Part shown: positions 1-64,000 of the stretch, piece by piece
Layout: every line of letters begins with the position of its first letter
Position numbering within the stretch: the first letter of the stretch is position 1
Assembly: GCA_963662545.2 (NCBI GenBank)
Contig: CAXXLL010000003.1
Span: 2,496,001 to 2,560,000 of the forward strand
Direction: 5' to 3'
From: Gammaproteobacteria bacterium
GTDB lineage: Bacteria; Pseudomonadota; Gammaproteobacteria; Ga0077536
Length of the DNA: 64,000 bases
Program-made: the position numbers and the translations under genes
Notes under the pieces: model-generated
Told to the model about the DNA's origin: nothing
Database searches by the model: none
What the model saw: the letters and a program-made list of their open reading frames with translations, nothing else

Positions 1-124
1 TGCATCGCTGGCCGCCCTTCTTCGATTGCTGGGCTATTAGACAACTAGGCGAATTCCGGCGTCGAGCTCATGCTCGAACGGTTACCGTTAAATTCGGCAT
101 TGGCATCCGAGGGGGGAACTGCTC

Positions 125-1168
125 ATGAAACTTATCAACCGCCGCGGCTTTAGCCGCAAGGTCGCAGGACTAACGGCCGGCGCTCTGTCTTCGTCCACGA
201 TGCTGGCACAGGCTGCTGATACCGGTGTTGCAGCTGAAAGTAATCGGACGAGTAGCGAAAGCGTGGCTGGAAAGAAAATCCTCTGCGCGTTCGGCACCGA
301 CATAGATTCGGTTGCAGGCCAGATCGGATCATACGCCGGGGGCGACTCGCCGTCCGATATTCAGCGCGGCATCTTTGCCGGAGAGGTAGGCACGATCCGC
401 CTGCTGAAGCTTTTCAGGAAATACGATTTGAAGACTAGCTTCTTCATTCCGGGTCATTCCATCGAAACGTTTCCCGATGAGACGAAGCGTATCGTCGACG
501 AGGGCCACGAGATCGGCGCGCACGGTTACCTGCACGAGAATCCGATAGCCATGAACCCGACGCAGGAAGAGGCCGTGCTGGTGAAGTCAATCGAGCTCAT
601 CGAAAAGGTGAGTGGAAAGAGCCCGCGCGGATACGTCGCACCGTGGTGGGAGATGTCAGAGGCCACGGCAACGCTCCTGCTGAAGCACGGCTTCGTCTAC
701 GATCACAGCCAGGGCTACCGGGATTTTCAGCCGTTCTACGCGCGAGTGGGCGATTCGTGGAACGTGATCGACTACTCGAAGAGCGCGGGGGAGTGGATGA
801 GGCCACTCGAGCACGGCACGGAGATCGATCTCGTCGAGATCGGCGCGAACTGGTACGTCGACGATCTGCCACCGATGATGTTCATGAAGAAAGTGCCGAA
901 CAGCCACGGCTTCGTCAGCCCGCGGGATATCGAGCTCATGTGGCGCGACCAGTTCGACTGGGTCTATCGCGAGATGGACTATGCCGTCTTTCCGTTCACA
1001 ATCCATCCGGGTATCAGTGGCCGGCCACAGGTGCTGCTCATGCTCGAGCGCCTGATCGACTACATCAACGGGCACGAAGGTGTCGAGTGGGTGACCTTCG
1101 AGGACGTGGCGGCGGATTTCCGACGGCGATTTCCATTCGACGGGGAGAAGCGGCCGGAAGTGATCTGA
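125..1168 (+). CDS. Polysaccharide deacetylase family (PgdA/PuuE-like NodB domain) with Tat-like signal
   Basis: Motifs [35 protein letters not shown]; N-terminal NRRGFS..AQA; RBS GAGGGG upstream. Confidence 0.85.
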
Positions 1169-1254
1169 GCGGCTGTTATACGGCGCGTGACAAGAGATTC
1201 CAAGGATTCCGGGGACAGTTTACTCATCACTCCGTAACGCTACCTAACGACAAT

Positions 1255-1302
1255 TTGGGGTCAGAGTAAAAATTGTCATCAGAATCTTCATTCTGACCCC
1301 AA
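1255..1302. repeat. REP-like inverted repeat (TTGGGGTCAGA...TCTGACCCCAA)
   Basis: 11-bp perfect inverted repeat between convergent genes. Confidence 0.5.
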
Positions 1303-1341
1303 TTATTTTGCCAAATATTACACCGCGATTTCCGGACGTGC

Positions 1342-1982
1342 TTAGCGCTTCTTGCAGCTGATCGATAATCCAGCGCCGCTCGATTCATCAATTGTCGTGG
1401 CCAAATTCGGTTGGGCGTAGGCGTAATCCAGAAACGCCTGCATTCCGTCGAAACCCAGGTGCCGGACGTTGTGAGCCGTGAAACAGCCACCGACGTCGAG
1501 CTTCGGCAGGAGCACCTCCATATATCGCTTGTACCAACGCTTGTCGGCATCGCTGAATACGAAGTCAAATGGTCCCTCGAGCTGATAGACGAGCTCATGG
1601 GCATCGCCAAGCCTCGCATCGATGTAAGGTGCAACTCCGGCCTCTTTGAAATTCGCCAGTGCTTGGCGATGACGGCCTTCGTCAATTTCGATGGTTACGA
1701 GCCTGCCCCCGGTCTTGCTCAAGGCCCACGCGATCCAGATCGACGAATGCCCGGTTGAGGTGCCAATCTCCAATGCGCGTTGGAAATTATTCTCGACGAT
1801 CAGATCATGCAGCACGCGCCCGTCGCTCCATGGGATATTCCAACTCTGCCATTGGTCCCGGCGCGATTCGAGAAACTGGCCCACTCGCGTATCGAGAGCG
1901 GTCTCTTCAGCGCCCGCGCATATACTCACGACCAACGTGTTGACGAGGGCGAGTGCCGGGATTGACTTAACGAGAGTAGCAT
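1342..1982 (-). CDS. SAM-dependent O-methyltransferase (caffeoyl-CoA/YrrM-like), probably exported
   Basis: LEIGTSTGHS, FDFVFSDADK, GGCFTAHN motifs. Start uncertain: the ATG at 1982 after GGAGG is out of frame by one base, and the listed ORF runs to 2193 through the tRNA scar. Confidence 0.8.
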
Positions 1983-2160
1983 TTCGGAATATCGGTCTGT
2001 CCTCCCTGCGGCCCGAGTGAAAAAGGCATGTTGGGATGATTTCGATTTGGAAGGCGTCCTTAGACCCATACAGAAATACCCCAATCCCCAGCATATTATT
2101 AGACAACGCTCCACGAATTAGATACACCAATGTCTCTGTCGTCCCTAACTCATCGTGAAA

Positions 2161-2206
2161 TGGTGGCCAGGGACAGAATCGAACTGTCGACACAGGGATT
2201 TTCAGT
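2161..2206 (-). pseudogene. 3' half of tRNA-Phe(GAA); probable att-site scar
   Basis: Minus strand reads ACTGAAAATCCCTGTGTCGACAGTTCGATTCTGTCCCTGGCCACCA (anticodon loop, T arm, CCA); 5' half absent. Confidence 0.85.
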
Positions 2207-2624
2207 GATGCTCGGTCGAAATGCTGGAAAATGCTAGGTAATCAAATCAACGTGTTGGATTCAGATTCTTAACCCAGTGGATCACCTAAGTTCACGTTAA
2301 TTTATGGTGGTTTGGAAACAAATTGGAAACGAGTAGCGAAAGAACATGGGATTTATTTGTCCCAATTCGTGAATTGCCACTTTAGCCGCTCAACGGTATG
2401 CCTCCATTTCTGCGTGGTCGGCTGGCATACGGTGTTACCTCTACTATTGATCATGTACGCGATCAGACGAAGACCGAATAGGACATGGCCGTCTTGCAGA
2501 ACTCCTGGCTTAGAACGATATCGCGGTCAAGAGTCGATAAAAAAGAAGGTGCGCGGTCGAGATCTGCCAATGAACATTTGCATTAATCTCTAAGCAGTGC
2601 GTGGCTGAATTTCGGATCTCAAAA

Positions 2625-2754
2625 TCAAGGTTTCAAATTTATTGGGTTGAAGTGATGAGTGCCATCACGATGCAGCTGTTCGATTAATCCAAACTCCCAA
2701 TCGAGATATGCTTGCATCGCCTCCGGCGCTACGTCCATGCCCTCGTACGGCCGT
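2625..2754 (-). pseudogene. C-terminal remnant of multi-rhodanese sulfurtransferase
   Basis: RPYEG..EAMQAYLDWEFGLIEQLHRDGTHHF; cut at the IS91 oriIS end. Confidence 0.65.
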
Positions 2755-4620
2755 GTATAGATAGCATAAACCACGTGTTGTGTGGCTCGCAGCGGGCAGT
2801 CTTGCCTGATCGGCGTCGGTACCTGCCGTCGGCAGACCACGCCGGCTCGCCCATCAGCGTGCAGATTGGCATCTCGCGCCCCGAAACCGCCCAACGACGG
2901 CCTCGCCGACACACTTCTCCGCCTCCCGCCGGTTTCTCGCACAGACGACGTCTTTGCCGCGCCGCTGACGGCACAGCCCAGTTGAGGTCATCGTGGGGTT
3001 AGCCCGTGTCGTCGAACAGCCCCCGCAGCGGTGGCGCTCGGCACGGCGGTCGTCGGGTGGCTTCAGGCTCACCCCCTTTCACATCCAGATGGGTGAGGAT
3101 CTTCTCGATGACGTCCGGATCCTCGATGCACGCGATGATCCGCACCGCCCCGCCGCACGCCAGGCAGGTCTCGATGTCGATGCCGAAGACCCGCTTCAGG
3201 CGTTGTGCCCAAGTCATCGCAGCGCGGCGTTCGGCGGGCGTGGGCTCCTCCAGATCCGCTGTCGTGGCATGTTGGCCTCCCTTGCCCCGCTTGGCCGGTG
3301 TCACTTGCGCGCGATACTTGCTGTTCGGCGCGAAGACCCCGTGGAAGCGCGTGAGGTTCACCCGCGGCTTGGGCACCAGGGCGGCCAGGCGGGCGATGAA
3401 GTCGATCGGCTCGAATATGATATGCGTCGTGCCGTCACGGTACGGGGTCTTCAGCTGGTATCGGACGTTTCCATTCGGCGTGAGCGACAGTCGCTTTTCC
3501 GCGATCGCCGGCCGACTGATGTATCGACACAGCCGCTCAAGCTTCTGGCGTTCATCCGCCCGCGCCGCCACGCCGGCGTGCAGCGAGAATCCGGCGACCT
3601 TGCCCACCCCGTCATCGAACCGATCGTCGCAACCCGGCAGCGTCTGCAGTGTGAAAACCTTGCGGCCCCGATGTGGACCGAAGGCAATGCGGTACGTGAT
3701 CGACGAACCCAGCAGCTGTTCCATCGGGCCGGCCTCGAAGTCATCGCCGGCCAGGTAGCTGTTCTCCGCATCGCGCTCCAGTAACCCCTGTCGCTCAAGA
3801 TACCGGACGATGCGCCGCGCCAGGGTCTGGGTCAGCTGGGTGAGCTCAGCACTCGTTGGCGCCTTCACCCGGCGGAAGCGCAGTGAACCATCGCGACGCG
3901 CGACGTACACCCCGTCCAGGAACAGCATGTGGAAGTGGACGTTGAGGTTCAGGGCGCTACCAAAACGCTGGATCAAGGTGACCGCACCGGTCTGGGCCGT
4001 CTTACGGGAAAAGCCGGCCTCCTTGATTAGATGCGTGGCGATGCAGCGGTAGACGATGCCGAGCACCCCGCCCATGACCTCGGGGCGGCTCGCGAACAGG
4101 AAGCGTAACGGGTACGGAACACTCAGCACCCACTGGCGTACCGGCTGTTCGGGAAACACCTCGTCGACCAGCAGCGCCGCGCTCTCGGCCATGCGTCGGG
4201 CTCCGCAACTGGGGCAGAAACCGCGGCGTTTGCAGCTGAACGCCACCAGATGCTCGGCATGGCAACTGTCGCAACGCACCCGTAGGAAACCATGCTCGAG
4301 GCGGCCGCACGCGAGGTAGGCCTCGAACTCCTGCTCGACGTACGCCGGCAAAGTCGAACTCCGCGCCGCGAGATGCGCCTTGAGCGCCGGATAGTATTCT
4401 TCAGTGAGTTGATAAAGGAGGGTGCGCTCCGGGCGGTGGCGCGCGTAGACCGGCGCAGCAACGCCCGCACTGGCTTCCCTGCCAGCTCGCAATGGCAACA
4501 TGATCGCGTCCTTGCGAAGTCGTCTTGCGACGTAGCCTAACAGGCGCGGTCATCGCCGTCACCGGACACTCATGGGACACTTGACCACAACTAACAGGGA
4601 ATAATGGCGACAAGTGACAA
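2755..4620 (-). mobile_element. IS91/ISCR-family rolling-circle element
   Basis: Y2 transposase plus oriIS-like end GTGGTTTATGCTATCTATAC (minus strand, 2774-2755); the other boundary is approximate. Confidence 0.8.
2999..4501 (-). CDS. IS91-family transposase
   Basis: Zn-binding [16 protein letters not shown] (NVHFHML), [19 protein letters not shown]. Confidence 0.95.
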
Positions 4621-4647
4621 CAAACGTAGATCGCTAAACCTCTGTTC

Positions 4648-5167
4648 GGTGTTGTCACATTAACCGGCGATTAGGCACAGTGACGGGATGAAAGCGCCCA
4701 ACAGTCAAAATCACCGCCACCGCTTCCCCTCGGAAATCATCCAATACGCCGTCTGGCTCTATCATCGCTTCAGTTTAAGCCTGCGTGATATCGAAGATTT
4801 GCTCGCGGAGCGAGGGATCGAGGTGTCCCATGAGACAGTTCGTCGCTGGTGCACGAAGTTTGGAACCAGATATGCATCCCGGTTAAGAAAACGCAGCAAC
4901 GGATATGGCGGTACCTGGTACATCGATGAGGTGTTCGTCCGGATTGAGGGCAAGCAACGATATCTATACAGAGCCGTCGACCAGGACGGGGACGTCATTG
5001 ATATTCTTGTGCAAAAGAAGCGTGATGCTCGCTCAGCAAAGAAATTCTTCCGCAGGCTAGTTAAGCGGCATGGGGGGACACCAAGGGTACTCGTCACCGA
5101 TAAATTGAGAAGCTATCCACCTGCCGCTAAAGACGTCATGCCCGACTCAACTCACCTCACTGAGCAA
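4648..5167 (+). mobile_element. IS6-family element, 3'-truncated
   Basis: GGTGTTGTCAC end; HRFP.EIIQYAVWLY, WYIDEVFV, YRAVDQDG, VTDKLRSY; homology stops at ~THLTEQ. Confidence 0.85.
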
Positions 5168-5169
5168 GC

Positions 5170-6186
5170 CGACGTGTTCGTCCACACCACATCTTCGAGC
5201 CGGAGGCGGCGATCGCGGAGCTACCGGAGCTCGCCGCCGCCGGCCAGCCGTCGATCAAGGTCTTCATGCCGTTCGAGCCGTTCGACGCGGAGATGCCCGG
5301 TTTCCTGCGACTCCTGCGTGGCGCGCGAGACGCGGGAATCCTCGTCGCGATCCACTGCGATGACGCGGCCGCGCTCGAGTTCGCGGCGCAGGAGCTGACG
5401 GGCGCCGGCAAGACCTCGCTCGCACACTACCCAGAGAGCCGCCCCATCATCTCCGAGGTCGTCGCGACGGAACGTGCCCTGGCGATGGCGGAGATCACGG
5501 GGGCGCCGATCTACATCGTCCACCTGTCGGCCGCCAGGGCCCTCGCGGCGGCCGAGGCGGCGCGGTCGCGGTTTCCTGTGTTCGTCGAGACGCGTCCCCT
5601 GTACCTCCACTTCACGGAGGCGAACTACCGCCGGGCCGACGGAGCACTCTTCGTCGGAATGCCACCGATTCGAGGAGCGGACGATCGGGAGGCCATGTGG
5701 GAGGGGCTCGCACGCGGGGCAATCGCCACGCTTGCCACCGACCACGCTCCTTGGACCCGCGAGGAAAAGCTCGACCCGCAACAGACCATCACTTCATTTC
5801 GCCCCGGCGTGAACAATCTCCAGGTAATGCTGCCCATGCTCTTCTCCGAAGGAGTCCACGGGGGAAAGATCTCGCTGCAACGCTTCGTCGAGGTGTCCTC
5901 CACCAACGCGGCAAAGCTCTTCGGGCTATACCCTCGCAAGGGCACCATCGCGCCCGGTTCCGACGCCGACCTCGTGATTTGGGATCCGGACGAGAGAAGA
6001 ACCATCGCCGACTCGGACGTCCTCTCGAAGACCGGGTTCTCGATCTACGCCGGGACGGAGGTCACCGGGTGGCCGCAGATCACGATTCGGCGGGGCGAGG
6101 TGGTCTACGAGGGAGGAGAAGTCGACGCCGAGAAGGGCTCAGGTCGGATCATCTCGCGTTCTCGATTCAAGATCCCTGTCGGTTAG
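5170..6186 (+). pseudogene. Dihydropyrimidinase/hydantoinase-family amidohydrolase, 5'-truncated
   Basis: IHCDD, IYIVHLS, VETRPLYL, ATDHAPW, STNAAKLFGLYPRKG.IAPGSDADLVIWD; N-terminal HxH region missing, abuts IS6. Confidence 0.85.
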
Positions 6187-6443
6187 ACAGCCGCCAAGTA
6201 CGAGCCGCTCGGCGAGGCAGAATTGCTGAGCCCCGATTCGCCGAATCCGATAGGGTGGATCGATGGGTCGTCAGGGGATCTACCGCTATCTGTTCCTCAG
6301 CAGCGCGCTGGTGGCGCTAGCGGGGCTGCTCGGTTTGCAAGTTCCCGACCCCTCGCTCGTCGGGATCACCGAGGAGCCGTCCCGGATTCTGTTCTACGCG
6401 CTTTCGGCGGTACTGCTGTTGCTCGGGGGACTGACGGCGTCCT

Positions 6444-6811
6444 TCAGCGGGTCGCTCTTGTGGCTAGCCCGTCGGCGTTCCGGCCCGAGAGCAGACCGAG
6501 CCATGCTGATCCTTGCCAGCGCCGTGGACGGCGCCCGCAGCTTCGTAGAGGTACCCCGGGGGCCGTGAAGGTTCCGCCGCCCGTCGTCTCTTGGATGACG
6601 CCTTCGAATACGTAGCCCTCCGCTGGGCCGTGGTGCACGTGCGGCGCAAACGTGGATCCCGCCGGACACCGAAACAGAACCGTCCACGAGCCAATCTCTG
6701 GCGAAACGTGCAGCAGTTTCCACTGCACGCCCCCCGTCTGAAATTCCTCGGGGAAATCCTCCCACTCGATCAGGTCGGTCTGCAGGAACTCGCCCTGCAC
6801 TCTGCTCTTCA
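6444..6811 (-). pseudogene. Cupin (ChrR/DAD-like), frameshifted paralog of 21618..22064
   Basis: WKLLHVSPEIGSWTV.FRCPAGSTFAPHVHHGPAEGY shared with 21618; GYLYEAAGAVH continues in another frame after ~6555. Confidence 0.75.
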
Positions 6812-6949
6812 TTGCGCTTGACTCCTCGGATTTTGGGTGGGTTAGCAGTCGCGGCCCTAGCCGGTCTAACCACGCGCCGGATAAGGGTACCACCAGCTCT
6901 AGATCGCGCGTGGCGCGGTAGCGCTTCTCGGGAAAGCCGGTACGTGAGT

Positions 6950-7030
6950 CGCGCCCCGGCCCACAGACCAATCGATAGGACGGGAAGGGCCATTGTCAGA
7001 ACCCGAAAAAACCTCTTAAACTCCCTATCC
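6950..7030 (+). repeat. Direct repeat copy 1 (oriIS-like end) before hydrolase
   Basis: ~80 bp, near-identical to 7921-8000; ends ..CCCTATCC. Confidence 0.8.
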
Positions 7031-7057
7031 GCGTGTCGCCAAACGAAGGAGAGCATC

Positions 7058-7888
7058 ATGCCCAAGGTCGAGGCCAACGGGATCAACATCTATTACGAGT
7101 TCATGGGCGAGGGCGAGCCGCTCGCTCTGATCGGCGGCTCGCTCTTCGGGCGGCAGAATTTCGGCTTGGTCTGGGAAGGGCTCGCCAAGGAGTTCAAGCT
7201 GATTAGCTACGATCAGCGGGGCTACGGTCAATCGGATCGCCCGCTCATGCAGTATGACCTCGATCTCTGGGCGGACGATCTGGCGGCACTCCTCGATGCG
7301 CTCGACATCGATCGGGCCCATGTCATGGGCACCTCCGCAGGCGGCATGATCGCGCTCAAATTCGCGGCGAAATATCCGGATCGCTGCATCGGCGTGGTCA
7401 GCGATTGCGCTTTCGCGAAGTGCGACACCATGCGGCGGATCATGTTCCGCACCTGGCGCCATATGGCCCAGACCTGGGGTTGCGGGCCGGAGTTCGCCGA
7501 TCATGTCGTGACTCAGGCGGTCGGTGCCGACTATCTCGATGGCCCGGAAGGGCCCGGCCTGATCGAGATGGTGCGCACGGTGGTCGGGCTCAACTCGGTC
7601 GAGACGGTGGTACAGGCCTGCCTGGCAATGGAGAAAATGGACCTCCGCGAGGACTGCAAGAAGATCAAGAATCCGACGCTTGTGATCACCGCGGCCAAGG
7701 ACATGCTAACCCCGATCCACACCGGCCCGGACGGCGCCGGCGCGCAATGGGTGGTCGACAACGTCCCGGGCTGCGAGGTGATCGTCTACGAGGACATCGG
7801 CCACGCGGACTTGGTGGAGTGTCCGGACAAAACCATCGCGTCGACCATCAAATTCCTGCGCGGCGCGAGGAACAAGCTCGCGGCATAG
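7058..7888 (+). CDS. Alpha/beta fold hydrolase
   Basis: RBS AAGGAG; MPKVEANGINIYYE, YDQRGYGQS, GTSAGG nucleophile, C-terminal GH. Confidence 0.9.
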   Translation: MPKVEANGINIYYEFMGEGEPLALIGGSLFGRQNFGLVWEGLAKEFKLISYDQRGYGQSDRPLMQYDLDLWADDLAALLDALDIDRAHVMGTSAGGMIALKFAAKYPDRCIGVVSDCAFAKCDTMRRIMFRTWRHMAQTWGCGPEFADHVVTQAVGADYLDGPEGPGLIEMVRTVVGLNSVETVVQACLAMEKMDLREDCKKIKNPTLVITAAKDMLTPIHTGPDGAGAQWVVDNVPGCEVIVYEDIGHADLVECPDKTIASTIKFLRGARNKLAA

Positions 7889-7920
7889 TCCAGCTCGGCA
7901 TGGCTGTGCTAGATAAGGGC

Positions 7921-8000
7921 CGCGCCCCGGCCCTCAGACCAATCGATGGGACGGGAAGGGCCATTGTCAGAACCGAAAGAACCTCTTGAATGCCCTATCC
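7921..8000 (+). repeat. Direct repeat copy 2 (oriIS-like end) after hydrolase
   Basis: See copy 1. Confidence 0.8.
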
Positions 8001-8359
8001 TCGCGTGACTGCGCTCGATACTTCCTCGACCGTATTCTGGCGCCCGCGCTCCGAGGCTCTTGGAATCTCACCAGGGACTCGAGGTACGCGGGAGTCGGAT
8101 TCGCGGCTGTTTGAACTCTCACGGGGTGAGGCGGACATTGCGGTTCGAACTGCACAGCCGAACCACCCGGGATGGTCGCCCGATCCATGGCATTCAGCCC
8201 ACCGTTTTGTGTCAGGCGGTCGGTCAGACCTGGTCGGATCACCTTCCGTTGATTGCGCTGGGGAGTGCGGCAGAAGCAGTGATCAGCCATCGGATGATAT
8301 TACTCCGGGCATCCTGCCCTCTGCCCTTCGGGCCAGCCTTTGGCTGTTCAAAATCGCTC

Positions 8360-9146
8360 CCGACGATTTTGTCGAGCCGCTGGACTTCATCGCCAGACTC
8401 GTCGCGCGGGTGCCCAAGCCCCGGGTTAACCTAACCCGCTTCCACGCCGCCAGGTAATCTACTTGGGCCCCCAACAGCGCGCATCGTGCGCGGGTGACGC
8501 CTTCCAAGCGCGGCCAGGGCAACACCGCGGGCGCGTCGCATGCGACGGAAAACACCACCCCCGCTGGACGCCGGGTAGCCATGAGCTTTAAGCGCAACGC
8601 CTCAAACGCGTGTTCAACATTGATATTGACAAATCGGCAGGAAAGCCGATTTGCACAGTCGTAGACTGCCGCGAAGCGGGCGGGCACAGGGATGTGCCCG
8701 ATGAGACCTGCAAGCGCTGCCGCGGCCACGTCAAGATCATCGCTTGCATTGAAGACCCTGTGGTGATCGAGAACATACTGACCCACCTGGCACGCAAAGA
8801 CGCTTGCCATGCCGCCCGACGTTGACCACCGTCTCGGGCGCCACCCCAGGCCAGCTTGTTTGCCGGATAGACGTGCAACCACGCGAGTAAGACCAGCGGC
8901 TGCCACCGCGAGGACGCAGCACGAGTGCATGGATCCAAGCGGTAGCGCAACGCATGCAGCGGTTGCCGAGGGTCGCCGTCGTGCCACCGGTCGGAACCGT
9001 CGAAACATTGCCCTGAAGTGCGCGATCTCTCCGGGCTCAAGCGCGCATTTCAGGCCAGCACCGCGTCGAAACGCCGGTTGACCACAGTTTGATGGTATGA
9101 CGATACTCAATGCCATCGCGGGAAAGGGCATTTGTTCGTCTTATAC
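8360..9146 (+). pseudogene. Degenerate IS91 transposase 3' part with oriIS-like end
   Basis: [41 protein letters not shown]; ends GGGCATTTGTTCGTCTTATAC. Confidence 0.8.
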
Positions 9147-9420
9147 TTCGTCGAACGCTTCACGGTGATCGGTGAAGGGACGCAGCTCAAATACGATATT
9201 GAGATATCGGACCCGGTGAATCTGGCGGAGCCGGTCTCGGCGGAGGCCTACGTCGTTTGGGAAACGTTACCCGGAATCACTGTCCAGCCGTTCGAATGCG
9301 CAGCGTGAACGCCAGAGTACTCACAATCGGTGCAGGCGCGAGTGGACTCGTCCTCGGGTAAATGCACCGAGTAACTCCGCCCGCTAGAATCGGCCCCTGG
9401 AGAACGGAGGATAGCGGCTA

Positions 9421-9882
9421 ATGGCGTTCACATTGAATATCAACGGCACCGCCCATGAGGTCGATGCCGAGCCCGAGACACCCCTGTTGTGGGTGTTGCG
9501 TGACAATATCGGTCTGACGGGCACGAAGTTCGGCTGTGGCATCGCCCAGTGCGGTACCTGCACGGTACTTATCGACGGTCAGCCCGTGCGGGCCTGCGCG
9601 ACGACGGCGGCAAGCGCGGTCGGGCGCCTGATCACCACGATCGAGGGTCTGTCGGACGACAACAGCCATCCGATTCAGCAGGCCTGGATCGAGGACACGG
9701 TGCCACAGTGCGGCTACTGCCAGTCGGGACAGATCATGTCGGCCGCGGCACTTCTGGAGCGGACGCCCGATCCGACCGACAGCGAGATCGACTCCGCGAT
9801 GGCTGGCAATCTCTGTCGCTGCGGCACTTACAACCGAATCCGGCGGGCGATCCATCGCGCCGCCGAGATCGCGAAGAGCTGA
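9421..9882 (+). CDS. iorA: (2Fe-2S) small subunit, isoquinoline 1-oxidoreductase/aldehyde oxidoreductase family
   Basis: [35 protein letters not shown]. Confidence 0.9.
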
Positions 9883-9893
9883 GGGGGACGACC

Positions 9894-11489
9894 ATGATAG
9901 ACATGGAAATGAAACTGTCCCGCCGAACCCTGATTCGCACAATGGCGGGTGCCGCCGGAGGCATGCTGCTCGGTTTTCGCATTCCCGGTGCCTTTGCCGC
10001 GGTGGTAGCACCGAAGCCGTGGACGACGCCAACGGAAGGTGACGAGATCAACGCGTGGCTCGCGATCGATTCAGACGGTACGGTGACGATCCGTGTCCCA
10101 CACACGGAGCAGGGCCAGGGTGCCCTGACATCCGTCTCGATGATGATCGCCGAGGAGCTCGATGTCCCCTGGGAGAGCGTCCAGGCGGTTTTCGCGGACA
10201 TGAACCGCCATGTCAACGAGGGCGAGGAATATATCGTCACGACCACTTACGGCTCGCAGCTCATCCGTCAGCAGCACCCGCACATCATGCAGGCGGGGGC
10301 GTCCGCGCGTGAGCGACTGAAGGCGGCTGCGGCGCAAGCCTGGGGCGTCGAGCGATCCGCCGTGGTCGCGAAGCAAGGCATGCTCAGCGCCGGCAACCGC
10401 AGCGCCAGCTATGCGGATTTCGCCGGTGCCGCGGCCGAGATCACATTGGATCAGGAACCGGCGATCAAGCCGCCGGCTGAGTGGTGGCTCCTGGGTAAGC
10501 CAACACCGCGTCTCGACGCGGCCGTGAAGGCCAACGGCAGTGCGCATTTTTCCATCGATGCCCGACTCGAGGGGATGGTGTATGCGGCCGTGAAGAGCTG
10601 CCCCGTCCCGTGGGGCGGGCTCGAGCGCTACGACTTCAGCGCGATCGAGGATCGGCCCGGCGTCATTGCCGCCGTAGAGCTGAAAGCGATCGAAGGGAGG
10701 GATCACTTTTCCGACATGCAGAACGGCGTCGCCGTCGTGGCGGACACCTGGTATCGGGCCAAGACCGCGCTCGATCTGTTGCCCATCGAGTGGGAAGTCG
10801 GCACTGACGGCCAGGTCAGCAACGAGACACAGGCTGCGGAAGCCAGCAGGCTTCTGGAAGAAACGGGCGAGGTCAGCAATGAGGTCGGTGGCGACGCCAC
10901 CGGGATGATTGCCGCATCCGACCGCACGGTCACCGCCGAGTATCACCGGCCGTGGGAAACCCATGCGCGCATGGAGCCCATCAACGCCACGGTCAGCGTC
11001 ACGAACGAGCGGGTCGACGTGTGGTCGCCGGCCCAGGATCAGGCCGTACCGCTGAAGGTCGTGGCCGACCAGCTCGGCCGTGACACCAGGGACGTCTATG
11101 TCCACACAGGGTTTATCGGCGGTGCATTCGGCGGCAATGGCGGCGGCTCCACGGCCGTGACGCGGCAGGCCGCGGAGATTTCGCGCCAGGTCGGTCGTCC
11201 TGTCAAGGTGGTCTGGACGCGTGAAGAAGACGTCATGCAGGACAAGCAGCGACCGCCGGTCTACACGCGGCTTGCCGCCTCGCTTGGTGACAACGGCCTG
11301 CCGGACGCGTTCTTCTCGCGGGCAGTGTGGTTCAACTATGGTGGCGTGGAGCGCATCGGTCCCGCCACGGCGGACTACTCGATCGGCACGATGCCCTACG
11401 CCGTGCCGAACAGGCGGCACGAGCGTCACAATGTCGCTGCCCACATCCCGACGGCGACCCATCGTGCGCCGGGCTCGAATCAGAACGGG
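9894..11489 (+). pseudogene. iorB: Molybdopterin large subunit (IorB-like), truncated by IS21
   Basis: Tat-like LSRR, EQGQG, HARMEP.NAT, GGAFGG, VKVVWTREED; ends at RAPGSNQNG where IS21 begins. Confidence 0.85.
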
Positions 11490-11603
11490 TGAGAACGGCG
11501 GTGACAAATTAGTCCACGGAAGCGGCGGGATTTCCCAGCCGCGGGCGGAGTAAAACTCTGCCACCTGTAGCCTTCGATCTTTTTTGAGATGGAAGGCGGG
11601 AGG

Positions 11604-13103
11604 ATGTACACCGTGGACCTATATCTGCGCGTTCGGCTGGCCTGCCATGTTGATGGTCTGAGCCAGCGAGAGGCGGCAAGTCGGTTTGGCATTGCGCGCG
11701 AGACGGTGAGGAAGATGCTGCGGCATTCGGAACCGCCGGGATATCGGCGACGCCAGCCACCGAAACGCCCGAAACGGGCCCCCTTCACGGATATCATCGA
11801 CCGTATTCTGGAGGAGGACCGAACGGTTCACCGTAAGCAGCACCACACGGCGAAGCGTATATTCGAGCGCCTTCGCGACGAACATGGCTTCACGGGCAAA
11901 GAGACCATCGTGAAGGATTACGTTCGGGAACGGCGCCTTCGTCGGCGTGAGATGTTTGTGCCGTTGTCACATCCTCCGGGCCATGCTCAAGCGGACTTTG
12001 GCGAGGCGGATGCGATCATCGCCGGCGTCAAGTATCGGGCGCATTTTTTCGTCATGACACTTCCCCACAGCGATGCCTGCTTCGTTGCGGCCTACCCGTC
12101 AGCGACGACGGAGGCCTGGCTGGACGGGCACAACAGAACCTTCGCCTTCTTCGGCGGTGTTCCCCGATCGATTCTCTACGACAACGACAAGTGCCTGGTG
12201 TCGCGCATCTTGCCGGATGGCACGCGACAACGAACGCGAGCGTTCAGCGGACTGCAGTCCCATTACCTCTTCGAGGACCGTTACGGCCGTCCCGGCAAGG
12301 GCAACGACAAAGGCAATGTTGAGGGGGTGGTTGGCTACGCCCGACGGAACTTCATGACGCCGCTTCCCCGGTTCGCGAGCTGGGACGCCTTCAACGCTTA
12401 CCTGGAGGAACAATGCCGCAAACGGCAAGACGACGTCCTGCGCGGCCACCGCGAGAGCATCGGCGAACGGTTTGTGCGTGACCGCGAAGCGTTGAAGAGG
12501 CCACTGCCGGCACCGTTCGACGCGTGCGACAGGCAGGGCACGCGGGTCAACTCGCTGTCCCTGGTGCGCTACCGGACGAATGACTATTCCGTGCCCGTCG
12601 CCTACGGCCATCAGGAAGTCTGGATCCGTGGCTATGTCCACGAGGTGGTTATCGGTTGCGGCGCCGGGATCATTGCCCGACACCCCCGTTCCTGCGACCG
12701 GGAAGATAGGGTCTTCGATCCGATCCACTACCTGCCTTTGCTGGAGCACAGGATCGGTGCCCTGGATCAGGCCGCGCCGCTAGCCGGATGGGAACTGCCT
12801 GATGCCTTCCCAACCCTGCGCCGTCTCCTGGAGGCGCGCATGGGCAAGGCCGGCAAGCGGGAATACGTCCAGGTCCTTCGGCTTCTGGAGACCTTCGATC
12901 TCGAGGTGCTTCACGGCGCGGTGAAGGACGCCCTGCGCCTGGGCGCGCTCGGCTACGACGCCGTCAAACACCTTGTGCTGTGCCGTATCGAGCGACGCCC
13001 GCCCAAACTCGACCTGGATATCTATCCCTACCTGCCTCGGGCCAACGTGGCGACCACGGCCGCCGCCAGTTATATGAGCTTGTTGGGTGGAGGCGCGTCA
13101 TGA
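11604..13103 (+). CDS. istA: IS21 transposase IstA
   Basis: HTH N-term, AQADFGEA, ILYDN, KGNVEGVVGYARRN. Confidence 0.93.
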   Translation: MYTVDLYLRVRLACHVDGLSQREAASRFGIARETVRKMLRHSEPPGYRRRQPPKRPKRAPFTDIIDRILEEDRTVHRKQHHTAKRIFERLRDEHGFTGKETIVKDYVRERRLRRREMFVPLSHPPGHAQADFGEADAIIAGVKYRAHFFVMTLPHSDACFVAAYPSATTEAWLDGHNRTFAFFGGVPRSILYDNDKCLVSRILPDGTRQRTRAFSGLQSHYLFEDRYGRPGKGNDKGNVEGVVGYARRNFMTPLPRFASWDAFNAYLEEQCRKRQDDVLRGHRESIGERFVRDREALKRPLPAPFDACDRQGTRVNSLSLVRYRTNDYSVPVAYGHQEVWIRGYVHEVVIGCGAGIIARHPRSCDREDRVFDPIHYLPLLEHRIGALDQAAPLAGWELPDAFPTLRRLLEARMGKAGKREYVQVLRLLETFDLEVLHGAVKDALRLGALGYDAVKHLVLCRIERRPPKLDLDIYPYLPRANVATTAAASYMSLLGGGAS

Positions 13104-13870
13104 CCGATACGCCGCAAGTGTTGCTGGCCCATCACCTCAAGACCCTGAAACTGCCGACGTTCCTGCGCGAATACGACAAGCTGGCCCGCCAATGCGCCAC
13201 CGAGGGCGCCGACCCTGTGCGGTATCTTGTCCGTCTGACCGAGTTGGAACTGAGCGACCGTGAGCGCCGCATGGTCGAGCGGCGGAGCAGACAGGCCAGG
13301 TTCCCCGCCGTCAAAAGCCTCGACAGCTTCGACTTCAAGGCCATCGCCTCGCTCAACAAGATGCTGGTTCTGGAGTTGGCGCGATGCGAATACGTAGAGC
13401 GTCGTGAGAATATCATCGCGCTCGGCAACAGCGGAACCGGCAAGACCCATATCGCCCTCGGTCTCGGTCTGGCGGCCTGCCAAAAGGGGCTCTCCGTCGG
13501 CTTCATCACGGCCGCCGCCCTGGTTCATGAACTGATGGAGGCCAGGGATGAAAAACGCCTGTTGCGCCTGCAGAAGCAACTGGCAAAGTATCACCTTCTG
13601 AGCATCGACGAACTCGGCTTCGTGCCGCTCTCGAAGACCGGCGCCGAGCTGCTGTTCGAAGTCTTCAGCCAGCGCTACGAGCGGGGCTCGATCATGGTGA
13701 CCTCCAACTTGCCGTTCGATGAGTGGACGGAGATATTCGGCTCGGAACGTCTGACCGGGGCTTTGCTGGACCGCCTGACCCACCCTGTCCATATCCTGGC
13801 AATGAACGGCGAGAGCTATCGTCTCAACCAAAGCCAAAAACGGCGGAAATCCCCAAATACGCCTGCTTGA
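13100..13870 (+). CDS. istB: IS21 helper ATPase IstB
   Basis: GNSGTGKTH, IDELGFVP, LLDRLTH; ATGA overlap with istA. Confidence 0.93.
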   Translation: MTDTPQVLLAHHLKTLKLPTFLREYDKLARQCATEGADPVRYLVRLTELELSDRERRMVERRSRQARFPAVKSLDSFDFKAIASLNKMLVLELARCEYVERRENIIALGNSGTGKTHIALGLGLAACQKGLSVGFITAAALVHELMEARDEKRLLRLQKQLAKYHLLSIDELGFVPLSKTGAELLFEVFSQRYERGSIMVTSNLPFDEWTEIFGSERLTGALLDRLTHPVHILAMNGESYRLNQSQKRRKSPNTPA

Positions 13871-14337
13871 CCACCGAACTCAAGGTTGACCCGGTGGGTC
13901 CACAGGAACCTCCCACGCTGCTTCGCTCCGCGTAACGCAAGCGCTACACGAAGCAGCGCGGGTCCCTCCTATGGACTACCGGGACAACCCCCCCAACACT
14001 GCGTACCGCATAACGTTAAGTGGACTGGTTTTGCTCCGCCCGGGTGGACTAATTTTGCTCCGCCGTTGACAAAAGGCGTCCAAGATGAAGAAAGTATCGG
14101 AAATATGCTACCGATTCTACGATAGAAGACACGAAATGATGCTACTCAATGAGGCCTATCCCCATGTTGCGTTCGCATGCCTTATAGACCGCTATAAAGG
14201 CTCCGAAAAACAATTCGATCCTAAAGTTCACAGAGGAAAACTTCATGATCTTGGGACGAGCAGACAAAACTTTGACGGGGCTCTGTGCGACATTGATGAA
14301 TGTTGGCCGGATTGAGCGCGAAAACTTATTAACCCCG

Positions 14338-14688
14338 CTATGCTTCATAATATTTTCTTCGTTCACGCTCATTGTGAAATGCTAAAGCCATCTCAGCTAC
14401 AAGCCAGATCGTAAAAGCCAAAGCCCATACTAGGCAGCCCGAGTCAAAATGCAGGAACGGCCACCAAGCGCCAGCAGCCATAGCGAGACAAATACCTAAG
14501 CCTACGCAATCCCCGAAGCTCGGCGGGAGCTCCTTCAGCCAATAAATCAACACTGCCCACAAAAGGCTCATGATAAAAAGCAAATACCCAAAGAACGCAG
14601 CATTTTCCCCGCTAGAAAAACCACCGATAAGCTGAAGGACCACCCCCACACCACCTACAATCCCACCGAACCAAAGTGCTTTACGCAT
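14338..14688 (-). CDS. Small multi-TM hypothetical protein
   Basis: GGAGG RBS before MRKALWFGG; four hydrophobic segments. Confidence 0.45.
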   Translation of the reverse strand: MRKALWFGGIVGGVGVVLQLIGGFSSGENAAFFGYLLFIMSLLWAVLIYWLKELPPSFGDCVGLGICLAMAAGAWWPFLHFDSGCLVWALAFTIWLVAEMALAFHNERERRKYYEA

Positions 14689-14715
14689 ACCTCCTCCATT
14701 AAGATGTAAGGCTGC

Positions 14716-15000
14716 TTGGAAACCATCTTTTCCCTGGCTATTTGGGCAGCAATTATATTTTTCGCTATAACCGCCTACGAGAAAATTTTCCAAGAATGGA
14801 CCGGGTGGGTTTACCCCTCAAGCGCTAACCTCATGCATGATATAAACATAGGAACCTACTCCTCTCTGGAGGAGTGCAGAGGAGCAGCCCTAGATGAAAT
14901 ATCTGACCACCCGGAGTGGGAAAGCCCTGACTATGAGTGTGGCTTGAATTGCGAGCCCAGCGGATACGGGATCAACGTCTGCAAAAAGACGCTTCGTTAG
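14716..15000 (+). CDS. Small membrane-anchored Cys-containing hypothetical protein
   Basis: N-terminal TM, WTGWVYP, SLEECR, YECGLNC..C. Confidence 0.55.
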   Translation: METIFSLAIWAAIIFFAITAYEKIFQEWTGWVYPSSANLMHDINIGTYSSLEECRGAALDEISDHPEWESPDYECGLNCEPSGYGINVCKKTLR

Positions 15001-15444
15001 TTCTCGCCCTGCGACAGCCAGAAATGAGGGATTGACTCCCGCCCTGCTTGCAAGTCTCTTAACACCACTGAATGGAACTCAATGCACTAGCTACTGCGCC
15101 GGCCATATAGTTCCTCCCTGGCGTCTAAGCCTAACTCCTGAACTGGAGTATTAACGTGGCTATGGCAGCTTGACTTACCCATCCTCCAGGGGCATGAAAA
15201 ACATCCGTGTAATCGCGCGCTATCTCTTCTGAGAACTCCTGCATGAAAGTCCTGACGCCCGGGCCTATCACACCTTGGAGCAATTCATACCTGTAGCTGA
15301 CGAACCCATCAGCATAGATGTTCTCACCAGGCTGCGCGTACTGCTGGGCATGACCAAGACCAGCAAACGCGATAAGGATAAGCACCCTCATGACGCACAG
15401 GGGAAACGCCTACTGCTTCTTTTCAACCCCTATGTATTAGCTTC

Positions 15445-15786
15445 ATGTTAAATGTATATTTAATCCTTATGAAAACCACGATTTTAATGGTTGCGCTCGC
15501 CTACATCGTCGGCGCAGAGGCCGGATGTGAAGTCGATATTTCTGAGTACGTTGGTTGGCAGATTCAATCCTCCGGCACTGTCACAGGATATATTGACGAA
15601 AAGGGGGAAGAGATAGACGAATTCGAAGGCTGCGACTATGGGCGTGTCTTAATCATTGATTATTCCTCGACCGTTACTTGCGAAGATTACGGTTATTCAT
15701 ACGCATACATGCCTGACATAGTGATTATGTCTAACGGACCTAGATCTGAGGCCTGCATCGACGGAGACATGTACGACATTCGGTAG
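15445..15786 (+). CDS. Small secreted hypothetical protein
   Basis: Signal-like N-terminus (AEA), four Cys, acidic. Confidence 0.55.
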   Translation: MLNVYLILMKTTILMVALAYIVGAEAGCEVDISEYVGWQIQSSGTVTGYIDEKGEEIDEFEGCDYGRVLIIDYSSTVTCEDYGYSYAYMPDIVIMSNGPRSEACIDGDMYDIR

Positions 15787-16053
15787 CCCTTGACCCCCTC
15801 AAAACCCTCACCTATGGGGACTATACGTGCGTAACAACGCCTACGTTTCGAAGGGTTACAGACCCCCCAATTAAAGCGATGGATCAATCCTAGGATGCTG
15901 CAAAATCAGGGGGAGCAGTCCGGCTTATTAAGCAATCGTACCCAAACCGCCATTTGCATAACGACTGCGTTTCCCTCGATAGTAGTGGGCGCGTTAGCGG
16001 TGTGAGATTGGCTTCAAAGTTCGTCCGACGCTGGCAAGAGCCCTACCCTCACA

Positions 16054-16170
16054 GCTGTCCGTCCGTCACAGCTCTATCGCCATAGGAAAAAGGGTTCTAT
16101 AGAGAAGTAAGTTAATTGAGATGGTTTCGCTGATCACACTTCAACGATGAGCTGTTCTCCCGCCATGAGC
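16054..16170 (+). repeat. ~115-bp direct repeat, second copy at 20460-20571
   Basis: GCTGTCCGTC..TCTATCGCCATAGG.AAAAGGG.TCTATAGAG.AGTAAGTTAATTGAGAT..TTTCGCTGA..CTCCCGCCAT at both places. Confidence 0.75.
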
Positions 16171-16369
16171 GCCATTGGAGCTTTCGTAATACTGTCGTCG
16201 CTCTTTCCTCTCCAGAGCTTTGACCTTGGGCGAGAGTTTCTTGATGTTTGGTTAGCTCCTTGGTCTGCCCCCGTTGAGTGGTCCAGTTTGATCGTTAGTG
16301 CATGATCATAGGTCGGATCTTATAAGCCGTTGAAAAGAGGGAACCAAAAGCGCTCCATCCGATCAGATC

Positions 16370-17716
16370 ATGAAATCAACACCAATCGACTTCGTGATCT
16401 GGGAGTATCGGATGAAGCACAGCGAAATTAGCACAGTGAGCCGGCAGTTAAAACGCACGCTAGGCGAGCGTACGCTCAACGACTTGGGGCGTGCAACGCG
16501 ATTCTGTCGCCGAGAAAGGGAGGTCACGCCGTTCCGTTTAGCGGTAAGCCTAATCGAAAGCTTCGCCGGGCACTCAGCGAGCTGTATCGCTGATATTCAA
16601 CGCGCTTTCAATGCGCTGTGCTCGACCACGGTGCGCTACAAACCGTTTCATAATCAGCTCGCCAAAAAACAGTTTCCGATGTTTATGCAAGCGCTGCTAA
16701 GCGAATTGCTCAATGGCCTGGCCTGCGATGTCCTCCGATTCGAACCCAACAGCCCATTTGCGCAGTTTGACCACATCCGCATCCAGGACGGCACCTCGTT
16801 TGCGTTAAAACCGGCGCTGAAGGACAGCTTTCCCGGTCGCTTCACGACCGTGAGTCCCGCCGCGGTAGAGCTCCATGCCGATCTCGACCTGCTCAGTGAG
16901 ACCCTGAACGAGGTCGTACTCAGCCCTGACAGCTCAGCAGAGCGGCAGTTCTTGCCGGCCGTTGAAGAGGTCGCTGGTGGTTTGCTGCTGGCCGACCGTG
17001 GCTACTTCGCGCGGCCTTACTTTGAAGCGCTCGACACCGCCGGCGGCTATTTCATCGTGCGCGCGGGTCAAGGTATCAATCCGCTGATCGTTGCCGCTCG
17101 TCGCGCCGATGGGCGGCGGGTCAAACGCTTTGACAAGCAGCGATTGAAAGCGGTGGCATCGACCTTAAAGCGCTTCGATTGCCTCGACATGGCCGTGCAA
17201 TTCGACGGCGTGCAGGGACCCTGGACCTGTCGTTTAGTCGTGCACCCCAACCTTAAAAAAGGTGCAGCACCTCGTTATCTCATCACCAATCTCGACGCCA
17301 CCACCTTTACGCCCGAGCATATTAGCGACGCGTATCGATTACGCTGGCAGGTCGAGCTGCTATTCAAAGAGTGGAAGTCTTACGCCAATCTACACGCCTT
17401 TGATACCGCCAACCCGCACATCGCCGAAGGGCTTATCTGGGCCGCACTATGCGCCGCAACGCTGCAGCGCTATTGCGCTCATGTCACCGAGCGCTGGTTG
17501 AACGTCGCCATCTCGACTCATACCGCGGCCAAGTGCATTCATCACGTGCTCGGTCCCATTCTCCATACGCTTATCCATCGGCCCCGCTCTTTACACCGAC
17601 CGCTCGAACACGCGTTGCGCTATTTGGCCAGCAACGCTCAGCGCGCAAAACCTGACCGCGATTGCATTTCGGGACGACTCAAGCTCGGCCTTCAGCATGT
17701 TCATGCGGCCGCTTAA
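16370..17716 (+). CDS. IS4-family transposase (element ~16305-17731)
   Basis: IQDGT, LADRGYF, Y.LRWQVELLFKEWKS (YREK); IR-like TCATAGGT../..ACCTATGA. Confidence 0.9.
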   Translation: MKSTPIDFVIWEYRMKHSEISTVSRQLKRTLGERTLNDLGRATRFCRREREVTPFRLAVSLIESFAGHSASCIADIQRAFNALCSTTVRYKPFHNQLAKKQFPMFMQALLSELLNGLACDVLRFEPNSPFAQFDHIRIQDGTSFALKPALKDSFPGRFTTVSPAAVELHADLDLLSETLNEVVLSPDSSAERQFLPAVEEVAGGLLLADRGYFARPYFEALDTAGGYFIVRAGQGINPLIVAARRADGRRVKRFDKQRLKAVASTLKRFDCLDMAVQFDGVQGPWTCRLVVHPNLKKGAAPRYLITNLDATTFTPEHISDAYRLRWQVELLFKEWKSYANLHAFDTANPHIAEGLIWAALCAATLQRYCAHVTERWLNVAISTHTAAKCIHHVLGPILHTLIHRPRSLHRPLEHALRYLASNAQRAKPDRDCISGRLKLGLQHVHAAA

Positions 17717-17863
17717 GAACTAACCTATGAATGCATGATAGGCCTTGTATCTTGATGGTTGCGTAAGCTTCCCTGTCAAGTTATGGCGTTGGCTTCGCGA
17801 TTTATGGAGAATAGGTGGCGACTGACGTGTTAACTAATTTTCTAGAACAATAGACGGGGAGGT

Positions 17864-18619
17864 GTGTCAAGAAGTGGCAACTTAGAGACGATGAGCAAGA
17901 GCAATGGCGACTGGGCTGAACGCAAGAATCTACAAATCACCGAGTTGGCGTCGGTCACCGAATTCGCTGGAGAAATCCTTCCACAAGGAGAACGAACGAT
18001 CGAAGGGTCTCGTTTGCATGGCACCGCTCTACTCACCCATAGCCTTGAGCTCTCTCGCGGCATCCGGAGGTGTATGGAAGATGGGTTGCCCGGAGCAGCC
18101 ACTGCTTTGGCGCGCGCTCAGTATGAAGCTGCGCTGAGGGGGCACATTATTCTGCATGAAATCGAGCTCGATGAGCTCAACTCGATTCTGAGCAGAGTGG
18201 CACGATGGATAGAGAAACGGGAAGAGGGACACGGCCGCAAGGGTCCACCAAAGATCGAACTGGACCGTTATAGATGGCGGTGCGTTGTTGGCGCACTCGG
18301 GGGCACGCAGGGTTACGTTACCGACTGGCAAGACTTAAGAATAGAACCCGCGAAATTGTACGTAACTTCCATTGCAGATATATCCATGCTGCATGATTTG
18401 ACTCATTCTGGATTCACACAATCCGTCCAGATGCTGAACGCTGAATCAGAAATTGGACCCCACTATAGTGAACGAAATCAGGCGCTGTTGCTCCACTTCT
18501 CTATCCGTACGGCCATGTTCGCCGTAATGACGTGGCCCGGAATGGAGGATAAATTCGCCGCCAGAATAGAACGAAAAGTCGAATCCCTACGCGAAACCGT
18601 CTCTTCGTGGGAGTTGTAG
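17864..18619 (+). CDS. Hypothetical protein
   Basis: 251-aa ORF with GGAGG RBS; AxALARxQYE and HxxTH motifs; family not identified. Confidence 0.6.
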   Translation: MSRSGNLETMSKSNGDWAERKNLQITELASVTEFAGEILPQGERTIEGSRLHGTALLTHSLELSRGIRRCMEDGLPGAATALARAQYEAALRGHIILHEIELDELNSILSRVARWIEKREEGHGRKGPPKIELDRYRWRCVVGALGGTQGYVTDWQDLRIEPAKLYVTSIADISMLHDLTHSGFTQSVQMLNAESEIGPHYSERNQALLLHFSIRTAMFAVMTWPGMEDKFAARIERKVESLRETVSSWEL

Positions 18620-18749
18620 ATAACATCAGCGCCGCATCCTCGCCCGTCCTGAACGGTTCTACGACCCAAGAGTGCCATCCAATTGTCCTTGCTAATCAAA
18701 TAACCGCAATAACTACATAGGTTGAGATTGTTTGGGTCGACATTGTCCG

Positions 18750-20135
18750 GAGTTATTGTCAAAAGTGGTGTTCAGGCGGTTGAATCAAGCGGCGACCTGA
18801 TTGACCCTTGTCACCTCGATACCATCTTCAAATTTAACTCCAGTAATCACCTTGGCCAGATAGTCGAATCCACGTAGGCGTCGCCAATTCTTCTGCGCAC
18901 ACCGCCCCAGCTTGAACATCATATGGAGCATGCCGTCCCGAGAGAGACAGCCCTTGGAGCGCCGGGTCCGGTGCCGGATCGTAGCGAAGGTGGATTCAAT
19001 CGGATTGCTCGTGCGAATGCTTTGCCAATGTGGTGCCGGAAAATCATAGAACGCCAGCAACTCCTCACGGTCTTTCTGTAGGCACAGGGTCGCCTTGGGA
19101 TACTTCGGTTCATAGGTCTTGAGGAACAGCTCGAACGCCTTCTCGGCGTCGGCCTTTGTCGCGGCCTGCCAGATCGCGTGCAGGGCTTGCTTGGCTTTGG
19201 CCTGTGCCGACTTCGGTAGGCAGTTCAGCACGTTCATCGTCTTGTGCATCCAGCAGCGTTGCTGGCGGGTCTCACCGTAGACTTCCTCCAGTGCGGCCCA
19301 GAAGCCCATGGCACCGTCCCCGATCGCCAGCTTGGGAATATTCATCCCGCGTGACTTCAATTTCAGCAACACCTCGCGCCAGCTCTGCGTGGACTCCCGC
19401 ACACCATCCTCCATCGCCAAAAAACGCTTCTCGCCTCGCTCATTGACGCCGATCACCACCAACGCACACAGCTTCGTGTGCTCCGCCCGCAGGCCACTGT
19501 AGACACCGTCCGCCCACACATACACCCAGCGGTCCTGGTCCAATCGCCCCTCGCACCAGTCGCGGTATTCTTGCGCCCACACCTGCTTCAAGCGCGACAC
19601 GGTGCTCGCCGACAGGCCCTTCGCCTGCGGCCCCAACAAAACTTCCAGCGCAGCGCCCATTTCGCCACTGGAAACGCCCTTCAAATACAGCCACGGCACG
19701 GCCGCCTCCAGGGTTCTTGTCTTGCGCACATACGGCGGCACCAGCGCTGAACGGAAGGTCACCGGCTCGCCGAGCTTCGAACGAACCTTCGGGATCCTCA
19801 CCGTCACCGGCCCCAAGCCCGTCTGCAACTGGCGTTCCGGCAAATAGCCGTTGCGAACCACACCTGCTTTGTCGTCCGCCGTGCGATGTCCTGAATACTG
19901 CGCCATATATTCTGCCAGCTCGATTTCAACCGCTCGTTCAATCAGAGCCCGAGCACCGTTTCTCAAGACCTCCGTCAACGGATCTGGTATTCCTTCTCGA
20001 CCTGATAATTCAACAACGTTACTCTCTCTCATGGTGGCGTATCCTCTTTGGTTGGCTTGCTGCTTGGTAACAACATTTCAACCAGATACGCCGCCTTTAT
20101 TCAACTCGCTCAAACACCAGATTCAGTTATAACTC
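18750..20135 (-). mobile_element. IS256-family element with 9-bp target duplication
   Basis: IRs GAGTTAT../..ATAACTC; CATTGTCCG at 18741-18749 and 20136-20144. Confidence 0.95.
18785..20032 (-). CDS. IS256 transposase
   Basis: RNGY, VWADGV, IGDGAMG, QRCWMHK, RTSNPIES. Confidence 0.95.
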   Translation of the reverse strand: MRESNVVELSGREGIPDPLTEVLRNGARALIERAVEIELAEYMAQYSGHRTADDKAGVVRNGYLPERQLQTGLGPVTVRIPKVRSKLGEPVTFRSALVPPYVRKTRTLEAAVPWLYLKGVSSGEMGAALEVLLGPQAKGLSASTVSRLKQVWAQEYRDWCEGRLDQDRWVYVWADGVYSGLRAEHTKLCALVVIGVNERGEKRFLAMEDGVRESTQSWREVLLKLKSRGMNIPKLAIGDGAMGFWAALEEVYGETRQQRCWMHKTMNVLNCLPKSAQAKAKQALHAIWQAATKADAEKAFELFLKTYEPKYPKATLCLQKDREELLAFYDFPAPHWQSIRTSNPIESTFATIRHRTRRSKGCLSRDGMLHMMFKLGRCAQKNWRRLRGFDYLAKVITGVKFEDGIEVTRVNQVAA

Positions 20136-20281
20136 CATTGTCCGGCATCAGACTAGTCATGCAGAAAACGCATTTGTCGAGCGTGCATTCGCACCATACG
20201 CAACCAATGTCTTCTTCATTGAGTACATGGTACTGAGTCCACATTCCGCGCAATCCTACAATGAGATGTCCAGCCCGATGG

Positions 20282-20460
20282 CTATAGACCATTTTCTGCC
20301 AAGCTTTCAGGGACTGGCGGACGCTTGTTTAGGGCCTGAGGTGGGCGGACGTGGTTGCATTGTTTAAGCCCGACGTTGATGGCGGCTTGAGCCTGTTTGG
20401 TCGTTGAGAACCACTCAGCATTGAGGATTTCTTTTCTGAGTGTGATGTTGAAGCGTAGGG
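20282..20460 (-). pseudogene. IS3-family orfB C-terminal remnant (another remnant ~20820-20970)
   Basis: FN.TLRKEILNAEWF..N.VRP.QAL..RPP. Confidence 0.6.
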
Positions 20461-21183
20461 CTGTCCGTCGCAGATCTATCGCCATAGGGAAAAGGGCTCT
20501 ATAGAGTAGTAAGTTAATTGAGATCGTTTCGCTGACCATGCTTCAAAGATGAACTGCTCTCCCGCCATTAGTCCCAGAGCTCACCAAATCGCTGCCATTA
20601 GGACATCTCTAAGATTGACGCTCTGTGTGCTCGTTTTTAAGAGCTCCTAATCTCGCGCAATTGGTGAGCTTTGGCGTACAGTGCAGCTTTTACGCTTTTT
20701 GTCGTGTCCGTCATCGAATAAGTTGAGGCCGATTCACATTTTCGTTAATGAAGACTTTGGTTTGTCGGTCCCCTGATTAGTTTAAAGGCACGCAGCAGCT
20801 TTCGCATGTCAACTCGATCATCGAGGCAGGGCGGAACGCGTACAACGAAAAGCGGCCGAAGAAAGGACTCGGCGGCTTCACGCCTTCCCAATACGCGAGG
20901 CAATTGGCAACGAAGTTGGATACAGTAACCGCCGGACTCTAATTCCAGACGCTGCTAAAGAAGGGGGCATGCTTGAACTTCTTGACGGCTCTGTAAATAA
21001 CTCAGTTGATCACCCCGCGCAAATGCGCAAAATGCAACCGTCGGCTCTAGATTACATTGGATGATCGTTGGGGAACACAGCAAATCGTATCGACATCCTG
21101 ATCGTTCCAGGCTTTGGTCAGGGTTTCCAGCAATGGATCGATCGGCATGGTTGTAATCCCGTTGAAATTGGTAAGATCATGCA

Positions 21184-21621
21184 ATGCGCAAGGATCTCAC
21201 GGTTTCCGACCTCGGAGACTTATTGGAGCTTCCGATTCTCGCGACGCTCGCCACGCATCGTAAGGACGGCAGCATCCTACTCTCTCCCGTGTGGCACGAG
21301 TGGGCTGACGGTGGGTTTTCGATCTCGATCTGGGCGCAGGACATCAAGGCCAAGAATCTGGCGCGCGACCCCCGGGCTACCATCATCGTGGCGGAAAACG
21401 AACTCCCCTACCGCGGCATCGAGGTTAGCGGTAAAGCGACCGTCGAAGCCCTCCCCGATCTTATGCCGCTGGTGCGGCGCTTAGCGCAGCGTTATATGGG
21501 CAAAGAGGCGGGGCTCGCCTATGCTGAAACCTTCGCGGACGTCGCCCTCGAGCTTATAAGGCTCACGCCGGGCACCGTGAGGGCCTGGGATTTTAGGGAC
21601 GACCATGAGGAGACTCGATGA
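21184..21621 (+). CDS. Pyridoxamine 5'-phosphate oxidase-like (PPOX/F420-type) protein
   Basis: ATLAT.RKDG....SPVW, KAKNLARDPRATI, LAQRY, W-terminal motif. Confidence 0.85.
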   Translation: MRKDLTVSDLGDLLELPILATLATHRKDGSILLSPVWHEWADGGFSISIWAQDIKAKNLARDPRATIIVAENELPYRGIEVSGKATVEALPDLMPLVRRLAQRYMGKEAGLAYAETFADVALELIRLTPGTVRAWDFRDDHEETR

Positions 21622-22064
21622 TGAAACCAAAACTCGCAGACGAATATTTGCAGGTCGATCAGATGGAGTGGGAAGATTTCGCGGAGGATTTTCAAACCGG
21701 CGGGGTACAGTGGAAGCTGCTTCACGTGTCGCCCGAGATCGGTTCGTGGACCGTCGTGTTCCGGTGCCCGGCGGGCTCGACGTTCGCCCCTCACGTGCAC
21801 CATGGGCCCGCCGAAGGCTATATCTTCGAAGGCGAGATCGAGGTTCGCGGTGGTGAACGTATGGGCGGTACGACCGGCCGCGCGAACGGATATATCTACG
21901 AGGCCGCTGGCGCGATACACGATCGCACGACGATGACACAGGAGACGGAATTCATGCTGCAGTTGGTCGGTCCGGTCGGCTGGAAACTGGAGGACGGCAC
22001 GCAGCGCCCGCAAGGATGGGCGGAAGCGCAACAGCTATGGGACGAGCAAAAAGCTAGAAATTAA
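21618..22064 (+). CDS. Cupin-domain protein (ChrR/DAD-like)
   Basis: PHVHHG..E, YEAAGAIH cupin motifs; overlaps upstream stop codon. Confidence 0.85.
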   Translation: MMKPKLADEYLQVDQMEWEDFAEDFQTGGVQWKLLHVSPEIGSWTVVFRCPAGSTFAPHVHHGPAEGYIFEGEIEVRGGERMGGTTGRANGYIYEAAGAIHDRTTMTQETEFMLQLVGPVGWKLEDGTQRPQGWAEAQQLWDEQKARN

Positions 22065-22223
22065 ACTCTGCACCGATGGTCAGAAAATCGACGTCGGTAT
22101 CGTCGTCGCCGCCCCTGCCCCCCGTCAGCGCCCTTGAGACAGATTTGGGTTATTGAATAACGGAGGATTTCTGTCTTATACGCGCTGACGACAGAGACTG
22201 ACAAGCAGCAGCCGTGCGGCAGG

Positions 22224-22463
22224 CTAACGAAGTTTCCGAAGGGAGCTCACTGACGGGAACAGCTCGCCCACCTCGACATGCAGTGCCGTGGCGATTCGAA
22301 CAAGATTCAACACGGCTACATTCCTTTCTCCGCGTTCGACACCCCCAAAGTAGGCACGGTCCATCCCAATCTCAGCGGCAAATCCTTCTTGCGAGTAGCC
22401 CTCGCGGCTGCGCAACTCGCGTATTTGAGCGCCGATTGCAACCAGTTGGGGGTGCTTTGGCAT
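22224..22463 (-). CDS. XRE-family HTH regulator (C-protein-like)
   Basis: SQEGFA..IGMDRAY.GGVERGERN. Confidence 0.88.
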   Translation of the reverse strand: MPKHPQLVAIGAQIRELRSREGYSQEGFAAEIGMDRAYFGGVERGERNVAVLNLVRIATALHVEVGELFPSVSSLRKLR

Positions 22464-22796
22464 ATCGGCAAAGTTAGGGATATGCTCTGCATAGGACCAC
22501 GGTTTATGAGTACCATTCTCAGGGAATGGGTTTGGGGGAAACGACCAATAGACCTAATCGACCATATCAGCCAAATAGCGCTCGTATTCCGAAGCAGATC
22601 GCCCATATCGGTACTGAGGAGGCGACAAAAACAACATCCGTTATACATCGCCCGCCCCCGGCTCGTTCGCTTCGGGCACAAGATGCGGACTTTTACTCCG
22701 CGGCGGTTAGTCCATCCGACCGATTCCGATGACCATTTTGTCCCCGGGATTCACGCCAAACTAGTTAATGCGCACTAGTTAAACCGCAAAGCTCGA

Positions 22797-23348
22797 ATGT
22801 CCAGGAAGGGAGTTATGGCTAAGAGTCTGATAAAAAACTATGGGCTTAGGTGGCATGCGTCTCGGGTGCAATGGTCGGGGCGAAATGAAGATGTTGGCCT
22901 ATGGGGAGTCCCTGCGAAGCGACGACGTTCCAAACCGACGAACTTTGCGGATCAGATCGCCATTTACGTACTGTACGATGGTGAGATACCAATATATGTC
23001 GGCCAGTCCGGGGCACGTAACAATAGGATTATGGGAAGGCTAAAGCACCACCGAGCCGACCGTCTTGCCGACCGCTGGGATCGATTTTCGTGGTTTGGAC
23101 TGTGTCGTGTGCAGGCAAATGGTGCGATCAATCCACAAGCGACAGTAGAGCAAATGCAGACCCCAGAAATATTGAACCAGATTGAAGCGGTCATTGTAGA
23201 GGCGGTCGAACCACGCCTAAACAGGCAAGGTGGTCAGTTTGGTACTCGCGTTGTGCGATATGTGCAATATCCAGATGCGCGCAGCGAGTTGTCCGATGGG
23301 ACCATGCTGAAGGAGCTGCATGAGGCGGTAGTCAGGGTTAACCAATGA
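22797..23348 (+). CDS. GIY-YIG nuclease family protein
   Basis: AIYVLY..IYVGQS, RL..H, WDRFSWF, IE..EP.LN. Confidence 0.75.
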   Translation: MSRKGVMAKSLIKNYGLRWHASRVQWSGRNEDVGLWGVPAKRRRSKPTNFADQIAIYVLYDGEIPIYVGQSGARNNRIMGRLKHHRADRLADRWDRFSWFGLCRVQANGAINPQATVEQMQTPEILNQIEAVIVEAVEPRLNRQGGQFGTRVVRYVQYPDARSELSDGTMLKELHEAVVRVNQ

Positions 23349-23459
23349 CGCCGGCAAACGTTATGCAATACTCTGAACTCCTTTGAATGATGTCTGCGGC
23401 CGTTAGGTATTTTTTACACACTGCCCCCCGTCAGCATCTAAGGCACAAAATTGAGGTTG

Positions 23460-23829
23460 TGATGTGCGGTGCCCCCTTTCCACCCCCAAACCTGGGGCAG
23501 GAACGAGCGCTGGCACCAGACCCTCAAGAACCGGACGTGGCTGGAGAACTAGTATCTGCCCGGTGCTCTCCAAGCCCAGCTCGGCGCCTTCGTCGAGCAC
23601 TACAACACCCAACGCTACCACCAGAGCATCGGCAACGTAACTCCAGCTGACGCCTACTTTGGACGCCACACCGCCATCATCGAAAAGAGAAAAAAGATCA
23701 AAAAACTGACCACCCAAAACCGCCGCTTGAACCATCAAAGCCAAGCGGCTTAACATCAAACAAAGATGAGCCAGATCCTCCCTTATGAAACACGCTCAAC
23801 AGTCCCATTTGTTTTGATGACGGACACTG
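23460..23829 (+). pseudogene. IS3-family 3' remnant with right end
   Basis: FVEHYN..RYHQSIGNVTPADAYFG; ends TTTGATGACGGACA. Confidence 0.7.
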
Positions 23830-24150
23830 GTGCACGACTCCGCCGTTGAGGTTGTTGCCGTCGGCGAAAAAGCAAACGCCGATCAAACGTCCGTACCGAT
23901 CGCGAGTATCTCCTTTACACGTCACCCTGTCCGAGCCGAGTCGTGCCCGCAGCGCTTCTGTGGCAACCTCCCCGCACGGATATTCCTTGCCGGCGGCGTC
24001 CCTGCATGTTTGCTTGGCTTCCGGCGCGCCAATGCCCTCGATTCGAACCCGCTCTATGTCGAACGCCAGCGCATCCGCATCCACTACGCGAGAGTGCCTA
24101 GTGATGTTCTCTGAATGGACTGTACCGGTACAGAGTGGCAGCAGTAATGG
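23830..24150 (-). pseudogene. Thermonuclease (SNase-like), truncated by IS3 end
   Basis: DADAL..RVRIEGIGAPE, DRYGRLIGVC. Confidence 0.75.
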
Positions 24151-24463
24151 GATGAGGACTCTCTAGCTCATAATATTCGACGCGTTATGATCCGATCTTT
24201 TCGGTCACAACATATTCGGTAGTGTCTTAGTTTGAAATCGGAATTTCCTAGCAAGTGTCCGTCCATAAACAGGCATTTTCTTCGATGGGCACGGAGAAAT
24301 CGAGGTGTTGAAAGTAGGTTGTTGGAGCGGTAGCGGCGGTTCGGTGGGGGTCGAAGGGCTCTTCGAGCGTAATTGTGAGTACGTTCGCCGGCCGCAGAGC
24401 GCTGCAACCCAAAGTCGCCCGTTCGACGATATCGAGGAGGTCAGTTAGTGCGAGTGAACGTCG

Positions 24464-25810
24464 CTATTCGAGTTGATAGCGCGCGAGCAGGCTGAGGTTG
24501 TAGGCGACCACAGAAGACCACACGTAGGCTTCGAAGTGCGGCAGGCTCTTCCAGGTGCAACGTGCCAATCCGTATGCACGCTTCAGGCAGGAGATACCGG
24601 CCTCGATGCCGGCGCGGAAGTTGCGCAAGCGTCGATAGACCCACTGACTCTTGACCATGTCGGCGATCGCGAGCCCGCGCTTCTTGTGGAAGGCAACGTC
24701 TTCGATGCCTTCTGCTTTCGCCGCCCGGAGATTGTCGAGGCTCGCATAGCCGCCATCGGCGGCGACCTGTCGTGGCATCGTCCCGTAGTGTGTTCGATGC
24801 CGTTCGAGCATCGGCATGAAGCGCTGACTATCGACCGGATTGCCTCGCTCGATGACCACGTCGAGGATGAGGCCACTGCGCCCCGAAGCCAGATTGATTT
24901 TGTGTCCGTACTGAACGTCGCGCGCACCCTTTATGATGATGTCGGTATGCGGCTCGAACAAGCTCACGCACTTCTCGCTCGCGGGGACCTTCTCACCGCC
25001 GAACACCCGCCGCTCAGTTTGCGAAATCACCTGCAGAACAAGTGTTTCGTAGTGCGCTACCTGCGCTAGCCAGTCCGGCAGTTCAACGCCGGTGACGCCC
25101 GGGCTCAGCAGCTGCTCACGTACCCTCGCTACCGCTTCCAAGGTTGAACGCGTCGCCCCAATCAAATCGCGATACAGACGTTGGCGTTGCTTCGCACCAC
25201 GCGCATACCACAGCGCCCGCGCACGCTTCTTCGCCAATCGAGTGTGGTTCACGAAGCACAACTCCGGCGCGCCAGGCAACTCGCGCGCCTGTGCGAGCAG
25301 ACGAACCACAACACGCACGCCATCCCACAGCAGATGACTGTCGCTCGGCGCGTGGATGGCACTGTCCGTTACCGTGCTATCAATCCGTACACGCTGTGCC
25401 GGCTCAATGCGCGTCTCTTTCGCCGTCGCCAGCAGGGCGCGATGAATAGACTCCCACGTCGATACCTGGATCGCCGAGACCACCCGCTGTAAGGCAGACT
25501 TCTTCGGACGTTCATTACCCGGCAACCGGGCGAAGGCCTGAAAGCTCGCCGAGTCCTGCAGGTGAAAGGCCAGCTCCTCGTAACTCAATTGCCGGTGCTG
25601 CTTGAGCACCGCGCAGCGCAGCACCGACTCCGCCGACAGTCCGCGTCGACCGGTGGGCTTCAAACCCCGCCGACACAGATCGTTCATGACCGGCGTGAGG
25701 ACCTTGGGGTGAGCATCGAGCCACTCGGACATGCCCTGCAGCTCTCGCCCCAGGTCATGGTCAGCAAACAGCTCGTATATACTCGCTTGGGCCGTGCGTT
25801 TCTGACGCAT
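24464..25810 (-). CDS. DDE transposase (ISNCY/IS5-like)
   Basis: RIDSTV, SLFEPHT.II.KG, AADGGY, FRAGIEAGISCLKR. Confidence 0.88.
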   Translation of the reverse strand: MRQKRTAQASIYELFADHDLGRELQGMSEWLDAHPKVLTPVMNDLCRRGLKPTGRRGLSAESVLRCAVLKQHRQLSYEELAFHLQDSASFQAFARLPGNERPKKSALQRVVSAIQVSTWESIHRALLATAKETRIEPAQRVRIDSTVTDSAIHAPSDSHLLWDGVRVVVRLLAQARELPGAPELCFVNHTRLAKKRARALWYARGAKQRQRLYRDLIGATRSTLEAVARVREQLLSPGVTGVELPDWLAQVAHYETLVLQVISQTERRVFGGEKVPASEKCVSLFEPHTDIIIKGARDVQYGHKINLASGRSGLILDVVIERGNPVDSQRFMPMLERHRTHYGTMPRQVAADGGYASLDNLRAAKAEGIEDVAFHKKRGLAIADMVKSQWVYRRLRNFRAGIEAGISCLKRAYGLARCTWKSLPHFEAYVWSSVVAYNLSLLARYQLE

Positions 25811-27140
25811 TCCCCCTCCTGTGGTGTCGATGATTGTGTGGAAAATCAGAGGTTTGAAGTTCCATTAGATCACGACCCACCGGAGGTTTCGATCCCTTAA
25901 GCGACAAATTTTCCTTTTTATTTCAACCGCATCGCGTTTAGGGATGCACACTAGCTAAAGGCCTCCCGTCATCGCCATTTCAGGTCTCGTCAATCAAGCT
26001 CCTTAAGAACCTCACGCCCGCTAATTCGACCGCCAATTGGGCGGTTCTTTTTGGGCTGTACTGGAGGGGCTCTGTAGCTAGGGCCTGTCAGCGCCTGAGC
26101 GAAGTAGTTGCATGCATTGACGAATAAACGTCAACGGCTATATACGATTGACGATCTCAACGTCGCCATAGCACACTGCCAACCGTGACAATTCGCGTGG
26201 TCCGCCCCTGCCGGGCCACCCGTTGAATGCAATAGCCGCTATACGGTTCGGGAGTAGCTACGCAAGTTTGGTGAACAGGCGGGGACTTCCTCTTTCCGAG
26301 ACATGCTGGCAGGGGGGATGCAGGGGTCGGCTTTTAGCATCGCTGCTTCGGCCGACCTTTCCTCCTGCCGGCGCCCTGGGTAAACGGGCATATCCCAATG
26401 ATTTGAGAGCACCCCGCCTGAGTGGGTCAGGCGGGGCTCAAACCGACGAGAAGGAGAGTTCTCATGAGTGATGAAGACTTTCAAGGGGGCCGATTGGCCG
26501 CGCCGATGAAATCACGCCTCGGATTCAAGAGGCGGGTATTCTGCTGGACATGAAGGTTCGGTATCCTGGAATGCGGCCGCAAGATCCTCCTTCAAGAGAA
26601 GCGGTACTGGTTCCTCTGGATGTGGGTTTCGAATTGTCGGAAGCACTACGATCGGCGGTGATAGAGTGGAGACGGCACTATCAGGATCGGGATTAGAATT
26701 AGACACAGAAAAACCCTCCTGGTTATCTATGGAGACAACCGCCGCGAGGGTGTGTTGCGCGTCCTTAGCTTGCCGGCCGCGAAGCGCGTTATCGAACCAG
26801 GTCGGGGTGGCATAGCCTGCACCCCACCCTCTCTTCAACCTGCGCACCGCACCATTTTAGACTGAGACAGTACCCCGCTGACTTGTCACGATGGCCCGTA
26901 ACCGCTTGATTTCACCCATGGGCACAAACCCCAGCCCTAAGTTCAGACACTCGATGTCTGTGCACACGGTGGCCGACGGTGGCCACCGTGGCCAGCCGCA
27001 CATGTACGTCTGGCAGGACACGAACAGCGCTCAGCAGGCGTGGGTGCATGATGGGATGGGGTGCGAGGCAGGGGTGCGTGGCGGTGCGGTACAGCAAATT
27101 TCGGGCGCCATGGCCGATGGCCGCGAGGTGTACCGGTCAG

Positions 27141-29523
27141 GTGCGCGATAATTCATCTTATCGCACATCTGATGCGAATCGAACATGGGACCTGGCGCAG
27201 ATTGATGAAGGGGTTCGCGGTCTCCGCGGCGCGAGCTCGAAGTATCTATGCCTCCGAACGTCCCTTACCCTCCCTCACACACGAGAGCCGGTACCGTAGG
27301 CCGGGCGCCCAGCGATATAATGGATGGGCACCTCCGTACCATGGTACCGTGGGCTGTGGGGGCGGTGGTAAGTGCCGAGCAACACAGTCAATGGCACGGG
27401 GGCACGCTCTCACGTGCGCCATCAAGGGCCGCCAGCCTTAAGTCGCGGCGTTCCAGCTGCGCGATAATGGGTCTCATCGCGCAGCTGAAAGGGATCGCCG
27501 GAAGGGGAGGATCCCCGGCGCGGGCATACGTGCACCTGTATAGATAGACATATTTTTTCGTTTTTTGTGTCAAAAGCCTGTTTTTTCCAATGTGATCATA
27601 TGGATATCTGGCACAAACCTGGCACAGCGCTGTGCCGGCCACCCTGGGTCGACATGACGCACATGTAGCTTGCGCGATGGAAACTTCCCACCCCGGCACG
27701 GAGGTCCGCTGCGCGCCAGCCGTTCGAAAATCGTAAGCGCCGCGATGTGGATCGCCCCAGCTTTTCCGAAGACCTTTTTGGTTGAGTCGACCTGCGTCCA
27801 ACTCGCGCATCAGCAGTGGACTACTTAATGGCCGCAAGAGCGACGTTGCTTCATTGAGGGGGTCATTTTTTCCGCCGGTTCGGGCCCCGGCTGACGCGGA
27901 TTGACGCCTCTATTATTACATCCGATAATTGTCCTTATCAGACATAATAGCGGGCGAGAACCCCATGCAAAAGACCCCGGCCCTGAGCCCCGCGCGCGCC
28001 GTGTCCACCGCCGGGGCCTCTGTGGTCGAAATGCAGCAGGCGGGCCGCTGGCAATCGCCGTCCATGCCGGGCCGCTATGCGTGGGGCCCGCCGGGGCGCC
28101 GTCGCCAGGCTCCGCTACGGGGCGTGACTCAGCGCCACTGCGTGGGCCGGTGCTGCCAGATTCTGCGGGCACCGGGAACTTGACGCTGTGTCGTCAAGCC
28201 TATAGGCACCCGCTAATGCATGAGAGGTATGGGCGGTATAAAGGCGCTGGGATGTCAAGCCTTGACGCTGCACGCGTACCAACCCGAAGTTTGGGTGGAC
28301 CTATATCTGCGCGTTCGGCTGGCCTGCCATGTTGATGGTCTGAGCCAGCGAGAGGCGGCAAGTCGGTTTGGCATTGCGCGCGAGACGGTGAGCCGGCGTC
28401 AGATTTCAATCGCAGGCCGAACGTCGGTCTCGATCGACGCGCGCCCGCGCCCATGTCCTGGGCGCTCAAACCATGGCTGAGCCGGGTTCCAGATGCGCGA
28501 TAATTCACTTTATCGCGCATCAGCCCCGGTCGCCGCATGGGACCCGCAGCAATCGAGGACCGGGGGGGGGCTCCTTTTTGCCTCGCCGCTCGATTCGAAG
28601 TACCTATGGGTCCATTCATCCCACGGGAGCCCTCGCGCACGGGGCTTGGGGTGGTCAAACATTGACCAATTGGCACAGAAATATGCAGGCGGTGTGCCGG
28701 GTCTGTGCCGCTCTAGGCCGCGTGGGACGTGGGAGCTATGCCAGGCTGTGCCGGCGTTGTGCCGGGTTTTAGGGGGTATTATTATTATCTTTTCAATAAG
28801 ATAGATAGATAGGGGGTTGACGTTTCGATGTTTTCCCCCGGAAACACCCCTCACGCGCGCGCGAATGCGCGCGCACCCGAATCTACCTTTTTTCTGGGAT
28901 TCTGTGCCATTTGCCACTTTTCCTTTTAGGTTCAGTAGGTTATCCGGCACACGCTTGGCACAGCGTTGTGCCGGGAACCTGAATCTCCCGAAAATTCAGA
29001 GGTTTAACATACCCTCTCCAGCACATGGTAATGTGGGTTTGTGTCGGCGCTGGGTAGTGTCTCAGTCAGACGTTTTCCAATGACAAAAAATGACCCGACC
29101 GAGGTCTATAACATGCTCGACGACCTCGGCTTGCTGGAGGGCATTGGCCGGGAGCCGGACAACATCACGAAGATTATCTGGCGCTGCCTCAGAAACTATC
29201 GCGACAAAGCGCTAATTTCATACTGAGACACTGCCACATATTCGCATGCGTTTAAGACCACCGACCATCCATGGAACAATCCGCCCGTCAATACAAGGTC
29301 GTCATGCCCGTACGCTAACCAGCCGGAGGCTTGGGCAGTACGGAAGCGTCAGGGTGTCAAAACCTCGGCGCCTCGCGCGCAGGCCCCAACAAGTGAGACA
29401 ACGAGACCCATAGGTACTTAAGCCAAACGCCGACGTGGTTGGAGGACCCCCCCTGAGGCTTCAAGCCAACGGGTCCCATCCGCGACTCTTTGCACATGCG
29501 CGATAAACCCAATTTTCGCGTAT
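27141..29523. repeat. Cluster of five 11-6-11 inverted-repeat (Xer/dif-like) sites
   Basis: 27141-27168, 27457-27484, 27918-27945, 28493-28520, 29496-29523; consensus .TGCGCGATAA-N6-TTATCGCGCA. Confidence 0.7.
28295..28392 (+). repeat. 98-bp exact fragment of istA 5' end
   Basis: Matches 11613-11710 by eye. Confidence 0.85.
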
Positions 29524-30206
29524 CGGGAACCCGGGCTCAGCCATGATTCGAGCGCCCGGGACGTGAGCGGGGGGCGCGCATTGACCAAGACCGACAGGGG
29601 CCTCCAATACTTCACACAGGGTGTCATCGCAGGGGCATGAGATTCTGCGCGTCAGGGTCGCCCGGGCCATCGCATGGGGCTATCGCCCCGCGGCCACCGG
29701 CACGCCTTGCTCGCGGATCACGCGCTATCGCCGTCCGTTGCGAGGGCGGCTGCCCTCTTGTACCCCTTGCAGGAGGGCAGTCTCTATCTTATTCGGACCA
29801 GGCGGCTGAACCATTGTGGCTGATGGAACCCACTCCCTGGCCAGCACCCGCACCGTGTGCAAGTGTGGGAACTGCGCCTATTTCTATGTGAGTTGTAACG
29901 ATAAGGTCGGGTAGTTCACCGTGAACCGCCGCAGGTAAATCAAATGGATGCCAATGAGATGGTGCTGTGGCCGAAGGTTTGTTGCAGCGACTGGTGCGGG
30001 CAATACAGGTCCGTTGACGACGATTACGAACGGGAAGAAGCGAGTCGGGCGCGTCGCCTGGTACCGCTGATAAGCAGGTGCGTTGTAGCGGCATGACCGC
30101 ATGCCAAACCCGCAACCCTGTAGCCTCAGTTAGAAGAACGGTTAAAATCTTGAGTTAGGAGATTTCGATCTGGATTCAGGGAATTTAAAGGAGGCCTTGT
30201 CAATGT

Positions 30207-31223
30207 ATGCTCTCATCAAAGCGGCGCTGGACAAGACCGGCGCCTTCCGGTGTTTGCGGCGCGGGTTGTAGCCCCATGAGTGATTTCATCGCGCGCAAGG
30301 ATCACCTGGAATGCCTGATAGCTGAGTGGGAAAGCTTTGCGACGCCCACAGCTGACAAGCACGCTCCACAGCAAACGTACCTGGCCGACTTGAAGCAAAC
30401 GCGCTTGGTTGCGTTAAAAAAGGAGCTTGCCGGGATAGAGCGGCGTGAACGCCGGTCTCGGAAACCCCGCGCCGGCAAGCACCGCCGCCCCGCAGACGCC
30501 GGGGAAGAGGGAACTTTCATAGCACCGGATTTCCAGGAGAGTTTTTTCGCCTATCCAAAGGCCATGCGCAGGCTGAAGACACGATTGAAAGCGACGAGGG
30601 AGGAATTAGCGGCTTGGGTGTTTTTAGGGCCGGCACTGGGCGGAGTCACGGCCTACGTGAATGTCGATGAGGAGGAACCGCCGAAGCTCTTCAATTACTA
30701 CCCCCCCAGGGCTGGCTGGGACTATTGTGCGCCGCTGATGGTTTGTTGGTTTATCCGGGAAGAGGTAGTCAACTTTAAGCCAAGCAAGCGGTACATAACG
30801 GGCAGCGTACTCATCGAGCGCTGGCACAAGTATGAGGACATCGATCCGGCAGAATTCATCGGTGCCCAGATCAACAAAGGACGTTTAAGCGATATCCACC
30901 CTATTAAAGGCCACACCCAGGGGGGCATGGGCATGCTGGGGAACGATGCGTATCCTCCGCTGGAAAGCGGTCTTTTCGCAGTCTCTGAAATAGAAGCGAT
31001 CGAGGAGACTTATTTCGACACGGGCGCAGCAGACGGGCCAGCAAAAGATCCGGGACGCTTGAATCACGATCTTGAGCTTCAAGCTCGTGCAAACGAAATT
31101 GCAAAAGATCTAAAGGAAAAGCGCAAACGGGACGTAACCAGAAATGACGTCGCAAAGCATTTGGCCGAGGAGTGTGGTCTTACTGAAGCCACGGTCGTGC
31201 GCAGGATACGGAAGAAGTGGTAG
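30207..31223 (+). CDS. Hypothetical protein with C-terminal HTH-like segment
   Basis: 338-aa ORF ending VAKHLAEECGLTEATVVRRIR; start may be later (MSDF). Confidence 0.6.
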   Translation: MLSSKRRWTRPAPSGVCGAGCSPMSDFIARKDHLECLIAEWESFATPTADKHAPQQTYLADLKQTRLVALKKELAGIERRERRSRKPRAGKHRRPADAGEEGTFIAPDFQESFFAYPKAMRRLKTRLKATREELAAWVFLGPALGGVTAYVNVDEEEPPKLFNYYPPRAGWDYCAPLMVCWFIREEVVNFKPSKRYITGSVLIERWHKYEDIDPAEFIGAQINKGRLSDIHPIKGHTQGGMGMLGNDAYPPLESGLFAVSEIEAIEETYFDTGAADGPAKDPGRLNHDLELQARANEIAKDLKEKRKRDVTRNDVAKHLAEECGLTEATVVRRIRKKW

Positions 31224-31381
31224 AGCCACGTAAATAATTCCGTGTAACTGCTCATTCACAGCGGTCCCGGCCGGCGCTCAGGTCAGGGAACTCGAACACA
31301 AAGCGATTCAGCGCGCCTGTCCAATGTCAGATGGGTATGGTTCCCTTGCTTTGCGTCGCCATCGGTCGCCAGACATCACTT

Positions 31382-31600
31382 TCAGCACCGCCTGGTCCTG
31401 TGGAAACACCTTTCGGTTTCTACGGCCTCGCAGATCACACGGTTCAATGACTCGATCGCGTTGGTGGTATCAATCACCATATGGATGTCTTCGGGGTCAT
31501 CGAACAACGTGAGCAGGTTCGCCCAATAGCGTGTCCGGTTTTGCCCGAGGGCCGGATATCGTTGAGCTTTGAACTCGTTACGAGTGACTAACGCCTGCCT
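31382..31600 (-). pseudogene. IS256-family remnant
   Basis: W.NL.TLF..PE.I...I.TTNAIESLN. Confidence 0.65.
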
Positions 31601-31867
31601 GTCGAGATCGCGGGCCAACGCTGCCATGTCTGGTGGCCTCTCGGTCGTGCTCATCGTCCATCGCCGTATCCATTGAGGCGGTGTGTCCAAGCGCCGTTAC
31701 ACCATTTGAATTCCAGTCTGTCGTGGTGAAACGGTTGATTGCCTAACTACCTAAAGTGCCTAAATAGCTCGTTGTATTCGCAGGGAAAAGGCAAGAGCGA
31801 ATAGGTTCCGCCTATTTACGGCCTCGGCTGTAATAGGCGGTGTCAAGAACACCTAAGAGTTGTCAAC

Positions 31868-32104
31868 ATGCCGATTAGCATCCTGAGACTTCCCGCCGTC
31901 AAGGCCCGTACCGGACTTTCTCGCAGCACGATTTATCTCCGCATATCAGAAGGCAATTTCCCAAAGCCCATATCCCTGGGCGGCCGCGCCGTCGGCTGGG
32001 TCGAGTCTGACATACAAGCCTGGTTGCAACAACAAATCGACGCGACACGGAAAAATGAGCGCGTAAGTCGTCGGCCGGGCGGATCTGCCAGCCCGGTGGA
32101 ATAG
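31868..32104 (+). CDS. alpA: AlpA-family excisionase/regulator
   Basis: ILRLPAVKARTGLSRSTIY..FPKPISLGGRAVGW. Confidence 0.92.
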   Translation: MPISILRLPAVKARTGLSRSTIYLRISEGNFPKPISLGGRAVGWVESDIQAWLQQQIDATRKNERVSRRPGGSASPVE

Positions 32105-32344
32105 ACCCTGGACTTACGGAAACCCACCGTACCCAGTCGAAAGACCTGGACGGGATTGAGGAATGGAAAGCATCGTTCGCCGGCATAGCGTAGCGCCCGT
32201 TTTTGATGGCGAAGGCGCAAGAGGCTGGGCCGCGAGTGAGATTGCGACGCTCGACACCGTTCGCATAGCGGGCAAAACGGACGTAGAGAGTCGTGCCTTG
32301 GCGGCCAAGCTCCAAGCCACCCGCAAAGCTGTGAAGCGGAGGTA

Positions 32345-34858
32345 GTGGTGAGCAACGCCCCCAAGGACGTTTCTGCTCCGGTCGCAAGGGACACCGGTGC
32401 AACCGACGAAACCCGTAACGTCGGCAACGGTGAATTTCTGCTCGCGGTATTCGGTGCCGATCTGGCAGATGCCCGCCCGCTCGTGGTCAGCTTCGAGGGC
32501 GACCCCGGCAGCGGTCCGAAGAAGCGCTGGTGCGGCCTGCCGTGGCAGAGCGAATCAGGGATATTTCCGAGCTTGCCGTCTACCGCCAACAACTATTTCA
32601 GTCTCGCGACATTCAGGCCCGATGACACGGGGCGGTATCGGCGACGGAAGGCGCACTTTCATGCGCTCTACGCGGTCATGCTCGATGACGTAGGCACAAA
32701 AGTGGTGATGGAACGCCTGACGCTTGGACCATCCTGGTTGTTGGAGACCTCGCCGGATAACCATCAGGCGGGGTATCTCCTGAGCGAGCCGTTAAGCAAC
32801 GGAGCGGCGGCCGACCGGCTAATGAACGCAATCATTGACGCCGGATTATGTGACCCGGGTGCGAATGGTCCGCGCTCGCGATTGGCCCGGTTGCCGTGTG
32901 CGGTCAACGGGAAACATACGCCGCCGTTCGTGTGTCGGATGGTCAAGTGGGTACCGGCAGTGCGCTATTCAGTCGATGAACTGGTCGATGGCCTGCAGTT
33001 GGACATGACGCCGGCCGGGCGGCCGTGTAAGCGCTCGGCGGGAGAACGCCCCTCTGAGGGCGAGCCGGTCTGGATCCCGGGCTCTAAGGACAATGCCGTG
33101 CTGGTGGCGTTGCGCGGTTCCGGACTGTATAAGTCCCCGCTCGGTGACGGCAGGCACGACATTACGTGCCCCTGGGTACGAGAACATACGGGCGAAGTGG
33201 ACGGCGGCACCGCCTATTTCGAGCCCGATGACCATTGGCCGATAGGCGGTTTCAACTGCTTTCACGGTCACTGTGCCGACCGGCATATTCGCGACCTGTT
33301 GCGCTGCTTGGAAATCGAGGTCAACGCGGCGCGCATGCAGCCCACGATCCGGGTCATAGCAGGTGAAATGCCGCGCATCGTGGACGCGGCCGAGCGTGCG
33401 CTCGCACAATCGCGAAGACACTACCAACGCGGTGGCTTGATCGTGACCGTCATCACCGATCCGGACACCCAGGAGGCCCGTGTGCATGCGCTCAGTCAAC
33501 CGGCATTGGTGCACGCACTTGCCGGTGTGGCAACCTGGGAACGTTTTGACGGCCGATCCAAAGCCTGGACGTGCATCGATCCGCCCGCCCGCCATGCCAC
33601 GACGTTGTTTGAGTTACCCGACTACCCGCACCTGCCGGTTTTGAGCGGTTTAACACGCCAGCCCTGCATGCGCCCCAACGGCACCGTGATGAAGGCGGCC
33701 GGGTATGATGCTGCCACGCGACTATTCGGGGTATTCGACGCCCGGGAGTATGCGATTCCGGAGCATCCCACGCGCGCGCAGGCCAAAGCGGCACTTGCGT
33801 TGCTCGAGAGTTTGTTGACGGAATTCTGTTTTACCCGCCCCGCAGATCAGGCGGCTGCGCTGGCAGCACTCCTCACGGCGGCGGTACGTCCGAGCCTGGC
33901 CCACGCCCCGATGTTCCATGTGCGAGCGCCTGTGGCGAGCGCTGGTAAATCCTATTTGTGCGCCTTGATCACCGCCTTCGCCACCCCTCAACCGAGCACC
34001 CCGACGACCTTTCCGGGCGATGACGAGGAATGCGGGAAACTGCTCCTTGCAGAGCTGTTGGGTGCGAAGGCGGTGATCGATTTCGACAACCTCACGAGTG
34101 ATTTGATCGCGCACAGGAGTCTGTGTACGGCATTGACATCGGCGCACATGAGCGGGCGCATCCTGGGTCTTTCCAGGACCGCCACCGTCAGCACGCGCGC
34201 CTTGTTCTTGTCGAGCGGCACTAACGTGGGGCCGGTGAAGGATATGACGCGGCGCTGCATCACGGTCCATCTCGACCCCGGCTGCGAAGTACCGGCTGAC
34301 CGGTGTTTCGAGCGGCCCGAGTTGGTGTGTGAGGTGCTGCGTGAACGCGGCCGGTTCGTCTCGGCAGCGTTGACCCTCGTGAGGGCTTGGATCGAGGCCG
34401 GGAGGCCCATGTCTAACTGCCGGCCGCTGGTGGGTTACGAGGACTGGTCCGAGCTTTGCCGGCAGCCGTTGCTATGGCTTGGCTTACCCGATCCGACCGG
34501 ATCTGTGTTCGAGGCCATGGCCGATGATCCCGATCGTGACACCCTGGACCGGCTTCTCCAGGCCTGGGAGTCGGTGTTTGGCAACACACCTGCGATGGTG
34601 CGCGAAGCAGCGGAGCGCGGATCTGCATGCCAAAATGCGACTGCGGATCTGCACGAAGTGTTGCACGATATTGCGCGCGAACGCGGTGCCATTAATCGTC
34701 GCAAGTTGGGACAGTGGATCAAACGTCACGAAGGCCAAATCGTCGATGGCCGGCGGATCGTTCGCGATGGTGCCAATCGGTCGGCGCAAGCGTGGCGGGT
34801 GGAATCGGTTGCCAACCGGTCGAGCGGGAAATGCTTCAGCAACCACCGACAACGGTAA
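32345..34858 (+). CDS. RepB-primase-domain / Zn-finger / P-loop helicase replication protein
   Basis: VMLDDVG, ETSPDNHQAGY, RLARLP; CPW..H..C.HGHC; APVASAGKS, FDN. Confidence 0.8.
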   Translation: MVSNAPKDVSAPVARDTGATDETRNVGNGEFLLAVFGADLADARPLVVSFEGDPGSGPKKRWCGLPWQSESGIFPSLPSTANNYFSLATFRPDDTGRYRRRKAHFHALYAVMLDDVGTKVVMERLTLGPSWLLETSPDNHQAGYLLSEPLSNGAAADRLMNAIIDAGLCDPGANGPRSRLARLPCAVNGKHTPPFVCRMVKWVPAVRYSVDELVDGLQLDMTPAGRPCKRSAGERPSEGEPVWIPGSKDNAVLVALRGSGLYKSPLGDGRHDITCPWVREHTGEVDGGTAYFEPDDHWPIGGFNCFHGHCADRHIRDLLRCLEIEVNAARMQPTIRVIAGEMPRIVDAAERALAQSRRHYQRGGLIVTVITDPDTQEARVHALSQPALVHALAGVATWERFDGRSKAWTCIDPPARHATTLFELPDYPHLPVLSGLTRQPCMRPNGTVMKAAGYDAATRLFGVFDAREYAIPEHPTRAQAKAALALLESLLTEFCFTRPADQAAALAALLTAAVRPSLAHAPMFHVRAPVASAGKSYLCALITAFATPQPSTPTTFPGDDEECGKLLLAELLGAKAVIDFDNLTSDLIAHRSLCTALTSAHMSGRILGLSRTATVSTRALFLSSGTNVGPVKDMTRRCITVHLDPGCEVPADRCFERPELVCEVLRERGRFVSAALTLVRAWIEAGRPMSNCRPLVGYEDWSELCRQPLLWLGLPDPTGSVFEAMADDPDRDTLDRLLQAWESVFGNTPAMVREAAERGSACQNATADLHEVLHDIARERGAINRRKLGQWIKRHEGQIVDGRRIVRDGANRSAQAWRVESVANRSSGKCFSNHRQR

Positions 34859-36410
34859 CGCCTATACCCGCATGAGTCGCAGCGGCTGAGCTGTATGGCT
34901 GAACGAATCGATTACTGAGCGCCACCCGACGACCCCTGCCGCGCCAAGATCCACCGCAAACGACATATTTGCCAGTGGGTGCGCTTTGCCAACGCATGCG
35001 TTGTCATTTTCCTGCCAGTCGCTTTGTCAGCTATCGTGGGTTTGTTTCAGGGCTTCCCGCGCGAGGCGCCGACAGATTGACAAGTGGACCCCTACCGTTG
35101 TGCCTCTGTGCCGTTTTGAATCGGAACACCCCCCCATCGATGCAAAAATCAGGGTCCCATTAATGCGTACTCCATGGACTTCCGGGCGCCACATGGGCGG
35201 GCTCGTGTAACTATCCCCGGTTCGGGCACTCGATAGACGGTCCAGTCGAACATCAGCATATCTTCGTGCTTCTCGGCATCGGACACCTTGGGTGTGTTGA
35301 CGTCGTCGTCCAGGCTCACGCCATTGATGAAGTCCGAGCCTGCGCGGCACAGAAGCTACGTACCTGCCACAGGGAAGGACCCAACATGAGGCTGAAAGCG
35401 GTGTTCAATCAACCGGCGGCAATGAAGGTGGTGGTTTGGGTGTCACGAGGGCGCCTCGTAGCAGGTGCCGTCGGTTTCATCGGTTTTATCGGTTATGAAC
35501 GGGGCAGTCGCCGAAAGTGTCACGGCAAAAAAGCCATCAGTAACAGGCTTGCCGACCAGACCAACCAGCGGAAGGGCAAGCAGTTGAGCACAGCACCCGT
35601 GACCTCGACCCGGTGTCCATAAAACGGTTTTACCACTGGCTTGTCGGGCAACCTGAGTATCAGCGGTGATTGCAATGTGTAGATACTGACTCCTTCGATG
35701 GGTCGGAGCCGGATGTGCGCGTAGCGACGGCGAAGCGCAAGCAATTTGCCCGGCCTCGGACTGGGTGATGTACCACATCACCACAGACTCTGCGGATGGG
35801 GCTATCGAGCGCCGCGCTCGCGCTATAGCTTCGATGAGGCTGAAGCCTATTGATCTCACCTGTGGCGGTGCCAATCACGATAGGTGGGCGGCTAGGGCCC
35901 AGTACAGTTCTTGTTTGATGCCTGAGTTCAGGGAGTCAAACGACGCCCAGTCCATGTACGACCTCATCCGCACCGCGCTGGACAAGACCTGTTCCTTTTC
36001 ATCACGGAAATTTGAACACGAATGCGCGTTTGAGCACGCCTCTTGCACCCGCCTGCGGTAAAGCAACCTCACAGCGTAGCGCTGCCTGCGGGATCCGACG
36101 CACGCGCACCGCGACTTGATGGTGAAGGAAGCGTTGCGAACAGAGACACCAGGTGAATCTTAATTCCCAGGCCCGTCGGGATGCGCTTTCAAAGCCGGAC
36201 CGTCGCTGGCCGCTTCAAGGATGTTTGGTCGGCTGCAATGATTGGACATACTTATTGAGGCCTACGTGGCGGGGGTGTTGCCGTCACGCACGACCGTCAG
36301 GAAGCGGGCGGATAGGACCGCGGCAACGATCAAATCGGGGGCTAATCGGGGGACCAATAATTATTTAAATGAGTAAATGATCTATTAATCAATATGTTAA
36401 CTTTTAAGTT

Positions 36411-36501
36411 TGGCGGAGAGAGAGGGATTCGAACCCTCGATGGGCTTTTAACCCATACTCCCTTAGCAGGGGAGCGCCTTCAGCCACTCGGCCACCTCTC
36501 C
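36411..36501 (-). tRNA. tRNA-Ser(GCT)
   Basis: GGAGAGGTGGCCGAGTGGCTGAAGGCGCTCCCCTGCTAAGGGAG..GGTTCGAATCCCTCTCTCTCCGCCA; long variable arm; follows csrA. Confidence 0.97.
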
Positions 36502-36769
36502 ATTAGCAAAGTCTAGAATACCGGCGCAATAACAATCGGTAAAGATTTACCCTCCAAATATGCGTTGGGATAATCGGCGCCGCCAAAAAGGGATTACTCC
36601 ATACACCCATGTACTACACCCGCGCTAATGCGCGGACCCACCTTCGGCTGTTCAAACTCATTCGAGACGAATTTGTGATTAGCGATCGAAATATCGTTTG
36701 CTCGCCCCGACCCGAGCAGCGCGCTGACTCGGCGCGTCGTGCCGACGGCACTGACGCGCGTGTCGAGAC

Positions 36770-36964
36770 CTATTCAGCCTGGCTGGTAACGTCGCCGCTG
36801 TTTTCCTGTTGAATGCGTTGGTAGATTTCCTCGCGGTGTACCGCGATTTCCTTGGGTGCATCCACGCCGATACGGACCTGGTTACCCTTGATGCCGAGAA
36901 CAGTGACGTTGACGTCGTCGCCTATCATCAAGGATTCTCCAACTCGTCTGGTTAAAATCAGCAT
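36770..36964 (-). CDS. csrA: Carbon storage regulator
   Basis: [25 protein letters not shown]. Confidence 0.98.
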
Positions 36965-37121
36965 ACCACTCCTCCATAAAGCGCAATTGGCATGCGCAGC
37001 GCTCGCAAGCTTACAAAATATGCGGTCATCTGGCTGCCGGTATTAGCACTGTCTTTCCCTGATTGGTCCATTTTACGCCCAAAAAGAAATAAATCCTGGA
37101 CCAGCATCAACTAAGCGGTAA

Positions 37122-38363
37122 TCACCGCGGGTCCGGGTCGGGCTCGCTGTCCCCTTCGAGGCCGAATTCCGAATGCAGGGTGCGGACGCCGAGTTCCGAA
37201 TATTTCTCGTCGACTACGACCGAAATCTTGATCTCCGAGGTCGATATCATGCGAATGTTGATGCCTTCGTTGGCCAGCGCGATGAACATTCGGCTGGCGA
37301 TACCGGCATGCGAACGCATGCCGACGCCGACGATTGAAATCTTCACGATTTTGTTATCGCCTTCCACCCGGCCGGCACCTATGTCACCGGTGAGCCCTTC
37401 GAGGATCTCAAGTGTTCTGTCGTGATCGTCACGATGCACGGTAAAAGTGAAGTCCGTCGTCCCGTCAACGCCCGTATTCTGAACGATCATGTCCACTTCG
37501 ATATTTGCCGCCGCGATCGGCCCCAGAATGGTGCCGGCGATCCCGGGACGATCGGGGACGCCGACGACCGTTACCTTGGCTTCGTCACGGATGAGCGTTA
37601 CGCCGGAAATAAGGGCTTGCTCCATGATGTTATCCTCTGAGGTAATCAGGGTCCCCGGCCCATCTTCAAACGACGACAGGACCCGCAAATTGACGCGGAA
37701 CTTACTGGCGAATTCGACCGAGCGTATCTGTAGAACCTTGGCGCCGAGGCTTGCCATTTCCAACATCTCTTCGTAAGTCAGACTTTCAAGTCGTCGCGCC
37801 TCGGGAACAATCCGGGGATCGGTGGTATAGACGCCGTCAACGTCTGAGTAAATCTGGCACTCATCGGCATTGAGTGCAGCCGCCATGGCAACCGCAGTAA
37901 TATCCGAGCCGCCGCGACCGAGGGTCGTGATGTGGCCGCTTTCGTCGACGCCCTGAAACCCGGCGATCACGACAACACGTCCAGCGTCGAGTTCTTCGCG
38001 CACCCGTAATTTATCGATGTCCAGAATACGTGCTTTGTTGTATGCGCTATCGGTCAGAATACGAACCTGGCCACCAGTGTAAGACACGGCATCAACGCCA
38101 CGGCTTGCGAGCGCCATGCTGAGCAGCGCTACGGAAACTTGCTCACCGGTGGAGAGAAGGACGTCTAGTTCACGTCCCCGGGGCTGCTCACAAATGCTGC
38201 GCGCCAGTTCGAGCAAGCGATCGGTTTCACCGGCCATCGCCGACAGAACGACGACGATGGCATAGCCTTCACCGTGTGCGCGGGCAACTTTATCCGCGAC
38301 CGCAGCGATCCGGTCGACGTCCGCCACGGACGTCCCGCCAAATTTTTGAATGATCGTACTCAT
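37122..38363 (-). CDS. lysC: Aspartate kinase
   Basis: QKFGGTSV, TLGRGGSD, ACT domains, ISTSEIKIS. Confidence 0.97.
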   Translation of the reverse strand: MSTIIQKFGGTSVADVDRIAAVADKVARAHGEGYAIVVVLSAMAGETDRLLELARSICEQPRGRELDVLLSTGEQVSVALLSMALASRGVDAVSYTGGQVRILTDSAYNKARILDIDKLRVREELDAGRVVVIAGFQGVDESGHITTLGRGGSDITAVAMAAALNADECQIYSDVDGVYTTDPRIVPEARRLESLTYEEMLEMASLGAKVLQIRSVEFASKFRVNLRVLSSFEDGPGTLITSEDNIMEQALISGVTLIRDEAKVTVVGVPDRPGIAGTILGPIAAANIEVDMIVQNTGVDGTTDFTFTVHRDDHDRTLEILEGLTGDIGAGRVEGDNKIVKISIVGVGMRSHAGIASRMFIALANEGINIRMISTSEIKISVVVDEKYSELGVRTLHSEFGLEGDSEPDPDPR

Positions 38364-38415
38364 GGTGCCTTTCTACGCAGCACGGTCGCGCTACTGCGAC
38401 CGGAGGAGCCGGATT

Positions 38416-41034
38416 TCAGCCGACGTGCTCGGCGACCCAGCCGCCGACCGATTCGATGGCGTCGTCGAGCTTACTCGCATCTGGCCCGCCAGCCTGCGCC
38501 ATGTCGGGGCGGCCGCCGCCCTTGCCGCCGACCTGCTGCGCGACGAAGTTAATGAGTTCGCCCGCATGGACAGTGTCCGAAAAATTTTTCGTGACACCTG
38601 CGACGAGGCGCACTTTACCATTCTCTACGGCACCCAGGACAACGACCGCACGATCAAAACGGTCTTTGAGGCGATCACAGGCGGCACGTAAAGTATCCAT
38701 ATCCGCGCCGTCTATGACCTCGGCGACCACCATGGCGCCGCCGATTTCACGCGCTCGATCCGCGATGTCGCGCCCCGATTGCCCCGCCAGCTTGCCCTTG
38801 AGATCCTGAACTTCCTTTTCGAGAGCGCGTGAGCGGTCGATGAGTTGGGCGATTTTATGTTCGACGTCGTCAGATCCGCTGCGCACCACAACGGCGATAC
38901 GCTCGAGCTTGGATTCGTTATCGATCATGGTATTTACCGCTGCCATACCCGTAATGGCTTCGATGCGACGAATACCGGAGGCGACCCCTGTTTCCATGAT
39001 GATCTTAAACGCGCCTATATCACCCGTACGCGCGACGTGCGTACCGCCACACAATTCGATTGAAAAATCACCAATCTTCAGAACGCGAACATCATCGCCG
39101 TATTTTTCGCCGAACAGCGCCATGGCACCGCTGTCCAGTGCCTCTCGGTACGGCATGATCTGCGCTTTTACTTCAATATTGTTCCTGATCTCATCGTTTA
39201 CGAGCCGCTCGATATCACCCAGCTCATCGCTACTCACCGGTTTCGGGTGTGAAAAATCGAACCGTGTCCGATCAGCATCTACGAGTGAGCCCTTTTGCTC
39301 CACGTGCTCGCCCAAAATCAATCTCAATGCGGCGTGCATGAGATGGGTCGCCGAATGATTGAGGCGGGTGGCCTGGCGTCGGGGATCTTCAACCTCCGCA
39401 GTGACCGTATCACCCATATTGAGGCGTCCCCGTTTCAACTGCCCGACATGCAGAAAGAGCCCGCCCTGCGTGCGCGTATCAGCTACCTCGAATACCGCTC
39501 CCCCAGTCAATAACCGTCCACGATCGCCGACCTGCCCTCCTGATTCCGCGTAGAACGGGGTGCGATCGAGCACGACGATACCGGCACTACCCGTTTCCAG
39601 AGTGTCAACTTCGCCGCCTTCGACGAAAAGACCGATAAGCTTGCCCTCGTCGCGTGTGGCTTCATAACCTGTGAAGGCTTGTTCGTTGCCGAAGCGCGCG
39701 AGGGCTTTCGCGCTGACGGCCGACGAGATGTCGACGCCGGTAAACCGACTCGCCGCACGGGCGCGTTCGCGCTGCCTTTCCATCGCCGCATCGAACCCCG
39801 CCCGATCGATGTCCAGTTTGCGTTCGCGAGCAATGTCTGCGGTCAGATCGACGGGAAATCCGTAGGTGTCGTAGAGCTGGAATACTACATCGCCCGGGAT
39901 CGTCGCTCCATTCATGGCCGCGATTGCCGAATCGAGGATGCGCATTCCCTGATCCAGGGTTTCAGCAAAGCGTTCTTCCTCCTGTTTCAATGTCTGCGCG
40001 ATGTTTTCCTGCTTTTCACCGAGCATCGGATAGGCGTCCCCCATCTCGATAGCAAGCGTTTTGACCAGACGATGAAAGAAGGGCTCGTGGATTCCCAGCT
40101 TGTGCCCGTGGCGTAACGCGCGGCGGGCTATTCGGCGAAGAACGTATCCCCGGCCCTCATTCGACGGGATGACGCCGTCGAGAACCAGAAAAGCGCAAGC
40201 CCGAATATGGTCTGCGATGACCCTGAGTGATCCTTCTTCGACAACTTCCTGCGGCGCTTCGTCGCGGACTGCTTGAATCAGGTTTTTGAACAGGTCAATC
40301 TGGTAGTTATCATGCACGCCTTGAAGTACGGCGGCGAGCCGTTCCAGTCCCATTCCCGTGTCGACAGACGGCTGAGCAATCGATTCGAGTTCGCCACCCG
40401 GGCGTCGTTCATACTGCATGAACACGAGATTCCAGATCTCGACATACCGGTCTGCATCTGCGTCCGCGCTCCCCGGCGGCCCGCCCGTAATTTCCGGACC
40501 GTGATCGTAGAAGATCTCCGAACAAGGTCCGCAAGGTCCGGTGTCGCCCATTGTCCAGAAATTGTCCTTTTCACCGCAGCGCGAGAAACGGCCCGGATCG
40601 ACCCCGATTTCGTCGAGCCAGATCGAGGCTGCCTCGTCGTCGTCATCGAATACCGTGACCCAGAGCCGCTCCGGGGGTAACTTGAAACGCTCGGTCAACA
40701 ACTCCCAGGCAAACTGGATCGCTTCGCGCTTGAAATACTCGCCGAAGCTGAAATTACCCAGCATCTCGAAAAATGTATGGTGCCGCGCCGTGTATCCGAC
40801 GTTATCGAGATCGTTGTGCTTGCCGCCGGCACGCACACAGCGTTGACTGGTCGTCGCGCGACGGTAGCTCCTCTCCTCGAGCCCGAGGAAGACGTCTTTG
40901 AATTGCACCATGCCCGCGTTAGTGAAGAGCAGCGACGGGTCGTTTGCGGGCACCAAGGAACTGCCGTCGACGACAGCGTGTCCTTTCTCTTCGAAGTATT
41001 TAAGGAACTCGCTTCGAATGTCAGAAGTCTTCAT
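38416..41034 (-). CDS. alaS: Alanine--tRNA ligase
   Basis: [46 protein letters not shown]. Confidence 0.98.
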
Positions 41035-41485
41035 CGTCTACGGACTCGTCCAATGCATATCTAATGTGTTCGTGATGGAAACCCCGATACTCCATGAAGC
41101 GTGCCTGCCGCACCCGCTCGTCGAAAGAGCGCGGCCTGGTCTTGAACTTCTTAGATCGCACTTCGCATGCGAGCTTCGGCCACTCGTATTCATCCGATTC
41201 GATCTGATCGGCGATCAAGGCGACGCTCACTCCCCGTTCGCGGAGTTCGTTCGCGATGCGTTTAGGGCCAAATCCGCGGTTTGCCCGATAGCGAGCGTAT
41301 GCCTCGGTAAAACGGCGATCGCTCAGTACCTCTTCCGCCTCGAGCTCGTCGAGCACGGACTCAATAATCGATTCGTCGAGTCCCTTCCGAACGAGCTTTC
41401 TTCGCAGCTCGAGGCGGCTGTGCTCGCGGCGAGCGAGTGCAGCAATAGCTAATTCGCGAGCCGCAGGCTTGTGTCCGTTTCTCAG
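41021..41485 (-). CDS. recX: Regulatory protein RecX
   Basis: LARREHS..EL..KL, GPKRI..ELR.RG, RF..YRGF; frame open back to the recA stop, start codon uncertain. Confidence 0.9.
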
Positions 41486-42528
41486 GCTTCGGCCTCCATG
41501 GAAGCTTCGTTGGAATCGGCGGTTTCGGCCACCTTCTCCTTCGGAATCGTTACAGAACGAATCTCGCTTTCGAGTTGCTGAGCAATATCGGTGTTCTCTT
41601 TGAGGAACTGGCGTACGTTGTCCTTGCCCTGGCCGAGCCGATCGCCTTTGTAGCTGTACCAGGCTCCGGTTTTCTCCATAAAATTGTGCTCGACGCCGAG
41701 CTCGATGAGTTCGCTTTCGAGAGACACGCCTTCGTTGTAAAGGATATCGAAATGCGCCTGCTTGAACGGGGGCGCGACCTTGTTTTTTACCACTTTGACA
41801 CGCGTCTCATTGCCGATCACTTCATCGCCTCGCTTGATCGATCCAATGCGCCGGATATCGAGGCGCAGCGACGCATAGAATTTCAATGCATTGCCGCCGG
41901 TCGTCGTCTCCGGATTTCCGAACATGACACCGATCTTGATGCGGATCTGGTTGATGAAGATAACCAGCGTATTTGAACGTTTGATATTCGCCGTCAACTT
42001 CCTCAATGCCTGGGACATGAGCCTGGCTTGCAGGCCAACATGGTGGTCACCCATTTCGCCTTCGATTTCGGCTTTCGGCGTAAGCGCAGCGACGGAATCG
42101 ATGACGATCACGTCGATCGCGCCAGACCTGACCAACATGTCGGTAATCTCGAGCGCCTGCTCGCCGGTGTCAGGTTGCGAGACCAGCAAATCATCGATAT
42201 CGACACCGAGGCGGTCAGCGTATTGGGGGTCGAGCGCGTGTTCAGCGTCGACGAAAGCTGCAGTACCGCCTAGCTTCTGCGCTTCGGCGACCACGTGTAG
42301 TGCAAGCGTTGTTTTACCGGACGATTCAGGACCGTAGATCTCCACGACCCGGCCGCGCGGCATACCGCCGACACCGACTGCGATATCGAGGGTCAAAGAC
42401 CCGGTCGAAATGACTTCGATGTTCGGCACCGCGCCTGCATCACCCAGGCGCATGATTGATCCGGTACCAAACTGCTTTTCGATTTGGGACAGCGCCGCTC
42501 CTAGCGCTTTTTGTTTGTTTTCGTCCAT
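41482..42528 (-). CDS. recA: Recombinase A
   Basis: [33 protein letters not shown]. Confidence 0.99.
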
Positions 42529-42839
42529 TACTTTTGTCCTCTTGATGGGTGGTCCTTATATTGATCCAGCGTTCACTGCCGCACTCGAAACGGTCCACGT
42601 GATGCCGGCCCTGTGTGCGACGAGCGCATTCACAAAGCGGGCACCTTCGGTGCACCCCATCGGTGTGCTCCGCATGACGGCCCGGGAATTCGGGCTTGGC
42701 GCCAATACCAGCGGCGATGGAAATCGGTACGGGGCAGCTCGACTCCGGTCCCGGAATTATTGCACAGTTACCAGGCCCTTTTAATCGGTCCGGCCAGCTC
42801 GGAAATGGCACCAGGATTTGGTCTAGTGACATCTCCCGG

Positions 42840-43355
42840 CTAGGCGCCAAGCGGCCACCGATTCAACACCTCGTAACGGGCGCCAATCGGCTCGGTGTGC
42901 GAGGCCACCAGCACGAAATCTCCCACCCGCCAGCGAACGTCGATACTGCCGGAAACCCGCGGCGCCCGCCGGACCTTGCGTGCCACGGTGACGTGCGGCC
43001 GGTAGGAGCGCTCGTCGGTCGGCAATCCAATCGAACGCAAAAACCCCGCCAGTTCTGCGGCGAGATCGGTCAATTCCTGTGAAGCAACGAGGGGCGCAAG
43101 CCATGCGACCCGCGCACCCCGCCACCAACCTGTATCGGCGATTTCGAGGTCGAACGGCATCACGGTCGACACCCCCCGGCGCATACACAGATTATCCTTG
43201 ACCGCTTCGTCTATTTCACCGAGAAAATGCAGCGTCAAATGGAAATTTTCGGGCCTTACCGCACGTCCATCCCGTATATCCAGGCACGAGGCGGCCGCGG
43301 CGAGCGCCGCACGCGTTTCGTCGTCCGGCCACAAAGCATAGAACAGGCGCGACAT
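42840..43355 (-). CDS. thpR: RNA 2',3'-cyclic phosphodiesterase
   Basis: RLFYALWP, HLTL and HVTV 2H motifs. Confidence 0.92.
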   Translation of the reverse strand: MSRLFYALWPDDETRAALAAAASCLDIRDGRAVRPENFHLTLHFLGEIDEAVKDNLCMRRGVSTVMPFDLEIADTGWWRGARVAWLAPLVASQELTDLAAELAGFLRSIGLPTDERSYRPHVTVARKVRRAPRVSGSIDVRWRVGDFVLVASHTEPIGARYEVLNRWPLGA

Positions 43356-43358
43356 ACC

Positions 43359-43549
43359 AGAACCTATCTCAAAATTATCCGCATGTGCATGGTGCCCTGA
43401 AAGGGCTATGGCGAGGCCGAGTCCGCAGGGCTGAGTTCATCACTATTCAAGCGCTGCAACGAAGCAAGCGCGCGCTTATACGCAATCCGTGGCCTAAGGC
43501 CATTTTCTCGCATTTCGGTGCACATGCGGATAATTTTGAGACAGGTTCT
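43359..43549. mobile_element. MITE-like element with ~30-bp terminal IRs
   Basis: AGAACCTATCTCAAAATTATCCGCATGTGCA ... TGCACATGCGGATAATTTTGAGACAGGTTCT. Confidence 0.75.
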
Positions 43550-44051
43550 AGCGTGCCGTAAGGTCTATTAGCCTCGAAAGTGCCAGCGCGACGGTTTTTG
43601 CGCGCACGCCCTTGCGATCGCCGTCAAACTGGTGACGCTCCGTCAGGGTTTTCATCGTGACTCCGGCAAAACCGAACCAGACGGTGCCGACGGGCTTTTC
43701 CGCCGAACCTCCTGCGGGCCCGGCGATGCCGGTGACCGACACCGCGATATCGGCACCGGCCAGACGAAGCGCCGCGTCCGCCAACGCTGCGGCCGTTTCA
43801 CTACTGACCGCACCGCAGCGTTCCAGCGTCATGGGATCGACATCGAGAAGCGTGGATTTCGCCGTGTTGGAATACGTTACCCATCCGGATTCGAACCAAT
43901 CGGAGCTGCCGGCAATCGCGGTCAAGCATTGTGCAATCCAGCCGCCGGTACACGATTCGGCCGCCGTCACCCGCCAGCCACGTTCCATCAACAGCTGACC
44001 CAGTTCCTGCGCGAGATCTTCCAGTTCGTCCTGCGACGGACGATCGCTCAT
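43548..44051 (-). CDS. pncC: CinA C-terminal / NMN amidohydrolase
   Basis: AESCTGG, GSS.WF, TYSN.AK, SVTGIAGP.GG..KPVGTV. Confidence 0.92.
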   Translation of the reverse strand: MSDRPSQDELEDLAQELGQLLMERGWRVTAAESCTGGWIAQCLTAIAGSSDWFESGWVTYSNTAKSTLLDVDPMTLERCGAVSSETAAALADAALRLAGADIAVSVTGIAGPAGGSAEKPVGTVWFGFAGVTMKTLTERHQFDGDRKGVRAKTVALALSRLIDLTAR

Positions 44052-44539
44052 GTTGACGCCGACGTAGCGCGTCTGGCCTCAAAAAAACCCTTCAACAATC
44101 GCGCGCAGGCATCCGCTTCGACCCCGAATTGCACTATGGCGCGATGATTCAATGCCGGGTTGTCAAGAACGTTGAGCACGCTGCCGCCGGCGCCCCACCG
44201 GTGATCGCGCGCGCCGATCACCACGCGCCCTATGCGTGCCTGTACGATGGCACCGGCACACATCGCACAGGGTTCAAGCGTGGCGTATAAGCAGGTGTCG
44301 AGCATACGGTAATTTCCGAGCTGCGAGCCCGCATGGCGGATCGCAACGATCTCGGCATGCGCTGTCGGATCATTACCGCTGATGCAGGTATTGAACCCCT
44401 CGCCGATAACGTCCTCGCCGAGAATAATGACCGCCCCCACCGGAACCTCCCCCGCCGCCTGCGCCCGTTCGGCAAGGGTCAGTGCATACCGCATCCATTG
44501 GTGATCGGCGTCGTTTTGTGAGTTGCTGGAGATACTCAT
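44048..44539 (-). CDS. tadA: tRNA adenosine(34) deaminase
   Basis: EVPVGA, AHAE, TLEPCAMCAGA. Confidence 0.96.
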   Translation of the reverse strand: MSISSNSQNDADHQWMRYALTLAERAQAAGEVPVGAVIILGEDVIGEGFNTCISGNDPTAHAEIVAIRHAGSQLGNYRMLDTCLYATLEPCAMCAGAIVQARIGRVVIGARDHRWGAGGSVLNVLDNPALNHRAIVQFGVEADACARLLKGFFEARRATSAST

Positions 44540-44554
44540 CTATTCCCATTCAAT
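44540..44554 (-). other. Probable att site: duplicated guaA 3' end (IEWE*)
   Basis: Minus strand ATTGAATGGGAATAG directly upstream of tadA ATG, next to integrase. Confidence 0.7.
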
Positions 44555-44697
44555 AACATTCAATTGATATTTCCGCATAAATTCAGTCAGTTGCAATTTG
44601 TTTGTACCCATTTTGCAATTACTATGGCTCCATTCGACACGAAACTCACCGATTTTCAAACACTTAGACTGTATCGACAACAAGGTTTGCACCACGA

Positions 44698-45991
44698 ATG
44701 GCGAAAAAACGTTCCAGCTTCATCCGTGAGGAATACGCAATACTCGGCGGTCTGTCGAAAGTTCTCAAGACCAAACAAAGCAACGTGTATCAGCTGAGGA
44801 TGAGGGTTTCCAACGAAAAAAAATACCTCCGAGAAACGCTGAAGACCCGCGATCTGGATACCGCTTTAGAACGCACCGAAAAAAGAACACTAGAAATCTA
44901 CGCAAACATCAAAGCCGGCAAGAAGATCTTCGGTGTCCATCTGGGAGAACTGGTTGGCGAGTATCTCGAATATCGACAAGAGGACGTAGCGGTCGGAAAC
45001 ATCACGTCAGGACGGCTGGTCACGGTGTCTTCCCAACTAAAACATCTTCTCAAGTTTAAGGGCGACCATCTGCGTATCGGCGAGTTAGAGAAAAACTCTT
45101 GCTTTGACTATGCGAATTGGCGGCGAGGGTTAACGCCGTCTGTAAAAGACGTAACCATCCGAAACGAGACCGCAACGATCAACGCGTTAATGAGGTTCGC
45201 TTACCGCAAAGGGTATTCGCATTTCGAAACGTTTGAGTTCCGAAAACTTCGTATTCGAACGGAAGAGACAGATCGTCGAGACACGCTCACGCTAGACGAG
45301 TACGACAACCTCGTTCGGTATCTAAGAACTTGGTGTTCGAAGAAGGCAACGGGAAAGGACAAGGTAGAACGTCTAAAACGGCTTTTGGTCCGAGACTGCA
45401 TTTTGATTGCGACCGACACGATGTTGCGCGTCGGTGAACTGTGGCAGCTACGCTGGGCAGACGTGCTCGGGTACGAATCGATCGGCAACGAGCAGAATCG
45501 TGTCGACCTCGTAAAGATAAAGGTTCGTGCAGAAACGGCTAAGAATAGGAAGTCCCGGACCGTTTTGAGTCGAGGCGGCAAGCACCTGAAACGACTATTT
45601 CAGAGAACACAGTTCCGTGACGACGACCATTATATTTTCGCGATAGCTAACGGACGTAAACGGGCTCCTAAAGAGATCTGGTACAACGCATGGAAAGAAC
45701 TAATGTCAGGAATCGGTATCGATTACAAATCACGAAACCTGACGTGGTATTCGCTACGGCACTTCGGCATAACCTGTAGGCTCCGCGCGGGCGCTAGGGT
45801 ATTCGCTACGGCACTTCGGCATAACCTGTAGGCTCCGCGCGGGCGCTAGCGTTTTCGACGTCTCAAAACTCGCGGGGACTTCCGTGAGTTTCATCGATAC
45901 GCACTACGGTCATTTCGACGACGCCATGGCAAGAGAGGTCGCATTAAAGAACTTTCGATACGGGAAAGACGGAATCGCGATCAAAGATTGA
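44698..45991 (+). CDS. Tyrosine recombinase/integrase, frameshifted by 52-bp tandem duplication
   Basis: R(VGEL), K(NRK), YSLRH; without the 45798-45849 duplicate it continues LAGTS..HYGH to TGA at 45991. Confidence 0.88.
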
Positions 45992-46210
45992 GCGCTTCTA
46001 TTGCAAATACTTGCCGTTGGGCAACAAGGTTATCGTGATCTGTAAAGACTTGGACTCGTTCTTACAGATCGGCATCCCGGATTCAACGTTACCTGACAAG
46101 TGTCGTTGCATAAACACGGTACTGTGCACTCGGACTTAACGAGTTTTAAGGTCCGCTATGCCGCCGTAAGCAGCCACGTCATGCTGCACTGCAGGAGTCC
46201 GCTATCGACC

Positions 46211-46370
46211 CAGACTGTGTGAAAACTCAATAATACGACGTCGAAAGTAAAAAATTCCCCACCAGCATAGTAGTTAAGCACCATGAAAAGGGATCAGCAC
46301 ATCGCATTAATACACTTCCGAGTGTCGGTTCCCCACTTTTGAAAAACGCAAATAGTTTTCACACAGTCTG
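46211..46370. mobile_element. MITE (IS1182/IS5-like ends) in repeat core
   Basis: CAGACTGTGTGAAAACT...AGTTTTCACACAGTCTG flanked by GACC direct repeats. Confidence 0.8.
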
Positions 46371-46444
46371 GACCCTGAGCAGACATCACCCGTAGTTAGG
46401 CCGAGGAGGGAGAGCGGCAGTCAAGAGGTCGTGTTGAGCGCTTG

Positions 46445-46942
46445 TCAGACATCGCCATCGTCGTTTAGCTCCCTATCTACAGCTACAACGAATTCAGGTG
46501 AAATACCGGAGACGACCGGGCTTGCTTTTTGCCACTCCTGAATAGCCAAGGGATTCTCTTTGAGAACGCCAACCAAATGTATGACGCTTATTGATTCTTC
46601 GTATCCAGCCGTTCCGTGCACTACGCTTCTGTATGATGTTGCCGCTGCAAGGAATAAATCCTGAAAGCAGATAGAAAACAGAATCTGTTCATCTTCGGAC
46701 AGTTCTTCATCGTGTCGCGCGCGGACCATGATCTTTGCCAGTTCGGGAGTACCCAGTACGGCGCGGCGCCAGTCCGAATACATTCCTACCGCAGTGGCTG
46801 TTCCTTGTTGGAACGCATGTTCAGATGTTTCTTCTACGGCTTTTCGCGTCAATCGCGTCTGAATGGATAAGTAAATTAGAGTAATGATGATCGCTATTGC
46901 GCCAACAACCTCCGCAATAGTTCCTAACGCATCCCAGTTCAT
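46445..46942 (-). CDS. 'MNW' family single-TM protein 1
   Basis: MNWDALGTIAEVVGAIAIIITLIYLSIQTR. Confidence 0.85.
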   Translation of the reverse strand: MNWDALGTIAEVVGAIAIIITLIYLSIQTRLTRKAVEETSEHAFQQGTATAVGMYSDWRRAVLGTPELAKIMVRARHDEELSEDEQILFSICFQDLFLAAATSYRSVVHGTAGYEESISVIHLVGVLKENPLAIQEWQKASPVVSGISPEFVVAVDRELNDDGDV

Positions 46943-46957
46943 CTGTTCTCTCGTGAT

Positions 46958-47051
46958 GCCTAACGCTAAGTTAACCTGCGCTTGACGGCGGGCGACCGGA
47001 GCGGAAGCGAAGGAAGGGGGCGGTCACGTCAGGTTGCTCCGTTTGTTAGGC
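46958..47051 (-). repeat. attC-like site
   Basis: GCCTAAC..AACCTG.CG..TGAC.GC / GC.GTCACG.CAGGTT..GTTAGGC; complementary R boxes, long imperfect palindrome between two genes. Confidence 0.8.
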
Positions 47052-47082
47052 GGATGTTGCACTTCAAATGTGAATCTAAGCG

Positions 47083-47553
47083 TCAACGTATTTGGTAATC
47101 TGCGACTTCTAAGCCGTTAACAAACTGCTGAAACTTGGTGTCAAAATTTTTGCTTCTCAACGACCACGCTCGCTGGAGTCCTGGATGACTATAGATGGTC
47201 GAGTAATACTTAACCATTGCATCCCAACTACGAGCGTCAAGCGTTCATTCGTCGTGTTGTATATATGCTTCCTCCCAGGCCCGAAATACGCCTCCGGCAA
47301 GGATTAAGAACCGTGTTGTCTCCGCGTCGGTTAGGTCGTCGTAGCTATCAACCGAACGAGCCCATATTTCTGACATATCCTCGGTCGCGAATTTCGCAGT
47401 CACTTCGCGGAAGCCCACGGAGATGTCGTGCATTGCCGCGAGACGCGATTCCTTGTTCTGATTTCGTATCTGAGTAGCGAGATAGATAAGCGATACGATT
47501 ACTCCTCCGGCACCGAGTATTTCCGCAATTGCTCCTACAGCATCCCAATTCAT
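47083..47553 (-). pseudogene. 'MNW' family protein 2 with one in-frame TGA (47245-47247)
   Basis: MNWDAVGAIAEILGA..; continues in frame after stop TLDARSW..HPG..W..FDTKFQQFV. Confidence 0.8.
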
Positions 47554-47609
47554 AACTCAAATCCCCCGTTCTCGCCTTTTTTGCAGGATATCTGAGAAAA
47601 CTGGAACCG

Positions 47610-47760
47610 TGAATGACTGGAACTGGCCGACTGCCGTCGTCATCAGTTAACACGTCAGTGAACGCAACACCACGACCGCTTCCGAGCGCATTGCAGACGT
47701 AACCGAGAGCAGTGCTGCACTGCCGCGATCAGGCCGGAAACGACCCACAGCAGCCATCAG
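47610..47760 (-). repeat. Multipartite intergenic repeat (other copies ~46150, 48620, 50780, 52515 on minus; 55769, 56591, 59677, 59952, 61839 on plus)
   Basis: Consensus GGTCGTCAGCGGCC.AATCGCGGCAGTGCAGCA..GTCTGCAAT..CTCG.AAGCGGTCG. Confidence 0.85.
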
Positions 47761-47821
47761 CGCCAGCGAAGGAGGGGCGCTGTCAAGCGGGTTGGCTGCA
47801 GCGCCTTGGTATGCGGAACTT

Positions 47822-48300
47822 TCATCGATTTAATCCGAACATTAAAAAGACGAAGCTAAGGAATGCAATAGAAACCATCAAAATGAGGATGCATTGGAAT
47901 ACGAACGCTGAGTACGGCTCCATATAACCAAGCACAATCGCGCCTTCCACGACGACTGCCGTCATTCCGAGCAGGGCGAAAAGTCGCATGATCGAACGTT
48001 GGGGCTCGGGCAGCAGTTCAAGAAATAAACCGGAACGCAGCATAAACGGTATTGACACAACCCAAGCTATAACATGAGCAACAATTAGTACGCGGAATGA
48101 CCACTTCCACATATCGCCTTCATTCTCGGTAATAAGGGCGACAGTTCCCGGGATGAAGGAAGCGAACACTGCAAAAGCAGTAACGACTAAGAGCGTTGCT
48201 GCAAGCGCGACCTCCGGTCCGGTCAAGCTTTTGCCGCCGCGTAATTGTATAACCCCGATTATCCCGGTAAATCCCATAAGCGTTATCGCGATCTGCAAAC
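47822..48300 (-). CDS. Multi-TM membrane protein (paralog of 58170), 5' end disrupted
   Basis: QIAITLMGFTGIIG.IQ.RGG, FASFIP, W.WS.RVL. Confidence 0.75.
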
Positions 48301-48726
48301 GAGAACTCCTCGTCAGACGCAACGCGGCGCGGTTACGACGGCCGCGCTCGCGGTCCAATGCGATCGGTTAGTTAATGGAACATTCCTTAAGCCGGCAGTG
48401 AAGCCGTGGATCAGGGAGTTTTCGAGGCCACAGAGGGTCTCATGCCGTCATCGCTAAAGTCTGAAAGTCTGCTGCAATCGCGGGGTCCATCGCTTCCGCC
48501 TAACAATAAATGGTCATCAAATTGACGCGATTAATTGTGCCATTGTGACGCATAATTATCGGTGCAAACATAACTGTGGTTGCGGTAACCGGGGATGGCT
48601 TTTTTTGCCGAGAGCCGAAGCGCTCGGCTAACGTTCCGATGAACGCAACTCCGTGACTGCTTACGGGGGTACTGCAGACGTAATCTAGGGCGGTGCTGCA
48701 CTGCCGCGATTAGGCCGCTGACGACC

Positions 48727-49591
48727 CAGAGTGTGTGAAAACTCGGAATGGGGAATCACGTCGAGAACTCCTCGTCAGACGCAACGCGGCGCGGTTACGA
48801 TCCAATGCGATCGGGTTAATGGAACATAGAACGGCCCCAGAAGCCGGCAGTGAAGCCGTGGATCAGGGAGTTTTCGAGGCCACAGAGGGTCTCATGCCGT
48901 CATCGCGATGAGCGTAGCGAGTAGATTCATCACGCGTTTCATGTTGTGCACGTGCAGACTCATTTCCGTACCAACGTGTTTCAGCGTGCGCATCTGGAAC
49001 GAACCCATCACGATAGAGTCTCTCCATTCCGTCTGCGGCTATTGTCCGTTTTCGGGCAGCGGGGACACGCCGAACATGGTGCTTGCCTTTCTCCAGCGAG
49101 GCCAGCAAAGATTGAAGTCGCCTAGTAAAGAGGTTATAGCGCACGCCAGCTAATTAGTCAACTCCTTCTTATCCAGGTTGCGTTCGACAGTTGCGCCCGG
49201 TCGACCTACGGACATGTGATCAATTTTTTCGGATGCCGCTGCCATTCACCCCCGTATCCACGCTGGCAAACATTTTCTTCGAAGTTGCTCTGTGCAATTT
49301 GCTTGGGAAACCCGTAATCATTGTTAAACGGTTGCTAGAGGTTGCGGCGTTCCCCGCTGCCCGATCAAATCTAAATGCACAACGGTTCGATACCGGCGCG
49401 CGGGTTCGGTGAGGCGCGATTGGGACGTGAATTTTTAAATCGGAAAATGCGAGTTCTCCGTCAGACTTCCACGTTCGCGCCTCCCGTTCCGCGAGATTGA
49501 ACCCGGTTCAGGTGGGTTATGTACGTTGGATCAACGACTCCCCAGGACCGAAAGAGTGATCTTATCTGATGCAGAGTTTTCACACACTCTG
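48727..49591. mobile_element. TIR-bounded element (IS1182-like ends) in repeat core; interior scrambled
   Basis: CAGAGTGTGTGAAAACTC...GAGTTTTCACACACTCTG flanked by GACC direct repeats. Confidence 0.7.
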
Positions 49592-49739
49592 GACCCATAG
49601 CGAACGTCCGATAGAGTCCATTCCGTCGCGGCTATTGTCCGTTTTCACATGGTGGAGCGAGGCCAGAAAGATTTCCTAGTAAAGGCTAATTAAGGTTGCG
49701 GGTTCGGGACGACAATTTTTTCGGAATTCACCCCCGTAT

Positions 49740-50173
49740 CCACGCTGGCAAACATTTTCTTCGAAGTTGCTCTGTGCAATTTGCTTGGGAAACCCGTAAT
49801 CATTGTTAAATCGGAAAATGCGAGTTCTCCGTCAGACTTCGTTCGCACGGAGTGGGTTATGTACGGATCCGGGAAGCAAAAGCAGCTTCGAAAGGATTAT
49901 TCAGACTCTCTTTCTTCCATTGTGAGCCTAGCGAAGTATTACGAAACTCTTGGTGATATTGCAGCGGAAGCCGAGGATGTGGATCTTGAGCTAGCATTCG
50001 AACGATACCGCCAATCTTTTCTAATTGACGGGCGTAAACGCGTAAAAAGCAAAATAGATCACATCGCAAAGCGAGCGGGCAACCCTGAAGATACAGCTGC
50101 GAACCTTAGACCCGCACGAACACGATTCCGGACCTCAACAATCGAGTTCACGAAGTTTCTCCAGAACACCTAA
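49740..50173 (+). pseudogene. C-terminal part of nucleoside-deoxyribosyltransferase/TIR-like protein
   Basis: NIFFEVALCNLLGKPVIIVK...PSDF motif; 5' end missing. Confidence 0.5.
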
Positions 50174-50222
50174 CGCCAGGGTGGTCCATTTGTTAGGCGG
50201 CTGTTACATTTCACTTGGAAAT

Positions 50223-50678
50223 CTAAGCATCATTTAGCAGGTTTTCGATATAGGCTCTCATCGTACTCGACACATCTTCTCGAGCGCTCGTTCCCCACCA
50301 TTCTTGAACTCCTTTTGTGCCAAACAAAAACCGGAGGTTTTTGTCGCAGCCCGCTAAGATAGCCGGTGTTGTAGCCTCCGGCGCACCGACAAGCAGTTCA
50401 TAAACCATCATGCGATCTAACATCCAGTATGAGAAAGAAATTTTCTCTTCTTCTGTAAGCTGTTCGAAGCTTTCCTGACCTCTTTTGAGAACGCCAGCCA
50501 TATACTCACTTAATGGTCCTACGTTGGATTGCGACATTCGGTCACTCAGTGCAGCAAAAGTCTGTGCCTTGACCGCGCTAGTATTCTGGCGAATTTGTAG
50601 GGCCAAGAATATTAGCGATGCAACAACGGCGAGTGCGCCAATTAGATCGGCCCAATCTGCTATGGTGCCAAAATCCAT
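50223..50678 (-). CDS. 'MNW' family protein 3
   Basis: MDFGTIADWADLIGALAVVASLIFLALQIRQNT..G.ESFEQL..GVQEWW. Confidence 0.85.
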   Translation of the reverse strand: MDFGTIADWADLIGALAVVASLIFLALQIRQNTSAVKAQTFAALSDRMSQSNVGPLSEYMAGVLKRGQESFEQLTEEEKISFSYWMLDRMMVYELLVGAPEATTPAILAGCDKNLRFLFGTKGVQEWWGTSAREDVSSTMRAYIENLLNDA

Positions 50679-51060
50679 TGAATAGTCTCCTTAATGCCTA
50701 AAAAAGCGTAGCGAACGCACCGCATTAATAATAGAGGTGCTCTAGCGACCGCCTCAGGGGTGGCTACCAAGCCTGCGGGATGTCCGCACCTGGCCGACTG
50801 CTGCCGTACCCTCTCGACTCGATGCCTGAAGCTACTCGACGACCGCTATTGAGGGTACTGCAGACGTAATCTAGAACCGTGCTGCACTGCCGCGATTAGG
50901 CCGCTGACGGGGAACAGTCAGCGGCAGGCTGTCTCAAATGGCGTGAGCTGTTATCCGCGTAACTACCGGCAGGTTTATTTCCAGCTCGAAACACGAGATC
51001 ATCTTCGCCTAGCCGCTCCCAGTCGCGGCCGTCAATAAAACAACACGAGAGAACTGCACC

Positions 51061-51855
51061 ATGCCCCACATCAATCGCGACGGCGTCAAAGTCTATTACG
51101 AGAGTTTCGGCCAGGGTCTGCCCATCGTCTTCCTGCACCCGTGGAGTACCAACCGGTATATCTGGACGAATCAGTTGCTCGAGTTCGCGCGCAACCACCA
51201 ATGCATAGTGGTCGATCACCGCGGCCACGGCCTGTCCGACAAACCGGCCGAAGGTTACGGCATCGGCGAGATGGCAGCGGACGTGGTCGCCATTCTCGAT
51301 GACGCCGGGATCGACCGTGCGGTACTGGTGGGCAATTCGATCGGCGGCATGGTCGCCATGCAGACGAGCCTCGATACACCGGAACGCGTTATCGGCAATC
51401 TCATTGTAAGCAGCGCTACTAATTTCGGGGCGGATGCGCCGCCGGAAATGGCGGAAGCGATGCAGAAAGACTGGCGCGGTATGTTCAGCGGCCTACTCAA
51501 ATCCGCCGTCTCCGCTAAATCCAAGGCCGAACGACCGGAGATCCTCACGTATATGGAAGGCTGCTTCCGCGTCGACGACAATTTCACTGAAGGCGTGTTC
51601 TGGGCCAGCGTGGCCGATCCGGAGGGCGTGTTCAACTGGAACATCTCCGACCGGCTCAAGGACATCAAGCAGCCCACCCTGATCATCGCCGGCGAGGAAG
51701 ACGGCGCGACCACCCCGGCCCATAATCAATTCCTGGCCGACAACATTCCCGGCGCGGAAATCAAGATGTACAAGGACGTCGCGCACTTTTGCCAGTTGGA
51801 AAAGCCGACTGTCTTCAACGAAGACTTGCGAAACTTCATCGCCAAGGTCGCCTGA
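51061..51855 (+). CDS. Alpha/beta fold hydrolase
   Basis: DHRGHGLS, GNSIGG, GEED, AHFCQLEKP. Confidence 0.9.
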   Translation: MPHINRDGVKVYYESFGQGLPIVFLHPWSTNRYIWTNQLLEFARNHQCIVVDHRGHGLSDKPAEGYGIGEMAADVVAILDDAGIDRAVLVGNSIGGMVAMQTSLDTPERVIGNLIVSSATNFGADAPPEMAEAMQKDWRGMFSGLLKSAVSAKSKAERPEILTYMEGCFRVDDNFTEGVFWASVADPEGVFNWNISDRLKDIKQPTLIIAGEEDGATTPAHNQFLADNIPGAEIKMYKDVAHFCQLEKPTVFNEDLRNFIAKVA

Positions 51856-52084
51856 ATCCACCCTGTCTTAACCCGCGACTTCAGCCCGGACTTACCGGCG
51901 CCGAGGTCGCAAGCGGATCAGGTGGGCGGACACCGAGACTGATTAAGATCGAACGGTGCCGCATTTGATTAGAACCTATCCTCCCTGAATTTCAGTTCCG
52001 GATTGCGGAGCCTATTCCGACACGTCCGCGTGCGAACAGCAGCTATACCGTTTCAATCAACGAAACGTGCTGTCATTCCTGACA

Positions 52085-52500
52085 CCGAGGTGCCGGTCCG
52101 TCAATGGGTCGTGACCTTCCCGCATGCCTTGCGGTTTCTCTTCGCCAGCCGCCCAGGGGTCATGGGCCGGGTGTTGGCGATCGTCTACCGCACGCTGGCG
52201 ACACATCAGCGACGCAAGATGGGATATACGCACCGCCAGCACCGGCGCGGTCACCCTCATCCAACGCTTCGGCAGCGCGCTCAACGTCAATATCCACTTT
52301 CACATCCTGATGCTGGATGGTGTGTATGTCGCCACCGACAACCGACTCAGCATCAAGCGCGTGAAGGCACCCGACAAGGCCGAGCTCGAAGCCCTCGTGC
52401 GTACCATCAGCGAGCGCGTGGGTCGCCACCTCGAACGCGAGGGTCTGCTGGTTCGCGATCTGGACACGAGCTACCTCGCGCTCGAACCCCACGATGACGC
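52085..52500 (+). pseudogene. IS91 transposase internal fragment
   Basis: [15 protein letters not shown]; [21 protein letters not shown]. Confidence 0.85.
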
Positions 52501-53045
52501 AAAAAAACCTGGGCATGGCCGCTCATGGCCGACAGCCGTGGTCCTCGGTTAACACGTCACCGAACACTGCCGCACGACCGCTTATGAGGTAACTCCAGAC
52601 ATAATCCTTACCAGTGCTGCATTGCCGCGATAAGGCCGCTGAGCAGGGGGACGCTGACGCGCAATACAACGTGGGCAACATGTACCACAAAGGCAAAAGA
52701 GTTATGAGGGTCTACCTTCGGAATTAGCAGGTAGCGGCACCGGTCAGTGCCACTGATGTCCGATGCTGGAATGTGAGAACTGACCCTTTTGGTGACCTTT
52801 TGGATGACCGTGCACGCCCACGAACGCATGGAGGCCATCATCGACGCTGGCATCGGTGAGATCTCGCTGGTAAGCATCATGCCGGGCCTGCCGCAGGATA
52901 AGATACTTGATTCTTTGCGGCTCTTCGCCGCCGAGGTGATGCCGCAGTATGCGGAACCGGCGGTGAGTAAACTTCAACAGACCGGTTAGTCGCGATGCCG
53001 GGAGCTGAAGCGTGCGCCATTCGCTCGCATTCTTAGGAGGTAGCC

Positions 53046-53822
53046 ATGGACTTTACCGATAAGCGCATTGTGATCACCGGCTCGTCACGTGGCATCGGCC
53101 GAGCGGCGGCCGAAGTACTACTGGCGGCCGGCGCGACGGTCACGGTCAACGGCCGAACTGAGGCGTCGACGCGTGACGGGATCGCGGCAATGGGCGGTGG
53201 TGACCGATTGATCGCGGCGCCGGGCGATGTGGCGACCGTGGCCGGCTGCGAGGCGATCATCGGCGTCGCAGCCGAGGCCATGGGCGGGATCGACGTCCTT
53301 GTAAACGCCGCCGGCATTGCTACGTTCATCACTCTCGAAGACAGTACGGAGGCGCTGTGGGATGCGACCGTGAATACCAACTTGAAAGGCACGTTCTTCT
53401 GCTGTCGAGCGGCGCTACCGCATTTGACCGCATCCAAGGGCAACATCGTCAACGTCGGATCGGACGCGGGATTGATCGGGGAGGCGGGGCTTGCGGCTTA
53501 CGGCGCATCCAAGGGCGGCGTTATACAACTCACCCGCGCACTCGCCCTGGAGCTGGCGCCCGACATTCGGGTCAACTGTGTGTGCCCGGGCAATGTCGAC
53601 ACCGACATGCTGCGCCGCGACTACATCGATCAGGCCGACGACCCGGCCGAGGCGGAAGCCGAAATCATCGCTTCTGCGCCCTTGCAACGCATCGCTGAGC
53701 CGCTAGAGATCGGTAAGGCGATTGCCTACTTTGCGAGCGACGACGCGGTGTTCGCAACGGGATCGATCCTGTCGATCGACGGTGGCACAACCGCGTGTAA
53801 CAACGCAACGGGGGACGAATAG
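53046..53822 (+). CDS. SDR-family NAD(P)-dependent oxidoreductase
   Basis: TGSSRGIG, NAAG, YGASK, VCPG.VDT; AGGAGG RBS; luciferase-like monooxygenase fragments on both sides (52800-52989, 53838-54030). Confidence 0.92.
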   Translation: MDFTDKRIVITGSSRGIGRAAAEVLLAAGATVTVNGRTEASTRDGIAAMGGGDRLIAAPGDVATVAGCEAIIGVAAEAMGGIDVLVNAAGIATFITLEDSTEALWDATVNTNLKGTFFCCRAALPHLTASKGNIVNVGSDAGLIGEAGLAAYGASKGGVIQLTRALALELAPDIRVNCVCPGNVDTDMLRRDYIDQADDPAEAEAEIIASAPLQRIAEPLEIGKAIAYFASDDAVFATGSILSIDGGTTACNNATGDE

Positions 53823-54268
53823 GTTCTAAACCGATCATGATCCCGTTTTAAGTGCTCGACCTCGCGCCGATTGTCGCGGGGAGCGATGCGGCGTAGGCCT
53901 TTCGCAACTCGGTCGGTCTCGCGCAGCGCGCCGAACGCTGGGGATATCAGCGCTACTGGTTCGCCCAGCACCACAATATGCCCGGTATCGCCAGTTCCGC
54001 CACGGCGGTGGTGATCGGCTATCGCCCGCGGATAGCCCGTGGATAAGGTCAGTTCTCACATTCCGACATCAGCGCCATCTGCGCAGTGTAGGAATGTGAG
54101 AACTGACCCTTTTGGTCTTCTTTTGGTCTTTCGCAGACCCAAAGCGGAAGTTCGGGGCTAAAGGTGGCGAATTTTTATACTCACGTCATTAGCTCAAATA
54201 AATCTGTCCCTGAAGGCTCCCCACGAATTGAAGGAGAATTCACATAAAAAATAGCCATTTAGAAAAAT

Positions 54269-55653
54269 GGGTCTACGCGGATTCATGTGGGTAAATTCTG
54301 AATTAGACCAAGTGTAAACCATTGAAATCATGTAGACATTCAGAGATTTCGTATGGGGTGAAAGTGGTTTCATTTTGTGGGTAGGCTAAGGCCATGAAGA
54401 ATCCCAAGTCGATCCGAGCGCTGTTTGCGTTCCCTGGTTTTACCGCCGCATCGAAATTGGTGGGCATGTTTGGTGATCGGTATGCCCGTGTGATCCAACT
54501 CAAGAGGCGAAAAAAACAGCGATCTGTTCTCACTGTGCTCACCGGTGCCGCGGGCGTTACGACAAGAAGGTGCTGCGAGTACGAGACCTGTCAGTTGCCG
54601 GATGGCGAATCTACCTGGAGTTCGAACGCTGGCGTGTCAGTTGCCGGAGGTGCGGCGGCGTGCAGGTAGAACATCTTGACTGGCTGGCAAAGAACCCTCG
54701 CTATACGCAGCGCTTTGCCATGCAGGTGGGCAAGCTGTGCCGGGACATGCCGAACCAGGCTGTCGCCGAGAGGGAACGCCTGCACCACAGCACGGTGAAA
54801 GACCTCGATAAGCTGTACATGCAAAAGCAGGTTGAGCTGGCGGGCATGCCAGCACCCCGGGCCATCGGTATTGATGAGATCTCCATCCGCAAAGGACATA
54901 ACTACCGGGTCATCGTCAGTGACCTGGATCGGGGGCGTCCTATCTGGGTCGGTGGTGAAGGTCGCAAAGAGGCTGACATCGACCTGTTTTTCCAGGCATT
55001 GGGCGAGAACAAGAGCGCTCGCATCGAACTGGCGGCGATGGACATGTGGAAGCCGTTCCGTAACTCGGTCATGAACAACGCACCGCAGGCGCGGATCATC
55101 TATGACAAGTTCCATATCATGCGCCACCTCTCAAAGGCTCTCGATGAAGTCCGGCGCCGTGAATACAAACGTCTCCGCGGCAAGGACAGGAGTTACATCA
55201 AAGGCCAGCGATATACCTTGCTCTCGCGACGCGAGAACCTGAATCTGGATGGCAGACGAGCCCTGAAAAAACTGCTCCAGGCCAACCGGCGTCTGAACAC
55301 CGCCTACGTCCTCAAGGAAACCTTCGGCCAACTCTGGGACTACCGTACCGAGCGCGGCGCGCGTGCCTTTTTCGAGCGCTGGAAGGACAGTCTGAAATGG
55401 CAGCGATTGGCGCCGTATCGCAAGTTTGCTGAGCTGATTGAATCCCATTGGGATGGCATTGCTTCCTATTGTGATGCTAAGAATAAAGTCAGTCTTGGAT
55501 TGGTCGAAGGGGTCAACAACAAAATCCGGGTCCTGCAACGACGCGCCTATGGCTATCGTGATGAGGAATTCCTCAAACTGAAAATCATTGCGGCATTTCT
55601 TCCGCCACTACCCAGAAATGCCAATATCAACCCACACGTTTCCGCGTAGACCC
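54269..55653 (+). mobile_element. ISL3-family element; transposase 54394-55649 split by a frameshift at an A7 run (~54510)
   Basis: IRs GGGTCTACGCGGA / TCCGCGTAGACCC; IGIDE, MDMWKPF, YDKFH, EGVNNKI..RRAYGYRD. Confidence 0.92.
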
Positions 55654-55972
55654 AAACAATTTTGGAAGCTACGCGAGCATGTTTTCTCGAAAGATTTCCG
55701 AGAATTTGTAGCCTCGGTGGAACCGGGCGAGTATCTATTAAAGTGATCCTTGTTTGAGCATTAGCAGGATGTCCGGAAAGGGTCGTCAGCGGCCTAATCG
55801 CCGCAGCGCAGCACTGATTAGCGTTTTGTCTCCTATGCGCTCGGAAGTGGTCGTCCGGTAGCGTTCAGCGTCACGAGCATAATGAGCGGCGGCGGTCGGC
55901 CGATAGCGGACACCCTAAGGTCAGCGCCATCCGATATTCTTATAGTCCAGGAACCAAATAGGGGATCGGGCC

Positions 55973-56501
55973 ATGAACTGGGATGCTATCGGTGCTTTGA
56001 GTGAACTGCTCGGTGCAACAGCAGTTGTTGTGTCAATAATCTATCTCGCACTACAGGTGAGACAAAATTCGAGCCATGTCCGCAGTAGCGGGTATCAGAT
56101 GGCGGCTCAATCGGCAAATCACTTTTTGGAAAGTCTATCGGCGCACCCTGAGGCGTTGAAGGTTTTCCACGCGGCTCAGGAGTCCTATGACGGCCTAGAC
56201 GACGACGATCAACTCGTAGCTCGAACAGTATTCTTGCAACTGTTCATCTATTACGAAGCTTTGTTTTACCAGTATGAAGACCGCGTCGTGGATCTCGATA
56301 TCTGGGAGGTTTTACCAGTATGAAGACCGCGTCGTGGATCTCGATATCTGGGAGGGGCGAAGGAAGATGATGCTCAACCTCCTACAAATGCCAGGCGTAG
56401 CGTCATGGTGGGGAACCTGGCGACCAATCTTTGGCGCGAAATTCCAGTCGTACGTCGCGGAGAACATGGAATCACCGAGTGATTTGCATTTGACATTTTG
56501 A
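55973..56501 (+). pseudogene. 'MNW' family protein 4, frameshifted by 46-bp tandem duplication
   Basis: MNWDAIGALSELLGA..; 56263-56308 repeated at 56309-56354; PGVASWW..FQSYV in the second frame. Confidence 0.8.
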
Positions 56502-56751
56502 GCAGATCGGCATATCTGTTCGGGAAACGACGATCGTTAGTCGGCTATCCGACTCGACCTCGCATGCACCTTCGTCCCCCGCCAGCTAGCAATGACGGTA
56601 TTGGGTCGGCAGCGGCCTTATCGCGGCAGTGCAACGCTGTTCAAGATTAGGTCTGCAATCCTCTCGAAAGCGGACTCGGGCGGCTTGGAAGCCACGTACG
56701 TCACGGTCGCCGCAGCACCCCTATTATTTATGCTGTGCGTTCGCTACAGTT

Positions 56752-56851
56752 TCCTAACTTCTCAGTGGAATCAAATGGAACGGCATACAAACCGCGCGCC
56801 CGTATGTTCATTAATAACGGGGCAATATGGCCCGTACATTAGCTGTTAGGC
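56752..56851 (+). repeat. Degenerate attC-like site
   Basis: CCTAAC ... GTTAGGC immediately before gene 56868; internal pairing weak. Confidence 0.5.
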
Positions 56852-56867
56852 GGCAAGGGAACCTTCG

Positions 56868-57338
56868 ATGAATTGGGAAGCGGTTGGAGTAATTGTAGAA
56901 ACAGTCGGAACGATTGTTGTCCTTGTTACCCTAATTTACCTGTCAATGCAGATTCGACTAGCGCGTGAAGAATCGCAAGTACAGAGCACATATTCTTCGG
57001 TAAATCTATGGGCTAATTGGCGTTCACACTTAATCAACAACCCTGATATTAGTGAGCTTATAGAGAAAGCGAATGAAGGCCAGGATCTATCTAAAGCGGA
57101 AAAACTTCGAATTTCGACTTTTATGGACGAATTCATATTTACGTCCTATGCCTCCCACGCAACAAGTCAGAAAGGCAACCCACTATATACACGCGATGCA
57201 GAGGTCGAATATTTGGTCGGTTTTCTGGAAGCGAATCCAGGGTTGGAATCTCACTGGGAAAGGCTTCGGGATTATGTTGACGCGTGGGACCCCGAATTTT
57301 CGAAGAAGATAAGAATCCGGCGGGACGAGGTTGACTAA
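56868..57338 (+). CDS. 'MNW' family protein 5
   Basis: MNWEAVGVIVETVGTIVVLVTLIYLSMQIR; closest by eye to 46445 (WR..P.., NP...W....PEF). Confidence 0.85.
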   Translation: MNWEAVGVIVETVGTIVVLVTLIYLSMQIRLAREESQVQSTYSSVNLWANWRSHLINNPDISELIEKANEGQDLSKAEKLRISTFMDEFIFTSYASHATSQKGNPLYTRDAEVEYLVGFLEANPGLESHWERLRDYVDAWDPEFSKKIRIRRDEVD

Positions 57339-57608
57339 CGTGACATGGTCAGAATATCGGTTGGTTTCTCCGGGTGTGCGGCGCAGCCGCGTAGATTCAA
57401 AGTCGAAGTGCAACAACGCGAGCAAGACAGGATGTCCCAGACTTCGTTAAACACCCCGTCACCTATAAGTCGTTGGAGCGGTCGTGTTACAGCGGGCTTT
57501 TCTTCCGCGGCTGTCGCATTATCGCTTCAGAAAAGCGCACTGTAACGCGCCGCTCAACTTTGCACTATGCCGCAATCGTTCCATCTAGATTCTTACAGGA
57601 ACAAAACC

Positions 57609-58050
57609 ATGAGAAGAACCCCGCTAATCATTAAACCGGAAACTTATCAATCTCCATTGAATGTCGTAGGTACGAACGTAACAGTGCTCGCTTCAAAACA
57701 AGACACAAAGGGACAGGAATTCACGTATCAGTCCGGAGACAAAGGCATGGGACCTCCGCCTCATAGCCACGACTGGGATGAATCATTTTTCGTGATTAAA
57801 GGAAGCGTTGAAATCACCTGTGATGGAAGGACCGAACTGTGCACACCAGGCACACTTTTTCGTGCCGGGTGGAACGATACATGCGTTCAAATACGGCCCC
57901 GATGGCGGCGAAATGCTGGAAATAACAGGCTCCGGGAGCATAGCTGCTCAAATGTTCACGGCGCTCGACAATGAAGTTCCGCCAGGTCCGCCGAACATAG
58001 AAAAGATCGTAGAAGTAATGAACAGAAATGGGGTCACTGTGCATTCATAA
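57609..58050 (+). pseudogene. Cupin-domain protein, frameshift at T-run ~57856
   Basis: GPPPHSHDWDESF..G; VPGGTIHAF in the next frame. Confidence 0.75.
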
Positions 58051-58158
58051 TGCAGCATAACGGGTCGTTGGAGGCGGACGCTTGACAGTGGCATTCCCTA
58101 CGCCGCCGCTCCGTTCCGTCGCCGTCGCCGTCGAGTGCGGCTCATGGGAGCGTAAGGT
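58034..58158 (+). repeat. Degenerate attC-like site (another at ~58687-58780)
   Basis: GCATAAC right after stop codon, CGCTTGAC box, GC-rich imperfect palindrome. Confidence 0.5.
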
Positions 58159-58169
58159 GAACTAGAGAT

Positions 58170-58679
58170 ATGGCTGTACCGGAAGACTTCTATGTCATTG
58201 CTCAGATCGCGGTCACCTTAATGGGATTTACCGGGATCGTCGGTGCTCTTCAGACCCGCGGAGGCGCAGTACTCGACGAACGAGAGAAGTTCCATATCGT
58301 TAATCTGCTAACGACTTCGACGCTTGTACTTTTTCTTGCCTTTGTTCCGACATGGCTGCAGTCGCTTCCTGGCAGTGACGAGAACCTTTGGGCGTGGTCA
58401 ATTCGAGTGCTCTTGGCCATACACATTTGCGCTTGGATAATTGCTATCCCAACATTCCAACGTGGGAGCATTTTCTTCAATCAGAAATACCGAGCATTTG
58501 AGCGGATGGCTGGATTGACAGTCGCAGTCCTTGGCGTTGTTGCAGTAGGTGCCGAACTTCTAATCGTGGGGGGGCATTACACCGAGTATTCGGTCTTTCT
58601 CTACGAAGGGGTGCTGTTATTGTTTGTGGCTGTATCGGTGTTTAATTTTCTTTCGCTCCTGATAAAGCCGTCGAGATGA
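58170..58679 (+). CDS. Multi-TM membrane protein (paralog of 47822)
   Basis: AQIAVTLMGFTGIVGALQTRGG; ~5 hydrophobic segments. Confidence 0.8.
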   Translation: MAVPEDFYVIAQIAVTLMGFTGIVGALQTRGGAVLDEREKFHIVNLLTTSTLVLFLAFVPTWLQSLPGSDENLWAWSIRVLLAIHICAWIIAIPTFQRGSIFFNQKYRAFERMAGLTVAVLGVVAVGAELLIVGGHYTEYSVFLYEGVLLLFVAVSVFNFLSLLIKPSR

Positions 58680-58799
58680 ACCATTCGCCATAAAAGGCGT
58701 TCAACCTGACGCTTGACCGCGCGCTTCCTGCGCTGCCGCTTCGATAAGCCTTTATCGAGCACCGGTCAGCTTGAACGTTCGTGAAGTCTGCTATAGGGT

Positions 58800-59676
58800 G
58801 TGCGCCGTGCAAAGGCGGCGTTCTTCAGTGGGTGCAAGTCCCACCCGGCAACTGTCGCTCCAGCCGGAAGCAATCGGAGCAGTCATGGAGGTAACAAGAT
58901 GGCTGAAGCCTTCGGTGTAGAGGGTCACTAGGTGACTTGGCGAGTGTGCAGGCCGTAAGGTGAGTGAACGCTGAGCAAGCCTCGAAAAGGACGATGCACG
59001 TGCCGACCGGTCAACCCCTATCGGGAAGGCTGAAAGGGCTGGGGAAGCGAGCGATGAGCGCACCCAGTCGGCGTGCCGGGGTAGTGGCGATGGCATGTAC
59101 ACAGAGGAGAACGCGCGCAACACGGGAAGCCCGATGGCGTGGTCGGTCGTGGCGATCAACCGGAGACCGGTGACGGTCAGAGAGGGCGCTATGGGGTGGC
59201 GGAGAGGCCCGTAGTACTGAGGAAGCCGGGTAATGCTGGTGGAGGGAAGGGGCCTTAGTTCAAGACGGGCACTGAAAGCGGCAAAGCACAGGAGATTGGG
59301 GCAACCCTAGGCAACTCCGGTAAGGTGCGGGCGCGGTGGAAGGCGTCACATGTTGAAGCGAAGGAAGAACCCGGATTGCGATCTGGGAAGCGAATGCCCA
59401 CCCAAGTGGTGGCATTGGCGGTTGTGTGCAGAACGCTCGGTTCGTGCACGCCGGGATACACGGCCCGGTGTGGTGGGTCGGGTGAACTGCGGATGACCTT
59501 TCGTGTGCCAAGGCATGAGTCTTGTCCGAGAGCCGGATGCGGTAGTTCCGCCTGTCCGGTTCGATGAGGAGGATGTGGAAACGGAGTGATGGTCCGGCTA
59601 TTGAGGCACCGCCAGACGAAAGGGGCGGCAACAGATTGGCTGAACCTTAGACCACCGCGCCACATCCTTACTCTAC
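58800..59676 (+). ncRNA. Group II intron with RT ORF internally deleted
   Basis: 5' GTGCG; domain V GAGCCGGATGCGGTAGTTCCGCCTGTCCGGTTC; domain VI ending CTTACTCTAC; only a short RT N-terminal remnant (EAKEEPG). Confidence 0.88.
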
Positions 59677-59793
59677 CGTCAGCGGCCTAATCGCGGCAGC
59701 GCACACTAATTAGCGTTTTGTCTGCAATGCGCTCGTAAGCGGTCGTCCCGCAGCTTTCAGTGGAGCGTTAGCTGAGCAGGGCGGGTCTCGGCC

Positions 59794-59951
59794 TATTCTG
59801 TTGAAAAAGTCCGATTCGCCGTCGGTCGCGACGTGTGCAGAAAAACCGACCGCGTAGGATCGCCTGTAAGCGACGATCGGCACTCCGGGAATGGTTTAGC
59901 GACCCCCAAATATATCGAAATCGTATGCGGTACGACTTTTTCAACACAATA
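59794..59951. mobile_element. MITE (TGTTGAAAAA ends), related to 61690
   Basis: TATTCTGTTGAAAAAGTC...GACTTTTTCAACACAATA. Confidence 0.75.
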
Positions 59952-60240
59952 GTCCGTCAGCGGCCGAATCGCGGCGGTGCAGCACCGTTAGAGTTTACGT
60001 CTGCAATCCCCTCGTAAGCGGTCGTCGAGATGCTTCAAGCGTCGAGTTGAGAGAGCACCAATAAATCCACGTCTATCACTCCTTTAATCTCCTGCCGTCT
60101 GATTAGCAGGAGAAGGGTTAAACGTGGGTCAGTTTTGGGTGCAAATACCCGGGGCTAGTGGGTCACTTTTGGATGCAAATCTACAGATTAAAGGGTTCTA
60201 CGTGCCGCGCTAATGTCCCCGCAGCTTCACCAACCTCCGG

Positions 60241-60786
60241 TCACAATGCACAAACGCGCGGTTCCCAAACCGCGAGGAAACGCTCGAAGCCAATCCCAAC
60301 GGCAATGACATGGGCCAACTCAACGATTTCGGCGTCATTGAATTCGTGGCGCAAAAGCTCGAAGAAATCGTCATCGAGTCCTTCGGGTTCAATGCCGAGT
60401 TTCTCTGCAAACTTCAAGGCCAGCTTTTCACGACGCGTCAAACATTCGCTCACCTCATAAGTCCCAATCGCCGCGATCTTTTGTTTGGTTAGCTGCGGGA
60501 CGGGCGGCCGTGGGGTGGCCAAGCGTGGCACTGATGACTTCGCGATATACGCGGAGCAATCGTTGTTCTGCGCGATCTTCATTCGCACTAACTCTTTCAA
60601 GTCCCGCTCGAGTTTGCCGTTCTCCAACATATTGACGTAGGCAGCGAAAATGGGTTCAAACACTTCCTGCTTATGCGCAAAGATTTTAAGACCGTTGGCG
60701 TAATTTGAATCGAACTCGAACTTATCGACCAGCGATGCCATAGCCGGGCTTAGTTTGGTTTTATCCAAGGGGGTTGGTGCAGTCAT
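60241..60786 (-). CDS. AhpD/carboxymuconolactone decarboxylase-like protein (single motif Cys)
   Basis: LKELVRMKIAQNNDCSAY, REKLALKFAE, F.DAEIVEL. Confidence 0.85.
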   Translation of the reverse strand: MTAPTPLDKTKLSPAMASLVDKFEFDSNYANGLKIFAHKQEVFEPIFAAYVNMLENGKLERDLKELVRMKIAQNNDCSAYIAKSSVPRLATPRPPVPQLTKQKIAAIGTYEVSECLTRREKLALKFAEKLGIEPEGLDDDFFELLRHEFNDAEIVELAHVIAVGIGFERFLAVWEPRVCAL

Positions 60787-60841
60787 GACAGTCGGTCCTT
60801 TGTGTTGGAGACTCGTTGGAGAAATACCCGTTCTTTGCTGT

Positions 60842-61363
60842 TCATGCTTCTTCAGGCTTGAAGACTGAAAGCAGGCGGCCCCACCCGATACATACGCTGA
60901 TCACAATTGAAAGTTCGACAATCTCCGGCTCCGAAAACTCTTCGCCCAGCAGTGCAAAGAAATTGTCATCGATTGCCCGGTGTTCGATCCCCATCTTTTC
61001 CGCGAACTTTAGCGCGAGCTTTTCACGCCGCGTTAAGATCTCGCTAACTTCGAAATTTTCGATTTCTTTGATTTTTTCTTCCGTCAAACCCTTATCCATC
61101 ACCGATGGATATCGCAACTTTCGTCAGGTGAAGCAGTCGTTGTTATAAGCGATTTTGATGCGCATCATCTCCTTCAGCCGGGAGTCGACCAGGCCGCCTT
61201 CAAACATGTCGACGTAGGCCGTCCACATCGGTTCGACGAACTCCTGACTGTGCGCAAAGACCTTAAGACCCGCGTGGTATCCGGGATCAAACTTGACGCG
61301 ATCCACCAACTCCGCCATGCCGGGTGTCAGATATCGCTCTTCTATGGGTTCCAACCGTGCCAT
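60842..61363 (-). CDS. AhpD-like probable selenoprotein (CxxU)
   Basis: NNDCFT-TGA-RKLRYP in one frame; aligns along its length with 60241 paralog; hairpin 61093-61111. Confidence 0.8.
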
Positions 61364-61529
61364 GAATTCCTTCCAGGGGCCGTTAAGGCACCAATTTGTC
61401 AGGTGGCCGTATCCGAGTTGTGTATTTCTCGGAACGGAGAATGTGTCTCCTTATATAGCCTCTGGGTGGTGGATTTGGCAACTTGTTTAAGGCCAATGCT
61501 CATGCCGATTAGCCTAGATCCGCGAGCGA

Positions 61530-61628
61530 TGCATATTCCAGCCCAAGCCGATCACTCATTCCGGTGCAAGCCGATCACCCATTCCAGCTGATGCCGATCA
61601 CCGATTCCGGCTGATGCCGATCACTTTT
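61530..61628 (+). mobile_element. IS21-family end remnant (tandem GCCGATCAC repeats); another IS21-like end at 60120-60185
   Basis: TGCATATTCC then four ~23-bp units. Confidence 0.65.
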
Positions 61629-61689
61629 GAGTACGTGGGAGGATTTTGTGCCAGGTCTTGCCTTTTGCCATCAATGTCGGCTTCGGGTC

Positions 61690-61838
61690 TATTGTGTTGA
61701 AAAACTCCCTCAACAGATGGTTTAGCCAAATTTAGGGGGTGCTCAAACCATTACCTGAAGTCCGATCGTCGCTTACGCGCGATCCTGTGAGGTCCAATTT
61801 CTCGGAGCAATGGGCGAACCGAGTTTTTCAACAGAATA
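61690..61838. mobile_element. MITE in repeat core, GGTC direct repeats
   Basis: GGTC|TATTGTGTTGAAAAACTC...GAGTTTTTCAACAGAATA|GGTC. Confidence 0.8.
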
Positions 61839-61993
61839 GGTCGTCAGCGGCCGAATCGCGGCAGTGCAGCAATGCTAGAGGTTAGGTCTGCAATTCCCTC
61901 GTAAGCGGTCGTTTGGCTTCCGAAAGCGTCATTGATTGAACTGACTTCGGCTCGCGGCCATAAGGTAAACTGCAAGCCCGCGAGGTCTAATCA

Positions 61994-62323
61994 TTGGTCA
62001 ACTGCCGTAAATGCGGAGAGAGGTTGCCGTTCCGGAGTTTTCTGTTTTCTCCGGGTCTGTCTGTGGCGGATCTGAAATGCCCTTTCTGCCATCTCGTGAT
62101 GCGTGCTGGTCGGCAGAGTAAACAAACGATCTGGCTAGGAATACTGGCTGGCGGCATAGTCAGCGCGGTTGGTGCGCATTGGGCCTACTACGTGCAGGGT
62201 TGGAATCGCGGTTCCAGTGCCGGAGTTGTATTGGCCATTGCGATTATCGTTGGCGTGGCGCTGACATGTTATTCGTGGATCAAAGACGACTACGATGCGA
62301 ATACGAACTCAGCCCGCGAATAA
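61994..62323 (+). CDS. Small Zn-ribbon + 2-TM hypothetical protein
   Basis: CRKC..CPFC followed by two hydrophobic segments. Confidence 0.55.
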   Translation: MVNCRKCGERLPFRSFLFSPGLSVADLKCPFCHLVMRAGRQSKQTIWLGILAGGIVSAVGAHWAYYVQGWNRGSSAGVVLAIAIIVGVALTCYSWIKDDYDANTNSARE

Positions 62324-63150
62324 GGACCTAATCTCTCCAAAACCCATTAAACCGATTCGCCGCTAACTTCGCGTAACTGACCGTGTGCCGAATAGCAGTG
62401 CACTACTTCCCTCCGGAGGGAATAAATCTATGAGGAGCGCGGATGCTTGCCCCCTCTATCAAATTTGCGGAGGGGCTCTAGCAGCAGACAGCGGCGTCGA
62501 GATCGATCCCCACCCCCCGGGGGCCAGGGTTGCGACTTGGACACATAAAAATTGCGCCTAGGCGACAATGTTTGACGGTATTGATGACGGTATCTGGAAC
62601 AGTAACCACCGTCAGACCTATTAAATTCAATCGGTTAAACTGTGTAAGTATCTACAAGTACGTTAAGTACGATTGAGGGCAGCGGTCGATAATTTTCAGA
62701 TACGAATAATTTTCGGTAAAAAAAGCGTTCCCGCGGAAACGTAATTTTTGGCCGGGAGCAGGCCATTTTATTGAAAACACTGTTTTCAATAAAATGGTAG
62801 CGTGCTTAAGCGCCTTGCAAGAACTCGATTCGTGTACGGTTCCCGGGCACATCGGCGAGCCTTTGATCGCGGGCGGGTAAGTCAGCGTCGAGAGCTTCAC
62901 CGAGCGCGACGTAGGCGGCGCGCAAAAGGTGTCCCCCGATATCGGGCCAACTCCACCTGACAGTTCATCGTGACGACTTTTCTACCCGTCACTTTGCCCA
63001 GCTTATCTCGAGCGCAGCCATCGTAAACAGGCGGGCCGGCGCAGTCCTCTGCAGTCATACATGACCGCCGTGAAATGGCTTAGCATGTTCCGGATCGATC
63101 AAGATGGTGCACAGGAGGGAGAGCCAATAATGCCCGTCGCTTCGCAACCG

Positions 63151-64000
63151 GAGTTATTGTCAAAAGTGGTGTTCAGGCGGTTGAATCAAGCGGCGACCTG
63201 ATTGACCCTTGTCACCTCGATACCATCTTCAAATTTAACTCCAGTAATCACCTTGGCCAGGTAGTCGAATCCACGTAGGCGTCGCCAATTCTTCTGCGCA
63301 CACCGCCCCAGCTTGAACATCATATGGAGCATGCCGTCCCGAGAGAGACCGCCCTTGGAGCGCCGGGTCCGGTGCCGGATCGTAGCGAAGGTGGATTCAA
63401 TCGGATTGCTCGTGCGAATGCTTTGCCAATGTGGTGCCGGAAAATCATAGAACGCCAGCAACTCCTCACGGTCTTTCTGTAGGCACAGGGTCGCCTTGGG
63501 ATACTTCGGTTCATAGGTCTTGAGGAACAGCTCGAACGCCTTCTCGGCGTCGGCCTTTGTCGCGGCCTGCCAGATCGCGTGCAGGGCTTGCTTGGCTTTG
63601 GCCTGTGCCGACTTCGGTAGGCAGTTCAGCACGTTCATCGTCTTGTGCATCCAGCAGCGTTGCTGGCGGGTCTCACCGTAGACTTCCTCCAGTGCGGCCC
63701 AGAAGCCCATGGCACCGTCCCCGATCGCCAGCTTGGGAATATTCATCCCGCGTGACTTCAATTTCAGCAACACCTCGCGCCAGCTCTGCGTGGACTCCCG
63801 CACACCATCCTCCATCGCCAAAAAACGCTTCTCGCCTCGCTCATTGACGCCGATCACCACCAACGCACACAGCTTCGTGTGCTCCGCCCGCAGGCCACTG
63901 TAGACACCGTCCGCCCACACCTACACCCAGCGGTCTTGGTCCAATCGCCCCTCGCACCAGTCGCGGTATTCTTGCGCCCACACCTGCTTCAAGCGCGACA
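63151..64000 (-). mobile_element. IS256 element, second near-identical copy (runs off window)
   Basis: Matches 18750 onward with a few substitutions. Confidence 0.95.

Follow-up and report, generated by a model that had tools for sequence, protein, structure and literature searches.

Array repeat and its occupants

The window, i.e., the whole stretch of 64,000 nucleotides that was analysed, carries copies of an array repeat in minus- and plus-oriented runs, with IS1182-type elements, MITEs and a group II intron at their ends, and a fragment of an IS91-family transposase gene beside one of them (Table 1). The attC-like site lies inside the array, yet outside the repeat family. The degenerate copy next to the 160-bp MITE has a flank resembling the variant GGTCGA.TCCGGACTC, which is known from other occupied sites.

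Table 1. Features of the window (positions counted from its first nucleotide)
Feature	Position	Strand	Evidence and remarks
Degenerate array repeat copy	46115..46210	-	L end (46207-46210) abuts MITE; read directly, missed by nhmmer
Family A MITE, 160 bp	46211..46370	.	17-bp TIRs; GACC duplicated on both sides
Classical integron-type attC-like site (RCCTAAC...GTTAGGC)	46959..47050	+	attC profile, nhmmer 62.3 bits
Array repeat copy	47625..47747	-	nhmmer 107.4 bits
Array repeat copy, L end occupied by deleted IS	48607..48728	-	nhmmer and element flanks
Internally deleted family A IS1182-type element, 865 bp	48727..49591	.	GACC on both sides; intact element 1,685 bp
Array repeat copy	50792..50910	-	106.1 bits
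IS91-family (Y2) transposase gene fragment beside next repeat	52003..52497	+	PF04986 positions 1-85 at 52244-52483
Array repeat copy, first of minus-oriented run	52527..52642	-	101.4 bits
Array repeat copy, first of plus-oriented run	55779..55901	+	98.5 bits
Array repeat copy	56602..56720	+	88.7 bits
ORF-less group II intron, 877 nt	58800..59676	+	At GGGT^CG of L end, oriented as the repeat
Array repeat copy, 3' exon of the intron	59676..59793	+	First bases at 58796-58799
Family B MITE, 158 bp, without target duplication	59794..59951	.	Between R end (GGCC) and next L end (GTCC)
Array repeat copy	59950..60061	+	104.7 bits
Family B MITE, 149 bp	61690..61838	.	GGTC duplicated on both sides
Array repeat copy	61837..61959	+	103.6 bits

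The genome surveyed is a 5.58-Mb assembly of a sponge-associated bacterium, 96.85% complete, in which nhmmer detected 118 copies of the ~150-nt repeat; 111 of these are found in 12 clusters, ten of which have a single orientation, and the longest arrays hold up to 33 repeats across 93 kb in one orientation. In the arrays, a repeat of 100-150 nt follows after every one, two or three small genes; the majority of these genes have no Pfam match. The two ends of the repeat are inverted imperfect copies of one partly palindromic motif of ~24-28 bp. As derived from the consensus of 35 repeat copies without an element motif in their flanks, the L (5') end reads ATGTCCGCTTTG-GGTC-GTCAGCGGCC and the R (3') end GGCGGCTGTC-GGCC-AAGAGCGGACAT, i.e., in general form G[GT]CYGC-TTTN-GGYC-NNNA-GCNGMC, with the ends ...TTTG-GGTC-GTCAGC (L) and ...CTGTC-GGCC-AAGAGC (R). 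The L and R units (~26 nt each) are placed around a core of ~95 nt, whose sequence is the most conserved part of the repeat. Truncated repeats start or stop at the L tetramer, the R tetramer or an internal second GGTCGTC, and a mid-repeat box containing GTT is present in five of the nine window copies.

An earlier reading of the window from its sequence alone (the sequence-only reading) had taken the repeat for a probably single-stranded or structured site. Folding gave this no support: the consensus folds at -3.2 kcal/mol on one strand and -0.9 on the other, with no conserved fold, single-sequence folds have z > -2 in 13 of 14 cases, and seven of eight L/R sites of the window copies fold no better than shuffles, their dyad symmetry being weak. 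The hairpin need reported for IS1272, if general to the IS family, is not visibly satisfied at the L/R sites.

IS1182-type elements and MITEs

Family A comprises 41 complete elements in the whole genome (14 of ~1,685 bp, 25 of 154-160 bp and 2 others), and it should be noted that assembly redundancy inflates the element counts by about three: one contig-end overlap counts one MITE twice, and one block of more than 6 kb, 100% identical, carries two IS copies. All 41 are flanked by a duplicated 4-bp tetramer, GGTC/GACC in 39 cases and GGCC in two. For 35 of them a detected repeat is no more than 40 nt away, and the remaining six have repeat-like flanks by eye. The same tetramer duplication in 41 of 41 cases in 5.58 Mb exceeds chance. 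The proposal that the repeat core is a shared landing pad was thereby borne out genome-wide with high specificity (41/41 for family A and 3/3 for the introns described below), and the duplications of GACC, GACC and GGTC claimed for the elements at 46211, 48727 and 61690 were recovered. Insertions at unrelated sites, which would speak against such a landing pad, were not found when the flanks of all genomic element copies were tabulated. The autonomous IS that the sequence-only reading called for is present in the 14 copies of ~1,685 bp.

Family B has eight paired elements, seven MITEs of 149-158 bp and one element of 1,622 bp. Three of the eight have GGTC/GACC duplications within repeats; the autonomous candidate (1,622 bp) lies at ATCC with a repeat-like flank, and four have chimeric flanks, the MITE at 59794-59951 and three elsewhere. 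For this MITE, the assignment to a GGCC sub-unit stands for its left flank only, since the right flank is the GTCC of the next repeat and there is no duplication. Its flanks come from two repeats without duplication; therefore, it seems to have arisen when two MITE copies recombined and what stood between them was deleted.

With the IS1182 model NF033551 (cut-off 270), the family A transposase scores 466.5 bits and that of family B 413.3 bits; Pfam matches are to DUF772, DDE_Tnp_1 and DDE_Tnp_1_6, and the nearest named plasmid relatives belong to the 'ISPa7 family' (66% identity). The 17-bp TIRs and the short target duplication are of the IS1182 type. By sequence, these TIR elements are ISPa7-like members of the IS1182 family, and the short ones are classed as MITEs, having no transposase gene and sharing TIRs and duplication with an autonomous element of the same genome. 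In one duplicated cassette, the two copies hold the family A IS at the identical site in opposite orientations. Of the 108 L ends, 43 contain an insertion: 35 of family A, five of family B and three introns.

Group II intron

The three intron copies of the genome are 99.8-100% identical and their exons differ. All three are located at GGGT^CG on the repeat sense strand, with the 3' exon CG[TA].AGC[CG]GCC, and both complete copies are preceded by GGGT. The window copy starts with GTGCG and finishes with CTAC; its excision rejoins ...ATAGGGT and CGTCAGCGGCC into the 5' end of the repeat, so that the restoration of the repeat described in the sequence-only reading could be re-derived by script. 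Rfam model RF02003 matches at 58826-58963 with 100.8 bits (cut-off 49); the match to RF00029 (D5-D6) ends exactly at 59676 and, at 36.1 bits, is under its cut-off of 40 (E 3.4e-5). The GTGCG 5' end, domain 1 and the D5-D6 end identify a group II intron.

The copies are at most 877 nt long and all are without an RT/maturase gene, and no RVT_1 match was detected anywhere in the genome (96.85% complete), whereas relatives of ~2 kb in metagenome contigs encode RVT_1 plus GIIM. The intron of the window is therefore a deletion derivative, and RT-bearing relatives came to light in metagenome contigs only. No base-pairing partner for the exon (EBS1/IBS1) was found in the intron. One candidate EBS1/IBS1 pairing was examined and rejected.

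IS91 element with a tyrosine recombinase

The third kind of element is a gene pair, in which a tyrosine recombinase, having a SAM_4 N-domain but no IntI insert, is followed by an IS91 Y2 transposase. The latter, an HUH enzyme, scores 423.1 bits against NF033538 (cut-off 125), and with a tyrosine recombinase gene before it the pair falls in the IS91 family. The recombinase has the domains Phage_integrase and SAM_4 and scores below all the named cut-offs, reaching 181.8 of 220 for XerA-like and 174.1 of 265 for integron integrase. In this genome it is located within arrays or just upstream. To its left the element joins GGCCA|, and to its right a |..AGCGGACAT-like sequence, the junction being directly visible in a repeat for only two of six copies.

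Use of the motif in other genomes

In same-genus genomes, MITEs occur at identical GGCC/GGTC positions. Relatives of the IS in other genomes (63-76% identity) have a 4-bp duplication in 54 of 60 cases (GGCC 29, GACC 12, GGTC 7, other tetramers 6) and none in six. The target profile of the 54 shows G at -10 (44/54), C at -8 (50/54) and G at -6 (46/54), and on the right side C at +9 (46/54) and G at +11 (48/54). Metagenome introns, selected by a common 3' 17-mer, have 3' exons (n = 77) with C at +1 (72/77), G at +2 (67/77), G at +9 (52/77) and C at +11 (51/77); for complete introns, the 5' exon terminates in GGY behind an AATGTC.GC-like arm in 14 of 17 cases, and three are without a terminal GGY. 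One plasmid-borne ISPa7 copy has neither duplication nor motif, and one plasmid has a motif-like site within the class 1 integron 5'-CS. In a Halomonas genome, a repeat of 80 nt that shares the L and R ends lies between small genes, including defence genes.

Many bacteria without the array repeat still show use of the motif by relatives of the IS or intron. The view that the repeat has its own dedicated parasites had to be given up, because relatives use the same short motif in bacteria without the repeat (54/60 IS, 14/17 introns). As judged from these flanks, the mobile elements specialise on the motif and not on this repeat.

Interpretation

The explanation that we favour, and consider probable, is shared-motif targeting by IS1182 elements, MITEs, the intron and the IS91 element; taken as a whole, it includes a repeat that is likely to be a genus-restricted element separating short gene blocks in long, mostly co-oriented arrays. 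It starts from what is directly seen: where the elements lie, what they duplicate, which families they belong to, and that relatives in other bacteria use the motif. Three kinds of mobile element would use the central tetramer of a double-stranded end motif, the chemistry of insertion presumably being that known for their families. The ISPa7-like elements (the 1,685-bp family A, the 1,622-bp family B candidate and MITEs of 149-160 bp) would move by DDE transposition, a 4-bp staggered cut at GGYC giving the GGTC or GGCC duplication in either element orientation. The group II intron would retrohome between Y and C of GGYC on the repeat sense strand, the 877-nt introns needing a reverse transcriptase in trans, of which this genome has none. 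The IS91-family element with its IntI-like tyrosine recombinase sits just 3' of the R tetramer. Recognition is probably by sequence and not by a folded strand, and the repeat ends are probably recombination-prone cassette boundaries. Several observations weigh against this explanation or temper it: the weak dyad symmetry of the window copies, the IS relatives with no duplication (6/60) or with another tetramer (6/54), the plasmid ISPa7 copy, the metagenome 5' exons lacking GGY (3/17), the exon partner that was not found, the redundancy in the element counts and the IS91 junction visible in a repeat for only two of six copies.

What the repeat itself does can be read in several ways. It may serve a cassette system, so far unrecognised and independent of integrons, as its site of recombination; a site-specific recombinase would exchange strands at GGTCGTC, gene blocks would move between arrays, and the mobile elements would exploit a site kept conserved by the cell or by another element. 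We hold this to be possible, though doubtful. The single orientation of the long arrays (up to 33 repeats in 93 kb) agrees with it, as do cassettes that are duplicated, or common with sister species (91-96% identity), and differ in their neighbours. Homology breaks at the L tetramer in all four downstream ends that reach a repeat; other breaks fall at the R tetramer or the internal second GGTCGTC, and truncated repeats begin and end at these same points. Moreover, L and R each resemble two inverted arms with a 10-bp spacer, and the Halomonas repeat with the same L/R ends also stands between small genes. Against this, a recombinase tied to the arrays was not found: the IS91-linked recombinase was not detected in two same-genus genomes with arrays (both incomplete assemblies), one of which contains no more than two genes for tyrosine recombinases. 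One upstream break falls in the middle of a repeat, where homologous recombination would place it, and circular or empty forms were not seen among contigs. The breaks of duplicated cassettes at GGTCGTC hint at site-specific recombination.

Rather unlikely, in our judgement, is a REP/BIME- or REPIN-like element, host or selfish, with two inverted palindromic units and a conserved linker, the insertions reflecting the known hot-spot habit of some IS at palindromes. The anatomy is suggestive, two inverted, imperfectly palindromic units of ~26 nt flanking the conserved ~95-nt core, and IS of five families are documented as REP-targeting (PMC1525189, in part), with palindrome targeting reported inside the IS1182 family as well (PMC4923244, in part). 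However, the copies are clustered (111/118 in 12 clusters, 10 of single orientation) instead of dispersed, seven of eight units fold no better than shuffles, and cassette homology breaks at the centre of the unit, not outside the units. Among seven matches to Y1 transposases (RAYT-like), only one adjoins repeats by its coordinates, a 78-aa fragment in the large array.

That the repeat is an unusual integron attC, with its elements as counterparts of group IIC-attC introns and IS1111-attC, is very improbable. The genome has two integron integrases over the TIGR02249 cut-off, and the layout is array-like with a few classical attC remnants inside the arrays; yet the attC sites next to both intI genes (C2:996723 and C3:1527239) are of another family, classical, ~110 nt long and with RYYYAAC/GTTRRRY ends, and the nearest array repeat copies are at least 65 kb away from these genes. 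In two same-genus genomes with arrays, an integron integrase over the cut-off was not found. The repeat is without RYYYAAC/GTTRRRY end boxes and without a conserved fold, the IS is of the IS1182 and not the IS1111 family, and the intron lies on the repeat sense strand, whereas IIC-attC introns occupy the bottom strand of attC, against the direction in which cassettes are transcribed (PMC3001079, in part). The likeness to attC parasites and IS1111 seen by the sequence-only reading is lost with this, the repeat not being attC and the elements being IS1182-family DDE elements. Three identities were accordingly rejected: integron attC (no end boxes, conserved hairpin or adjacent intI), the group IIC-attC lineage (target not attC, orientation that of the repeat) and IS1111-attC (IS1182-family transposases with TIRs instead of the IS110/IS1111 type without TIRs).

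Finally, that segmental duplication mimics targeting, a single ancestral insertion having been copied along with its repeat, is hardly credible and already refuted for most copies by differing flanks: some blocks are 100% identical and contig ends overlap, but flanks past the motif differ among copies, homologous sites hold different families and opposite orientations, exons of two complete intron copies differ, and the same site is used in sister species and unrelated genomes.

Comparison with known systems

The TIR elements resemble the ISPa7-like clade of IS1182 in length (~1.6-1.7 kb), 16-17-bp TIRs and transposases over the IS1182 cut-off. ISPa7 is reported to interrupt the class 1 integron 5'-CS (PMC4824433, in part), and a 4-bp duplication is tabulated for ISPse1 (PMC3281130, in part); in the literature searched, supplements aside, we found no statement of a GGYC-motif target for ISPa7. 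IS1272 and some other IS1182 members are reported to aim at hairpins or palindromes (PMC4923244 and PMC5678879, both in part). IS1272 reportedly uses hairpins with no primary-sequence consensus and no duplication (PMC4923244, in part), whereas here there are a clear consensus and a fixed GGYC duplication.

REP/BIME-targeting IS (IS1397, ISKpn1, IS621, ISPa11, ISPpu9/10) insert near-exclusively into the palindromic unit, with association ratios of up to 100% (PMC1525189, in part). They belong to the IS3, IS110, IS4, IS256 and IS5 families and use dispersed REPs; the present elements are of the IS1182 family, they insert at the ends of a repeat that is clustered in mostly co-oriented arrays, and a group II intron uses the motif as well. 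IS91 elements with an IntI-like recombinase have the gene pair in common with the one described here, which stands beside R within arrays or just upstream of them; IS91-linked tyrosine recombinases have been called the closest relatives of IntI (10.1101/542381, in part).

With group IIC-attC introns and IS1111-attC elements, the present case shares two unrelated kinds of mobile element on a boundary repeat of cassette arrays (PMC3001079, in part). Unlike IIC-attC introns, which insert on the bottom strand after the stem-loop, the intron uses the sense strand and the centre of the motif; unlike for the integron parasites, the target is not attC and the IS family is different. Integron arrays and CALINs have likewise mostly co-oriented repeats of 100-150 nt, small genes, cassettes recurring in different contexts and breaks inside the repeat. 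Here, in contrast, R''/R' boxes, a conserved fold and an adjacent intI are all lacking, the duplicated whole cassette carries most of the repeat 5' of its block, and the core sequence of the repeat is conserved rather than variable as in attC.

Distribution and Anatomy of the Array Repeat

We built a profile from nine window copies of the ~150-nt array repeat, which separates short gene blocks (cassettes), and searched it against the 5.58-Mb assembly. There are 118 matches genome-wide, 111 of which fall into 12 clusters (a cluster being three or more copies); the orientation is uniform in 10 of the 12 clusters, and the biggest includes 33 copies across 93 kb. Ten copies lie between 46.1 and 62 kb of the window. 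At gathering thresholds, Rfam detected only the intron and one tRNA in the whole window, and the array repeat has no Rfam family. BLAST found the repeat in both other genomes of the genus (the sister genomes); the 16 remaining genera of the family and 12 additional genomes from the class gave no match. The public runs that contain the stretch are labelled as sponge metagenome or carry coded organism names.

Consensus sequences of the repeat ends were derived from the 35 full-length copies, of 83, that have no element motif in their flanks. The 5' end (L) reads ATGTCCGCTTTG-GGTC-GTCAGCGGCC, and the 3' end (R) reads GGCGGCTGTC-GGCC-AAGAGCGGACAT. These ends are imperfect inverted copies of one another, each being partly symmetric around its own tetramer, and the core of ~95 nt between them, which is the most conserved portion of the repeat, holds a second GGTCGTC. 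As far as our searches of the literature (supplements excluded) show, a clustered, genus-specific array repeat that displays the motif twice per unit is new.

The sequence-only reading had considered the repeat a probably single-stranded or structured site. The folding tests (z-scores, RNAalifold and shuffles) gave this claim no conserved-fold support: z ranged from -1.55 to +0.36 for DNA folds of six whole repeats, and exceeded -1 in seven of eight 40-nt L/R sites (-2.25 in one), so that 13 of 14 whole repeats and isolated ends folded no better than shuffles. RNAalifold, applied to the 35 copies without a flanking element motif, yielded -3.2 and -0.9 kcal/mol, i.e., no conserved fold on either strand. 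None of the promoter-like (4) and terminator-like (5) sites predicted in 55700-62100 is within a repeat, and their counts do not exceed those of shuffles. A crude longest-ORF test, which is unreliable in G+C-rich DNA, placed 24 genes on the same strand as the repeat and 31 on the opposite one. Five window cassettes encode small paralogous proteins, four with an N-terminus like MNW[DE]A.G and one with an MDFGT start; in each, a hydrophobic stretch and an ..IYL..Q.R motif come after the N-terminus, and the submitted ones have no Pfam match.

Features of the window and of other loci mentioned in the text (window coordinates unless a contig or locus is named; C2 and C3 are contigs of the assembly, the window being C3:2496001-2560000)
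Feature	Position	Strand	Remarks
ISCR-like transposase gene	2999-4501	minus	500 aa; 695.6 bits with the ISCR clade Ia model, below its cut-off of 925
Long-arm tRNA gene	36414-36501	minus	88 nt; 8 kb from the P4-type integrase gene
P4-type integrase gene	44698-45990	plus	unique; its end lies beside the degenerate repeat with which the minus-strand run finishes
Repeat run	46.1-52.6 kb	minus	four copies and one degenerate
Repeat run	55.8-62 kb	plus	five copies
Small paralogue cassettes	46445-46942, 47245-47553, 50223-50678	minus	
Small paralogue cassettes	55973-56323, 56868-57338	plus	
Single classical attC site	46959-47050	plus	within repeat array
Single classical attC site	57477-57567	minus	within repeat array
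Patchwork IS-internal copies	49596-49880 (vs 49010-49540), 48296-48452 (vs 48760-48900)		many small deletions; beside deleted IS
ISL3-family transposase gene	54394-55649		NF033550, 292.8 bits; between opposed repeat runs; summed depth very high in public runs
Group II intron	58800-59676		ORF-less; inserted in L end
Segments skipped by public contigs	45746-45797 (52 bp), 56263-56308 (46 bp)		three runs; tandem duplications, breaking the P4-type integrase frame and the ORF at 55973, respectively
Segment skipped by public contigs	48296-48452 (157 bp)		two runs
Long classical attC arrays	C2:983-996 kb, C3:1917-1950 kb		one adjoins the integron integrase at C2:996723
Halomonas locus L110	G031:C1:1214001-1232000		80-nt repeat at ~11.5-13.7 kb
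Halomonas locus L237	G031:C1:1850001-1870000		IS91 and IntI-like recombinase directly upstream of integron integrase gene
Plasmid locus L238 (G032:C2)	3034-3057		motif-like site GTCCGCTGAT-GGCC-GGCAGCAGCC between class 1 intI end and a Tn402-type terminal repeat

Elements Inserted in the Repeat Ends

Genome-wide pairing of terminal inverted repeats (TIRs) defined the elements of two families, A and B, both of which include MITEs. The transposases of the two families match the IS1182 equivalog model, and their named plasmid relatives are labelled as ISPa7 family. All 41 complete family A elements (14 of ~1,685 bp, 25 of 154-160 bp, one of 211 bp, and the 865-bp window copy) are flanked by a 4-bp duplication, which is GGTC/GACC of the L end in 39 cases and GGCC of the R end in two; 35 of the 41 are at most 40 nt from a detected repeat, and degenerate, repeat-like sequence flanks the remaining six. 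Family B consists of eight paired elements plus a solo end. Three of the eight lie in repeats with a GGTC/GACC duplication, the 1,622-bp autonomous candidate is located at ATCC with a repeat-like flank, and four, including the window element at 59794, have unlike flanks, with an L end on one side and an R end on the other; the simplest account of these four copies is recombination between two copies.

In total, 43 of 108 L ends are occupied (35 by family A, five by family B and three by introns, the latter having been scored as empty by the scripted count and added from intron mapping), with one MITE counted twice because of contig-end overlap, and two IS copies located within a >6-kb block that is duplicated at 100% identity. 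In the sister genomes, MITEs are found at the same positions, and most L ends are free. The deleted-IS region of the window has small insertions in public contigs.

The intron occurs three times: two copies measure 877 nt, and the third lacks the first 369 nt. Both complete copies have a GGGT 5' exon, and the rest of the L end is found 3' of all three; the exons of the two complete copies differ, and the copies are thus separate insertions. Domain 1 and domains 5-6 were recognised, and the model alignment stops at the predicted 3' boundary. No reverse transcriptase was found in the genome, and no intron copies were found in 30 related genomes, apart from two short weak matches. The candidate EBS1, ACCCUA (intron nt 505-510), pairs at 6/6 positions with the window exon and at 4/6 with that of the other copy. 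ACCCAAG (nt 601-607) was rejected as EBS1 because its hairpin does not covary with the exon, the same hairpin being kept in relatives with GGC^ and GGGT^ exons. No spliced exon junctions were seen in public-run assembled contigs; in one contig from an RNA run, the exon-intron junction of the C2 copy is unspliced. Three DNA runs show a summed contig depth over the intron (58541-59674) that is ~20-fold that of the adjacent cassettes, and one RNA-run contig links the intron 3' end to another exon, which continues into a family B TIR; the samples therefore contain more of the intron clade than this assembly does.

The observation of the sequence-only reading, a repeat core used as a shared landing site by TIR elements and the intron, is confirmed, and its interpretation, a functional, probably single-stranded or structured site with dedicated parasites, is supported in part.

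The Same Target in Other Genomes and Metagenomes

Relatives of the IS at 63-76% identity were collected from 80 loci in named genomes (many Proteobacteria and a few other phyla), and both TIRs could be placed in 60 of them. A 4-bp duplication was found in 54 of the 60 (GGCC in 29, GACC in 12, GGTC in 7, and other in 6), and the rebuilt empty sites conform to the profile G[GT]CYGC-TTTN-GGYC-NNNA-GCNGMC. The body of the array repeat is absent beside these relatives, with one weak match (E 0.037) in the 80 loci. Both the duplication and the motif are missing from one named copy of ISPa7, which lies on a plasmid of P. aeruginosa.

The last 17 bases of the intron occur on at least 120 metagenome stretches, among which 80 loci were read. 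Among 77 3' exons, +1 is C in 72, +2 is G in 67, +9 is G in 52 and +11 is C in 51, and, where both intron ends are present, the 5' exon ends in GGY after an AATGTC.GC-like arm in 14 of 17 cases. Fourteen of these 17 complete introns are 444-940 nt long and three are ~2 kb, one of the latter encoding RVT_1 and GIIM. On the intron-bearing contigs, three extra motif sites were found in 192,504 bases, versus one for the reversed pattern, and they are not arrayed.

The IS clade and the intron clade therefore have a common target, cut in the same tetramer, in hosts that lack the array repeat. Insertion sequences specific for repeated palindromes are known (PMC1525189), as is hairpin or palindrome targeting in the IS1182 family (PMC4923244; PMC5678879), and ISPa7 has been reported to interrupt the class 1 integron 5'-CS (PMC4824433). 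Nowhere in the literature searched, supplementary tables excluded, is this motif given as the target of ISPa7-like IS or of a group II intron. As far as these searches show, two findings are new: the ISPa7-like clade has an explicit target sequence, with GGYC as its fixed duplication, and a clade of mainly ORF-less group II introns shares this target to the base. The former provides a concrete, testable target rule for the IS1182 clade to which ISPa7, known from clinical Pseudomonas integron contexts, belongs; the latter is a rare convergent site choice. The ORF-less introns of ~0.9 kb, apparently the commonest form of the clade in environmental DNA (14 of 17 complete introns), bear on the spread of non-autonomous introns.

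Cassette Breaks and Possible Functions of the Repeat

The neighbours differ between the two copies of cassettes that are duplicated in the genome, and between cassettes and their counterparts (91-96% identical) in sister species. Homology breaks at the L tetramer in four downstream ends, at the R tetramer in two, at the internal GGTCGTC in four, and in mid-repeat in one. A fixed heptamer at most breaks, together with arrays of mostly single orientation, suggests that site-specific exchange takes place at the array repeat. Among public-run assembled contigs, no empty MITE sites and no clean cassette-less joints were seen; one contig joint, 47728->48717, has only 30 letters on one side and may be a repeat artefact. 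The three window segments skipped by public contigs are either assembly artefacts or strain variants.

The same ends occur elsewhere. On a Halomonas chromosome (L110), small SnoaL-like and Cap15-like genes are set apart by an 80-nt repeat whose L and R ends are those of the array repeat; NERD- and Shedu-like genes lie upstream, and an ISPa7-like IS is adjacent. In a Pseudomonas chromosome, the motif is matched 13 times, versus once in the control, and the matches cluster in two regions.

An IS91-family element is present in six copies, in arrays or just upstream of them, in the orientation of the repeats. Its left junction in two copies is GGCCA|, within the R end, and the right ends examined are followed by a ..AGCGGACAT-like sequence, i.e., the outer arm of R. 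A tyrosine recombinase similar to integron integrases, but devoid of their insert, precedes each copy; a preprint (10.1101/542381) describes recombinases of this IS91-linked type as the closest relatives of IntI. The two array-bearing sister genomes (89% and 95% complete, fragmented) yielded no such recombinase, which weakens it as the array enzyme. These incomplete assemblies likewise gave no integron integrases, and the tyrosine recombinase genes in one of them number only two. Two other candidates were rejected: the window integrase at 44698-45831 has no paralogue near other arrays, and, by coordinates, none of seven Y1 transposase matches lies beside a repeat, as a RAYT link would imply. 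In the second Halomonas locus (L237), the IS91 element occupies the position where attI and the first cassette are expected, and no L/R-type repeats were found in 20 kb around the integron integrase.

That the array repeat is a recombination site is possible, although doubtful: most cassette breaks coincide with the fixed heptamer and most arrays have a single orientation; however, no enzyme can be named, and neither the IS91-linked recombinase nor integron integrases were found in the sister genomes. A passive REP/BIME-like nature of the array repeat appears rather unlikely.

Returning to the recombination site, we tentatively propose a broader reading, which has more chance of failing than of holding. 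The 150-nt repeat would be a non-integron cassette exchange site with strand exchange at GGTCGTC, and the 24-28 bp GGYC motif would belong to a class of "public" sites widespread in Proteobacteria, including the ends of the Halomonas 80-nt repeat and the clustered Pseudomonas palindromes. Three lineages would have specialised on it independently: ISPa7-like IS1182 elements, largely ORF-less 0.9-kb group II introns, and IS91 with an IntI-like recombinase. The repeat arrays may then be a cassette system that integron finders miss; in that case, a novel recombination system would organise a substantial share of the flexible genome in this symbiont genus and, possibly, small arrays with defence genes in other bacteria.

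Comparison with Integrons

Two integron integrases in the genome exceed the TIGR02249 cut-off. The integrases adjoin a family of classical attC sites, ~110 nt long and bounded by RYYYAAC...GTTRRRY, which also forms several separate arrays; a few single remnants of classical attC sites occur within repeat arrays. The array repeat has no RYYYAAC/GTTRRRY ends and is located away from the classical attC arrays; it is not the attC of this genome. Introns and IS that specialise on integron attC are already known (PMC3001079). The case reported here works alike, but it is a member of none of these attC-linked groups.

Follow-up and report, generated by a model that had tools for sequence, protein, structure and literature searches.

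The window analyzed here is a stretch of 64,000 nucleotides of a gammaproteobacterial genome (G000), which contains, beside a tadA repeat and a phage-type integrase, a long array of short genes, attC and attI-like pieces and a palindromic repeat of about 145 bp (repeat b). Two genomes of the same genus (G001, G002) and a further family member (G004) served for comparison. The features are as follows:

44502-44555 (no strand): repeat of the tadA 5' end, with a 98% copy at C3:933772-933825 beside a second tadA
44698-45991 (+): single-copy tyrosine integrase of phage type, belonging to the island (PF13102/PF00589)
46041-46217 (-): R (right) end of a non-autonomous IS481-type unit; inward order: 27-bp terminal repeat (46041-46067), arm, 13-spacer box, 19-nt spacer, right half of box 1
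46214-46371 (no strand): multicopy MITE, presumably IS1182-like, lodged at the box 1 center of the R end
46445-46942 (-): cassette gene, no match in Pfam or NCBIfam
46958-47051 (-): full-length attC, ends of host type, stem degenerate (45.8 bits; z 0.27)
47613-47757 (-): repeat b, complete
47758-47818 (-): attC left half, truncated within its variable stem and joined to box 1 at the outer edge
47822-48490 (-): cassette gene, containing an artefactual insert (48296-48452)
48498-48600 (-): attI-like module B, whose paralogs diverge directly after GTTAGGC
48595-48728 (-): repeat b whose box 1 contains an IS
50168-50198 (-): collapsed host-type attC (23 bits)
50223-50678 (-): cassette gene of the same family as 46445-46942
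50780-50912 (-): repeat b
51061-51855 (+): alpha/beta hydrolase cargo (domain search), oriented opposite to repeat b and without attC
52085-52499 (+): fragment of an ISCR-clade (Y2) transposase, cut 17 nt from box 3
52515-52643 (-): repeat b; the left half of box 1 at ~54136-54160, beyond a 1.5-kb insertion, probably belongs to it
54269-55653 (+): ISL3 with non-matching flanks, at the flip of array orientation
55769-55913 (+): repeat b, complete
56592-56735 (+): repeat b with a degenerate box 3
56736-56851 (+): attI-like module A, with the 3' end GTTAGGC
56868-57338 (+): cassette gene 1 downstream of module A
57461-57570 (+): host-family attC (64 bits; z -4.06)
57566-58136 (+): cupin cassette with a degenerate full attC
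58170-58780 (+): cassette gene and attC without R', running into box 1
58800-59676 (+): ORF-less group II intron at the center of box 1
59677-60060 (+): two joined repeats b, free of cargo
61837-61961 (+): repeat b whose box 1 carries a MITE; a gene (61994-62323) comes next

The repeat at 44502-44555 likely represents the attachment site of an island carrying the array. No empty tadA site was seen in relatives: tadA of G001 lies where a contig begins, G002 yielded none, and the G004 locus does not include guaA. The integrase gene is interrupted by a 52-bp tandem duplication (45746-45849), likely an assembly artefact; contigs of X1 and X14 end at 45745. The 157-bp insert at 48296-48452, bypassed by contigs in three of four runs, and a 46-bp tandem duplication at 56263, bypassed in all four, are assembly artefacts, and 48750-49570 is a garbled multicopy IS.

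Single short genes alternating with two kinds of site, as originally described, account for part of this stretch, which also contains an ISL3, an ISCR fragment, MITEs, an intron and multi-gene host fragments. Among the 19 ISL3 copies there is no partner with swapped flanks. The intron matches RF02003 (100.8 bits) and, under the cut-off of 40, RF00029 (36.1 bits); two more intron copies terminate at the same box position. The cargo-free joint at 59677-60060 consists of the left part of box 3, a 160-bp MITE and the right part of box 1 (279 = 117 + 160 + 2 bp); because the 2-bp flanks of this MITE differ, the joint could be a deletion between two MITEs. A promoter and terminator scan of 55650-58820 gave nothing above shuffles.

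Repeat b and the IS481-type frame

Repeat b consists of three palindromic boxes of 24-25 bp at constant spacing, in the order box 1, 33 nt, box 2, 35 nt, box 3, with box 3 being an inverted box 1 and the outer edges of both being symmetrical. The original prediction of a distinct multipartite repeat was borne out: nine copies lie at 47.6-62.0 kb in the window (four on the minus and five on the plus strand), and a box-2 matrix (score of at least 18) matches 113 times genome-wide versus 0 in the control, three of the 113 being exact duplicates of other copies. The nhmmer profile of the repeat gave 121 matches at E<=1, against two in the reversed genome. The copies are clustered in arrays, and adjacent pairs are co-oriented in 91 of 93 cases. 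Spacer 1 is 33 nt long in 95 of 99 measurable copies (11/110 not measurable) and spacer 2 is 35 nt long in 69 of 74 (36/110 not measurable), despite an identity of only 40-58% in spacer 2; strict lengths with divergent sequence point to selection on geometry.

We exclude that repeat b is an attC-like hairpin or an RNA. In an Rfam scan of 45900-62500 (E<=5) the group II intron was the sole match and repeat b matched no family. Intact copies folded no better than shuffles in four of four folds (two copies; z -0.86 to +0.51), and the arms of box 2 have fixed mismatches and no covariation. The consensus shows neither the RYYYAAC...GTTRRRY ends nor the L boxes of attC, and not one of the host attC model's 12 matches falls on a full copy of repeat b. 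The boxes are probably double-stranded crossover sites bound by a protein.

By BLAST, repeat b is present in both same-genus genomes and in none of 38 others searched, and plasmid searches with repeat b and the R end gave chance-level matches only. The strict 12-spacer box pattern matched four of 161 genomes of the phylum versus five in the reversed control, which is not above chance; for single boxes in distant members of the phylum, only loop sequences and neighboring boxes suggest kinship. Our search of openly accessible literature found no paper describing the repeat.

Part of these arrays is framed. In a unit, an L end (terminal repeat, 13-spacer box, 21 nt and box 3) is followed by cargo, by n rounds of a complete repeat b (spacers of 33 and 35 nt) each with its cargo, and by an R end (box 1, 19 nt, 13-spacer box and terminal repeat). 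The terminal repeat has 19 matches in the genome versus 0 in the control, and its pattern matched three metagenome and two genome contigs and no viral contig. The same repeat bounds an autonomous IS481 (NF033577, 270.8 bits) with exact 7-bp duplications in two of three measurable plasmid copies and, likewise, in two of three copies in G004, which also carries a mini-element with a box. The six L/R pairs, all outside the window and spanning 1.3 to 33 kb, have 7-bp flanks that agree in register (7/7, 7/7, 6/7, 6/7, 5/7, and 3/7), and a metagenome copy agrees at 4/7. Shared terminal inverted repeats and a 7-bp target duplication length place these units among IS481-derived non-autonomous elements; IS481 termini and the range of target duplications are covered in PMC10045372. 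The cognate transposase is a 51-aa remnant in G000, stop-ridden in G001, not found in G002 and intact in G004.

The left edge of the array in the window (46041) is an IS481-family terminal repeat, a frame that the original prediction had missed. This R end has no L partner in the window and no matching one elsewhere; only 12 of the 113 repeat b copies lie inside paired ends, and the largest arrays have no IS481-type ends at their borders.

Rearranged modules and their probable exchange

The two modules of G000 at C2:247053-250630 recur in G002 on contig C26 at a different locus and in reversed order, and the orthologous insertion site on G002 contig C119 holds different and shorter cargo; flanking gene content varies between loci and strains. 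Orientation is preserved in about 14 of 15 shared modules, the exception (G001 contig C9) having no repeat b nearby, and a shufflon-like occurrence of segments in both orientations is not the pattern seen. With IS-type elements set aside, the ends of shared modules fall in box 3 (n=5), box 1 (n=4), and spacer 1 or box 2 (n=4). Breakpoints frequently coincide with box centers, including MITE-free centers of box 3 with a flanking identity of ~45% (C2:76072/C3:929893), and on G002 contig C119 box 3 of the L end is joined to the right half of box 2. Several box-1 breakpoints coincide with multicopy MITEs. As cargo the arrays carry attI-like sites with cassettes, scraps of ISCR, and genes of the host; 82 cargo genes are oriented with repeat b and 65 against it. 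Among assembled contigs there were no circular junctions, and recombination itself was not observed.

The reading we favor, at about even confidence, is that repeat b serves as a joint of fixed geometry in a modular array, partly IS481-framed, with modules likely exchanged by a tyrosine recombinase at the boxes. Framed units would be moved by an IS481 transposase supplied in trans, Yrec (see below) or a relative would excise and re-insert modules from box 3 to box 1, new cargo would first be captured with ragged ends, and the host IntI might still add cassettes at captured attI-like sites. The window would be the end of such an array, inside the tadA island and broken at ISL3.

The best candidate for the motor of module exchange is Yrec, a tyrosine recombinase encoded together with a Y2 transposase by an IS91-like element, of which G000 has six copies. 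This element inserts at a single box position, 2 nt upstream of the right arm; in six of six cases in G000 its left junction is either one particular position of box 3 or the right end of another copy. In five other genomes of the family, where it occupies the equivalent position, seven of seven left junctions follow a half-box (compared with random 17-mers, five of the seven rank in the top 0.15% and two in the top 2%). At E<=1e-60 Yrec was not found in G001 or G002, both with arrays, and the five other genomes with Yrec have zero or one strict box-2 match, so that Yrec may simply parasitize boxes. Its insertion position thus speaks for a recombinase acting on the boxes, and its co-occurrence with the arrays does not. 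Other enzymes were set aside. The integrase in the window (44698-45991) is a single copy, lies outside the R end and is tied to the tadA repeat, and a dif consensus, with up to seven mismatches, matches only C2:2180003, which speaks against XerCD.

A stronger version, which we offer tentatively and doubt somewhat, sees here a second cassette system independent of integrons: the IS91-like Yrec would recombine the 24-bp boxes, shuffling modules, mini-integrons included, along arrays carried by IS481 ends, and single boxes in distant Proteobacteria would be its footprints.

The same anatomy might also need no dedicated recombinase, if homologous recombination or gene conversion acts between the conserved box 1-spacer 1-box 2 parts and between MITEs lodged in boxes, with Yrec-IS91, MITEs and intron as parasites of palindromes. 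Linkage is absent across box 2 and also inside spacer 1, as homologous exchange would equally produce; this explanation further accommodates the four breakpoints in spacer 1/box 2, the box-1 breakpoints at MITEs, the failure to find Yrec in G001 and G002, and boxes used by at least three unrelated kinds of elements (an IS end sits in box 1 of 41 of 108 copies). It fits poorly with the breakpoints at MITE-free box-3 centers between flanks of so little identity, with the junction of L-end box 3 to box 2, and with strict spacer lengths in divergent sequence, and we regard it as a serious, though less likely, rival.

Integron-derived pieces

The attC sites in the window were judged with a covariance model built from 15 of 33 attC candidates in this genome. 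The best site is 57461-57570, absent from the original prediction, which had named a clear hairpin at 46958-47051; the latter scores 45.8 bits on the minus strand while folding no better than shuffles (z 0.27). These are the two window sites that clearly pass the host-built model, on opposite strands and 10 kb apart, with weaker ones adjoining each. The degenerate or half copies that had been proposed fared unevenly: 50168-50198 is an attC minus most of its middle and 47760-47818 is a left half that the model does not match, yet it aligns with other attC, while 56752 has no match and lies inside an attI-like module. For the sites proposed at 58034 and 58687, 58055-58158 gives a weak match (14.4 bits, E 0.054), and 58687-58778, which is without an R' box, falls short of significance (8.8 bits), although it does fold better than its shuffles (z -3.46).

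Modules A and B probably function as attI: their sequences resemble the 3' end of the host attI, they carry a GTTRRRY crossover motif, and their copies diverge directly past GTTAGG into differing first cassettes. Module A is also present at C2:1628.9k and on G002 contig C119, where the sequence differs beyond the crossover motif. The absence of IntI from the window was confirmed: two IntI genes were found (C2:996723 and C3:1527239), about 1 Mb or one contig away, so no intI adjoins an attI in the window. Large host attC arrays are present elsewhere in the genome. The gene family of 46445-46942 has 38 loci, of which 18 lie close to repeat b and 16 close to host-type attC. Paralogs of the cupin cassette (C3:908k, C3:357k) start at the same attC crossover but terminate in a truncated attC joined to box 1. 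The attC sites are passengers: integron cassettes that are intact, collapsed or cut, in some cases preceded by an attI-like site.

Halves of attC had been said to run directly into repeat b. At 47760 contigs bridge this fusion in the three runs with pieces listed there (X1, X5, X8); at 58780 the box holds the group II intron. The data do not support a dedicated point of attC cleavage by repeat b: of the 110 copies, only five have an attC left arm ahead of box 1 (control rate 0.6%) and at most two, neither convincing, have the corresponding right arm behind box 3, and captured ends are ragged, scattered up to ~35 nt beyond the boxes. With the reciprocal halves absent, insertion of repeat b into an intact attC was rejected. 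This also bears on the idea that repeat b is a 145-bp MITE with boxes 1 and 3 as terminal repeats, pairs of which mobilize the DNA between them while arrays grow by adjacent insertion. The inverted box 1 at box 3, the symmetrical outer edges, cargo in both orientations and attC halves fused at the outer edge of box 1 would suit such an element; we consider it improbable given that copies are clustered and nearly all co-oriented, that reciprocal right halves are missing, that exchanges fall inside the boxes rather than outside, and that the L and R ends contain built-in half-repeats.

The original picture of a region organized mainly as an attC array (a CALIN) with a second site interspersed is not supported. 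A decayed CALIN served by the host IntI in trans and later peppered with an unrelated repeat is very improbable and largely refuted as the organizing principle: two attC clearly passing the host model plus a collapsed one, the two IntI genes with large attC arrays elsewhere and the gene family common to both array types speak for it, against host-type attC in only five places of 88 inter-repeat segments, random cargo orientation, cassettes in short blocks bounded by boxes, and arrays in G001 and G002, in whose assemblies no IntI was found. It holds locally at 56.7-58.8 kb and 46.4-48.5 kb, where the window has CALINs in the sense of at least two attC without a neighboring intI (Cury et al., 2016, PMC4889954). 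The suggested second capture system survives as modules delimited by a non-attC repeat, with integron-derived DNA within and varying flanking content, and not as a dedicated cutter of attC; none of the outcomes named beforehand as speaking against it (scattered repeat b, invariant flanks, attC failing the models) was obtained outright.

Comparison with known systems

Integrons are the textbook platform for gene stockpiling and reordering. Like integrons and CALINs (PMC4889954), the arrays consist of short genes between co-oriented sites and hold attC and attI-like pieces, with IntI elsewhere and one cargo family in common; unlike them, their site has three boxes at constant spacing and neither a hairpin signal nor RYYYAAC/GTTRRRY ends, cargo lies in random orientation, and a module can contain several genes or gene scraps. 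If the favored reading of a modular, partly IS481-framed array is true, it would be a parallel gene platform with its own site, swallowing integron pieces and riding borrowed IS ends. It would account for several hundred kilobases of variable genome in a sponge-associated lineage, assign a role to the additional recombinase of IS91-like elements, which has long been unexplained, and mean that such arrays escape attC-based tools. A defined site, a candidate enzyme and mini-elements make the idea testable in the laboratory.

The concept of tIS/MIC covers non-autonomous IS derivatives carrying passengers. The framed units share with IS481-family elements (termini and range of target duplications: PMC10045372) and their passenger-carrying derivatives the TGT...ACA termini, a shared terminal repeat, a constant target duplication, passengers and the lack of an internal transposase; they differ in ends with built-in boxes, a left end unlike the right, and an interior that is an extendable array and not one passenger. 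TIME-COMPs (PMC4133298, PMC13367494) are further elements for comparison. The layout of Yrec and Y2 recurs in all six G000 copies. IS91-family elements of the ISShvi3 type likewise carry an upstream tyrosine recombinase. One such element is reported next to an attC (PMC9229058), whereas here one box position is occupied and not attC or a tetranucleotide.

The array also differs from two other mosaics. In pdif modules of Acinetobacter plasmids, a XerCD system, inversely oriented 28-bp symmetrical sites flank modules in arrays; the likeness ends with a box unrelated to dif, three-box joints with constant linkers and a normal dif-like site at C2:2180003. Neisseria dRS3/NIME and BIME/REP mosaics consist of palindromic units with interchangeable linkers that attract mobile elements, but here the units stand between entire gene modules, share one orientation and are joined to the ends of transposons.

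Sequencing depth is low at 60.1-61.3 kb in two runs, to which we give no weight. The gene at 61994-62323 has an 86% paralog at C2:1629.7k.

Anatomy and standing of repeat b

The gene modules of the arrays in the host genome (G000, 5.58 Mb in three contigs) are separated by repeat b, a joint of about 145 bp that runs from box 1 over box 2 to box 3. The original prediction of a distinct multipartite repeat was borne out, with nine copies in the window and 121 genome-wide matches at E<=1 against two in the reversed genome. The boxes are three imperfect palindromes (GTCYGC-12/13 nt-GCRGHC), box 3 being box 1 inverted. The first linker is 33 nt long in 95 of 99 measurable copies, and the second linker is 35 nt long in 69 of 74 despite an identity of 40-58%. 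The repeat folded no better than shuffles, no covariation was found between the arms, and Rfam gave no family match, from which repeat b is predicted to be a double-stranded protein-binding site and not a hairpin.

The array system works like an integron and like a pdif array, yet it is a member of neither. The feature is real. No description of repeat b was found in the literature searched, mostly outside subscription journals, and as far as this search reaches we consider it undescribed. The array anatomy is well supported; the motor is a candidate recombinase. MITEs occupy box 1 in 41 of 108 copies, and an ORF-less group II intron lies in the boxes in three copies, at the same box-1 nucleotide in all copies seen:

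Window 58800-59676: ORF-less group II intron
G000:C2:1634300: ORF-less group II intron
G000:C3:14622-15155: ORF-less group II intron

Introns related to this one reach very high depth in sponge runs. A variant of the joint, whose first spacer differs and whose box-2 spacer is 11 nt long, is present in at least seven copies, among them:

G000:C3:923416-923526: variant joint
G000:C2:606700-606830: variant joint
G000:C3:388631-388754: variant joint
G000:C3:933152: variant joint

Boxes of 28 bp that resemble one another in loop sequence occur singly or in pairs in four distant Proteobacteria (loci L076-L079), between genes or just 3' of genes.

Integron pieces within the arrays

The attC-like sites predicted in the window were rescored with a covariance model trained on 15 of the host's own attC candidates. 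The site at 46958-47051 scores well, the one at 50168-50198 is collapsed, those at 58055 and 58687 give weak scores, half a site is present at 47760, and 56752 is no attC. An attC at 57461-57570, absent from the original prediction, scores well with the same host-built model. The host attC arrays sit elsewhere in G000, as do both IntI genes found, in agreement with the predicted lack of IntI in the window; IntI was not found in the same-genus genomes G001 and G002. Comparison of assembled contigs from four studies confirmed the fusion of the attC half at 47760 to box 1, and identified a 157-bp insert at 48296 and a 46-bp duplication at 56263 as assembly errors.

Two short modules located 3' of box 3, module A (56736..56851, forward strand) and module B (48498..48600, reverse strand), end in GTTAGGC and resemble the host attI; their copies diverge directly 3' of this motif. 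We read both as putative attI sites, and with this reading the block at 56.7-58.8 kb would consist of an attI-like site and three cassettes, the last one truncated at its attC. The cupin cassette ends in a complete attC in the window; two paralogs carry an attC that breaks off in the stem and runs into box 1. Upstream of box 1, an attC left arm is found in five of 110 copies against 0.6% in the control, three being cut at the identical nucleotide; no convincing right arm follows box 3 in the 110 copies. Further captured sequence, for example the ISCR fragment at 52085-52499, has its ends at varying distances from the boxes. New cargo thus appears to be taken up with ragged ends, and existing modules often appear to be exchanged at box centres. 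The integron pieces in the arrays are cargo.

A family of 150-165-aa proteins with a hydrophobic N-terminal stretch occupies 38 loci across repeat-b arrays and host integron arrays, and the members scanned have no Pfam or NCBIfam match. Its members in the window are:

46445-46942: family member
47245-47553: family member
50223-50678: family member
55973-56501: family member
56868-57338: family member

At 60067-61625, three carboxymuconolactone-decarboxylase-like ORFs lie between IS-like ends cut into box 3; two of the four runs cover this segment at low or zero depth.

Module exchange and the candidate recombinase

Adjacent copies of repeat b are co-oriented in 91 of 93 pairs, the window holding one of the two exceptions, a flip at an ISL3 with non-matching flanks, and cargo genes face either way (82 vs 65). 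Gene order and content between repeats vary across strains: modules common to the same-genus genomes (88-97% identity) have other neighbourhoods, both modules of G000 C2:247053-250630 recur in G002 at another locus in reversed order, and the orthologous insertion site in G002 is occupied by different cargo and shows an L-end box 3 fused to half of a box 2. By our reading, shared modules end at box 3 in five cases, at box 1 in four (partly MITE-linked) and at spacer 1/box 2 in four, a small sample in which BLAST ends overshoot into similar sequence.

Six IS91-like elements with a tyrosine recombinase (Yrec, for example at C3:6903-7832) upstream of the transposase are found inside or heading arrays in G000. 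Their point of entry into box 3 lies two bases ahead of the right arm, and these two bases vary on both sides; such variation would be expected of the strand-exchange region of a tyrosine recombinase. In five other genomes of the family, a half-box, of either box-1 or box-3 type, precedes all seven left junctions of Yrec elements. Judged by these junctions, Yrec probably recognises the box. Were box 3 and box 1 to cross over at that point, a module would be excised and the product would be a hybrid joint like the one in the window. In this cargo-free joint, at 59718-59997, the left half of box 3 and the right half of box 1 stand exactly as far apart as expected, around a 160-bp MITE; the joint could also have arisen by deletion between two MITEs. 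A search of the two same-genus assemblies (89% and 95% complete) gave no Yrec, and the other Yrec hosts have no b arrays by a strict pattern. We give a site-specific mechanism about an even chance, most of which falls to Yrec as the enzyme. Passive homologous shuffling of modules, with no site-specific mechanism, is a less likely but serious alternative; linkage is strong within spacer 2 and absent across box 2, and since it is absent within spacer 1 as well, homologous exchange is compatible with the data.

IS481-derived frame and genomic setting

The frame of the arrays is an IS481-derived non-autonomous element. Its 27-bp terminal repeat, seen at 46041, has 19 copies in G000 and none in the control. 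The left (L) end consists of the terminal repeat, a second repeat, a 13-spacer box, 21 nt and box 3, and the right (R) end of box 1, 19 nt, a 13-spacer box, an arm and the terminal repeat. Six L/R pairs span 1.3-33 kb, contain 12 of 113 b copies and are flanked by 7-bp duplications (exact in two, with one mismatch in two, poorer in two); the flanks of the terminal repeats have T at position 3 in 16/18 and A at position 5 in 14/18. Target duplications of 2-15 bp, mostly 6, are given for the prokaryotic IS481 family in a passage of PMC10045372. A pattern search matched eight of 401 class genomes, and in three of the seven other than G000 an IS481-type transposase gene, or a fragment of one, is bordered by the terminal repeat, the one scanned passing NF033577. 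Autonomous copies have exact 7-bp duplications in two of three measurable plasmid records and in two of three cases in the family member G004; G000 contains only a 51-residue remnant of the transposase. A 968-bp L-gene-R element in two metagenome contigs carries a gene from a family of window cassettes. Against a general role of the frame, the largest arrays have no L/R ends at their borders, and the R end at 46041 is unpaired.

In two genomes (L025, G004:C1:4617677-4618707; window 45991-46041), the end of an unrelated integrase gene lies 30-50 bp beyond an R-type end, possibly reflecting a target preference. Two Bdellovibrio MAGs have the same terminal repeat (L034:3453, L035:8027), and none of the ORFs listed near it encodes a transposase.

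The window corresponds to G000:C3:2496001-2560000, and its sequence is present in public runs, sponge metagenomes among these. The array region starts at the stop codon of the integrase gene at 44698-45991, which is of phage type and comes next after tadA, and the tadA 5' end is repeated at C3:933772, beside a second tadA copy, heading another repeat-b array. The tadA copies (window 44048-44555 and G000:C3:933357-933825) are 91% identical and have a common 54-bp 5' repeat, one copy lying before pncC-recA and the other after guaA. Both loci, 1.6 Mb apart in the assembly, may be the ends of one island that was later split by rearrangement. The tRNA-Ser(GCT) gene at 36411-36501 and an adjacent large primase-like ORF (30207-34858) suggest a second island in the window. 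A 35-44-bp repeat with the core TGCGCGATAA, unrelated to repeat b, occurs four times at 27135-29524. Exact multi-kb duplicates link contig ends and arrays (G000:C2:2584917-2591134, C3:8971-13429 and C3:909987-918197), representing either recent duplication or assembly overlap.
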